Source: Nitrospiraceae bacterium (lineage in GTDB: Bacteria > Nitrospirota > Nitrospiria > Nitrospirales > Nitrospiraceae). From it: a stretch of 43,742 bases of DNA. A program made the translations under genes and the position numbers. The stretch is from contig JBBIQV010000006.1 in the NCBI GenBank assembly GCA_037442105.1, forward strand, positions 62,001 through 105,742, given 5' to 3'. A model generated the notes under the pieces. The model saw nothing but the letters and a program-made list of their open reading frames with translations, searched no databases and was not told where the DNA came from. Of this stretch, positions 1-43,742 are shown one piece after another; within the stretch, counting starts at the first letter, position 1; every line of letters begins with the position of its first letter.

Positions 1-999
1 CCGGATGGATTGCTCCGGCTCGATAAAAGTCCGGCCCACGTAGTGATTGCGAATGAGGCCCGTCTCGAACGGGATGCCGGCTCCTTCCGCATAACCCAGT
101 GCAGCCGGCACACCGGAGTCCGGCACTGGGATGACCACATCGGCGGGCACCCACGACTCCTGCGCCAACTGTCTCCCCAGGGCTTTCCGTGTGGCATACA
201 CCGCGTTGGCGCCGAAAATCTTGCTGTCCGGTCTGGCGAAGTACACATATTCGAAGATGCACATCGCCGGCTTCGTCGGCGCAAACGGCCGATGGCTATC
301 GACGCCTTGTTCGCTCAAGACAACCAGCTCGCCCGGCTCGACCTCGCGCACATATTCCGCGTCCAGCAAGTCGAACGCGCAGGTTTCCGAGGCCACAATC
401 CAACTGTCGCGGACTCGCCCGAGGCATAACGGCCGCAAGCCATGAGGGTCTCGCGCCGCAATGACGCCGTTGTCGGTCATCAGCACGACGGAAAAGGCCC
501 CGCGTACCTGGCTGAGCGCGTCCACGACCCGTGCGAGGAACGAATCGGCCCGCGAGTGAGCGATGAGGTGAATAATCACCTCGCTGTCCGAAGTGGACTG
601 GAAGATGGCACCGTACGCCTCGAGCTCGTTGCGCAGGACGGTCGCATTGATCAAATTCCCGTTGTGCGCGAGCGCGAGATTCCCGAAGGCGAAGTTGACG
701 GTGAATGGCTGAACGTTCTTCAGATCATTCCCGCCGGCCGTCGAGTACCGATTATGGCCGATGGCCATGTGGCCGGCCAGTCGCTTCAGTGAAGCCTTGT
801 TGTAGATGTCGGCGACGAGTCCCTGCCCCTTCTCCACATAGAAATGCTCGCCGTCGCCAGACACGATGCCCGAAGCTTCTTGCCCGCGATGCTGCAACGC
901 ATAGAGGCCGAGGTAGGCCAGGTTGGCGGCTTCCTTGTGGCCAAAGATCCCGAAGACCGCACATTCATCGTGAAATTTGTCGGGAGTGATCAGTTGCAT
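1..999 (-). CDS. purF: Amidophosphoribosyltransferase, 5' part; runs off the window's left edge
   Basis: Not in the ORF track. Manual minus-strand translation from ATG at 999 gives MQLITPDKFHDECAVFG...LYALQHRGQE...GIPFETGLIRNHYVGRTFIEPEQSIR. Lies directly downstream of purL. Confidence 0.96.
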   Translation of the reverse strand, partial: MQLITPDKFHDECAVFGIFGHKEAANLAYLGLYALQHRGQEASGIVSGDGEHFYVEKGQGLVADIYNKASLKRLAGHMAIGHNRYSTAGGNDLKNVQPFTVNFAFGNLALAHNGNLINATVLRNELEAYGAIFQSTSDSEVIIHLIAHSRADSFLARVVDALSQVRGAFSVVLMTDNGVIAARDPHGLRPLCLGRVRDSWIVASETCAFDLLDAEYVREVEPGELVVLSEQGVDSHRPFAPTKPAMCIFEYVYFARPDSKIFGANAVYATRKALGRQLAQESWVPADVVIPVPDSGVPAALGYAEGAGIPFETGLIRNHYVGRTFIEPEQSIR

Positions 1000-1000
1000 A

Positions 1001-1072
1001 AGGCTATAGGCGATTGGCTATGGACTATAGGCAAGAACTGTCTGACCCATTGCCTATCGCCCATCGCCTAGC
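1001..1072. repeat. Inverted pair of heptamer tandem repeats (GGCTATA-like x4 / TATCGCC-like x4)
   Basis: ggctata-ggcgatt-ggctatg-gactata-ggc ... cccattgcctatcgcccatcgcctagc; overlaps the purL stop codon. Confidence 0.7.
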
Positions 1073-3309
1073 GCCCTCTCCAAGCTATGCGCCCATCGGT
1101 CATGTATCTGCACTACATCGAGGTCGATCCGGCAACCCGCGCCAGATCGAGTTGCCGCGACATCTATGACCAGCCGGTCACCACCAACGGTCCCGATTGC
1201 CTCAGCAGCGACGCCGGATTCGGCCGCCGCCTTCAGCACCGCCCTGTGCTGCTGGGCCGCCACCGAGAGGACCACGCGCGATTGACTTTCACCGAAGAGA
1301 AGCGAATCGCGCCTGATGTTGAGAGAGTGTAATTCTACCACAGCGCCGATCGGTTGGTCCGGGCCGGATATGCAGCATTCCGCCAAGGCCACAGCCAACC
1401 CTCCATCTGAGCAATCGTGAGCTGAACGCACCCTACCCTCCCGAATCAACTTCAGCACGCAGTCATGCAGTGCCTTCTCCGTCTCCAAGTTCAGGTATGG
1501 GGGCGAGCCCTGCTCCCGCGAATGCAACATCTTGAGATATTCCGTCCCTCCCAACTCGTCTTTCGTGGCCCCGAGGAGAAGGATCACGTCGCCATCCTGT
1601 TTGAACCACTGCGTCATTGCCCGATCGGCCTCGTCGATCAGGCCGACCATGCCGAGCATCGGCGTGGGATAGATAGAAAGCCCGTTCGTTTCGTTATAGA
1701 AACTCACGTTGCCGCTCACGATGGGAATGCCGAAATGCTCGCACGCGTCCTTCATCCCCTCGATTGCCAGCACGAATTGCCACATGATATCCGGCCTTTC
1801 GGGATTGCCGAAGTTCAGACAGTCTGTGAGCCCAATGGGCTCGGCGCCGGAACAGACGAGATTGCGAGCTGCCTCAGCCACCGCAATCTTGGCCCCTTCA
1901 TAAGGCTGGAGCAAACAATAGCGCCCGTTGCAGTCCACTGTCATGGCGAGCGCCTTGTTCGTACCCTTCACCCGGACCACTGCTGCATCCGAGCCGGGTC
2001 GAACCATCGTATTCGTTCGCACCATATGATCGTACTGCTCATAGACCCAGCGTTTGCTGGCGATCGTCGGCGACTCCAGCAGAGCGAGCAAGGCCCCGTT
2101 CACATCTTTCACATCGGGAATGGCATCGAAATTCAGCGACTGGAGAAATTCCTGATAGGCCGGCGGCGAGTAAGGCCGTTCGTAGCGCGGGCCTTCATCC
2201 GCCAGCGCCTTGGCGGGAATCTCGGCGACCACCTTGCCCTGGTCCTTCACGCGCAATATGCCGTCATTCGTCACCCGGCCCACCACCGCCACATCGAGAT
2301 CCCACTTCTTGCAGATCCGGATGCAGTCTTCTTCCTTGCCGGCCTTGGCGACCATCAACATGCGCTCCTGCGATTCGGAGAGCATTAGTTCGTACGGCGT
2401 CATGCCCGGCTCACGCCGAGGCACGTGGGTCAGGTCCAGCTCGACGCCGGTGCCCTCGCGCGACGCCATTTCGCAGGAGGAACTGGTCAGACCGGCGGCC
2501 CCCATATCCTGAATGCCGACCAGCAGATCACCCGCCATTAATTCGAGGCAGGCCTCCAGCAATAACTTCTCGGTGAAGGGATCGCCCACCTGCACCGTCG
2601 GTCGCTTCTGTTCGGATTTGTCGTCGAACGAATCGGACGCCATCGTCGCGCCGTGAATCCCGTCACGGCCCGTCTTCGACCCAAAGTAGATCACCGGATT
2701 GCCGACCCCGGCTGCTTTGCCCTTGAAGATCCTGTCCTTCTTCGCGATGCCGAGGCAAAACACGTTCACCAGCGGGTTCTGCGCGTAAATGTCGTTGAAC
2801 ACGACTTCACCGCCGACCGTGGGCACTCCCATGCAGTTCCCGTAACCCGCGATGCCGGCCACCACACCTTTCATCAGATGCCGATTCTTAGCCTGCTCCA
2901 GCCCACCGAAGCGCAACGAATCCAGCAACGCAATCGGCCGCGCGCCCATCGTGAAGATATCGCGCAGAATTCCGCCCACTCCTGTCGCCGCCCCTTGATA
3001 GGGCTCGATGAACGACGGATGGTTGTGCGACTCCATCTTGAACACGGCGCAGAGGCCGTCGCCGATATCGACTGCGCCGGCGTTTTCCCCTGGCCCCTGC
3101 ACCACGCGAGGTCCCATCGTCGGCAGCTTCTTCAAATGGACACGCGAACTCTTGTATGAGCAATGTTCCGACCACATGACCGAGAACATGCCGAGTTCCG
3201 TCAGATTCGGCTCGCGCCCCAGAATCTCGACGATCTTCTTGAACTCGTCGTCCGTCAGATTGTGCTGCGCGATGAGGTCTTTGGTAATTGAGACACTGTC
3301 TATCGCCAT
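1054..3309 (-). CDS. purL: Phosphoribosylformylglycinamidine synthase subunit PurL (small-type)
   Basis: 751 aa; motifs [37 protein letters not shown]. Confidence 0.98.
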
Positions 3310-3515
3310 TTCCTCACCATCTTTCGAACCTTTCTCTCAACATCTTTCTGGGACAGCACGCGACCAGCCTTTATGTCTTCCTCAGCATGCTCAATCTTCT
3401 GCCGCACGTAAATGTGATACTGGAGGTCTTCCCAGGTAAGATCATCCGGAAGGGCACTGAGCATTTTGACAAGCTCGGCTTTAACATTGGTTTTGGCCTT
3501 CACATTTCTCGCCAT
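3300..3515 (-). CDS. Small antitoxin-like protein of the type usually preceding a RelE/ParE toxin; orphan here
   Basis: [21 protein letters not shown]...[10 protein letters not shown] pattern; overlaps the purL start by 10 nt. Confidence 0.7.
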
Positions 3516-3518
3516 CTA

Positions 3519-3749
3519 CTAGACCTGTCCAAGTAATTCGAAGTATTCGTCCCGCGAGAGGCCCGCCGTGCGCAAATTGTTCTTGATGATGAACACCGGC
3601 ACTTCGTCCCAATCTGGGATCACAACAGGTCTTGCAACACCGGACTTCACATACACAAAGTGATCCCCTTCCGTCCTCACAAGCTTGAACCCGGCCTTCT
3701 CAAACACCCTTCGCAGCTTCGATGCCGGTATCGGAATGATGCGAGGCAT
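3519..3749 (-). CDS. hicA: HicA-family toxin
   Basis: 76 aa; GF..VRTEGDH..Y motif, V.IP, C-terminal AGLSRDEY; adjacent to a HicB-like gene. Confidence 0.85.
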   Translation of the reverse strand: MPRIIPIPASKLRRVFEKAGFKLVRTEGDHFVYVKSGVARPVVIPDWDEVPVFIIKNNLRTAGLSRDEYFELLGQV

Positions 3750-3753
3750 TGCT

Positions 3754-4023
3754 TTAGGCCGACAGCGACATCACTTCCGTCGACACAATACGAGGGGACT
3801 TCCACGCCCCATCGGTGGTGCGTTGGTAGCCCGCCTCTCTTAGAATATCGTCCAGCGTTCCCAACTTCTCCGCCTCTTCGATAAACAGACGGACGGAGGT
3901 CTTCAAGTTACGTCTTGCTTCGTCAACATCCCTTCCACAACTAGAGACATCCAACTCCGGACAGTGAGCCACATAGGCTTTGCCTTCCTGGAAAATAATG
4001 GCATCGAATTCAATGGGCTTCAT
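3754..4023 (-). CDS. hicB: HicB-family antitoxin
   Basis: YVAHCPELDVSSCG.D.DEA..NL partial RNase H fold motif. Confidence 0.85.
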   Translation of the reverse strand: MKPIEFDAIIFQEGKAYVAHCPELDVSSCGRDVDEARRNLKTSVRLFIEEAEKLGTLDDILREAGYQRTTDGAWKSPRIVSTEVMSLSA

Positions 4024-4154
4024 GAGTCACTCCCTTCAGTAACCGGAGACACCGGCTCCCCTCCGAGAATCTCGACGATCTTCTTGTACTCATCGTCCGT
4101 GAGATTATGCTGCGCGATGAGGTCTTTGGAGATCAGTTGATCGGATGATTTCAT
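4020..4154 (-). pseudogene. Truncated purL 5' copy 3 (44-aa mini-[37 protein letters not shown]...)
   Basis: Near-identical to purL codons ~8-34. Its ATG overlaps the upstream PIN gene stop (ATGA) and its TGA overlaps the hicB ATG (ATGA). Confidence 0.9.
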
Positions 4155-4516
4155 TGGCTCCTGTGCACCTTCCAAGGAATGATCTGTCCGCTTTCGAGCA
4201 GGTCAAACAACTTCTCGGAGCGCTGGCGAGTCATAAACTCTTGAAGAGCCTTAAACCAAATCTCGACTCTTCGCTGAATTGTCAGGTTCTGCCGCACACG
4301 TGAAATGATGACCGCGCCTCGCCAGTCGGTGTCCACGTCTCCGAACTCAGTATCCTGCGTGAGAAGAACGACCTCCTCTCTTGCCAGCCGTTTACGGATC
4401 TCTGAATCTTTCACACCGCGCAAACCCAGCGTGATGATATGCTCGGCATCATATCCCGCCGCTCGCAACCGATGGTAGAGCGGCAGCGGAAAATTCTCGT
4501 CCAATAGGAACTTCAA
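4151..4516 (-). CDS. DUF5615 / Mut7-C-type PIN-like toxin
   Basis: MKFLLDEN...GYDAEH...D.EI...VLLTQDTEFG; downstream of a DUF433 gene. Confidence 0.85.
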   Translation of the reverse strand: MKFLLDENFPLPLYHRLRAAGYDAEHIITLGLRGVKDSEIRKRLAREEVVLLTQDTEFGDVDTDWRGAVIISRVRQNLTIQRRVEIWFKALQEFMTRQRSEKLFDLLESGQIIPWKVHRSQ

Positions 4517-4743
4517 GAGGCCTGCTCAACCGCAGGCGGCACATGTTCGGCAACATGCGCGGCATAGCGAAGCGCGGCAAGAATCTGCTCTCTCGTGATG
4601 GCATAGGCGTCCTGCACCGCCTCGATACTCTCTCCTGCAGCCAGAGCCCCCACCACCGTCGCCACGTCGATACGCGTTCCTGTGAGACAAGGTTTCCCGA
4701 ATCTGATACCGGGGTCCATCGAAATGCCAGGAAAGACTTCCAT
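4513..4743 (-). CDS. DUF433 antitoxin
   Basis: I..DP.IRFGKPCL.GTRI.V..V...LA.G...I.AAL.YAA signature. Confidence 0.9.
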   Translation of the reverse strand: MEVFPGISMDPGIRFGKPCLTGTRIDVATVVGALAAGESIEAVQDAYAITREQILAALRYAAHVAEHVPPAVEQAS

Positions 4744-4753
4744 AGCTCCCCCT

Positions 4754-4882
4754 TCACATAATCGAGAACATGCCGAGTTCCGTCAGATTCGGCTCGCGCC
4801 CCAGAATCTCGACGATCTTCTTGTACTCGTCGTCCGTCAAATTATGCTGCGCGATGAGGTCTTTGGTGATCATGGCTTGCAT
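4754..4882 (-). pseudogene. Truncated purL 5' copy 2 (42-aa mini-[45 protein letters not shown])
   Basis: Matches purL up to FSVM. TGA stands where purL has TGG, and is followed directly by the RBS of the DUF433 gene. Confidence 0.92.
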
Positions 4883-4889
4883 CAGCAAT

Positions 4890-5249
4890 TCACTTCACGG
4901 TATGGCTCAAAAGACCAGACATTTCCAAGACCCGCTTCGACCAAACATTCGACCGCTCTGCAAGACGCTGCCGTTGTTCAAGATCAGTCCAGATACGGCT
5001 CCAGTTGTACTGCCACCGTGCAAGCTGTATTTGCAACACAACGAGTTCCTCCGCCGTGTGGCTCTCAGCTTCCGCCGCCGTCCATTCAATAAAGAACTTG
5101 CTCTCATCTATCAGACTTTCGACCGCTTCCCGGCTGGCGTCGTGCGCGGCAAACGACTTGATACGGCCCAAATTAGCCGCCAGCCCGCCCAGGCGGACGG
5201 GCAAATCGTCCCGCATATATCGCTCTCGAATCGCCGTCCAGTCTTTCAT
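4890..5249 (-). CDS. Hypothetical protein, partner of the DUF5674-like gene (possible TA component)
   Basis: 119 aa; ATGA overlap with the upstream gene; helical protein-like sequence. Confidence 0.7.
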
Positions 5250-5581
5250 GCGCCCCCCAGCAGTTGACGAACAATCCCGGCCACACGCTCGCGAAGAGCT
5301 GGGTCAAGAATCTCCAGCGAAGGATTGTTCTGACGAGGACGGATATTGATCAGCGATTCAAAGGTGACCTGTTGTGCAGCAGGGTTCCAATCCGCTCCCC
5401 ACACGTCTTCCTGGCGACTGCCATCTTCGATCAACACCGCCTCACAATCCGCGTGCAGCGTGCCACCACCAGCGAGAACACCACGTTGAATGTCCACCGC
5501 CAGCTTGATGTATGTAGCGAGCGCCTGGAGCATCTCTTTCATCTGTTGCTTGGTTGCATGAGCACGAACAAGATGAATCAC
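5246..5581 (-). CDS. DUF5674-family protein
   Basis: IKLAVDI..G.LAGGG.LHADCE..L...GS.Q..VWGA...FESLINIRP.QNN pattern. Confidence 0.75.
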   Translation of the reverse strand: MIHLVRAHATKQQMKEMLQALATYIKLAVDIQRGVLAGGGTLHADCEAVLIEDGSRQEDVWGADWNPAAQQVTFESLINIRPRQNNPSLEILDPALRERVAGIVRQLLGGA

Positions 5582-5733
5582 GACCCTGACGACCCGCCAC
5601 GAATCTCTCGCACGACGTCCGCCAGCGGGATTCCCTTTCCCTCATCAAGTTCGGCCAGCCCTGCGAGAAGGTCCGCCTCCTCCTCATGAGTCAGTGGCTC
5701 CAAGCGATCAATCGGCCCCATTGGTTCCATCAT
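5578..5733 (-). CDS. Short antitoxin-like protein or remnant
   Basis: LTHEEEADLLAGLAELDEGKGIPLADVVREIR resembles an addiction-module antitoxin C-terminus; start uncertain. Confidence 0.5.
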   Translation of the reverse strand: MMEPMGPIDRLEPLTHEEEADLLAGLAELDEGKGIPLADVVREIRGGSSGS

Positions 5734-5818
5734 GTGTTTCCCCATCAGAAATCTCGACGATCTTCTTGTACTCATCGTCCGTCAGATTATGTTGTGCGAT
5801 GAGGTTTTTGGCAATCAT
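5708..5818 (-). pseudogene. Truncated purL 5' copy 1 (36-aa mini-[26 protein letters not shown]...)
   Basis: ~70 nt similar to purL codons 8-30, then diverges. Confidence 0.88.
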
Positions 5819-5827
5819 TGGTCAAGG

Positions 5828-6997
5828 CTACTTTAGCAGGTACTTCGACAGATCTATTTCGCCAAATCCCTTCTTTCTTCTGAGAACCAATTTCTCACCG
5901 TCGTGTCGAATGCTCACATGCCAATAGAACCTATCTTCCAGTTGAGTGGTCCACATTCCTTCAAGCCAGCGAGTGAAGTCTTGAAAGGGAATGAGCAAAA
6001 CGATGCTCTCTGAGCCGCAACCGTAGGCAACATACCCTTCTCTTGCAGCTTCCAGTCTCTCCTTTTGGTGAGGATGAAACGCGTACCAATACATTTCTCT
6101 TGTGTGAGTTCTCGAAACGGCGCAGACAACCACTAACGCTCCGTCAGGAGAACTAAAAGTTGCGCGCGTTTGCTTAACCAGGGAACGACCGAGAAACTTT
6201 TCAATGCGGTCAATACATGCTCCATGGAAATCAACAGGAACGAATTGGGGTGCTGGTTTGTCTTTTTTCCTCGGTGTGTCCTCTTGAACTTCAGCCTCTG
6301 CAACGTCTTGTTGAATTTCCTCCGCCGCAGAAAAGACCAAATCGATGATCCCGTCAACTTTGGTGAATTCTTGCGGCACCAAAATCCCGACTATCTTTTT
6401 CAATATTTGCGGATCCTCAACCGTTTCCTTGAGGAACATCAACCGAACCAACGCATCAACGCTGATTAAACGAATATCCCATGCGTGCCTCGATCCGCGA
6501 ATTTGTGCTTCGAGATCACCTGTATCTTGCCTGCCAACAACAACCAAGATAGAAGACTTCGCTTCGCTTGCCTTACCTTCCTGGATAAGCCTTTTTCTAT
6601 ACTCAGCAATGGCATCGAGGCCTACGCGGTAGGCATCGGTTGTCTTGACCTCAACAATAATCTCACTCCCAAGTGATGATCTCCATAGGCCATCGTGTCC
6701 ACTTTGGCCTGAACTGCCGCGATATCTGCCATCTTCCACTTGAAATCCGAGCCGGCGCCCAATTTGATTCACAACATCTTGAAGGGCATACCCACTGCCA
6801 TCAAATTTTTCAGTGAGACATTCCTCACCATAACGAGCAAGAAGAGCCGAGGGAATGTGCGAGAGAAAATCACGAAATTCTCTAGAGGCATCGCCCCCAT
6901 CAAGGAGCTTTCCAGAGCCAGCAATAGCTATAATTTGTTGAACTTGCTTGCCTTCAAGTTGTGCTCTTGATTTGCCCCACAGATCAAAAAGAGGCAT
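5828..6997 (-). CDS. Putative PD-(D/E)xK restriction-endonuclease-like protein
   Basis: 389 aa; HDGLW...IIVEVKTTD catalytic-like motif; visibly more AT-rich than the pur genes. Confidence 0.65.
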   Translation of the reverse strand: MPLFDLWGKSRAQLEGKQVQQIIAIAGSGKLLDGGDASREFRDFLSHIPSALLARYGEECLTEKFDGSGYALQDVVNQIGRRLGFQVEDGRYRGSSGQSGHDGLWRSSLGSEIIVEVKTTDAYRVGLDAIAEYRKRLIQEGKASEAKSSILVVVGRQDTGDLEAQIRGSRHAWDIRLISVDALVRLMFLKETVEDPQILKKIVGILVPQEFTKVDGIIDLVFSAAEEIQQDVAEAEVQEDTPRKKDKPAPQFVPVDFHGACIDRIEKFLGRSLVKQTRATFSSPDGALVVVCAVSRTHTREMYWYAFHPHQKERLEAAREGYVAYGCGSESIVLLIPFQDFTRWLEGMWTTQLEDRFYWHVSIRHDGEKLVLRRKKGFGEIDLSKYLLK

Positions 6998-7015
6998 GAA
7001 TGTGTCCCCTACGTT

Positions 7016-7741
7016 CTAGTGAGCCACGGCAGGTTTCGGTTGCAGCATCGCCCTTTTCGCCCCCTCCAACATCGAGAGGAAGATCAGCCGCCCGTCCTCG
7101 TTCCCCAGCGCCTCCTCCGCGCACCGTTCCGGATGCGGCATCATGCCGAGCACGTTGCCGGCTGCGTTGCGAATGCCGGCGATGTTGTCGAGCGAGCCGT
7201 TCGGGTTCGCTTCCGGCGTCACCTTGCCCTCCGGCGTGCAGTAGCGGAAGACGACCTGCGCGTTGGCTTGCAATCCTGCCAGCGTCACCGGGTCGGTGTA
7301 GTAGTTGCCGTCCGCATGGGCGATCGGAATTTTCAGCACTTGGCCAGATTCGTACTGACCCGTGAACGGCGTGGCCGCGTTCTCGACCTTCACACAGACG
7401 TCTTTGCAGATAAAGTGCAGCGAACGGTTGCGCAGCATCGCTCCCGGCAGGAGCCCTGCTTCCAGCAGAATTTGAAACCCGTTGCAGATGCCGAGCACGA
7501 GGCCGCCATCGTCGGCAAATTTCTTCACCGCCCCCATGACCGGCGAGAACCGCGCGATGGCCCCCGTCCGTAGATAGTCCCCGTAGGAAAACCCGCCCGG
7601 CAAGATCACGCCATCGAGGCCGGTCAGGGAGGTCTCCTTGTGCCATACCATCGTCACGTCTTGCCCGAGCACGTTCTTAAACACATGCTCGCAATCGTGA
7701 TCGCAGTTAGAACCGGGAAACACCACCACGCCGATGTTCAT
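7016..7741 (-). CDS. purQ: FGAM synthase glutaminase subunit PurQ
   Basis: [33 protein letters not shown]. Confidence 0.98.
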
Positions 7742-7782
7742 CTCTTCCTCTCCCAGCTACCACGATCAGGCAGGCCAGTAAT

Positions 7783-7899
7783 GGGGCAACAGGGCTTGAC
7801 TCTACTGCGCGCATCGAACGAGCACTCCAACCTTTTTGATGAACCTTGAGATGGATTGAGTGCGCGTTCTGCGAGCACGGAGGCAAGCCCTGTCGCCCC
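7783..7899. repeat. Structured intergenic element, copy A
   Basis: Outer stem GGGGCAACAGGGCTTG/CAAGCCCTGTCGCCCC enclosing CTGCGCGCATCGAACGAGCAC...GTGCGCGTTCTGCGAGCAC. Confidence 0.8.
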
Positions 7900-7911
7900 G
7901 TATCCTTACCA

Positions 7912-8151
7912 TCACTGCAACTCGTACCTATACTCTTCAATGATCGTATTCGCCAACAGCTTCTCGCACATCTGCTTCACCTCAGCCTCCGCCCTGGCCT
8001 TATCCTGCTCGTTCACATCCAATTCCATGTACTTCCCGACCCGCACGTTTCCCGCATTCTTGAACCCCAGCGAATCGAGCGCATGCTCGATCGCCTTTCC
8101 CTGCGGATCGAGAATGCCTTGTTTGAGCGTGACATGGATTTTCGCTTTCAC
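7912..8151 (-). CDS. purS: FGAM synthase subunit PurS
   Basis: LDPQG.AI, VRVGK, LLAN.IIE.Y motifs; upstream of purQ. Confidence 0.96.
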   Translation of the reverse strand: MKAKIHVTLKQGILDPQGKAIEHALDSLGFKNAGNVRVGKYMELDVNEQDKARAEAEVKQMCEKLLANTIIEEYRYELQ

Positions 8152-8162
8152 GAGTGATGCTC

Positions 8163-8372
8163 CTATTGCGGTGACTTATTCAGCCTATCGATGTATTTTC
8201 TGATCTTGAGAATGCCTCCCACGGTGGCAATGCCTCCTGCCGCTAACGCAAGGAACGCCCAGCGCCAGGGTGAATCGTCCAAGCGATAGGCCATCATGCC
8301 GACGACCGCAGCCCACACCAGCACCGCCGCTACCAATCCGTAATTCAGAAAGAGCTGAAGAAACCTCTTCAC
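8163..8372 (-). CDS. Small two-TM membrane protein of unknown function
   Basis: Two hydrophobic segments; GA-rich RBS; fills the purC-purS gap. Confidence 0.7.
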   Translation of the reverse strand: MKRFLQLFLNYGLVAAVLVWAAVVGMMAYRLDDSPWRWAFLALAAGGIATVGGILKIRKYIDRLNKSPQ

Positions 8373-8420
8373 TCTTTTCCTCCCTCACCCCCTCTAAGAA
8401 TTTGGGATGCGTTCTGTTGT

Positions 8421-8515
8421 CGAGAGGTTGGGGTTGGTCTCCCCTGCGCGCGTCCAACGAGCACCCGTCTGCGGGTGCGGGTTGCGCGAGCACAGAGACC
8501 AATCCCAGCCTCTTG
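8421..8515. repeat. Structured intergenic element, copy B
   Basis: Outer stem GAGAGGTTGGGGTTGGTCTC/GAGACCAATCCCAGCCTCTT; core CTGCGCGCGTCCAACGA-GCACCCG-TCTG-CGGGTGC-GGGTTGCGCGAGCAC. Confidence 0.8.
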
Positions 8516-8523
8516 GCATCTTC

Positions 8524-9230
8524 CTACCCGCACACCCTCTTCAGCACCTCCTGATACGCCTCCTCAATCCTCCCCAAATCCTTCCTGAACCTATCTTTGT
8601 CCATCGACTCGCCCGTCCCCATGTCCCAGAACCGGCAGGTGTCCGGCGAAATTTCATCCGCCACGATCGTCTTATTGTGGTACACCCCAAACTCCAGCTT
8701 GAAGTCTACGAGTTGCATCTGCCGCTCCTTGAAAAACGGCGCGAGAATCGCGTTGACCTTGAGGGCGAGCTCTTTCAACTCTCTCGTCACTCCCGGCGTG
8801 GCCACCTTCAACAGTCGCGCGTGGTCGTCGTTGATCAGCGGATCGCCCAGGGCGTCGTTCTTGTAATAGAACTCGACGATGGCCGGCTCGATCGCATCGC
8901 CTTCTTTCAGCCCCAGCCGTTTCGCAAGGCTCCCGGCCACGATATTTCGGACCACCACCTCGACGGGCACAATGGCGACCTTTTTCGTGAGCATCTCCCG
9001 GTCGCTCAGTCGGCGGAGGAAGTGGGTATGCACCCCATGCTCTTCGAGCAGCGCGAACAGCCGCTCTGAAACCTTGTTGTTCACGATACCCTTCTCGACA
9101 ATAGTGCCGCGCTTCTGCGCGTTGAAGGCCGTCGCGTCGTCCTTAAAATACTGCACGACCTCGTCAGACCGATCCGTGGCGAAGATCTTCTTCGCCTTTC
9201 CTTCGTACAGCATGTCGCCTTTGGTCGTCA

Positions 9231-9231
<1 letters not shown>
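8524..9231 (-). CDS. purC: SAICAR synthetase
   Basis: LYEGKAK, PVEVVVRN..AGS, LVDFKLEFG, DEISPDTCRFWD. The true start is probably ATG 9231, overlapping the purB stop. Confidence 0.97.
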
Positions 9232-10553
<1,322 letters not shown>

Positions 10554-10569
10554 CGCATTCTCCGAATGC

Positions 10570-10675
10570 AGGCGAAAGGCGCGAGGCGCGTGGCTAGAGG
10601 GATCGAACAGAAACCCCTTTCGCTTTGAAGAGCTTGTGTCATACCCCTCGCCTCTCGCCTCTCGCCTCTCGCCTT
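10570..10675. repeat. Inverted pair of heptamer tandem repeats (GGCGMGA / TCTCGCC)
   Basis: ggcgaaa-ggcgcga-ggcgcgt-ggctaga ... cctcgcc-tctcgcc-tctcgcc-tctcgcc; the right arm lies in the nusB 3' end. Confidence 0.75.
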
Positions 10676-11088
10676 TTTGCTTCGAGCTTCGGCTCGGTGG
10701 CCAGCACCTTGTCCAGAATGCCGTTCACGAATTTCGACGCTTCTTCATCCCCGAAACTCTTGGCCAGTTCGATGGCCTCGTTCATCGTCACCTTGGCAGG
10801 CACGTCAGGCATCCACAGCAGCTCGTAGAGGCCGGCGCGCAGGATGTTGCGATCCACGATCGGCATACGGCTCACTTTCCAATTGGCCGCATAGCGGCCG
10901 ATGAGGGCGTCGAGTTCTTTCTGATGCGCGACAACACCGTCCACAAGCTGGTTGGTGAAGGCCTTCAACTCGTCCTCCAGCGGATACTGTTTCCAAAATT
11001 CATCCAGCCACAATCCCGGTTTGCCGTGGATATCGTATTGAAACAGGATTTGGATCGCCCGTTCGCGGGCTCGGTGGCGAGACCCCAT
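10639..11088 (-). CDS. nusB: Transcription antitermination factor NusB
   Basis: [29 protein letters not shown]; follows ribH. Confidence 0.96.
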
Positions 11089-11090
11089 GA

Positions 11091-11639
11091 TTATTTGCCA
11101 TGCCTTCGCGTGACCCGTCTGGGACGAGGCTTCCGATCCATCGTACCCGGTTCCTGTTCCATGGTTTTCAATTGCCTGATGACCGTCGCCATTTCAATTG
11201 CCGTCTTCGCCGCCTCCGCCCCGCGATTGTACTTATCGGGGTCCGCTCGTTCGATCGCCTGCGCCATCGTATCGGTCGTGAGGACGCCGAAGATCACCGG
11301 CACGTCGGCATCTAACGCGGCCTGTCCAATGCCCCTCGCCGCCTCTGCACTGATGTATTCGAAATGGGGGGTATCGCCGCGAATAACGGCGCCCAAGCAG
11401 ATGACCGCATCGAAGCAGCCCGACTTGGCGAGCTGCCTTGCCACGAGTGGAATCTCGAACGCGCCCGGCACTCGCACGACCTCGATATCCTCTTCCTTCG
11501 CCTTGGCCTTGGTCAGAGCCTGTACGCAATTCGACAACAGCCGGCTCGTGACGAACTTGTTGAACTTGGCCACGACGACCCCGAACCGGAGTCCCGTCGC
11601 ATCGTACGAGCCTTTCCGCAGTTTCATTCTTCCTGCCAC
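11091..11639 (-). CDS. ribH: 6,7-dimethyl-8-ribityllumazine synthase
   Basis: [30 protein letters not shown]; alternative start ATG 11627. Confidence 0.97.
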
Positions 11640-11658
11640 TCCCTTTCCCTTGACGAAA

Positions 11659-11752
11659 AGGAGTGGCTGGGATGATCTCTTGCTGCGCGCATCGACCGAG
11701 CACCTTCTGAGGTGCGGGGTCTGCGAGCATAGAGATCATCCCAGCCGCTCCT
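11659..11752. repeat. Structured intergenic element, copy C
   Basis: Outer stem AGGAGTGGCTGGGATGATCTCT/AGAGATCATCCCAGCCGCTCCT; core CTGCGCGCATCGACCGA-GCACCT-TCTG-AGGTGC-GGGGTCTGCGAGCAT. Confidence 0.8.
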
Positions 11753-12960
11753 CATACCTTCTTTAAGATGTGCCCCAGCTTCGCCTTTTTCGTCTTCAGA
11801 TATTTTTCATTGGCCGCCCTCGGCGGAACTTCGATCGGCACCCGCTCGACGACTTGCAATCCATAACCCTCGATGCCGACGATCTTGCGCGGATTGTTCG
11901 TCATCAGCTTGATCTGATGCAGGCCGAGATTGACCAAAATCTGCGCCCCCACTCCATAGTCCCGCAAGTCGGCCTTGAACCCCAGTTTCAGGTTCGCCTC
12001 GACCGTGTCGCTTCCCAGATCCTGGAGACCATAGGCCTTGATCTTGTTCAAGAGCCCGATGCCGCGCCCCTCCTGGTTGAGATAAAGCAAAACCCCCCGG
12101 CCTTCCTTCTGAATGATCTCCATTGCGCGGTGGAGCTGGTCCCGGCAATCGCATCGTAGAGAACCCAGCGCATCCGCCGTGAGACAGCCGGAGTGCACCC
12201 GCACCAGCATCGGCCCCCCGCTCTCGACCGGCCCCTTTACGAGCGCGATATGTGTGACGTTGTCCACTTCGTTCTCAAAGGCCACTGCCTCGAAGTCGCC
12301 GAAGATGGTCGGCATTCGCGCACTCGCGATGCGCCGCACGAACGTTTCCCGCTGCATGCGGTATTCGATCAACGCCTTAATGGTAATGAGCTTCAGTTTG
12401 TGGGTTTTGGCAAACTTGGTGAGCTCCGGTACCCGCGCCATGGTGCCGTCCTCGTTCATGATCTCGCAAATGACGCCCGCCGGGTAGAGCCCCGCCAGGC
12501 GGGACAGGTCGACCGAACCCTCGGTCTGCCCGGCTCGGCGAAGCACGCCGCCCTTTTGCGCTTTGAGCGGAAAGATATGGCCGGGCCTGGCGAGGTCCGA
12601 CGGAGCAGTCTTCGGATCGATGGCGACATGAATGGTAGTTGCGCGATCGGCAGCGGAAATGCCGGTGGTAATACCCTTACGCGCATCGACGGTGACGGTA
12701 AACGCCGTGCCGAAGGTCGCCGTGTTTTCCGCCGCCTGCGGCGGCAACTGGAGCTCCTCCACCCGCTCCGGCGTGAGCGCGAGACAAATCAGCCCGCGCG
12801 CATGCTTAGCCATGAAATTGATGGCGGCCGGCGTCACCTTCTCGGCCGCCATCACAAGGTCGCCCTCATTCTCGCGATCCTCGTCATCGACGAGAATGAC
12901 GAACTTCCCTTTCTTGATGTCCTTGATCGCGTCTTCAATCGAATCAAACGGGGTTGCCAT
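11752..12960 (-). CDS. ribBA: Bifunctional DHBP synthase / GTP cyclohydrolase II
   Basis: [26 protein letters not shown]...RCDC, QEGRGIG; start at 12960 or 12990. Confidence 0.97.
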
Positions 12961-13062
12961 GGTGCTGAGTTTGAAATTTTCAATTGTCATTTAACGTGCC
13001 CCCACATAACCCTGTTTGGCACCCAGGTGTCAACCGGAAAAACCGCCGCAAACGATCGCCGC

Positions 13063-14247
13063 TCACAGCACCGCCTGACTACGCCTGAGCGCCAGCAACA
13101 CGCTCGCAGCTCCCCCGATCGAGGCCGCAGCAAACAGCCACAGTCCGGCCTGGAACGAGCCGGTCACATCCTTCAGCAGCCCAAGCGACAGCGGCAGCAA
13201 GAAACCGCCGAAGCCGCCCGCCGCCCCGATGAAGCCGGATGCCAGCCCGATCTGCTTTGGGAACCGGTCGGAAACCACTTGGAATACCACGCCGTTGCCG
13301 AATCCCATAACCCCAACGGCACACACCAAGAGGATCACCGCCGGCCCCACCGCCGGTAACTGAGCAACTCCCGCCACCAGTCCTGCGATCGCAACAAACA
13401 CCCCCCGCAGCAATTGCAGACCCCCGACACGATCTGCCGCGTACCCTCCGACCGGGCGAATCAGACTGCCGAATAGCCCGCATAACGCCGTGACGGAGCC
13501 TGCCGCCACGATGTCCAACCCATACTGATCGTGAAGAAAAATGGGCAGGAAGCTGCACACCCCCACGAAACCGCCGAAGGTGATGGCATACAACAAACCC
13601 AGCCAGTAGATGGATGGCCGTGCCATGATCTTCGCCGTGCTCCTCCAGCGGTGCGGATGACGTTCCTGCCGCGAGAAGCCGACTTCGCGTTGAACCAGCA
13701 GTCCGAAGAGCATGGTTGTAAGGATGAGCGGAATCACCATCAACCCGAACACGCCGTGCCAGCCGAACACCTGGGAAAGCCGCGGCGCGAAAAACATGGA
13801 GAGCACGGTCCCGCTGTTCGCCGACGCGGCCACGCCCATAGCGAATCCCTGATGAGCCGGAGGGTAGGCCCGGCTCGCAATCGGGAGGGCTACCGCAAAG
13901 CTTGCACCGGCGACTCCGAGCAACAACCCGACCGCAAGCATGTGCCCATAGCTCGGCGCCCCCGTCCACCCCCACACGACAGCCACAACTTCGCAGGCCA
14001 ACACGACCAGGCCGGTAGCCTTGGTCCCATAGTGGTCGCTGCTGAGCCCCACCACCACCCTCAACAGCGCGCCGCCAAGCAGGGGGAATGCGACGAGCAA
14101 TCCTTTCTGCGTCGGGGTCAGCCCGAACTCCTCGGCGATGGGGACGCCAAGGGCTCCGATCAACAGCCAGGTCATGAAACTGACCTCGAAATGCAACCAG
14201 GCTCCAACCAGTGATGGCCAGTGCCCGCTGCGCATCGCGGTTAACAT
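13063..14247 (-). CDS. MFS nitrate/nitrite transporter (NarK/NasA family)
   Basis: Multiple TM segments; F.VSF..W, G.AGASFAVALP.AS..YP...QG.AMG, R..GG..ADR.GG, G.GNG.VF. Confidence 0.88.
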   Translation of the reverse strand: MLTAMRSGHWPSLVGAWLHFEVSFMTWLLIGALGVPIAEEFGLTPTQKGLLVAFPLLGGALLRVVVGLSSDHYGTKATGLVVLACEVVAVVWGWTGAPSYGHMLAVGLLLGVAGASFAVALPIASRAYPPAHQGFAMGVAASANSGTVLSMFFAPRLSQVFGWHGVFGLMVIPLILTTMLFGLLVQREVGFSRQERHPHRWRSTAKIMARPSIYWLGLLYAITFGGFVGVCSFLPIFLHDQYGLDIVAAGSVTALCGLFGSLIRPVGGYAADRVGGLQLLRGVFVAIAGLVAGVAQLPAVGPAVILLVCAVGVMGFGNGVVFQVVSDRFPKQIGLASGFIGAAGGFGGFLLPLSLGLLKDVTGSFQAGLWLFAAASIGGAASVLLALRRSQAVL

Positions 14248-14449
14248 CGCTTGCCTGTCCGATCCTTCCCCTCTGACTGCATGAATGGGTCACGCAAGGT
14301 GCTGATTTCCACTATACGAGGTCCTCTTTTTCCCGCGCAAGGGACCCCGACCGCTCCGACGCCGCGATCAGCCTTTGTCCCGCCCGGAGCTTCTGCTATA
14401 GTCATCCGCAACAAGAATCCATTTTCGCTGTTTCCACTCTTAGAATTCG

Positions 14450-15451
14450 ATGCGCGAACCGATTGACGACCACACAGACACCGCCGACGACCCGGACTTG
14501 CACGATCCCACCGACGAGGAAGTGGCGGAAGAGGCCCCGCCTCCGGAACTGGTCGAGCCGCGCGAAGGCGAGGACCGTGAGAAGACCAAGCCTGCCACGG
14601 CCGTCGTTCCCGTCACCGCGCTTCAGCAATACCTCACCGAGGTCCGCCGGTACCCCTACTTGACCAAAGAAGAAGAGCTGCGGTTGTTTGAGGAATATCA
14701 CGTCCATGGCAACCGCGAGGCCGCAGTCAAGTTGATCCTCGCAAACCTGCGGGTCTCGGTCGCGATCGCTTCCGAGTACCTCCACACCGGCGCCGACCAC
14801 ATGGACCTGATTCAGGAAGGCAACGTCGGTCTGATGCAGGCGATCAAGAAGTTCGATCCCACCAAGAACGTTCGCTTCTATGCCTACGCCGCCTGGTGGG
14901 CGCGGGCATATATCCTCCGCTACCTGCTCAATAACTACCGGCTCGTCAAGGTCGGCACCACACAGGACCAACGGAAGCTGTTCTATAACCTGAAAAAGGA
15001 GAAGGCCAAGCTGGAGCGCGAGGGATTCGCACCGGACACAAAACTGCTGGCCGACCGGCTGAACGTCCGCGAGCGGGACGTGATCGAGATGGATCAGCGG
15101 CTGGGCAACTGGGAACTTTCGCTGGACCAACCCATCGGCGAAGACCAGCAAGGCTCCTTGCTGGACGTGTTGCCCGCCCATACCACTCCTATTGACGAGC
15201 AATTAGCGGACAGGGAGCTCCGCGCACTGTTCCGACGCAAGCTCGCAGAGTTCATTAAAACCCTGGACGAGCGCGAAGAAGACATCTTTCGCAACCGGAT
15301 TCTTTCAGAAACTCCGCTCACCTTGGACGATCTTGGCGGCAAATACCGGATCACCAAAGAACGAACCAGGCAACTGGAGTCTCGGATTATCAAGCGGCTG
15401 CGCGATTACCTGAGAAAGGAAGTGAAGGATTTCGACCAACTACGCTCCTGA
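14450..15451 (+). CDS. rpoH: RNA polymerase sigma factor, sigma-32 family
   Basis: DLIQEGNVGLM (region 2); RpoH-box-like VKVGTTQDQRKLFYNL; region 4 HTH; next to groESL. Confidence 0.88.
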   Translation: MREPIDDHTDTADDPDLHDPTDEEVAEEAPPPELVEPREGEDREKTKPATAVVPVTALQQYLTEVRRYPYLTKEEELRLFEEYHVHGNREAAVKLILANLRVSVAIASEYLHTGADHMDLIQEGNVGLMQAIKKFDPTKNVRFYAYAAWWARAYILRYLLNNYRLVKVGTTQDQRKLFYNLKKEKAKLEREGFAPDTKLLADRLNVRERDVIEMDQRLGNWELSLDQPIGEDQQGSLLDVLPAHTTPIDEQLADRELRALFRRKLAEFIKTLDEREEDIFRNRILSETPLTLDDLGGKYRITKERTRQLESRIIKRLRDYLRKEVKDFDQLRS

Positions 15452-15550
15452 GTCTGGACGCGGAAGAACAATAATTAGCCACGTAGTTTCAAATGGTTAG
15501 AAGGTTTCGTCTGGCGGCACCGGTGTAGCGAGAAAGATTTTCCTTCATAC

Positions 15551-15582
15551 CCCCTTGACTTCATCCCTGCTAGTACTATCTA
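15551..15582 (+). promoter_or_regulatory. Candidate heat-shock (sigma-32-like) promoter of groESL
   Basis: CCCCTTGACT followed ~16 nt later by ACTATCT, similar to CTTG-N17/18-CYTATNT-type RpoH promoters. Confidence 0.4.
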
Positions 15583-15706
15583 CTCCACGAGTTTTGCTGA
15601 TCATGGTTTCAGCACTCCCGGGTGTCTAATTCCAGACATCGGTATTGAATCATCCAACATCTGGTACACACAACCACGTTTACTTCATCACGAGGAGGGT
15701 GTTGTT

Positions 15707-16009
15707 ATGGCCACGGAGACTAAGGAGAAGAAGACATCAGCCGCCAAGGGCTTCCAGCCGCTGGGTGATCGCGTGTTCGTCACCTATACCGAAGAGATGG
15801 AACGAACCGCCGGCGGCATTTACGTACCGGATTCCGCGAAGGAAAAGCCGCAGCGGGGCGTCGTCCAGGCGATCGGCAAGAAAGTCGAGAATGTCAAGGT
15901 TGGGGACCAGGTCCTCTTCGACAAATACTCCGGCAGCAAACTCCGGATCGACGACGAAGAATGCTTGATCCTGAAGGAAGAAGATGTCCTGGGCATCTTC
16001 ACGTCATAA
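15707..16009 (+). CDS. groES: Co-chaperonin GroES
   Basis: PLGDRV, TAGGIYVPDSAKEKPQ, VKVGD.VLF.KYSG; RBS GAGGAGG. Confidence 0.97.
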   Translation: MATETKEKKTSAAKGFQPLGDRVFVTYTEEMERTAGGIYVPDSAKEKPQRGVVQAIGKKVENVKVGDQVLFDKYSGSKLRIDDEECLILKEEDVLGIFTS

Positions 16010-16011
16010 GC

Positions 16012-16086
16012 GGTCGCAAAGTCTTCAAGTCGAAAGTCTCGACCACGACCTTATGACTTTCAGACATTGCAAACTTTAGGACTTTA
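16012..16086. repeat. Inverted pair of 7-8-mer tandem repeats (AAGTC.. / GACTTT..)
   Basis: ggtcgcaa-agtcttca-agtcgaa-agtc ... gaccttat-gactttca-gacattgca-aactttag-gacttt in the groES-groEL spacer. Confidence 0.65.
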
Positions 16087-16090
16087 ATAA

Positions 16091-17737
<1,647 letters not shown>

Positions 17738-17783
17738 GAAGAGAAGAGCCGATAGCGAATAGCTGATAGCTCAGAGTAAAGAG

Positions 17784-17824
17784 ACGAAGGGCCCGGTGGG
17801 AAACCGCCGGGCCCTTCGTGTTTC
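17784..17824 (+). terminator. Rho-independent terminator after groEL
   Basis: ACGAAGGGCCCGGTGG-GAAA-CCGCCGGGCCCTTCGT followed by GTTT. Confidence 0.8.
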
Positions 17825-17866
17825 CTGGCTCTCCGCACTCGGCGAATAGACATCACGATGAAATTA

Positions 17867-18083
17867 TTATTTGGGGCTGGTTGGATCGGTGACTGTGATG
17901 GTGCCACCAGTTGAGGCAGACGCGGTCCCTTGGCCGCTGACTCCACCCGACGTGCCCGGGCTGGAACCGCCGCCCGAGTTGCCGCTGCTCCCTCCACCGG
18001 AACAGCTCACGAGCAAGCCAAGGGTGAAAATCAACCCGGCAAACCCTCTTGCTGCCAGTCTTGTTCGGCTTGTCTGATTTCAC
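17867..18083 (-). pseudogene. Frameshifted, truncated lipoprotein remnant
   Basis: One minus frame reads RLAARGFAGLIFTLGLLVSC-SGGGSSGNSGGG...TVTDPTSPK* (lipobox plus Gly/Ser linker). The RBS-preceded GTG at 18083 is out of frame with it. Confidence 0.5.
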
Positions 18084-18216
18084 GACAGCTCTCCCAGGAT
18101 GATTCCTCTTCTGAGGTAAGACAGGCTCCCATGGACGCAAAACGGCCGTGCCGCAATCCCGAGCGTGGAACCCATAGCCAACTCGATCAGGAGCACCTCA
18201 CCGACGATGATGCCGA

Positions 18217-18870
18217 CTACCGTCTCCAGGGTAACCCGCTGGATTGAGTCACGCCCTGCACGCCTGATCCACCGTATCTCGCCACCAACTGGCTTGCCGC
18301 GTAGTTCACAATAGGCCCAAGACGTTCCTCAACTTTCCCCATTGTGGGATTGGAACTCGAAGGCTGAGTCGTCTCTCCACCCATTGTCGCTCCGAGCAGC
18401 GACTGTACCGCAGCAGCATTGGAGTTGTCGGACTTAACATCCGAGCTTTTTGCCGTGATGACCCCCACCAGTGAGTTGGTCCGTGTTTCAAAGACTCGAA
18501 TGTCCATACTCACCGGCGCTTCCGATGTGATCGCTTCCTTTAGAAATCCAAAGACCTTCTTGTTCCCGCTCCCAGCGGCTTTTCCTTCCGTAATGGTCGG
18601 CTCGAAGACATATTCCACACCAGGAAAAGAGCCACTTACATCGGGTGGGCGGACGGTAAACCGATCTGTCTTCACGAGCGCCGTGATGAACAGCTGTTGG
18701 GCAACGTCTCCGGACACATCAGGAACCGTACTTGCGATTGAGGTAACCCCGACCACTCTGTGATTCCCCTCGGCGTAGCTCGGTAGAGTTCCCGTTCCGC
18801 TGAACACTACGACACCTACAATCAATCCTGCCGCTTGCCAAGCACGACGTAACTGTTGGCATGTCCTCAT
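18217..18870 (-). CDS. Secreted protein, possibly CsgG/TolB-N-like fold
   Basis: Signal peptide; LFITALVKTDRFTV...V.MDIRVFETRT pattern; RBS GGAGGG before ATG 18870. Confidence 0.55.
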   Translation of the reverse strand: MRTCQQLRRAWQAAGLIVGVVVFSGTGTLPSYAEGNHRVVGVTSIASTVPDVSGDVAQQLFITALVKTDRFTVRPPDVSGSFPGVEYVFEPTITEGKAAGSGNKKVFGFLKEAITSEAPVSMDIRVFETRTNSLVGVITAKSSDVKSDNSNAAAVQSLLGATMGGETTQPSSSNPTMGKVEERLGPIVNYAASQLVARYGGSGVQGVTQSSGLPWRR

Positions 18871-19459
18871 GATGGCTACCCTCCTTTTCAAAATGGCCGA
18901 GCTATCAATCCCAATGTTCACTTTTGGGGCACTCAACAGACCAGCCTTAGACCAGCCTTTTCTCTGCACACACCAGTCAGACAATGCGTTGCTGCGCTCA
19001 TATCGGTCGCGACCTCGTGCGTAGTCGCATTTCCCCCACGCAAGACGGTCGAGCGATTGTTATTCGATAGACAAATGCCGGCGAAGATGCCGAGCCTCGG
19101 AAAGGGAGCGGTACGAGAGCTATTCGTGAGGCGTGCAAGCCGAGGACCGGCTTGCTGGCAGGAAGGCAGGTCACAGGCCTGATGGGATCCATTGCCTCCT
19201 CATCGCGTTTACCGCCCGCACTGCCCAAGGTGGCAGGCCACCTTATGAACCAGTGTGCAGTGTCTCGTCAAGCCCTCTGAGAGAGTGATATCTGTTCAAG
19301 CAACAAGCAACATACTGGCCACGGATGGACATGCACAACGATGGGAAAGATCCCGGCAGCCGCTGCAATCGAGACCGCTAGACCTTCATCACCTGAGAAG
19401 GCACAAAGGCCACACCCCGGGGCAATATGGTGGCGGGAGTCGTTTTGAGATGTGACGAA

Positions 19460-19774
19460 CTACTCAGAAAGCAAGTACAGGAAATCTCTCGCCCCATGCA
19501 CTATACGATGGATCAGGACAGTCTTGTCTTTGACTTTGTAGAAGGATAGGTAGTTGCCGATGACAAGGACTCGATAGCCGAGTCCCGCCAGCTTGGAGTC
19601 ATTGGGGATACGACCGATCAGGGGATGGTCACCGAGGGTCTGTAGTCGGGCCTCGATGTATTGGAGCATCCCTGCAGCCGCCGGTGGATTTTCTGCGGCG
19701 AGGTAAGTCATCAAATCGACAAGATCCTGTTCTGCAATCGAGAGAAGACGGACCGTATAGCTATTTGACGGCAC
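19460..19774 (-). CDS. RelE/ParE-family toxin
   Basis: A..DL..L..Y.A.ENP.AA...L..HP.IGR...GYR.L.IGNY..FY...I.RIVHG.RD. Confidence 0.88.
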   Translation of the reverse strand: MPSNSYTVRLLSIAEQDLVDLMTYLAAENPPAAAGMLQYIEARLQTLGDHPLIGRIPNDSKLAGLGYRVLVIGNYLSFYKVKDKTVLIHRIVHGARDFLYLLSE

Positions 19775-20033
19775 GAATCCGTTTCCTTAGGTCGGCCATC
19801 ACGCGGCTCAATGATCGTCCCCGCTCTCCCGCCGCCACACGCGCTTCCGCAACCGCCAATTTTCCATACAACTCCAATGTGCGCTCCATCTCGCCGTACT
19901 TCGCAAGCGACAGGAGCACCATGTCTCCCTCACCGTTCTTGGTGATGAACACGGGCTCGTGACTCGTGTGCACTAACTCGGAAATCTGATTCGTCTTGTT
20001 CCTGAGATCCGATATCGGTTTGATGATCGGCAT
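19761..20033 (-). CDS. Phd/YefM-family antitoxin
   Basis: IKPISDLRN...EPVFITKNG....VLLS; RBS GAGAGGAG before ATG 20033. Confidence 0.9.
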   Translation of the reverse strand: MPIIKPISDLRNKTNQISELVHTSHEPVFITKNGEGDMVLLSLAKYGEMERTLELYGKLAVAEARVAAGERGRSLSRVMADLRKRIRAVK

Positions 20034-20143
20034 GGCGCGCCTCCTCTCATGTATCATAAAAAACATTTTATCATGATATGTGTCTTCTGGCTAGATGATG
20101 GACCATGGAAGGCGACAGAGGATCGGTATCATCGCTTCACTTT

Positions 20144-21880
20144 TCACTTCTTATGCGCCATCGCCCGCAGCGCGGATTTGAACAGCGGCGAGGTCTTCGG
20201 CATTTCGAAGAACGAGCGGAACAGATCGTGCACGACCGTCGTATGGGTTGCGTGATCGGCTTGAAACTGTTTGAGAGCCGCGCGTCGATTCTCGCTGTCG
20301 TAGCCCAGCCGAATTGCGCAGCGTTCGAGCTCGTCATGTTGATCCGGCAAGGCATGCGTCTGTAAATCATGCACCATCTGGAGTTTGTGCTCCACATCCC
20401 GGAGAAAGTGATACGCACGGACGAGGTCTACCTGTTGCTTCGCTGAAAGAATCCCTGACTTGCGAAGCCGCGCCAACGAAGTGAGGGTTCCACGATCCAG
20501 GAGCCCGGGAACACACCGGCCGGCCAGCACCTGAATGGTCTGCACGAGAAATTCGATCTCACGGATACCTCCGACGCCCAGCTTCACGTTGCGCCGCTCA
20601 TGCCCGCGATCGGCCATCCTGGCATCGATCATCTCCTTCACCGCCCGCACATCTTGCAGCACGGCTAACGCGCCGGCGAGATCCGTCTTCTTCTCCGCTG
20701 TGCCGAAAATAAAGGGCTTCACCATTTTCAGGAACGATCGACCGACCTCCATGGAGCCCGCCACCGGCCAGGCTTTGAGCAAGGCCAGTCGTTCCCAGAC
20801 CTGCCCGCGAGCGGCATAGTATTTCTTGTAGTCCTCCAGCGAGCGCGCTAACTGGCCGACTGCGCCTTCCGCCCGCAGCCGCAAATCCACGCGAAAGACG
20901 TACCCTTCCTTGGTTTGTTCGGCCAAGGCTTTCGTCAGCTCCCGGGAGAGGACTTCAAAGTATTCTTCATTGGAGATCCCGACCACCGCAGGCTGGTCCG
21001 TAGCCTTCCCTCGCGGTTGCCTGGTCTCGCCTTCGTGCGACTCGTAGACGTAGATCAAATCGACATCGGAACTGTAGTTCAGCTCATGCCCTCCCAGCTT
21101 GCCCATGCCCATCACCGCAAACCCGGTTTCTACCCACCGCCCCTGCCGGTTCTTGTGCATGGGCACACCGTGGCGTTGCCGGAGATCCGCATCGACAATT
21201 TCATAGGCGGCGTGGATCAACACCGATGCCAAATCCGAAAGCGTGGCAGTGGTTTCCGGCACATCGGCTAACCGCAGCAGGTCTCTTACACCGATTCGCA
21301 ACATCTCCCGGCGGCGGAACCGGCGCAGCACTTCGAGCTTCAGCTCCGCCGTGGTGAGGTTCATGAAATTGCGACGCAAGCTCTTTTCGAGTCCCGCGCG
21401 CGTGGATCGTTTCGACAGCACCTCCTGCTCTGCCAGCCAATAGATCAACATGGAGTCCCGAATCAGCGTCACGGCCAGCGAGTCGCTGTTGCCCACGATG
21501 GTGCAGAGCAGATGCAGCATGCGGGGCGACGACCGGAGGTATTCAAACAAAGCGGAGCGGTTGATTCCGGTGGACAGGAGCCGTTCCCAATGATTCAGCG
21601 CCTGATCGGGATCGGCCGTCTGCGCGACCGATTCCAACAGTGGACCGAGAATCTCGGCCAGTTGCCTCCTGGCATGCGGCTCGCCGGCCATCGCCTGGAT
21701 GTTGGCATCCGCCTGCGCAATGTCGTGCATGCCGTAGGGCGTGAGGAGATCAGCTACCTGCGCGGCCGTGAGCCCCGAGGCGAGGAGCAGCGGAGTAGGA
21801 TCGGGCCGAGCTGGTACGGATGGCGCGCGCCGCGACCGGAACCTTGGTTGCCGGCCTGTCGCGCTGACACGGGAGGTCAT
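20144..21880 (-). CDS. glnE: Glutamine synthetase adenylyltransferase-like protein (single GlnE NTase domain)
   Basis: GMGKLGGHELNYSSDVDL, FRVDLRLRAEG, WERLALLKA, VKLG.GGIREIEF. Confidence 0.85.
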   Translation of the reverse strand: MTSRVSATGRQPRFRSRRAPSVPARPDPTPLLLASGLTAAQVADLLTPYGMHDIAQADANIQAMAGEPHARRQLAEILGPLLESVAQTADPDQALNHWERLLSTGINRSALFEYLRSSPRMLHLLCTIVGNSDSLAVTLIRDSMLIYWLAEQEVLSKRSTRAGLEKSLRRNFMNLTTAELKLEVLRRFRRREMLRIGVRDLLRLADVPETTATLSDLASVLIHAAYEIVDADLRQRHGVPMHKNRQGRWVETGFAVMGMGKLGGHELNYSSDVDLIYVYESHEGETRQPRGKATDQPAVVGISNEEYFEVLSRELTKALAEQTKEGYVFRVDLRLRAEGAVGQLARSLEDYKKYYAARGQVWERLALLKAWPVAGSMEVGRSFLKMVKPFIFGTAEKKTDLAGALAVLQDVRAVKEMIDARMADRGHERRNVKLGVGGIREIEFLVQTIQVLAGRCVPGLLDRGTLTSLARLRKSGILSAKQQVDLVRAYHFLRDVEHKLQMVHDLQTHALPDQHDELERCAIRLGYDSENRRAALKQFQADHATHTTVVHDLFRSFFEMPKTSPLFKSALRAMAHKK

Positions 21881-21948
21881 GACAAGGCATTATACTGGGG
21901 CCTGCCACTGCGTACAACGAACGGCTGTTCGGGTATACTGCTCAACCG

Positions 21949-24210
21949 ATGAGCGCATCCAGAGAACAGCTCCTCGATCACCTCACCCCGCTCTGCCGGG
22001 GAATCGGAGGGGACGTCCTTCGCGATTTCGTGTCGCGGATGGACATGGATTACTTCGAGCGCTTCACGCCAGAGGAGATCGCGCGGCACATTGAGCTGGC
22101 CGACCGGCTCGACCTCGACCACCCATGCCAGATCCTGGTAACGCAGCGGCCGGACCGTCGCATCGACATCGTCGTCGTTGCTTACGACTACTTCTCCGAG
22201 TTCGCGACGATCTGCGGCCTGCTCTCGGCATTCGGCCTGAACATTGAAGAGGGTCGAATCTATACCTTCGCTGATGCGGCTCCGTCGCAACGTCCACCGA
22301 CCGGATGGCCGCCACGCGCTCTCCCGAAAACGCGGGCCGGGTTGAGCCGCAAGAAGATCGTAGACCTGTTTCGAGTCCGTCCCGTCGAAGGTACCGCCTT
22401 CTCTTCCACCGAACAGCGCCGATTGGGCGAAGAGCTGGCCCATATGGTGCAGATCCTCGATGCCGGCAAATTCGAGGAGGCTCGCCACCACGTCAATCGG
22501 CAATTGGTGGAACGGCTTGGAAAACAGCGGGCGACGTTCCGTGGGCTGCTTCAACCGGTCCAGATCGCGTTCGACAACAGCCAGTCCCCGACGGACACGA
22601 TTGTGGACATCCGATCGGACGACACCCCGGCCTTTCTCTATGCCTTCGCCAATGCGCTGGCCATGCGCAACGTGTACCTTACCAAGGCGCAGTTCGAGAA
22701 CGTCGGCACCAAGCTTCATGATCGCTTCTTCGTGCGGAACCGCTTCGGCCAGAAACTGGTGGACACCAAAGATCAGCAGCAGCTTCGGTTCACGGCTGCG
22801 CTTATCAAACAGTTCACCCAGGCATTGACGTGGGCGCCCGATCCCGCCAAAGCCCTCGAAGCCTTCGATCAGTTCCTCGATCTCACCGTGCAAGAGACCA
22901 AAGGCAAGGCCAAAAAACAGGCTCTCGCGTTGCTCAGCAACAAGAAAAGCTTTCCGCTCCTCGCGCGATTGTTCGGAGCGAGCGACTTCCTGTGGGAAGA
23001 TTTTCTTCGCCGCCAGCACGGAAATTTACTGCCGCTCCTTCAGGACTATCGCGATGCGCCGCTGGTCAAACCGCAGGCATCGCTCCGTAAAGAACTCGAT
23101 CACCTTCTGGCCCTGGCCAAGACTGAAGCCGCGCGGAAAGAGACGTTGAACCGGTTCAAAGACCGCGAGCTCTTCCGGATCGATATGAAACACATCGTCG
23201 AGCCCTCGACCAGTCTGGCCGATTTCTCTCTAGCCCTGACCGAGCTGGCCGAGGTGATCGTAAGCCACAGCCTGAAAGACTGCCGGGCCAAGCTGGAGAA
23301 GGCCTACGGTGTCCCTCGCCTGGCGAACAAGAAGCTCTGCCCGTTTTCGATTTTGGGAGCGGGCAAGTTCGGCGGCAGGGAACTCGGCTATGCTTCCGAT
23401 ATCGAAGTGCTGTTCGTGTATGGAGGGCCGGGACACACCAGCGGCAAGCAGGCCATCGAGAACAGCGAATATTTCGAACGCCTCGCGCAGGAACTCTTGC
23501 AGTGGATCGAGGCGAAGCAAGAAGGCATCTTCCACATCGACGTGCGCCTCCGCCCCCACGGCGGCAAGGGCTCACTGACGAACCCGCTCGACGAAATCAC
23601 CAGCTACTACAGTCCTGAAGGGCTGGCCGCGCCATTTGAGCGACAAGCGTTAATCAAGCTTCGCCACGTGGCGGGAGATGTCGCACTCGGCAAAGAAGTC
23701 GAAGCCCATCGCGACCGCTACGTCTACAGCGGGGCACCATGGGACCTCGCCGCCGCCCTCGATCTTCGCCGTCAGCAGATCAAGCAGCTCGTCGAGCCTG
23801 GAACGGTCAACGTGAAACACAGCACCGGCGGACTCGTCGATATCGAATATGCCGTGCAGTACTTCCAGGTGATGCACGGTCATAAGCACGCCGGCTTACG
23901 GACGCCCAACACGATGCAAGCGCTGGCGGAACTCGTGGAGCGCGGCATTGTGAATCGGCAGGACGGCGAGAATCTACGGAAGGCCTACTTTTTCCTTCGC
24001 ATGTTGATCGACGGCCTGCGCATGGTGCGGGGCAACGCGAAGGATTTAGTGCTGCCCCCGCCTGAGTCCGACGAGTTCATCTTCCTCGCCAGGCGCGTGG
24101 GTTACACGACGGAGGATTGGCAAGCAGGAGCGAGGCATTTGCAAGCGGATATTGAGCAACACATGACCGCCACCAAGAATTTCTTCGAACGGATGTTCGG
24201 TCAGCTCTGA
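21949..24210 (+). CDS. Second GlnE-family adenylyltransferase with an N-terminal ACT-like region
   Basis: GAGKFGGRELGYASDIEV, IDVRLRPHG, FERQALIK, VK...GGLVDIEY; N-terminal segments resemble GlnD ACT domains. Confidence 0.8.
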   Translation: MSASREQLLDHLTPLCRGIGGDVLRDFVSRMDMDYFERFTPEEIARHIELADRLDLDHPCQILVTQRPDRRIDIVVVAYDYFSEFATICGLLSAFGLNIEEGRIYTFADAAPSQRPPTGWPPRALPKTRAGLSRKKIVDLFRVRPVEGTAFSSTEQRRLGEELAHMVQILDAGKFEEARHHVNRQLVERLGKQRATFRGLLQPVQIAFDNSQSPTDTIVDIRSDDTPAFLYAFANALAMRNVYLTKAQFENVGTKLHDRFFVRNRFGQKLVDTKDQQQLRFTAALIKQFTQALTWAPDPAKALEAFDQFLDLTVQETKGKAKKQALALLSNKKSFPLLARLFGASDFLWEDFLRRQHGNLLPLLQDYRDAPLVKPQASLRKELDHLLALAKTEAARKETLNRFKDRELFRIDMKHIVEPSTSLADFSLALTELAEVIVSHSLKDCRAKLEKAYGVPRLANKKLCPFSILGAGKFGGRELGYASDIEVLFVYGGPGHTSGKQAIENSEYFERLAQELLQWIEAKQEGIFHIDVRLRPHGGKGSLTNPLDEITSYYSPEGLAAPFERQALIKLRHVAGDVALGKEVEAHRDRYVYSGAPWDLAAALDLRRQQIKQLVEPGTVNVKHSTGGLVDIEYAVQYFQVMHGHKHAGLRTPNTMQALAELVERGIVNRQDGENLRKAYFFLRMLIDGLRMVRGNAKDLVLPPPESDEFIFLARRVGYTTEDWQAGARHLQADIEQHMTATKNFFERMFGQL

Positions 24211-24304
24211 GTCAGTAGAGTAGCAGGTCTCTCGCAGCCTCAGCCCTCGACCTACAGTTTGCACACAGGCCTAGCCTTCTATTAATGATCCGATTGCGAC
24301 CGAT

Positions 24305-24357
24305 ATTCGGCTCACGTTATAAGAAAATGTGAGCCGAATCGGCTATAATTCGGTTCA
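24305..24357. promoter_or_regulatory. Putative operator upstream of the Fic gene
   Basis: Inverted repeat ATTCGGCTCAC-N13-GTGAGCCGAAT plus a third half-site ATTCGGTTCA at the start codon; TATAAT at ~24344. Confidence 0.55.
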
Positions 24358-25457
24358 TGCCTTACAACTGGCAGCAAGAAGGCTGGCCCCAATTCCGATA
24401 CGACCTATCCGGCGTTGAAGACGTCTTATTTGCGTTTACTGAGAGAGCCGGTCGTGCGAGCGGACTCCTGAAAGGGTTGACAGCCGACGCGCAGACGGAA
24501 GCCTCAATTGAACTGATGGTGGTGGAAGCCGTCAAGACCTCCGCAATCGAAGGGGAACTGTTGAGCCGGAAAGATGTGATGTCGTCTATCCGGAACAATC
24601 TCGGCCTGGCCCCCGAGGCGCCGGGCGGAGACAAACGGGCGGCAGGGGCCGCGGCTCTGATGATCGATGTCCGCAACAGTTTTGCGGCGCCGCTTTCCGA
24701 GGAGATGCTGTTCGACTGGCACCGGATGATTATGCAGGGCCACCGGCATGTCGCAGCCGGCCAGTGGCGGACGCACGCCGAACCGATGCACGTGGTGTCC
24801 GGGCCGGTGGGACATGAACGGGTACATTTTGAAGCGCCGCCGTCGTCGCACATTCCCAAGGAGATGGCACGCTTCATCCAGTGGTTCAATGGCACCGCCC
24901 CGGGCGGGAATGCGGAGATTCGGAAAGCGCCGGTGCGCGCGGCTGTGGCCCATCTCTATTTCGAGTCGATCCATCCATTCGAAGACGGCAATGGCCGCAT
25001 CGGCAGAGCTTTGTCCGAAAAGGCGTTGTCGCAGGGGCTTGGACGACCGGCCCTGTTGAGCCTGTCCAGGGTCATTGAAGCAAAACGGAAGGAGTACTAC
25101 GACGCGCTGAAGGAAGGGCAGCAGTCGAACGAGATCACGCCCTGGATCATGTGGTTTGTCCACATGGTGCTGGAGGCGCAAGTCCAGGCCGAAGAACTGA
25201 TCGAGTTCACACTCAAGAAAACCAGACTGTTCGAACGGTTTCGCAATCAGCTCAACGAACGGCAATTGAAAATTCTCCGCCGCATGCTCGAAGAAGGCCC
25301 AACGGGTTTCGAAGGCGGCATGAGCGCCAAGAAATACATGTCGATCACGGGAACGTCCAAAGCAACGGCCACGCGCGACTTGCAGGACCTGGCAGACAAG
25401 GGAGTGTTCGTGCCTGCCGGCGGCGGCCGAAGCACGCATTACAAGGTCAACTTGTAG
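24357..25457 (+). CDS. Fic-family protein (DUF4172-like N-terminus, C-terminal HTH)
   Basis: Canonical HPFEDGNGRIGR motif; YNWQ...WP.F.Y N-terminus; SKATATRDL.DL. Confidence 0.93.
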   Translation: MPYNWQQEGWPQFRYDLSGVEDVLFAFTERAGRASGLLKGLTADAQTEASIELMVVEAVKTSAIEGELLSRKDVMSSIRNNLGLAPEAPGGDKRAAGAAALMIDVRNSFAAPLSEEMLFDWHRMIMQGHRHVAAGQWRTHAEPMHVVSGPVGHERVHFEAPPSSHIPKEMARFIQWFNGTAPGGNAEIRKAPVRAAVAHLYFESIHPFEDGNGRIGRALSEKALSQGLGRPALLSLSRVIEAKRKEYYDALKEGQQSNEITPWIMWFVHMVLEAQVQAEELIEFTLKKTRLFERFRNQLNERQLKILRRMLEEGPTGFEGGMSAKKYMSITGTSKATATRDLQDLADKGVFVPAGGGRSTHYKVNL

Positions 25458-25480
25458 GAAGAGTTGATCGGCGTAAAATG

Positions 25481-25652
25481 AAGGGTTTGGTACTCCCGCC
25501 GGCCGATTCCGACAAGTTCATCTTCCTCGCCCGCCGCGTCGGCTATACCACCGACGACTGACAGACGGGGGCTAGGCAGTTGGAGACGGATATTGGGGGA
25601 GCATATGAAAAGAGTGCGTGAGTTTTTCGAACGATCGTTTGGGAAATTATAG
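25481..25652 (+). pseudogene. Degenerate duplicate of the 3' end (24040-24210) of the glnE-like gene
   Basis: Reads KGLVLPPADSDKFIFLARRVGYTTDD*QTGARQLETDI/EHMKRVREFFERSFGKL* versus KDLVLPPPESDEFIFLARRVGYTTEDWQAGARHLQADIEQHMTATKNFFERMFGQL*; one stop and one +1 frameshift. Confidence 0.9.
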
Positions 25653-25777
25653 GGAGGCGGGAGCATCATATTTGGTCGCCGGAAACCCATACGTCCTCCA
25701 CCTGCCTCCCCATCGCCTCTTGACCCGGCCGCCTGTTCAGCATAGTATCGACACCGTCTCTACATTGAGAACGGTGC

Positions 25778-26020
25778 ATGAGAACAAGAGCGCAGAAGTG
25801 GGGCAACAGTCTCGCGGTCCGAGTCCCCAAGAGCGTCGCCACGCAGGTCGGACTCAAACCGCAGGACGATTTGGAGATCGAGGTGCAGGATGGCAATGTC
25901 GTCTTGAAGCCGCACCTCCGCCGGACGTATCGCCTTGACGACCTCGTCAAACGGATCACCAGAAAGAACGTGCACGGCAAAATCGACGCGGGCGTTCCAG
26001 TCGGCCGCGAGATTTGGTGA
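25778..26020 (+). CDS. mazE: AbrB/MazE antitoxin
   Basis: QKWGNSLAVRVP...Y.LD.L...IT..N.H..ID.G.PVG.E.W. Confidence 0.92.
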   Translation: MRTRAQKWGNSLAVRVPKSVATQVGLKPQDDLEIEVQDGNVVLKPHLRRTYRLDDLVKRITRKNVHGKIDAGVPVGREIW

Positions 26021-26163
26021 TGAAGAAACCCGCCTATGTCCCAGACCGCGGGGACATCGTCTGGCTGCAATTCAATCCTCAGGCCGGTCATGAACAGGCG
26101 GGGCATCGGCCCGTACTCGTCCTCTCATTGGCGTCTCCGCAGTTTCGTCACGAAGCTTCATGA
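26020..26163 (+). pseudogene. mazF: Truncated MazF toxin
   Basis: Manual translation MKKPAYVPDRGDIVWLQFNPQAGHEQAGHRPVLVLS, then unrelated sequence and a stop at 47 aa. Confidence 0.88.
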
Positions 26164-26576
26164 ATAATGCGGGCTAGGTGGAGGTTGGGAAGTTGTGCGA
26201 TTCGGGAGGAGGCGGGTTCGCTGATTTCCGCCGGCTACGGCTGCGAATTCCACCGATAGCTCTTCTTCTCGGTGAATTGAGAGAACCTAACATCTCTGCG
26301 GCCTCCGACATCGTCAGTTCCCGCCGATGTCGTCGCGCAACTCTTCAACCCACACCTGCCCGCGCCTCGGCAGGCGGGTCTGTCACACCTCCTGTAGGAC
26401 GGTCGCCCGTGTCATGATGGCCCTCCTTGAGAGCGCACCGTAACCCGGACCGATCACGTGCTACCTACAAGCCGGGCCCGCACATCTTGACCGCCCACAC
26501 TCAAGCCGCGTACTGTGATCTCACGTGCTGAACACACCAACATCCAGTCGCAGTAATCGAGCGCCCGCAACCCGCA

Positions 26577-26798
26577 ATGTTGGATGGCAAGACCCGACCC
26601 CAAATCTTGAATTACACTTTCATTAACGCCGAGGTCGATCCCGTGACATTCATTCCGGTAGTAGGTTTGTTTGCCGGAACCGCCACGTCAGAGGTGTCAC
26701 AGGTAACGGTGTCGTTCAACAACAAGGGCATGGTGCAGTATTTCCAAACAAACAAGAGTCAAGCAACGGGTGGTCCGGGGGCCGGTTCTCCAAGGTGA
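26577..26798 (+). pseudogene. C-terminal fragment of a SmpA/BamE-like lipoprotein
   Basis: Y.F....VDPVTFIPVVGLFAG...VTVSFNNKGMV; no signal peptide. Confidence 0.4.
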
Positions 26799-26801
26799 TT
26801 T

Positions 26802-27710
26802 ATGAGAATAACTTGGCATTTCTTCAGCGTGTCCTACGTTCTTTGCCTCTGCCTGCTGTTCGCTGCTTGTGCCAGTGTCGAAAGTTTGGAACGCCAGGGC
26901 GGAGGCAGAACTTACCACCAGCCCTACGCCGTCACTTATCGAAGTGCAGTGGAGGCCTTGGAAGATCTTGGTTTCATCGTGAAATCGGACGATCGCGAGC
27001 GAGGTGAGATTCGCGCCCAGTTCGGCCAGTACCGCAAGGGATTTCTTTCTCTCTGTTATGGGAACGTGATCGGAGTGTTTCTGACCCCTGTGGGTGAGAA
27101 TGAAACCAAGGTAGAAGTCCAGGAAAAATATGTCTACAGCATTCAAACCAATCTAGACTGCGACGAGAAAGCTCCTCTCGTCTTTTCCAAGTTAGGAGCC
27201 AAACTATCGAGTGGCGTCTTCTTGGCCAGCGCATCTGCTACCCCATCTGAATCCTTACCGATAGTTGTCGATGAGGTCTTCGACAATCGCATCAAGGACT
27301 TGGCCCGTCAACTCTCATTAGGGCTGCAGAATAACCGCGTCACTCGGCTCGCCGTTCTCCCCTTTGAGGACGCGTCGCATGGGTTAAATAAACCCCTCGG
27401 AAACTACCTGACCGACAAGTTGACGATGGAGCTTTTCAAGACAGGCCTAGCCAAGATTGTAGAACGCTCACGTCTCACCAAGGTCTTCGATGAACTGAAA
27501 CTTGGAACGAGTCCGACCTTCGACGACACAACAGTGAAGAGCGTAGGCCGTCTCTTAGGCGTTGATGCTGTGGTGCTCGGGGCATTTGCCCAACTTAGTT
27601 CCCAGAAGGTTGACGTCAATTCGCGTCTTGTGAATGTTGAGACGGCCGAAATTCTTGCAATGGGATCAGTTCAGGTGCCGACGGCCTCATTCCGGAAGCT
27701 GAGCCCGTGA
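26802..27710 (+). CDS. Lipoprotein with a C-terminal FlgO/CsgG-like domain
   Basis: Lipobox FAAC; LAVLPF...IVERS.L.KV..E..L...VGRLLGVDAVV.G...RLVNVETAEIL. Confidence 0.75.
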   Translation: MRITWHFFSVSYVLCLCLLFAACASVESLERQGGGRTYHQPYAVTYRSAVEALEDLGFIVKSDDRERGEIRAQFGQYRKGFLSLCYGNVIGVFLTPVGENETKVEVQEKYVYSIQTNLDCDEKAPLVFSKLGAKLSSGVFLASASATPSESLPIVVDEVFDNRIKDLARQLSLGLQNNRVTRLAVLPFEDASHGLNKPLGNYLTDKLTMELFKTGLAKIVERSRLTKVFDELKLGTSPTFDDTTVKSVGRLLGVDAVVLGAFAQLSSQKVDVNSRLVNVETAEILAMGSVQVPTASFRKLSP

Positions 27711-27738
27711 AGCAGCCCCAATACTTTGGTTCGCCTGG

Positions 27739-27951
27739 ACGGGGTCAGGTCTTGCAATCACACATTGGATGAGCCAAGCCAGAGCTTCACTGGCAAAGAC
27801 GCAAAGACGGGGTCAGTTCTTGACTTTGCACTTGGCGAAGACGCGCACCAGGGGAAACGGGGTCTTGCCATCACACATGACGTAGTTTCCCGGCGCGAAC
27901 GGAAACGTAAGGGGTCGGGAATCTTTTCCGACCGGCCCGTTTCCCGGCGCG
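27739..27951. repeat. Cluster of GGGGTC-type REP-like repeats
   Basis: ACGGGGTCAGGTCTTGCAATCACACATT, ACGGGGTCAGTTCTTGACTTTGCACTT, ACGGGGTCTTGCCATCACACAT, GGGGTCGGGAATCTTTTC; direct repeat GTTTCCCGGCGCG x2. Confidence 0.65.
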
Positions 27952-28188
27952 CGGCGACGCTTCTCTCTTAGCCCGTTCGGTCTACGTCTAACGATTCGCG
28001 GTCACGGCGAGGCGGAACCCTAATGCGTGGAGGAGCACATCGAGGCTCCTGAATTCAGGATTGCCGCGCTCGGAGAGCATCTTGAAGAAGATATAGCGAT
28101 TTGATCGAGTTCTCTGCCCCCTCATACGGGCGGTCAAAATTCGAGGACGTGACTTCTCGCGTCAATAACGATAAGCTCCGCCGCAACT

Positions 28189-28734
28189 GTGAGCGATGAA
28201 CTCGACATCCTGAAATCGGTCGCGGCGCGGTTGGAGGCGGCCGGCATTCCCTACATGGTCACGGGGTCCATGGCGACCAACTTCTATGCCACGCCCCGGA
28301 TGACACGCGATATCGACCTCGTTGTCGAGTTGGGGGAGGCGGACGTGGAGCGCGTCGTGAGCCTTTTTCAGGACGACTATTACATCGATCGAGAAATGGT
28401 CCGGCAGGCGGTCAGCCATCGGTCCATGTTTAACATGATTCACAGCACGGTCGTGGTCAAGGTGGATTGTGTCGTCAGAAAAGACAGTGAATATCGGCGC
28501 GAAGAATTTTCTCGGCGCCGCACCGTAACCATTGACGGTCAGCCGGTGAGCCTCGTGGCGCCGGAAGACCTGATTCTGTCCAAGCTGGATTGGGCCAAGG
28601 AGAGTCGCAGTCAGATGCAACTCGACGACGTGCGGAACCTGCTCAGATCGGTGCAGAACCTCGACCGCGCGTATCTGAAGCGATGGGCGGATCGCCTGGG
28701 GCTGGCTGAGCTCTATCGTGAGGGGCAACCATGA
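28189..28734 (+). CDS. Nucleotidyltransferase-family protein (putative toxin)
   Basis: GIPYMVTGS.A...Y..PR.TRDIDLVV NTase motif; PEDLILSKL.W. Confidence 0.8.
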   Translation: MSDELDILKSVAARLEAAGIPYMVTGSMATNFYATPRMTRDIDLVVELGEADVERVVSLFQDDYYIDREMVRQAVSHRSMFNMIHSTVVVKVDCVVRKDSEYRREEFSRRRTVTIDGQPVSLVAPEDLILSKLDWAKESRSQMQLDDVRNLLRSVQNLDRAYLKRWADRLGLAELYREGQP

Positions 28735-28991
28735 ATGATACGCCGCCTGATGTAGCCGAGCGGTATCGGGCCATGCTGCTGCAGCGGACGGGAGCAGAAC
28801 GCCTGATCATGGGCTGCGCCATGCGCGACACCGCGCGGGCCTTCGTGGAAGCCTCCCTGCGCGAGCAAGACCCGCAGGCCACCGCGGAGGCGATCCGCAA
28901 AGGCCTGTTTCTTCGTTTCTACGGCCACGAATTCGATGCCCCCACGCGTGCCAAGATTCTTGCCGCCATCGAACAAGCGGGGCAGCCGTGA
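28731..28991 (+). CDS. Small partner protein of the NTase (putative antitoxin)
   Basis: ATGA overlap; MNDT.P........L...T..ERL.MG..M pattern. Confidence 0.7.
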   Translation: MNDTPPDVAERYRAMLLQRTGAERLIMGCAMRDTARAFVEASLREQDPQATAEAIRKGLFLRFYGHEFDAPTRAKILAAIEQAGQP

Positions 28992-29364
28992 AACATTGGG
29001 GCCTGACATCATTTTCTTAGCCGGTCGGCTGAGAAATGGCGGCTCCATTGGCAACCGTCCGATCTGAAATGGCACGAGCATCCGGGCCCGTCATCGAGCG
29101 ATCGGATCGACGACTTGGTTTGAGAAATCGAGGCCGAGCCGCTGGCCTGCTTCTGCGGATGAGTAGACAAGGGTACGGCTATCAGGTCTCTCGTGGCTGT
29201 GCTTCCAATAGTGCCCCGCAAGCAGGCGGCTTTTCCGAGCCCCTCAGGTGGCAAAGGCAAGACCTCGTCCGGCTTTCATACCTTATTCGCGAAGCAGTCT
29301 TAACTGGCTGCAAAAGAGCCGCGAATCGGAGCGCGATGGGAGGCTGGCCGGACTGATCAATCAG

Positions 29365-29468
29365 AAAAAGTAGCCTGTCCCCTTTTCCTTCTTTGTCCCC
29401 TTTTCCTTCTTCTTTTCCTTCTTCCCCTTTTCCTTCTTTCTTTTCCTTCTTGTCCCCTTTTCCTTCCC
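29365..29468. repeat. Pyrimidine-rich tandem repeat, (TGTCCC)CTTTTCCTTCT x ~6
   Basis: AAAAAGTAGCCTGTCCCCTTTTCCTTCT followed by degenerate copies. Confidence 0.85.
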
Positions 29469-29476
29469 GTGATGGG

Positions 29477-29881
29477 TTATTCCACAGGAATCATCCTGAG
29501 AAAATCGACCAGGCGCACAATGGGAATGCCTTCAAACTCTTTGAGCTTAAGAAGATGGTGATCGCCAGTGACGATAAGATCGGCCTGAGCCATCACCGCG
29601 CACTCAAGAATGCGGTTATCGGGCACATCCTCAAGCACTGTCACTTTGCGCGACGGACGGACGATTGTCGCCGCGCGGCCAATCATCTTCAACGCAGCGG
29701 TGATGTCTTTTTCCGGTTGATCAAACTTTGCGCGAAGGATGCGAGCGGTCTCTGTGAGGATGGGAACTGAACAGTACAGTTCAACCTTACGGCGATGGGC
29801 AAGCAGAAAAGCGTCTTCGCTTTTGCTGCCATGAATGATGAAGGCCGACACGAAGATATTCGTGTCGAAGACCACCTTCAT
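29477..29881 (-). CDS. PIN-domain toxin (VapC-like, PIN_3 type)
   Basis: MKVVFDTNIFVSA...E...D.PDNRILECA...ADLIVTGD.HLL.L. Confidence 0.9.
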   Translation of the reverse strand: MKVVFDTNIFVSAFIIHGSKSEDAFLLAHRRKVELYCSVPILTETARILRAKFDQPEKDITAALKMIGRAATIVRPSRKVTVLEDVPDNRILECAVMAQADLIVTGDHHLLKLKEFEGIPIVRLVDFLRMIPVE

Positions 29882-30126
29882 CAGCGGTCCTCAAACACGA
29901 TCCGTTCAACGTCCTCCTCGGTCAGCACCCCTTGCTTCCTGGACCGGCGCGCCATCTTGCGCTGGAGCGCGAAGAATTCTTGTTCCTCGCACTCTGCCTT
30001 GTAGGTATTCACCATCCGGCGAAACAGGTCGCTCTTGGTCGTCCCCTCACGCTCCGCGAGCCGCTCATACTCTCTCGCAAGCGCGGGACTGACCGAAAAC
30101 CCCAGCACCGCCGTTTTTCGTGCCAC
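29881..30126 (-). CDS. Ribbon-helix-helix (CopG-like) antitoxin
   Basis: LGFSV.P.L...YERLA.REG.TKSDLFR; TGATG overlap with the PIN gene. Confidence 0.85.
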   Translation of the reverse strand: MARKTAVLGFSVSPALAREYERLAEREGTTKSDLFRRMVNTYKAECEEQEFFALQRKMARRSRKQGVLTEEDVERIVFEDR

Positions 30127-30137
30127 GAGTGACTCCT

Positions 30138-30156
30138 AGTTTAACTGGGTTAAACT
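30138..30156. promoter_or_regulatory. Putative RHH antitoxin operator
   Basis: Perfect inverted repeat AGTTTAAC-TGG-GTTAAACT just upstream of the antitoxin RBS. Confidence 0.6.
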
Positions 30157-30199
30157 CTAGCACGCCTGCGAAACCATGGCAATCCTAACAAGAGATATA

Positions 30200-30321
30200 G
30201 GGGTCAAGAGAACAATTTCGTTGACAGCAGACCGGCAGAAAAGTAGGGAAGCGGCTGAAAGGGGAAACGCAGGGACGACCGAAAGGGTGGACCGCTCCTT
30301 AGAAATTGCACTCTTGACCCC
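30200..30321. repeat. Inverted REP-like pair (REPIN-like)
   Basis: GGGGTCAAGAGAACAATTTC ... GAAATTGCACTCTTGACCCC, 18/20 complementary. Confidence 0.7.
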
Positions 30322-30333
30322 GATTGTCCCCAA

Positions 30334-30680
30334 GATCGGTGGACCCTCCTGCAGCGCGTTCGAACCTTTTTTGAGGCCCAAGGCCCCTGATCCTCGCATT
30401 CCCGCCGCTTGAGCGCCTGTCACGCCCCTTGCGTGCGCCCATTCGGATTGGCCTTGCGGTGGCAAGGGGGCGTGCCAGGCGCGCTTTGCCTCGGTCACTC
30501 GCCTTGCAGAGGCTCTGAGGGTCTCTGTCCTCGGGCTCCAGCCCCGCAGGGTCTTCCGCTGCCTGCGGCCAGAGCCCCTCTGGAGCCGCAAGGCTCGTGC
30601 CCTCGGCGTTCGGATCGCGCAGAACTTCTCAGACTCTCAACCCCCGCAAGCGAGCACCGCCCAGCCTTCCGGCCCGCCCA
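30334..30680 (+). repeat. Left copy of a 347-bp inverted repeat
   Basis: Reverse complement of 43359-43705; inner 282 bp identical by inspection, 6 mismatches in the outer 65 bp. Confidence 0.95.
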
Positions 30681-30904
30681 AGGCAACCAGGCAAAGAAGA
30701 TCGCCCCCAAAGAGTTCGCGGGAGACTGCCTGCGACAGACTCCCGCTCACCAGACTGTAAAGGTGTGGCTTCGTGGCTCGCGCCACCAAGCCAATCTTCC
30801 ATCTACGGTCCCCCGCCCGCCCGGCTGTCTCAGTCGGGCGGCTTCAGCCCCTCCGGGTCTTTCGCTTCCGCCCTTGGTGAGCCAGCCCTCCCCCTTTAGA
30901 TGAG

Positions 30905-32662
30905 ATGCAAGAAGTGGTACTCTTTGTCCGCCCGGTCCCCGCACGAGCGCATACGTGGTTGGGTCACCCGATGAAGCGTCAGACAGCCATTCCACTTATT
31001 AGTCTCTTCTCTGGCCCCGGGGGACTGGATCTGGGATTCCGGCGAGCCGGGTTCAAGACAGTACTCGCGATCGACTCCAATAAGGCAGCCGTAGAGACTT
31101 ACAATCGGAATACCCGGCCTGCCGTAGCCCAACAATGCGATCTTAATGCGCTTCAGAAAGAGACTCTTATATCGATGCTTAGGAAAGCATCACCAGGCCA
31201 GGTCCCTCGCGGAGTTATTGGTGGACCACCCTGTCAGAGTTTTTCTTTGGGAAATGTGCGGAAAAAGCGGCACGACCGGAGGTCGCGCCAGGGCTTGGTC
31301 TTTGCGAGATTGGTGCAAGCATTGAATCAGGAGTTCGGACTTGACTTTTTTCTCTTCGAAAATGTCGTTGGCCTTCGGACATCCCGCCACAGGAACCGCT
31401 TTAAGGCTATCTTGCGGGAACTGCGCAAGGCAGGATTCAATTTGTTCGTCCAGGAACTCGACTGTGGCGCATTTGGAGTGCCACAGCGGCGTCGGCGCCT
31501 GATCGTTGTGGGGATCAACCGCGCAAAGTACCCATGGGTGAAGTTCGAGTTCCCAATCGGCTCTGCCCAGCCTGCGACTGTGCGTGATGTAATAGGCGGG
31601 TTGCCTCGGCCCACCTTTTATCGTCGCGGACTCAAACCGCGTGATATCCCATTTCATCCTAATCACTGGACTATGAATCCCCTGTCGCGGAAGTTCCGCA
31701 ACGGCATCTTCGGAAACGGCCGCTCCTTCAAGAAATTGGATTGGAAGAAGCCCAGTTACACTGTTGCCTATGGAAACAGGGAGATACATGTCCATCCGGA
31801 TGGACATCGCCGGCTTAGTGTCTTGGAGGCGATGCTCCTGCAGGGCTTCCCCCGCACCTATCAATTTCGAGGCACCCTAAGCGATCAGATAACCCAAGTC
31901 TCCGATGCGGTTCCACCTGCTTTGGGAGAGGCCATTGCGCGAGCCATCAAGCTGTCCATCTACTCCCCGATTACCGTGCTACAGGCCTCCCTCCTAGGGT
32001 GGTTCAAGCAAAAACAGCGGCGCTTCCCATGGCGGCAAACACGCGACTCATTCCGCGTGTTGTTGGCCGAGAAGCTGTTGCAGCAAACGGCTGCTACCCG
32101 AGCGGTCGTCAGAGCTTTCCGAGAGATAGTTAGGCGTTACCCAAGCTGGGCCGCGTTGGCGGAAGCGCCAAAACAGGAACTGAAGCGAATCGTGGCACCC
32201 TTGGGATTCGCCTATCGCGCTGTTGAGCTCCGGCACCTGGCACGCGCAATCGTCCAGCGCCACGGGGGGAGGGTGCCGCCAAATCTGAAGAGCCTGCTGG
32301 GACTACCTGGTATTGGCGACTACTCCGCACGAGCCGTGATCTCCTTTGCGTTCAGGCAGCCATTCGCGGTCGTCGACACTAATGTTGCACGCTTCCTCGT
32401 ACGGTATTTCGGGCTAAAGCTACGCTTGACGCAAAATCCTGCCCGTGACCGCCGACTGCAACGCATTGCTGACGCAGTTGTGCCGCCAGATGCCTCACGA
32501 GATTTCAACCTTGCTGTGCTCGACCTGTGCGCTTCTCACTGCAAGGCAAGGCAGCCGGAGTGCAACACTTGTCCCGTCCGAGCCCAATGCGCTTACTGGA
32601 ACATGAATGTGAGGGGCGCTGCGGTTACACTCTCCCGAGTCAGCGCGGGCGTGACCAAATAG
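30905..32662 (+). CDS. C5 DNA methyltransferase fused to a HhH-GPD [4Fe-4S] DNA glycosylase (DruM-like)
   Basis: MTase motifs FSGPGG, GGPPCQSFS, FENV, Q.R.R, RRLSVLEA..LQGFP; then FPWR, E.LLQQT, LPGIGDY, VDTNVAR, C-x6-C-x2-C-x5-C; start may be ATG 30971. Confidence 0.9.
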   Translation: MQEVVLFVRPVPARAHTWLGHPMKRQTAIPLISLFSGPGGLDLGFRRAGFKTVLAIDSNKAAVETYNRNTRPAVAQQCDLNALQKETLISMLRKASPGQVPRGVIGGPPCQSFSLGNVRKKRHDRRSRQGLVFARLVQALNQEFGLDFFLFENVVGLRTSRHRNRFKAILRELRKAGFNLFVQELDCGAFGVPQRRRRLIVVGINRAKYPWVKFEFPIGSAQPATVRDVIGGLPRPTFYRRGLKPRDIPFHPNHWTMNPLSRKFRNGIFGNGRSFKKLDWKKPSYTVAYGNREIHVHPDGHRRLSVLEAMLLQGFPRTYQFRGTLSDQITQVSDAVPPALGEAIARAIKLSIYSPITVLQASLLGWFKQKQRRFPWRQTRDSFRVLLAEKLLQQTAATRAVVRAFREIVRRYPSWAALAEAPKQELKRIVAPLGFAYRAVELRHLARAIVQRHGGRVPPNLKSLLGLPGIGDYSARAVISFAFRQPFAVVDTNVARFLVRYFGLKLRLTQNPARDRRLQRIADAVVPPDASRDFNLAVLDLCASHCKARQPECNTCPVRAQCAYWNMNVRGAAVTLSRVSAGVTK

Positions 32663-32664
32663 AA

Positions 32665-34764
32665 ATGGCCATGGAAGATTTAACCTATTACGTGTTCGCA
32701 GGCTTCGCGCTCATAGTAGCGGCCGGGTTTGCCATTAGGGCATTGAGGCGGCGTAAGCTCGATGAAAGGGCGGGCCAGCCCCCTGCATCAGATCAACGCG
32801 CGCCGACAGAGCCGCCCAGCGAGGCTGATGAGAGCTTAGAGAGAACTGAAGAGCGGCCTTCTCTTCATGCAAGAATTCCGAGCGTCGGGGGCGCAGCTAG
32901 GCAGGGGCAGGCGGCACAGGCCTCTCTTGCGGTGGAGCCAGAGCGAGTACCCTCGTTAGATTCTGGTGCTATTGAGCCTTGCGAGTCCCACGCCGCCAGC
33001 ACTGAGCATTCCGAGGTGCAACCTTCCGAATCGCCAGGTCCTCTCGATGTTCAGTCAACTCCTGCTGCCTCAGCACTCGAAGCCAAGGACGACAAATCAC
33101 AGGAACCCCGAAGCTCCGTGACCGCTGGTGCTCAGCTCCGCGAAGAGCCCAAAATAGAGATGGTGGAACCGGTTCCTGTCCGCGACACAGCCGAGTTGGG
33201 ATTCACACAACCTCTGCCAGAGCCAGTCGTCCCAACCAAAGCGCAGACTGAGCCAATCGAGCCGCACCCTATCGGAGAACAGGAACCGACACGCGAACTA
33301 GGTCCGGCTACATTGCATACTGCTGGCGCTCTGATGCCACCGCCAGAATCCAAAGCTGAGCCGACGCCTGCCCCCTTGACGGAACAAGGACAGGAAAGCG
33401 AAAGCACGTTTGGCAACCAGATGGCGATGCAAGCAGGCCGCCGTCCGGCGCGGTACCGTCCACCTCCTGCCAGACCTCCCGGACCACGAACGGCTGAACC
33501 GAGAGAGACACGCCCACCCCAGCATGGACTGCCGTTGGAGATACGCTTGCAGGCGCACCCGGACCGGCATGATTTCTGCTCATTCAGGCTGCTCGCCCAA
33601 CGTCCAGAGGGTTCACTTCCCGAGTTGGAGGCGCGCGGGAGTGACGGGGCTGTGAGACTCATCGAGTCCGGTGATGATTGGTATGAAATTGCGACGGAAC
33701 GCGACTTAAGTGCTTGGCTCTCAAACGGCATTGTTCTCATGGAGAAGGAGCGCGGTGAGCCGCGACTGAGCTGGCAGCTAAGTCGCCGAGATGTCCATGT
33801 GCTTGCTGGGCAACCAGGCGCTGGGCTTGTTTCGACCACCCGTTTGTGCATTGGGCGAAAGCACTTGGTCCTCTGCCGGGCTAGTCGTGCAAGCGAGGTT
33901 TCTGACGTTCTGGCCGGGGCGGGGTGCGGTTCTCTTTCGGCGTGTTCGGAAGAATTCGGAGCCCCTCCGGGCTGGGTTTTCTTCTGGCCGGTCATCCCCC
34001 TTCATCCTCTGACTCCAACGCCAGGGGACGACATCCTGAATGTGTTGCGTCCTCAACCCGAACTTGAGTTGGCCTTGGAGGGTGGTCTATGGTTGCGCGA
34101 TTCCACATGGCTCGCAGGTTACCCACCGCAGATTAGGGTGACCGGCGTACACCCACTGGAAGCCGTCGTTTCCATTGACGGCCAGCCTGCGCAGAAGACT
34201 GAAGACGGAAGCTACATAAGCCCGGGGCATGACCAGCCGGGAGACCACCTGGTCTGGTGCGCAGGCAAATCACGGAGTTATTCACTTTGCACACCAGAAG
34301 TTCCTCGGGAGAGTTGGGAATCATACAGTTTTCCTGGCGGAACCCTCTGCGGCGCTTCCGCTTCGCCCCGTGTCGACGTAACCCGGCCACCGGTCACTGT
34401 GCCCACATCGAATCCGCTGCTCATCGGGCCCGTCCCAGGTCAGGTCTTCCTGTGTCCGGCAGGAGTCGTTACCGAATGGACAGGATTTGTTCCATTCCAA
34501 GTTGCATGGGCTCTACCTTCTGACCCGCTTCATTGCGACCGCTCGTCATGTCACGTGCTGCTGGTCACGCAGGTTTCGCCAGTGCGTGCATTGCCGCCTG
34601 CGGTGCGCCGGTCCGCCATCGCCAGCGCACAACGACGTTGGTGCCAGGCCATTCGCGATTGCCGAAGGAAGGGGCTGACCGCTACGCCTCCCACCCCCCA
34701 AATTGAGGCCCTTTGGACCGCCTACGCCGCGCAAGCGAGAGCCCTGTGGAGGAGACTCAAGTAG
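32665..34764 (+). CDS. Hypothetical protein in the DruF position; N-terminal TM helix and Pro/Glu-rich linker
   Basis: Operon position between the MTase and the DruG-like gene; hydrophobic YYVFAGFALIVAAGFAI; globular C-terminal region. Confidence 0.65.
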   Translation: MAMEDLTYYVFAGFALIVAAGFAIRALRRRKLDERAGQPPASDQRAPTEPPSEADESLERTEERPSLHARIPSVGGAARQGQAAQASLAVEPERVPSLDSGAIEPCESHAASTEHSEVQPSESPGPLDVQSTPAASALEAKDDKSQEPRSSVTAGAQLREEPKIEMVEPVPVRDTAELGFTQPLPEPVVPTKAQTEPIEPHPIGEQEPTRELGPATLHTAGALMPPPESKAEPTPAPLTEQGQESESTFGNQMAMQAGRRPARYRPPPARPPGPRTAEPRETRPPQHGLPLEIRLQAHPDRHDFCSFRLLAQRPEGSLPELEARGSDGAVRLIESGDDWYEIATERDLSAWLSNGIVLMEKERGEPRLSWQLSRRDVHVLAGQPGAGLVSTTRLCIGRKHLVLCRASRASEVSDVLAGAGCGSLSACSEEFGAPPGWVFFWPVIPLHPLTPTPGDDILNVLRPQPELELALEGGLWLRDSTWLAGYPPQIRVTGVHPLEAVVSIDGQPAQKTEDGSYISPGHDQPGDHLVWCAGKSRSYSLCTPEVPRESWESYSFPGGTLCGASASPRVDVTRPPVTVPTSNPLLIGPVPGQVFLCPAGVVTEWTGFVPFQVAWALPSDPLHCDRSSCHVLLVTQVSPVRALPPAVRRSAIASAQRRWCQAIRDCRRKGLTATPPTPQIEALWTAYAAQARALWRRLK

Positions 34765-34765
34765 T

Positions 34766-35695
34766 ATGGGTCCCAATGAACTCCTCTTCTGGCTCTCGGC
34801 CAGGCACGCAGGTTCGTGGTCGCAATTTCGCTCTGCAGTCGAAGAGATCATGGAAAATGATTCAAACGCCACCAGCAGTCCTGATGGCATACCACTTTAC
34901 CAGCGAATGCGGTTTAGCCTCCAGCAGCTCGCGCACGTGGAGTTCGACGCGAACGGATGCGAATCTGGTTGGCGCGTGGCACCTCCTGTGCTGGCGTTGT
35001 CCCCGCAGAAGGGCTGTGTCCTGGGCATCCTCTGTGGCGCTCGGCTTCCTGAACTCGTGCGCACTTTGCAAGAGGAAGCGGAGTCTGTTCGATTCGAGCG
35101 GTACAAAGGGCCAGAACATCCCGACGTGATTCGTTTCCTGGCTGAAGACACCGGAATTTTAGAGGCGCTCGCGGGTCGGATTGGCGTGGTTGTCCAGCGG
35201 CACGCTTCGGTTTCAATTCTTTCGTGCCTCCCACGGATCACAGATCTCTATGGCTGGCACGCCCGCGAAGCCGCACTACCCTTCGGCCGAGACTGGAAGG
35301 TCAGTCGCTTCGAGGTGATCCGAAGGAGGTGCCGTTGGGTTGACTCGTCGGTCGAAGAGGCAAACAAAACACGGGACGGGCTGTTTAGGTTTACGCGGTT
35401 CCAGAGGGAGCACTACCTCCGCCTTGATGGGCGGACCTATCGTGTCGGAGGCCAGATCGGCAAGTTCTATCAGGTGGTTCAGCGCCGTCGCCAACTTCTT
35501 CGCTACGACCGCGCCACTCGCCAACTGACCGTTCCAGACATTTGCCGGCCTCCTCTCCTTGTGGACCGTGCACTGGTGCTCTGCTCAGGTTTCTTGCCTC
35601 GATACGATTCAGCCCCGGGCATCCTGACTTACAAGGAAGTGCCCGCGGGGATTGCCGGTAAGACGGCCACCATACTTTGCCAGGAATGGATATGA
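34766..35695 (+). CDS. Hypothetical protein in the DruG position
   Basis: RBS GGAGGAG; start 1 nt after the previous stop; stop overlaps the helicase start. Confidence 0.65.
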   Translation: MGPNELLFWLSARHAGSWSQFRSAVEEIMENDSNATSSPDGIPLYQRMRFSLQQLAHVEFDANGCESGWRVAPPVLALSPQKGCVLGILCGARLPELVRTLQEEAESVRFERYKGPEHPDVIRFLAEDTGILEALAGRIGVVVQRHASVSILSCLPRITDLYGWHAREAALPFGRDWKVSRFEVIRRRCRWVDSSVEEANKTRDGLFRFTRFQREHYLRLDGRTYRVGGQIGKFYQVVQRRRQLLRYDRATRQLTVPDICRPPLLVDRALVLCSGFLPRYDSAPGILTYKEVPAGIAGKTATILCQEWI

Positions 35696-38600
35696 ACAAC
35701 CCGAACCAACTCTTTGAGTCACTGAAAGAGATGTATCTCCGTTATCTCGACAGCCCATTCGACCTTCGCTATCCAGACCTGCGGGCTGAACGTCGCATTC
35801 TTCTCGATAGGGACCAGCACATTTATCGTGAACCGCTCATTGAGCCGGTGCCGCTCTATGAGGCCTGCGGGCAGAGTTTCTCTGCCATGGCGCAAGACCT
35901 CCTGGCGGGCAGTTGGACGGCACAGGAAATTTCGGATGTTGCGGGCTTCGTCTCCCTCGAGCTATTTCCAACCACACGCCAGCCATACACCCATCAGCGT
36001 GACGTTTTCCGCGAGGCGGTTCAAAACAGTAATGATGTGGTGGTGACGACAGGCACTGGGTCGGGAAAGACAGAGTGCTTCTTGCTGCCGGTTCTGACCG
36101 TGCTAATACGGGAGTCTGCTAACTGGGGCCCAGCACCTGCGCGTCCAGCAAATTGGGACTGGTGGAACCACGGCGCACGTCGGATTTCGCAGCGGGGACA
36201 TGAGATGGCGGCGGCACGACCCGCTGCGGTGCGGGCGCTCATTTTGTACCCGCTAAACGCTCTTGTGGAGGACCAGCTCGGCCGGCTGCGAACGGCTCTG
36301 GATGGCGCACGGGCGCGACAGTGGTTGCAGACACGGCGAGCTGGCAATCGCTTTTATTTTGGTCGTTACACAGGCCGGACACCTGTGCCAGGGCTGCAAA
36401 CGCCTGCGAAGGTTAGTCGTCTGCGGCAAGAGTTAATCGAAGCTGAACTAGCAGCGCAGCGAGTCGCTGGGTCCCCAGCGGAGCGTTTCTTCGCGAGGGT
36501 TGACGGCGGGGAGATGTGGTCGCGCTGGGACATGCAGGAAAGCCCTCCCGACATTCTGATCACGAACTATTCTATGCTTAACATCATGCTCATGCGTCGC
36601 CTAGAGGCACCGGTTTTCGACTTGACCCGCCAGTGGCTAACCGCAGACCGCTCGCGCGTGTTCCACCTAATCGTAGACGAACTACACACGTATCGTGGTA
36701 CGCCGGGCACGGAAGTGGCGTATCTCCTCCGCGTGCTCCTTGAGCGGCTCGGGCTGACTCCAGATTCGCCACAATTGCGCATCATCGCTTCGAGTGCGTC
36801 AATTGCCGGGGACACATCTGGCAGGGAGTATCTCGAACAGTTTTTCGGGCGGGACCGAAACCGATTCAGTATCATTTCGGGCAACATGGTGCCTCCGCGC
36901 GCAGGGGCAGTTTCGCGTGTGCAGGCGCACGCCCTGGCGTTCCGCGACCTTGGAAGGGATCTTCGGAACGCGAACTCAGGCAACCTGGTCGCGGCAGTCG
37001 CTCAATTCCAGCAAGCGGTAGGTGCCCCGCCACCGTCTGGCAATTCGCTGGAAGAAACCTTGCAAGGAGCCTTGGAGCATATCGCGGCTCCTTCAGCCCT
37101 CCGTGTTGTGTGCACTTCATCAAGCTCCGCCGCAATGAGGCCACGCACGCCGACAGAGATTGGAGAAGCCTTGTTTTCTGCTTTGCCCGCAAGCGAGCGG
37201 AAAGACGCAGTTGAAGGTCTGCTCGCCGGCGTTTGTCTCGGATGTGCAACGAACGGAGCACTGCCTATCCGTGCGCACCTTTTCCTCCGTAACTTGCAGG
37301 GCTTGTGGGTCTGCCCCAACCCGGCCTGCACCGCCGCTCCACCGCGAAACATGCCATGCCCTGTGGGTAGCCTTCACTACGCGCCTGCGCTCACGTGCAC
37401 ATGCGGTGCGCGTGTGCTCGAACTGCTCTATTGCGAAGCATGCGGTGAGGTCTTTCTCGGTGGCTACCGCCGTGCGGGGACGAGTCCAAACGAGTGGTAT
37501 CTCAGCCCAGACCATCCAGACTTGGAATCCTCCCCAGATCTTGTCTCCCTCAACAGGGACTACGCCCGCTATGCCGTATTCTGGCCCGCTCCGGACGGCG
37601 CCACGCCAGCTAGCCCCACATGGCAAGAAGACAATGTCGCGCGCCGCTGGCTACAGGCACACTGTGTGGTAGCCGAAGCCAAGGTGGCGGACGGCGGCCG
37701 CCCCGGAACACTTCGGGGCTACCTTTACTATGTTCCGCCCCTGCACGGCCCGAACGGCGAGATCCTCGATTGGCGAACGCTAAATCTAGCCGAAAGCGCC
37801 GGGTTCGCGTTTCCGGAATGTTGCCCGCGTTGCGACACAAAATGGAGGCGGGGAGAAATTGGCGTCATCCGCACTCAACGCACCGGCTTCCAAAAGTTGG
37901 CGCAAGTTCTTTCCGAGGTGCTCGTGCGGGAGTCCGGTCAGGCCAACCCCGATGCACGGAAGCTGGTCGTGTTTTCGGACAGCAGGCAGGACGCGGCCAA
38001 GCTTTCAGCAGGCATGCGTTTCGCCCATTACCGTGACGCATTGCGTCAGGCGTTGGCAGTTGCGCTTAGGAACCAGCGGCAGGGCGTCGAGGCGTTCTGG
38101 AGACAGGTGAATGGACAGGTGCTGTCTCCAAGTGAACAACAGGAAGCTGCCGCTTTCGCTGCACAGCGGCCCAGTGACGCTCTGGCTCTCAGCATGGCGG
38201 CCAACCCTCAGACGGCAAACCGGCCTTCCACTCAGGCGCCCCACCTGACCTGGCAACAAGTAGCTCAGGCCATTCGCAACAGGGCGGCCAGTGGTCCCTT
38301 CCCCATTACGCCACTGGCGTTGGACGCGGCAGGACAGTTACTCCGCTGCGGAATGAATCCGGGAGGCTGGGCCCAAGAAGTGCTCTGGAGAGACTGGAGG
38401 GAAGAGCAGGGGCATTGGCGCGAACTTTACGACTGGCTTGCAAGCGGGACGCCGGCCGAGAAGCCGCAACATCTGCTGACCGCAGGCCAGCAAGCTCACC
38501 TGCAAAGGATTCATCGGCAGAGCGAAGAAGAAGTGATGGACATCGTGTTCGCTTCCGGACGGAGGAGCCTCGAGTCGCTGCGGCTGGCCTACGTTACGAC

Positions 38601-41187
38601 CGACCGCATTACCCACCCCGCGCCGACTCCGCTTGTGCAGGAGGGCATTGATGGAGCCATCCGCATCCTTGGCTCACGCCGGAAACTGGCGTCCAAAAAC
38701 GCCAACAGTTCGCCGTCCATCCCCGCCTATCTCCGCGACTATCTCGAAGCTGTGGCAAACCAGAACAGTCTTGTTCCGGCAGACTTTCAGAGAGACGTGG
38801 TCAATCATCTGAGGAACCACGGCTACACTAATCAGTTCGTGCTTCAGGATCAGAGACTTTGCTTGCAGCCGCCCGTCGGCATTTTTTACGAGTGTCCGCA
38901 ATGCCGGCGGATTCATCTCCATCAAGCTGGTGGTATCTGCACCGACTGTTTGACACAATTAGGGCTAGCTCAGCCCTTGCAAGCAAACCCGCCAGAAGAT
39001 GACTACTACGGGTATCTTGCGACACGCGCAGGCGAGCCCTACCGGCTGAATTGCGAGGAATTGACAGGGCAGACTGACAAGGAGGACGCACGGCGCCGCC
39101 AGCGTCTTTTCCAGAACATAGTGTTGCCACAGCAAGAGAACCCGCTAACTGACGAGGTGGATCTACTCAGCGTGACTACCACGATGGAGTCCGGCGTGGA
39201 CATCGGTGCCTTGCTGGCGGTCATGATGGCGAACATGCCGCCAATGCGATTTAACTACCAGCAACGCGTTGGTCGCGCTGGCCGGCGCGGAGCGGGCCTG
39301 TCGGTGGCGCTCACTCTTTGCCGCGGTCGCAGTCACGACGACTACTACTTCCAGCGGCCGGACCGAATCACGGCCGACCCGCCGCCTGCGCCCTACGTGG
39401 ATGTCAGCAGCGGACCAATTATCCGTCGCGTGATAGTGAAAGAAGTGCTCCGTCAGGCCTTCGCACCTCTCGGCCTTCCGTCTTCTGCGGACAGCGTTCA
39501 CGGCGAGTTTGGTGAAGCTCCAGATTGGCACCAGCCTCTGCCGCCCGGAACCGGCCCGCCCGTGCGCGTCTTAATTGCGGACTGGATTCAAACTCACCCA
39601 CAGGAAATCGAACGCATCTGCGATGTGTTGCTCGTGCGGACCAATCTACACGCACGTCGGCAGGCGCTGCTAGATTTCGCAAGAAACGATTTGGTGCCAA
39701 CAATCGACGCGATCGCATCGAGCGCGGCATTCCCACAGGTGAACCTGAGCGAGCGGCTGGCCAACGCCGGGCTGCTACCGATGTTCGGCTTTCCCACGAA
39801 CGTGCGACTACTCTTTCACAAGGATCCCACCCTATCCGAATGGCCTCCCGAGAAAGGAGTTGTGGACCGGTCTCTCGACATAGCCATCAGCCAGTTTGCC
39901 CCTGGCTCAGAGTCAGTCAAAGACGGGCTGATCCACACGTCCATCGGTGTGGTCCACTACTTACCTGGCCCGACGTCAGTCGTAGAACAGCCCAACCCAC
40001 TTGGCCCCGCGCGACCCATCGGCCTCTGTCGAAATTGCCAGGCTGTGGATCATTCACCCGCGCCGGGAACAAACTGTCCCGTCTGCAATGCTGGGGCCCC
40101 CGACTTTCGCGTCATTGAGCTCAGTCAACCCCACGGGTTCCGCACCTGGTATGGAGCCAGCCGCAACTTTGACGGTCTGTTCGAGTGGACCCCGCGTGCC
40201 TCGCGACCGAAGACCGGCGCCACGCTCCACCCGCTCACTCCGCGTGCGAACTTCGGAGTCTGGGCAGGGCAAGAGACTGTCTTCGTTATAAACGACAACG
40301 ATGGGGAGTGTTTTGACTTCCACAAGCTCATCGGCAGAGAAACGTGGGTGACTCAGGACGCTTTGAACAGGAGCAACGTGCCTGTCAATCAAATTGATCT
40401 CTCTGTTCCCCCAGTCCACCGGGCGCTCGCATCAGTCAAGCAAACGGACCTGCTCGTGCTGGGAATCAGGCAGTGGCCACAAGGCGTTCTTGCCTCACCC
40501 CTCAACGTTGACGGCAGGGCCGCGCTGTATTCCCTCGGCTTCCTGCTTCGCCGTGGGGCAGCCGATCTCCTAGACGTGGATGAACGCGAACTCAAAATAG
40601 GGCTGCGTGTCGTGCGCGAAACATCGGGAGAAATTACCGGCCAGATTTTCATCTCAGACACCCTGGAGAACGGCGCAGGCTACAGTTCTCGCCTGGGCCA
40701 GCCCGCCGAAACACAAAACCTTCTGGAGTATGTGAGTGGCGCAAACGACCAGACTTTCTATGCACCCCTGGTGTCCGCGGCGCACGCAAGTAGCTGCCAG
40801 ACTTCCTGCCCAGATTGCCTCCGTGACTTCACCAATCTCGGCTTCCATAACATCCTTGACTGGCGGTTAGGATTAGATCTCGCCCGACTAGCCCTCGACG
40901 CCACTGCGCCAGTTGGTCTAGATGTTCCCTATTGGGTACAGCTTGCAGGTGCGGCCTCTCAAGCCTACTTTGGTGCTCAGCCCGGTTGGGTAGTTCAGAG
41001 TTTTGCCAACTTACAAGCTGGTCGCCGGGGCCAAATTGTCGAGATCATATCTCACCCATTGTGGTCCCGTGATCCAGCAATCCTGCATCCGAGGTTGGTT
41101 CAAGCTCGTGACGAGGCACGCGCCGGAGGCGCCATTACAGTCCGGTTTAAGTCCTTGTTCGACGTTTTGCGAAGGCCCTATTACTAG
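35692..41187 (+). CDS. druE: Large SF2 helicase with C-terminal DUF1998 (DruE-like)
   Basis: ~1830 aa; TGTGSGKTE, YPLNALVEDQ, DELH, SAS, TTTMESGVDIG, QRVGRAGRR; several CxxC; C-terminal SDTLENGAGY...C...CPDCL. Confidence 0.85.
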   Translation: MNNPNQLFESLKEMYLRYLDSPFDLRYPDLRAERRILLDRDQHIYREPLIEPVPLYEACGQSFSAMAQDLLAGSWTAQEISDVAGFVSLELFPTTRQPYTHQRDVFREAVQNSNDVVVTTGTGSGKTECFLLPVLTVLIRESANWGPAPARPANWDWWNHGARRISQRGHEMAAARPAAVRALILYPLNALVEDQLGRLRTALDGARARQWLQTRRAGNRFYFGRYTGRTPVPGLQTPAKVSRLRQELIEAELAAQRVAGSPAERFFARVDGGEMWSRWDMQESPPDILITNYSMLNIMLMRRLEAPVFDLTRQWLTADRSRVFHLIVDELHTYRGTPGTEVAYLLRVLLERLGLTPDSPQLRIIASSASIAGDTSGREYLEQFFGRDRNRFSIISGNMVPPRAGAVSRVQAHALAFRDLGRDLRNANSGNLVAAVAQFQQAVGAPPPSGNSLEETLQGALEHIAAPSALRVVCTSSSSAAMRPRTPTEIGEALFSALPASERKDAVEGLLAGVCLGCATNGALPIRAHLFLRNLQGLWVCPNPACTAAPPRNMPCPVGSLHYAPALTCTCGARVLELLYCEACGEVFLGGYRRAGTSPNEWYLSPDHPDLESSPDLVSLNRDYARYAVFWPAPDGATPASPTWQEDNVARRWLQAHCVVAEAKVADGGRPGTLRGYLYYVPPLHGPNGEILDWRTLNLAESAGFAFPECCPRCDTKWRRGEIGVIRTQRTGFQKLAQVLSEVLVRESGQANPDARKLVVFSDSRQDAAKLSAGMRFAHYRDALRQALAVALRNQRQGVEAFWRQVNGQVLSPSEQQEAAAFAAQRPSDALALSMAANPQTANRPSTQAPHLTWQQVAQAIRNRAASGPFPITPLALDAAGQLLRCGMNPGGWAQEVLWRDWREEQGHWRELYDWLASGTPAEKPQHLLTAGQQAHLQRIHRQSEEEVMDIVFASGRRSLESLRLAYVTTDRITHPAPTPLVQEGIDGAIRILGSRRKLASKNANSSPSIPAYLRDYLEAVANQNSLVPADFQRDVVNHLRNHGYTNQFVLQDQRLCLQPPVGIFYECPQCRRIHLHQAGGICTDCLTQLGLAQPLQANPPEDDYYGYLATRAGEPYRLNCEELTGQTDKEDARRRQRLFQNIVLPQQENPLTDEVDLLSVTTTMESGVDIGALLAVMMANMPPMRFNYQQRVGRAGRRGAGLSVALTLCRGRSHDDYYFQRPDRITADPPPAPYVDVSSGPIIRRVIVKEVLRQAFAPLGLPSSADSVHGEFGEAPDWHQPLPPGTGPPVRVLIADWIQTHPQEIERICDVLLVRTNLHARRQALLDFARNDLVPTIDAIASSAAFPQVNLSERLANAGLLPMFGFPTNVRLLFHKDPTLSEWPPEKGVVDRSLDIAISQFAPGSESVKDGLIHTSIGVVHYLPGPTSVVEQPNPLGPARPIGLCRNCQAVDHSPAPGTNCPVCNAGAPDFRVIELSQPHGFRTWYGASRNFDGLFEWTPRASRPKTGATLHPLTPRANFGVWAGQETVFVINDNDGECFDFHKLIGRETWVTQDALNRSNVPVNQIDLSVPPVHRALASVKQTDLLVLGIRQWPQGVLASPLNVDGRAALYSLGFLLRRGAADLLDVDERELKIGLRVVRETSGEITGQIFISDTLENGAGYSSRLGQPAETQNLLEYVSGANDQTFYAPLVSAAHASSCQTSCPDCLRDFTNLGFHNILDWRLGLDLARLALDATAPVGLDVPYWVQLAGAASQAYFGAQPGWVVQSFANLQAGRRGQIVEIISHPLWSRDPAILHPRLVQARDEARAGGAITVRFKSLFDVLRRPYY

Positions 41188-41471
41188 ACGGGAGTACGGT
41201 TCCGGGAACCTTTTCCGGCGATCTTCGGAAGGGCCTCATGGGACTTCCATTTACGGTCGTGCCACATCCGCTTGGTAACACGGAGTTCGGGGTAATTGAT
41301 CCACGCGAGGAACGCCTTCGCCACCAACAGGATTTCCTCGATCCGGGCGAACTCGCGCCGGAGCCGGTCCTTCTCCGCGAGCAGCTTCGCTGCCACCCGC
41401 CCGAACCCGCGCCTGAGACCGTCGAGGTACTCTAGGTTGGCGGCTTGCCAATTGATAAATTGATCTTGCAC
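41184..41471 (-). CDS. Hypothetical protein or gene fragment
   Basis: 95-aa ORF downstream of the DUF4062-like gene; no recognised motif. Confidence 0.35.
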   Translation of the reverse strand: MQDQFINWQAANLEYLDGLRRGFGRVAAKLLAEKDRLRREFARIEEILLVAKAFLAWINYPELRVTKRMWHDRKWKSHEALPKIAGKGSRNRTPV

Positions 41472-41504
41472 CGTCTGCCGCTCTATACCGCTGTGTGTAT
41501 GCTC

Positions 41505-43097
41505 TCATTCCACCCGGTACTGGTATCCCGATTCCGTCCTCTCGGCAACGAGCTTCGGGAACCTTGATCCAACGAGGCGGAGGAACTGCAATGCGAGATG
41601 TGGAAGGGTGCCGCTGGCCTCGCGCCTTCTTATCTGGTGAAGGTTGCATATCGCGTCAGCCTCCTGTACTTGCCGAACTGCGTCGCGGATTCGCCACCGC
41701 CTCAAATAGTATTCTGCCATCTTGAGCTTTGCCCGCGCTGCGAATCCCTCGCTCATTGCCGCTTCAAGCTCCTCCACACCTTCCAGCAGCAGGTTATGTC
41801 CACGCTTCCAGAGCCCGTGTTGGACTAGCGCGTGACCGAGATCGGCCTTTCCCTCAGCAAGGGCTGCGCCGCGCATACCAGCGTCTTTTCGGAGTCTGAG
41901 ACTCTCTTCGAATGCCGCAACCGGGTCCAGCGTCTGGTCCCTTAACTCAAGGTAGATGTGGCCGCGGATAGCTGCAAGGCCGGCAAAGAAACCGTGGCGC
42001 TCGTCTTCACGCATGAAATGGCGAACCCGTGTTGCGACGTGCAGAAACTCTAGACCCCTTCGGAGGAATTTCTCCTTGGAACTACGAATCGTCTGCTCTT
42101 TTGCAAGCGAGTAGTATTCGCTTGCGAGTGCGCCTCCTAAAGAAAAGGCACGGAGCCAAGGAGTTGGGTCGCCAATCTTTGCCTCCGGAGGTAGTGGTTG
42201 GGCGGCGATTTGGTGTCGATCGCCACCGCTAGCGAGAAGACAGCGGACCACCATCTGGGTGTTGAGCATGGCAAGTCTACCCAAGCGCAAGGCGTTGTGA
42301 TGGCCACGCCATGCTGTGGCACGAAGCCACCCTTCACAGAAATGGTCCCACGCGGAATAGAAGGGCGAGCACGAACGATCGTTGTACGGAACAGCAGCCA
42401 GTTCAGGCAGGAGAGCAGAGAGCTGGCTTTCCTTTTCAGATCGGTCTTCGATCGCGGCGAGGACGCTGATCGCGCTTTCCAGTTCGTCAGCACTACGATG
42501 CGTGGGAGCGGCACATACGCCTCGTGGTAGGACCTGAAGGCCCTCTACACTATCTAGTTCACTGCTGCGAAGGCGGACGATGCCTGATTTGTAACTTCGG
42601 AATGCTCGCGTCCGCCACGTCGTGCGCAGTTCTGGGCAGTCTAAATGCCGGGCGATGTCGTCCTCGATAAGACGCAGAACGTGGCCAGCCGAGCCACTGC
42701 CACCGAAGGTCTCGGGCGCGACGGTTCTGACGAGGGTCAGAAGCGCCTTCAACTCTTCCTCTGGCTCGTGTGGCTCGATGATGTAGAAGCGGATTTTCTT
42801 TCCTGCGCTGACGGCTTGGAAAAACTCCAGGTCGGTGAGCGCGATCGAGGCGGCGTGTGAATCACGACTGCCGCCGTAAGCTCCGTGAAAGACGGCGAGG
42901 TAGAGGTCACATTCATCGACCTTCTTGAGGCACGCAGCAGCCGATGCCGGAAACCCAAGACGGACCCAGTACTCCTTTGGAGTGTTGGGATCGTCGAACC
43001 GCCAGAGGTCAACGCCGTGGTCGTGAGCCCATTGTCCCAGCTCGTCACGAACCTCGGCTAGCACCTCGTTCGAGCGTGCTGAGCTTAGGAAAATCAT
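41505..43097 (-). CDS. DUF4062-like (TIR/nucleoside-deoxyribosyltransferase-like) N-terminal domain plus helical/TPR-like C-terminus
   Basis: IFLSS...CL.KVDECDLYL.V....YG...TDLEF..A...GK.I..Y; C-terminal A...FE.SL.L...G...A helical repeats; start probably ATG 43097. Confidence 0.7.
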   Translation of the reverse strand: MIFLSSARSNEVLAEVRDELGQWAHDHGVDLWRFDDPNTPKEYWVRLGFPASAAACLKKVDECDLYLAVFHGAYGGSRDSHAASIALTDLEFFQAVSAGKKIRFYIIEPHEPEEELKALLTLVRTVAPETFGGSGSAGHVLRLIEDDIARHLDCPELRTTWRTRAFRSYKSGIVRLRSSELDSVEGLQVLPRGVCAAPTHRSADELESAISVLAAIEDRSEKESQLSALLPELAAVPYNDRSCSPFYSAWDHFCEGWLRATAWRGHHNALRLGRLAMLNTQMVVRCLLASGGDRHQIAAQPLPPEAKIGDPTPWLRAFSLGGALASEYYSLAKEQTIRSSKEKFLRRGLEFLHVATRVRHFMREDERHGFFAGLAAIRGHIYLELRDQTLDPVAAFEESLRLRKDAGMRGAALAEGKADLGHALVQHGLWKRGHNLLLEGVEELEAAMSEGFAARAKLKMAEYYLRRWRIRDAVRQVQEADAICNLHQIRRREASGTLPHLALQFLRLVGSRFPKLVAERTESGYQYRVE

Positions 43098-43358
43098 AGT
43101 TCGATAGTCATCGCCTATTTTTGAAATTGTAACAACGGCCCAAGAAGAGTGACAATAGGCGCCGGGCATGTAGATCGAAACGCGAATGTAGCAAAGTCGA
43201 TGCGACACGGGCGGCGCAGGGGGGGTGAGACTGAGACGGGATTCTGTTTGAAATGCCTATGAAGACGGAGTCTGTGGCGCAGAAACCTGTCGGCGTGCTC
43301 GGGGCTCAACCTTAGGTTTCCGCCCGCCTGTGCGCGCCGACACCGCAATTGTTCAGGA

Positions 43359-43705
43359 TGGGCGGGCCGGAAGGCTGGGCGGTGCTCGCTTGCGGGGGTT
43401 GAGAGTCTGAGAAGTTCTGCGCGATCCGAACGCCGAGGGCACGAGCCTTGCGGCTCCAGAGGGGCTCTGGCCGCAGGCAGCGGAAGACCCTGCGGGGCTG
43501 GAGCCCGAGGACAGAGACCCTCAGAGCCTCTGCAAGGCGAGTGACCGAGGCAAAGCGCGCCTGGCACGCCCCCTTGCCACCGCAAGGCCAATCCGAATGG
43601 GCGCACGCAAGGGGCGTGACAGGCGCTCAAGCGGCGGGAAGGCGACGATCAGGGGCCTTGGGCCTCGAAGAAGGTTCGAACGCGCTGCAAGAGGGTCCAC
43701 CAATC
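43359..43705 (-). repeat. Right copy of the 347-bp inverted repeat
   Basis: Reverse complement of 30334-30680. Confidence 0.95.
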
Positions 43706-43715
43706 GTCATGTTTG

Positions 43716-43742
43716 CCCCTGGCGGCCACGAGCCGCCAGGGG
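43716..43742 (+). terminator. GC-rich hairpin, possible terminator
   Basis: CCCCTGGCGGC-CACGA-GCCGCCAGGGG, perfect 11-bp stem; any U-tract would lie outside the window. Confidence 0.45.

Follow-up and report, generated by a model that had tools for sequence, protein, structure and literature searches.

The purQ-purL interval

The window analysed here is the whole 43,742-nucleotide stretch from a Nitrospiraceae bacterium (GCA_037442105.1, hereafter G000), whose 2.8-Mb assembly lies in 62 contigs and is 87% complete. Between purQ and purL stand toxin-antitoxin (TA)-type modules set apart by three copies of the purL 5′ end, 66-116 bp long and 88-95% identical. In transcription order the features are:

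7016..7741, minus strand: purQ (GATase_5, E 2.5e-43), the conserved upstream flank
5828..6997, minus strand: 389-aa solo gene, probable PD-(D/E)xK nuclease, in the first slot after purQ and preceded by no purL fragment
5750..5818 (reading frame), minus strand: purL 5′ copy 1, start MI; homology 5750-5815 (purL nt 22-87), 89.4% over 66 bp
5578..5733, minus strand: atxS, small putative antitoxin-like gene heading module 1, with no Pfam match
5246..5581, minus strand: DUF5674 gene (PF18924, E 2.5e-41)
4890..5249, minus strand: 119-aa hypothetical gene, the DUF5674 partner, with no family match; its 3′ flank gives an MQA-type purL start
4754..4882 (reading frame), minus strand: purL 5′ copy 2, start MQAMI; homology 4755-4870 (purL nt 22-137), 94.8% over 116 bp
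4513..4743, minus strand: DUF433 gene, antitoxin-type partner (PF04255, E 7e-20)
4151..4516, minus strand: DUF5615/PIN gene (PF18480, E 1e-17; PIN_10), its stop overlapping the start of copy 3
4020..4154 (reading frame), minus strand: purL 5′ copy 3, start MKSSDQLI; homology 4058-4133 (purL nt 22-102), 89.6% over 77 bp
3754..4023, minus strand: HicB-like antitoxin, with no HMM match
3519..3749, minus strand: HicA toxin (PF07927, E 3.4e-10)
3300..3515, minus strand: atxA, 71-aa antitoxin-like gene with no family match, which overlaps purL and supplies its live start
1054..3309, minus strand: intact purL, 751 aa, whose nt ~22-87 form the shared joint

Whole-genome sequence comparison recovered the three copies upstream of intact purL that a first, sequence-only reading had described, at E values from 3e-18 to 5e-47, and no others in the G000 assembly. 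The copies themselves are real; the limits originally given for them mark the short reading frames in which they lie. Copy 2 ends directly before the DUF433 gene's ribosome-binding site, and the short frame of copy 3 terminates on the hicB start. It also holds that the first codons are distinct, the live gene beginning MAIDSVSI, that each copy has its own end point, and that all three share cat-aat and gag-tac where live purL has cac-aat and gag-ttc. Tyrosine at the latter codon is, however, the family norm (69 of 75 live purL genes, with phenylalanine in 5 and 1 unread), so it is the live G000 gene that deviates, and the shared codon was discarded as the mark of a single donor.

Several cargo genes resist family assignment. 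HicB, both antitoxin-like genes, the 119-aa gene and the 389-aa gene have no Pfam match, and the unassigned cargo genes scanned against NCBIfam and PADLOC gave none either; we take the gene beside HicA to be HicB-like from its place and its motif. Two things suggest the nuclease label of the 389-aa gene, the motif D..EVK and an atlas match, itself weak, to FokI/Mrr_cat (0.84-0.86); its GC content is 0.47 against 0.59 for the genome, and it holds the same slot in G177 and G233. Across relatives, this first slot is taken by Mrr, GmrSD, AbiJ-like, AbiTii, GIY-YIG and several unannotated genes. A PDB sequence search with atxA gave no match, and relatives of atxA stand before ParE in other genomes. 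An Rfam scan of the window gave 0 matches, a scan of positions 3200-8300 was uninformative (5 promoter-like sites against 2.6 by chance, 2 terminator-like sites against 4.2), and none of the runs listed is an RNA data set holding the array sequence.

The array in reads and in a second genus

Arrays of near repeats invite the suspicion that single-module strain variants were chained through their shared purL start during assembly. The fragmented state of G000 would fit this, as would the lack of any single-contig genome among those with two or more purL matches. Three sequencing runs contain 90-95% of the array's words, although two of them, X1 and X2, look like a single data set, and the assembly itself may derive from one of the runs. 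All four cargo blocks are present in run contigs at ~99-100% identity and at similar depth, 8.3-11.2 in X1 and 6.6-10.8 in X3. The run contigs break inside the repeats, so that block order is not proven by them; where a joint bypasses the array, the contig concerned is a divergent one. In these contigs, which are unsuited to showing circles or rare variants, no recombination event, circle or within-population variant of this strain appeared. Order is instead addressed by G029, a member of a different genus, which has all three modules, ordered as in G000 and at 82-85% identity to it, and shares the copy 1 junction and the gene behind it. Moreover, numerous substitutions separate the copies, relatives have them in decayed form, and several fragments per interval occur elsewhere in the family (below). 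The array is not a plain mis-assembly, and we give chained strain variants very little credence.

Variation across relatives

We mapped 75 purQ-purL intervals, an enriched sample, since in one batch of 40 loci 28 had been chosen for two or more purL matches. purQ lies upstream of purL in 71, and the remaining 4 run into a contig edge. In those 71 the gap ranges from 29 to 9,982 bp and is below 200 bp in 13. There are 51 purL fragments in 39 of the 75 intervals, with 2-4 fragments in 9, and they end anywhere from nt 47 to nt 154; a less biased count is that 41 of 231 family genomes having a purL match have two or more. Cassettes lacking purL fragments had been named as evidence against the proposal, and in part they exist: 36 of the 75 intervals have no fragment, many of them still with cargo, as against the 39 that do carry fragments.

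Module number, identity and order vary between relatives as predicted, the gap being hypervariable and 18 gene pairs occurring in both orders among the mapped intervals. Recurrent cargo matches are co-oriented without exception (225/225). Modules have a fixed head (purL fragment, junction and first gene) and a fixed tail (their own purL start codons), both common to several genera. The HicB head, a purL fragment leading into HicB, is present in 10 mapped copies and follows DUF5615, Mrr, PDG and small46; the MNT1 head follows nuc389, PDG, c51, M23, small46 and purQ. atxS recurs behind purL fragments in 7 mapped copies. At the tail, a purL start comes after the 119-aa gene in 9 mapped cases, being the live one in 2 and a copy in 7, and the MA(L/I)(E/D)S start comes after atxA in G000, G123, G197 and G219. 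Loci related to the 119-aa gene number 80 and are spread over several phyla. A given start type is found on live purL if its module is last and on a fragment if another module follows.

That the old start is left upstream was likewise borne out. The G272 fragment has the native start context of G009, a genus-mate (not of the same species) whose site is empty, and six mapped copies directly follow purQ. Fragments tend to resemble the purL of their own genome (median rank 5 of 69; top 10 in 19 of 29), and for copy 2 the closest among 69 live purL starts is that of G000 itself. Loss is indicated by G005, where the interval is empty yet a ParE-type start is kept.

Cross-genus transfer is seen in two instances: in G123, HicB (0.90-0.92) and HicA (0.91-0.95) are closer to genus g18 than is purL (0.81), and between G000 and G029 the 119-aa gene stands at 0.92 against 0.82 for purL. 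For most cargo genes, identity correlates with that of the host purL, r being about 0.3-0.8; four genes have a coefficient near zero or negative. Between genera, cargo identity averages below core identity (G099 and G201, whose core values are artefacts of chimeric or truncated sequence, were ignored), so that much of the cargo appears vertical or exchanged within the genus. Judged from these identities, module turnover looks slow and cargo mostly follows the host genus. In the purL tree, 25 of 68 branches are open.

The joint within purL

The sequence at the start of purL depends on its neighbours in two different ways. Nucleotides 1-21 follow the upstream gene, with an identity of 0.58 among 232 pairs sharing that gene against 0.32 among 2,742 others, and ignore the downstream gene (0.32 against 0.31); nucleotides 88-140 follow the downstream gene (0.48-0.49 among 115 pairs, 0.25-0.29 among 579), the pairs not being independent in any of these comparisons. 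The proposal that a unit consists of cargo plus a replacement purL start is thus upheld, the start type following the upstream gene. Taken with the fixed heads and tails, the reorderings and the retained old starts, the conserved stretch of purL at nt ~22-87 emerges as the joint. Within it, nt ~22-47 are common to all fragments that keep their left end, which is compatible with a fixed crossover there. A sliding window over G123, G000, G029 and G272 gave no clear long donor tract in live purL. G123, with a g18-type fragment and cargo and a live purL that is host-type from nt 22, is the sole informative cross-genus case and fits a single short crossover.

These data also bear on a passive account in the manner of minimal mobile elements, in which a handful of ancient illegitimate joins left the fragments as relics, the whole purQ-purL region is exchanged in one piece and shrinks by deletion, and the repeats are not reused to add or reorder modules. 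Junction types are indeed few, old and common to several genera; G000 and G029 have kept their modules in one order despite their divergence; cargo identity often tracks the host; and many modules have no fragment. Some reversed pairs also have no fragment between them, and this, with the fragment-free intervals, indicates that exchange uses other homologies too. Nonetheless, passive scars do not account well for one head standing after many different upstream genes, for linkage that switches inside the repeat or for the 18 order reversals, and we regard them as an unlikely explanation, if the least unlikely of those set against reuse of the repeats.

Recombinases and the integron reading

No integrase or transposase was found among the window ORFs scanned (a scan that covered few ORFs below 170 aa outside 3.3-8.4 kb), PF00589 had no match on the array's contig, and 115 interval ORFs scanned held no tyrosine or serine recombinase, only IS genes. 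The observation that no recombinase is nearby therefore stands. Neither PF00239 (serine recombinase) nor Ku, for end joining, was found in the 87%-complete G000 assembly, which has RecA and DprA; ComEC was likewise not found there and is present in 23 of 24 family relatives.

The description of the array as integron-like found no support. An integron has IntI and attI beside its array and, behind each cassette, an attC, an imperfect palindrome that folds when single-stranded. G000 has two integron-type integrases, on other contigs (C39 and C1), and none adjacent; the purL repeat has no attC-like fold, its folding energy being no better than that of other purL windows. In a survey of 251 genomes, IntI was slightly commoner in those with two or more purL matches (7/40 against 14/191; Fisher p 0.064), and 33 of the 40 had no IntI over the cut-off. 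Fourteen target ends gave no convincing common motif, the best 6-mer, in 7 of 14, being equalled in 9 of 200 shuffles and 8-mers standing at chance. On IntI location and distribution, folding and motif sharing, the integron was rejected as the main mechanism.

A broader form of the idea is that circular cassettes entered at one fixed position near purL nt 22-47 through a site-specific recombinase (integron integrase, Xer or island integrase) that works in trans or has meanwhile disappeared, and that the fragments are what remains of att sites. The shared core at nt ~22-47, the G123 pattern and the IntI genes of G000 would suit it, and at one locus (L155) DUF5674/119-aa cargo lies between attC-like repeats, as judged by eye. 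It is opposed by the scarcity of IntI among genomes with multiple purL matches, by the lack of a recombinase in any interval examined, by the motif and folding results, and by the use of both 5′ and 3′ gene ends (below). We consider such an enzyme quite improbable.

A probable account: stacked insertions with long target duplication

The account that we think probable, from comparison of sequences, is that integrase-free insertions with long target duplication were stacked to form the array and that host recombination keeps it modular. The birth of a unit, presumably rare, would join donor cargo lying just before purL illegitimately to a point inside the recipient purL 5′ end, with a homologous join to purL on the other side; purL would remain intact, using the start behind the cargo, and upstream the former start would persist together with 50-150 bp. 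In empty sites purQ ends less than 200 bp before purL, so that joins further upstream would damage purQ, and duplicating joins would be selected. Once a unit is flanked by purL on both sides, a RecA-type crossover in nt ~22-87 can insert, delete or reorder it. By this route, for which the comparisons speak, a unit may enter any purL start or fragment, its carrier being either linear donor DNA or a circle that has looped out. For RecA, repeats of this length (66-116 bp) and identity (88-95%) make modest substrates. As the cargo is read in the direction of the pur operon, with several stop codons overlapping the start that follows, it probably rides on the host transcript, and TA addiction or phage defence would counter its loss.

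Insertion with long target duplication of restriction-modification (RM) genes, for which Nobusato 2000 is also cited, is the system against which the array is best read. In Furuta, Abe and Kobayashi 2010 (PMC2853133), such inserts are below 20 kb, with long, variable direct repeats and no other mobile element, and the repeats often span a translation start or stop, leaving the target gene intact, mostly in competent species. The lack of precedent suggested at first is thereby corrected: the basic event has precedent. The purL array agrees in having duplications above 30 bp and of variable length (66, 116 and 77 bp; ends from nt 47 to 154 in the family), inserts below 20 kb, its units measuring 0.6-0.9 kb, no other mobile element, a repeat absent elsewhere in the genome, and empty sites in relatives, as in the 13 short intervals and the G009/G272 pair. 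It differs in that it has no R and M pair, only TA-type genes and one putative solo nuclease; in that insertions are serial, with up to four fragments, and recombined into new orders across the family; in that its repeats are diverged, compared with 44/46-47/47 for RM cases in table rows of that study (PMC2853133); and in that each module brings its own host-gene start. Our best reading is hence a serial, TA-loaded variant of this insertion type, and not an integron.

Other systems share parts of the design. Neisseria minimal mobile elements, as outlined in PMC3787668, also have variable content between conserved flanking genes, exchanged by homologous recombination with no integrase; theirs is described there as replacement between flanks, whereas purL start copies inside the interval permit stacking and reordering. 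These elements are exchanged by natural transformation with recombination in the flanks, a route that may apply at purL, RecA and DprA being present in G000 and ComEC found in family relatives but not in G000. Homology-facilitated illegitimate recombination combines a RecA-dependent homologous anchor with an illegitimate join at microhomology and, in PMC5361080 and PMC2884548, explains T6SS immunity and Rhs orphan arrays: one anchor and one illegitimate join yield ordered arrays, followed by ordinary recombination, and the purL product geometry is compatible with this. The anchor described there is a conserved part of the toxin itself, and the previous effector gives way, whereas at purL the end of a housekeeping gene serves as anchor and the target becomes duplicated without any loss. 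Integrons and CALINs likewise have short, co-oriented, TA-rich modules drawn from an overlapping cargo pool, but the purL array has no adjacent integrase or attC-like hairpin, its repeat is host coding sequence, and its ends vary by module. Integrase-bearing islands, with a tyrosine or serine integrase in the unit and a fixed crossover, restore the 5′ end of a gene that they disrupt, and additive islands accumulate at tRNA 3′ ends. The incoming replacement end, the old end left as a direct repeat and the tandem accretion are the same at purL; the intervals examined differ in having no integrase, units of 0.4-1.5 kb and, elsewhere, many unrelated target genes. A literature search that took in few subscription papers gave nothing on arrays of TA genes at purL or within Nitrospiraceae, and supplements, such as Supplementary Figure 7 of PMC2853133, may hold serial cases.

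The locus addresses the open question of the route by which TA and solo defence genes on chromosomes travel with no transposase or integrase nearby. Relatives show it in dozens of natural configurations, from empty intervals and single units to reordered arrays and intervals with up to four fragments, and its junctions and starts are module-specific, which makes the route directly testable. It also offers a search rule for new defence genes, namely to inspect what lies between the end of a gene and an orphan copy of that end.

Other gene ends with the same geometry

The genome scan proposed at the outset, for further duplicated gene ends flanking TA genes, was productive: ten other G000 genes have their 5′ or 3′ end duplicated around TA, Fic or restriction cargo. 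Elsewhere the geometry recurs at 7 of 69 non-purL loci, the target sequences being unrelated, and the array's cargo types also stand at other gene ends in other phyla. The view of purL as a special landing pad must accordingly be given up. More tentatively, and with the odds against it, TA and small defence modules in several phyla could be enzyme-free mobile units whose sole address is a piece of a conserved host gene end with a working start or stop, looping out as a circle and re-entering by one crossover, so that in Nitrospirota, Chloroflexota and Armatimonadota alike the ends of operon genes would serve quite generally as places of ordered capture. On contig C1 of G000, a BsoBI-type RM insert holding both R and M genes lies at the 3′ end of a dipeptidase gene and fits insertion with long target duplication directly. 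Within the window there is a mirror case, in which a 3′ end is duplicated:

24039..25653, plus strand: duplicated 3′ end of a GlnE-like gene, 75.9% over 116 bp

Here the GlnE-like gene (21949-24210) is followed by a Fic gene (24357-25457) and a decayed copy of the 3′ end (25480-25653), and the same GlnE-like/Fic layout is repeated in G018.

A recurrent purL array

The purL array is real and recurrent. On its minus strand the window carries purS-purQ-purL-purF. The interval from purQ to purL contains nine genes, each small or without annotation, and three purL 5' copies.

Elements of the purQ-purL region in the window
7016-7741, minus strand, purQ
5750-5815, purL 5' copy, 89.4% identity to live purL
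4755-4870, purL 5' copy, 94.8% identity to live purL
4058-4133, purL 5' copy, 89.6% identity to live purL
1054-3309, minus strand, intact purL

These copies lie between TA-type cargo, as the sequence-only reading had it, and no others were found elsewhere in the assembly of this genome (G000). Homology starts at codon 8, and the seven codons before it vary, as they do among the live purL genes of relatives. A Tyr codon that the same reading singled out as common to the copies is indeed present, but it is the family norm (69/75). Pfam matches in the array are to HicA, DUF433, DUF5615/PIN and DUF5674, the remaining cargo labels being putative. The stretch is present in three sequencing runs, with every cargo block there at even depth, but run contigs end inside the repeats. 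That no integrase or transposase lies near the array was upheld for what was scanned: no recombinase or transposase among the window ORFs, and no tyrosine or serine recombinase among 115 interval ORFs in relatives, where IS genes are present.

At least two purL-start matches were found in 41 of the 231 family genomes having any such match, a tally in which three candidates were scored per genome and the unpublished G006 and G093 are included; both matches in G238 are full copies on different contigs, the second matches of G035, G093, G129, G131, G241 and G263 were not placed upstream of purL, and G021, G267 and G271 have fragments (purL 5'-end copies upstream of the live gene) that this search missed. 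The 75 mapped intervals comprise the window, 34 of the 40 loci in one set (of the six dropped, one starts within purL, three are empty sites of another family and two lack an upstream purQ) and all 40 of a second set, 28 of them selected for at least two purL-start matches. Since the purQ-purL gap ranges from 29 to 9,982 bp, fragments number none in 36 intervals, one in 30, two in 7, three in 1 and four in 1, and 18 gene pairs are seen in both orders (some without a fragment between), the predicted variation in number, order and identity of cassettes is borne out. Recurrent cargo includes TA-type pairs (HicAB, DUF433/DUF5615, MNT/HEPN, ParE with partners, DUF4258/DUF2283, Phd/RelE) and solo defence or repair genes (Mrr, GmrSD, AbiJ-like, AbiTii, pyrimidine-dimer glycosylase), and all 225 recurrent cargo hits share the orientation of purL.

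In G008, a 187-bp insert splits a purL fragment between nt 87 and 92 (L033 910-1211). In G016 the pyrimidine-dimer glycosylase gene, elsewhere cargo, serves as a target, with its 5' end duplicated around DUF5674 and its hypothetical 119-aa partner (L045 1268-1334 and 2037-2105). Many relatives have a 180-350 bp spacer after purQ, resembling by eye the long imperfect intergenic palindromes of the window (7783-7899, 8407-8520 and 11659-11752, with 4, 19 and 27 BLAST hits genome-wide); this spacer may be a second homology anchor.

The repeat as the joint between modules

Judged from sequence comparison, the purL repeat is the joint between modules, each consisting of cargo and its own purL start. 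The genes heading behind 44 of 51 fragments are MNT1 (11), HicB (10), the small antitoxin-like atxS (7), DUF433 (6), DUF5674 (3), glycosylase (3), DUF4258 (2) and others (2), and the junction sequence is particular to each head gene and common to several genera. Start codons go with the upstream gene: MQA after the 119-aa gene, MA(L/I)(E/D)S after the antitoxin-like atxA, bare MI overlapping the ParE stop, and MK-type after DUF5615 and small46. One start type serves live purL if its module is last, and a fragment if another module comes next. For pairs from related genomes, which are not independent, mean identity over purL nt 1-21 is 0.58 where the upstream gene is the same (0.32 in other pairs) and 0.32 where the downstream gene is the same (0.31 in other pairs); over nt 88-140 it is 0.48-0.49 where the downstream gene is the same, versus 0.25-0.29.

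Comparison favours the earlier proposal that cargo arrives with a replacement purL start and leaves the old one behind, in that the start follows the upstream gene and the G272 fragment retains the native start context of the empty G009. G005 is empty, yet a ParE-type purL start has been kept; with these contexts, one gain and one loss are on record. For 29 ungapped fragments, the purL of the same genome tends to rank high in similarity, at a median of 5 out of 69. Cargo identity mostly tracks the host, and between genera lies below core identity, which counts against fast turnover. Cross-genus transfer is indicated by sequence identity for the cargo of G123, compared with genus g18 (HicB 0.90-0.92 and HicA 0.91-0.95, against 0.81 for purL), and for the 119-aa gene of G000 and G029 (0.92, against 0.82 for purL). 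G123 has host-type purL from nt 22 and a donor-type fragment, one case that leans towards a short single crossover. Sequencing run X3 holds this organism and a contig end equal to G029 sequence beside a fragment (30/30 letters by eye).

Other gene ends as targets

purL is one target among many. Self-comparison of G000, based on 1,746 crude gene calls, yielded 43 rows, each a long ORF with an orphan copy of some part of it at most 12 kb away. Fifteen rows represent 11 genes, purL among them, and all 11 enclose cargo (TA, Fic, restriction or defence-like); the other 28, judged by eye and not all singly, look like palindromic intergenic repeats, paralogous domains or false ORFs, 11 with opposite geometry. 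For the 119-aa gene, 80 loci were surveyed: a repeat flanks 27 of them on both sides and 11 adjoin purL, the latter probably overlapping the mapped intervals and hence not treated as independent; the repeat is the neighbouring gene's end in 7 of the 69 non-purL loci.

Gene ends duplicated around cargo
G000, 5' copies upstream: purL, hsdM (three copies), B12 radical-SAM gene, YtnP-like lactonase, PhoB-like regulator
G000, 3' copies downstream: GlnE-like gene (in window), dipeptidase, uvrA, second hsdM, aminopeptidase-like gene, unannotated gene
L143 3621-5823, Chloroflexota: monooxygenase (ABM) 5' end
L161 53-4367, Chloroflexota: monooxygenase (ABM) 5' end, four copies between TA modules, on a contig without the intact gene
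L159, L168: ABC-ATPase 3' ends
L171, Armatimonadota: glycoside hydrolase 3' end
L153, L169: two unannotated 3' ends

With ten other genes of G000 and seven non-purL loci on this list, the idea of purL as a special landing pad is not supported. L161 and L143 have the architecture of the purL array, TA modules split by copies of the ABM gene start. No convincing motif common to 14 target ends was found.

The mirror case lies in the window at 24039-25653, where the GlnE-like 3' end is duplicated downstream of a Fic gene, with mazE and a truncated mazF-like frame next; the GlnE-Fic-GlnE' layout is present also in G018, and another piece of this gene end, the third, lies inside a TA cluster (G000 C3:37598-37732). 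G000 has a second multi-copy array (L072, C53:1900-4213), in which a nucleotidyltransferase-like gene (by eye), a 46-aa cargo family known from purL and a Fic gene lie between three hsdM 5' fragments. On contig C29, four TA-type modules are enclosed by a repeat of 127 bp (two copies, 94%) which starts at an ABC-transporter stop codon and extends into a palindromic intergenic element (L081 2404-5158). After transketolase on an Anaerolineae contig (L139 4252-9441), a non-coding repeat of 150-430 bp, which contains a promoter-like motif and is not a gene end, lies between TA genes in at least six copies. The window also holds a defence-like cluster (30905-41187) with a C5 methyltransferase-HhH-GPD glycosylase fusion, two unannotated genes and a 1,836-aa helicase.

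Mechanism and placement

The comparisons show a modular structure with its joint within the repeat, with gains, losses and reordering, no linked recombinase and unrelated targets. We propose that a unit would be born by one illegitimate join plus homologous anchoring, and would afterwards move by RecA crossover within the repeat. Selection for intact purQ and purL would favour duplicating joins, the pur operon transcript would express the cargo, and addiction or defence would retain it. A linear donor and a circle give an identical product. RecA and DprA are present in G000; ComEC was found in 23/24 family relatives (counting the unpublished G006) and not in G000.

The array works like long-target-duplication insertion, iterated. 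PMC2853133 describes insertion of RM genes accompanied by target duplications that are long and variable, other mobile elements being absent, with repeats often across a start or stop and host species mostly competent; it also proposes a virus-like cycle for RM genes, with release and reinfection unproven. PMC3874152 gives the same account for RM systems, PMC5361080 and PMC2884548 describe anchor-plus-illegitimate joins and arrays built by them, PMC3787668 defines minimal mobile elements, and PMC2654758 states that fixation of horizontally acquired TA systems is not understood. Under the strict criterion of RM cargo, however, the purL array falls outside long-target-duplication insertion. The literature searched yielded no account of TA arrays stacked in series at purL. 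That such modules form a general enzyme-free mobile class strikes us as rather doubtful.

The array had also been called integron-like. Integron-type integrases occur in 7/40 genomes with at least two purL matches versus 14/191 (p 0.064), and G000 has two, both away from the array. We reject the integron reading as the main mechanism: the purL repeat has no attC-like fold, 33 of those 40 genomes have no integron-type integrase over the cut-off, and by integron criteria the array lies outside that class. Two integron-type integrases, each extended at the N-terminus by ~110 aa, were seen at L211 (1653-2930) and L212 (from about 1850), both near contig ends and one directly after riboflavin synthase, with no cassettes visible beside them. 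At L155 (851-957, 2440-2475 and 3245-3354), repeats that look attC-like by eye surround the DUF5674/119-aa pair, which suggests that the cargo pool overlaps integron cassettes.
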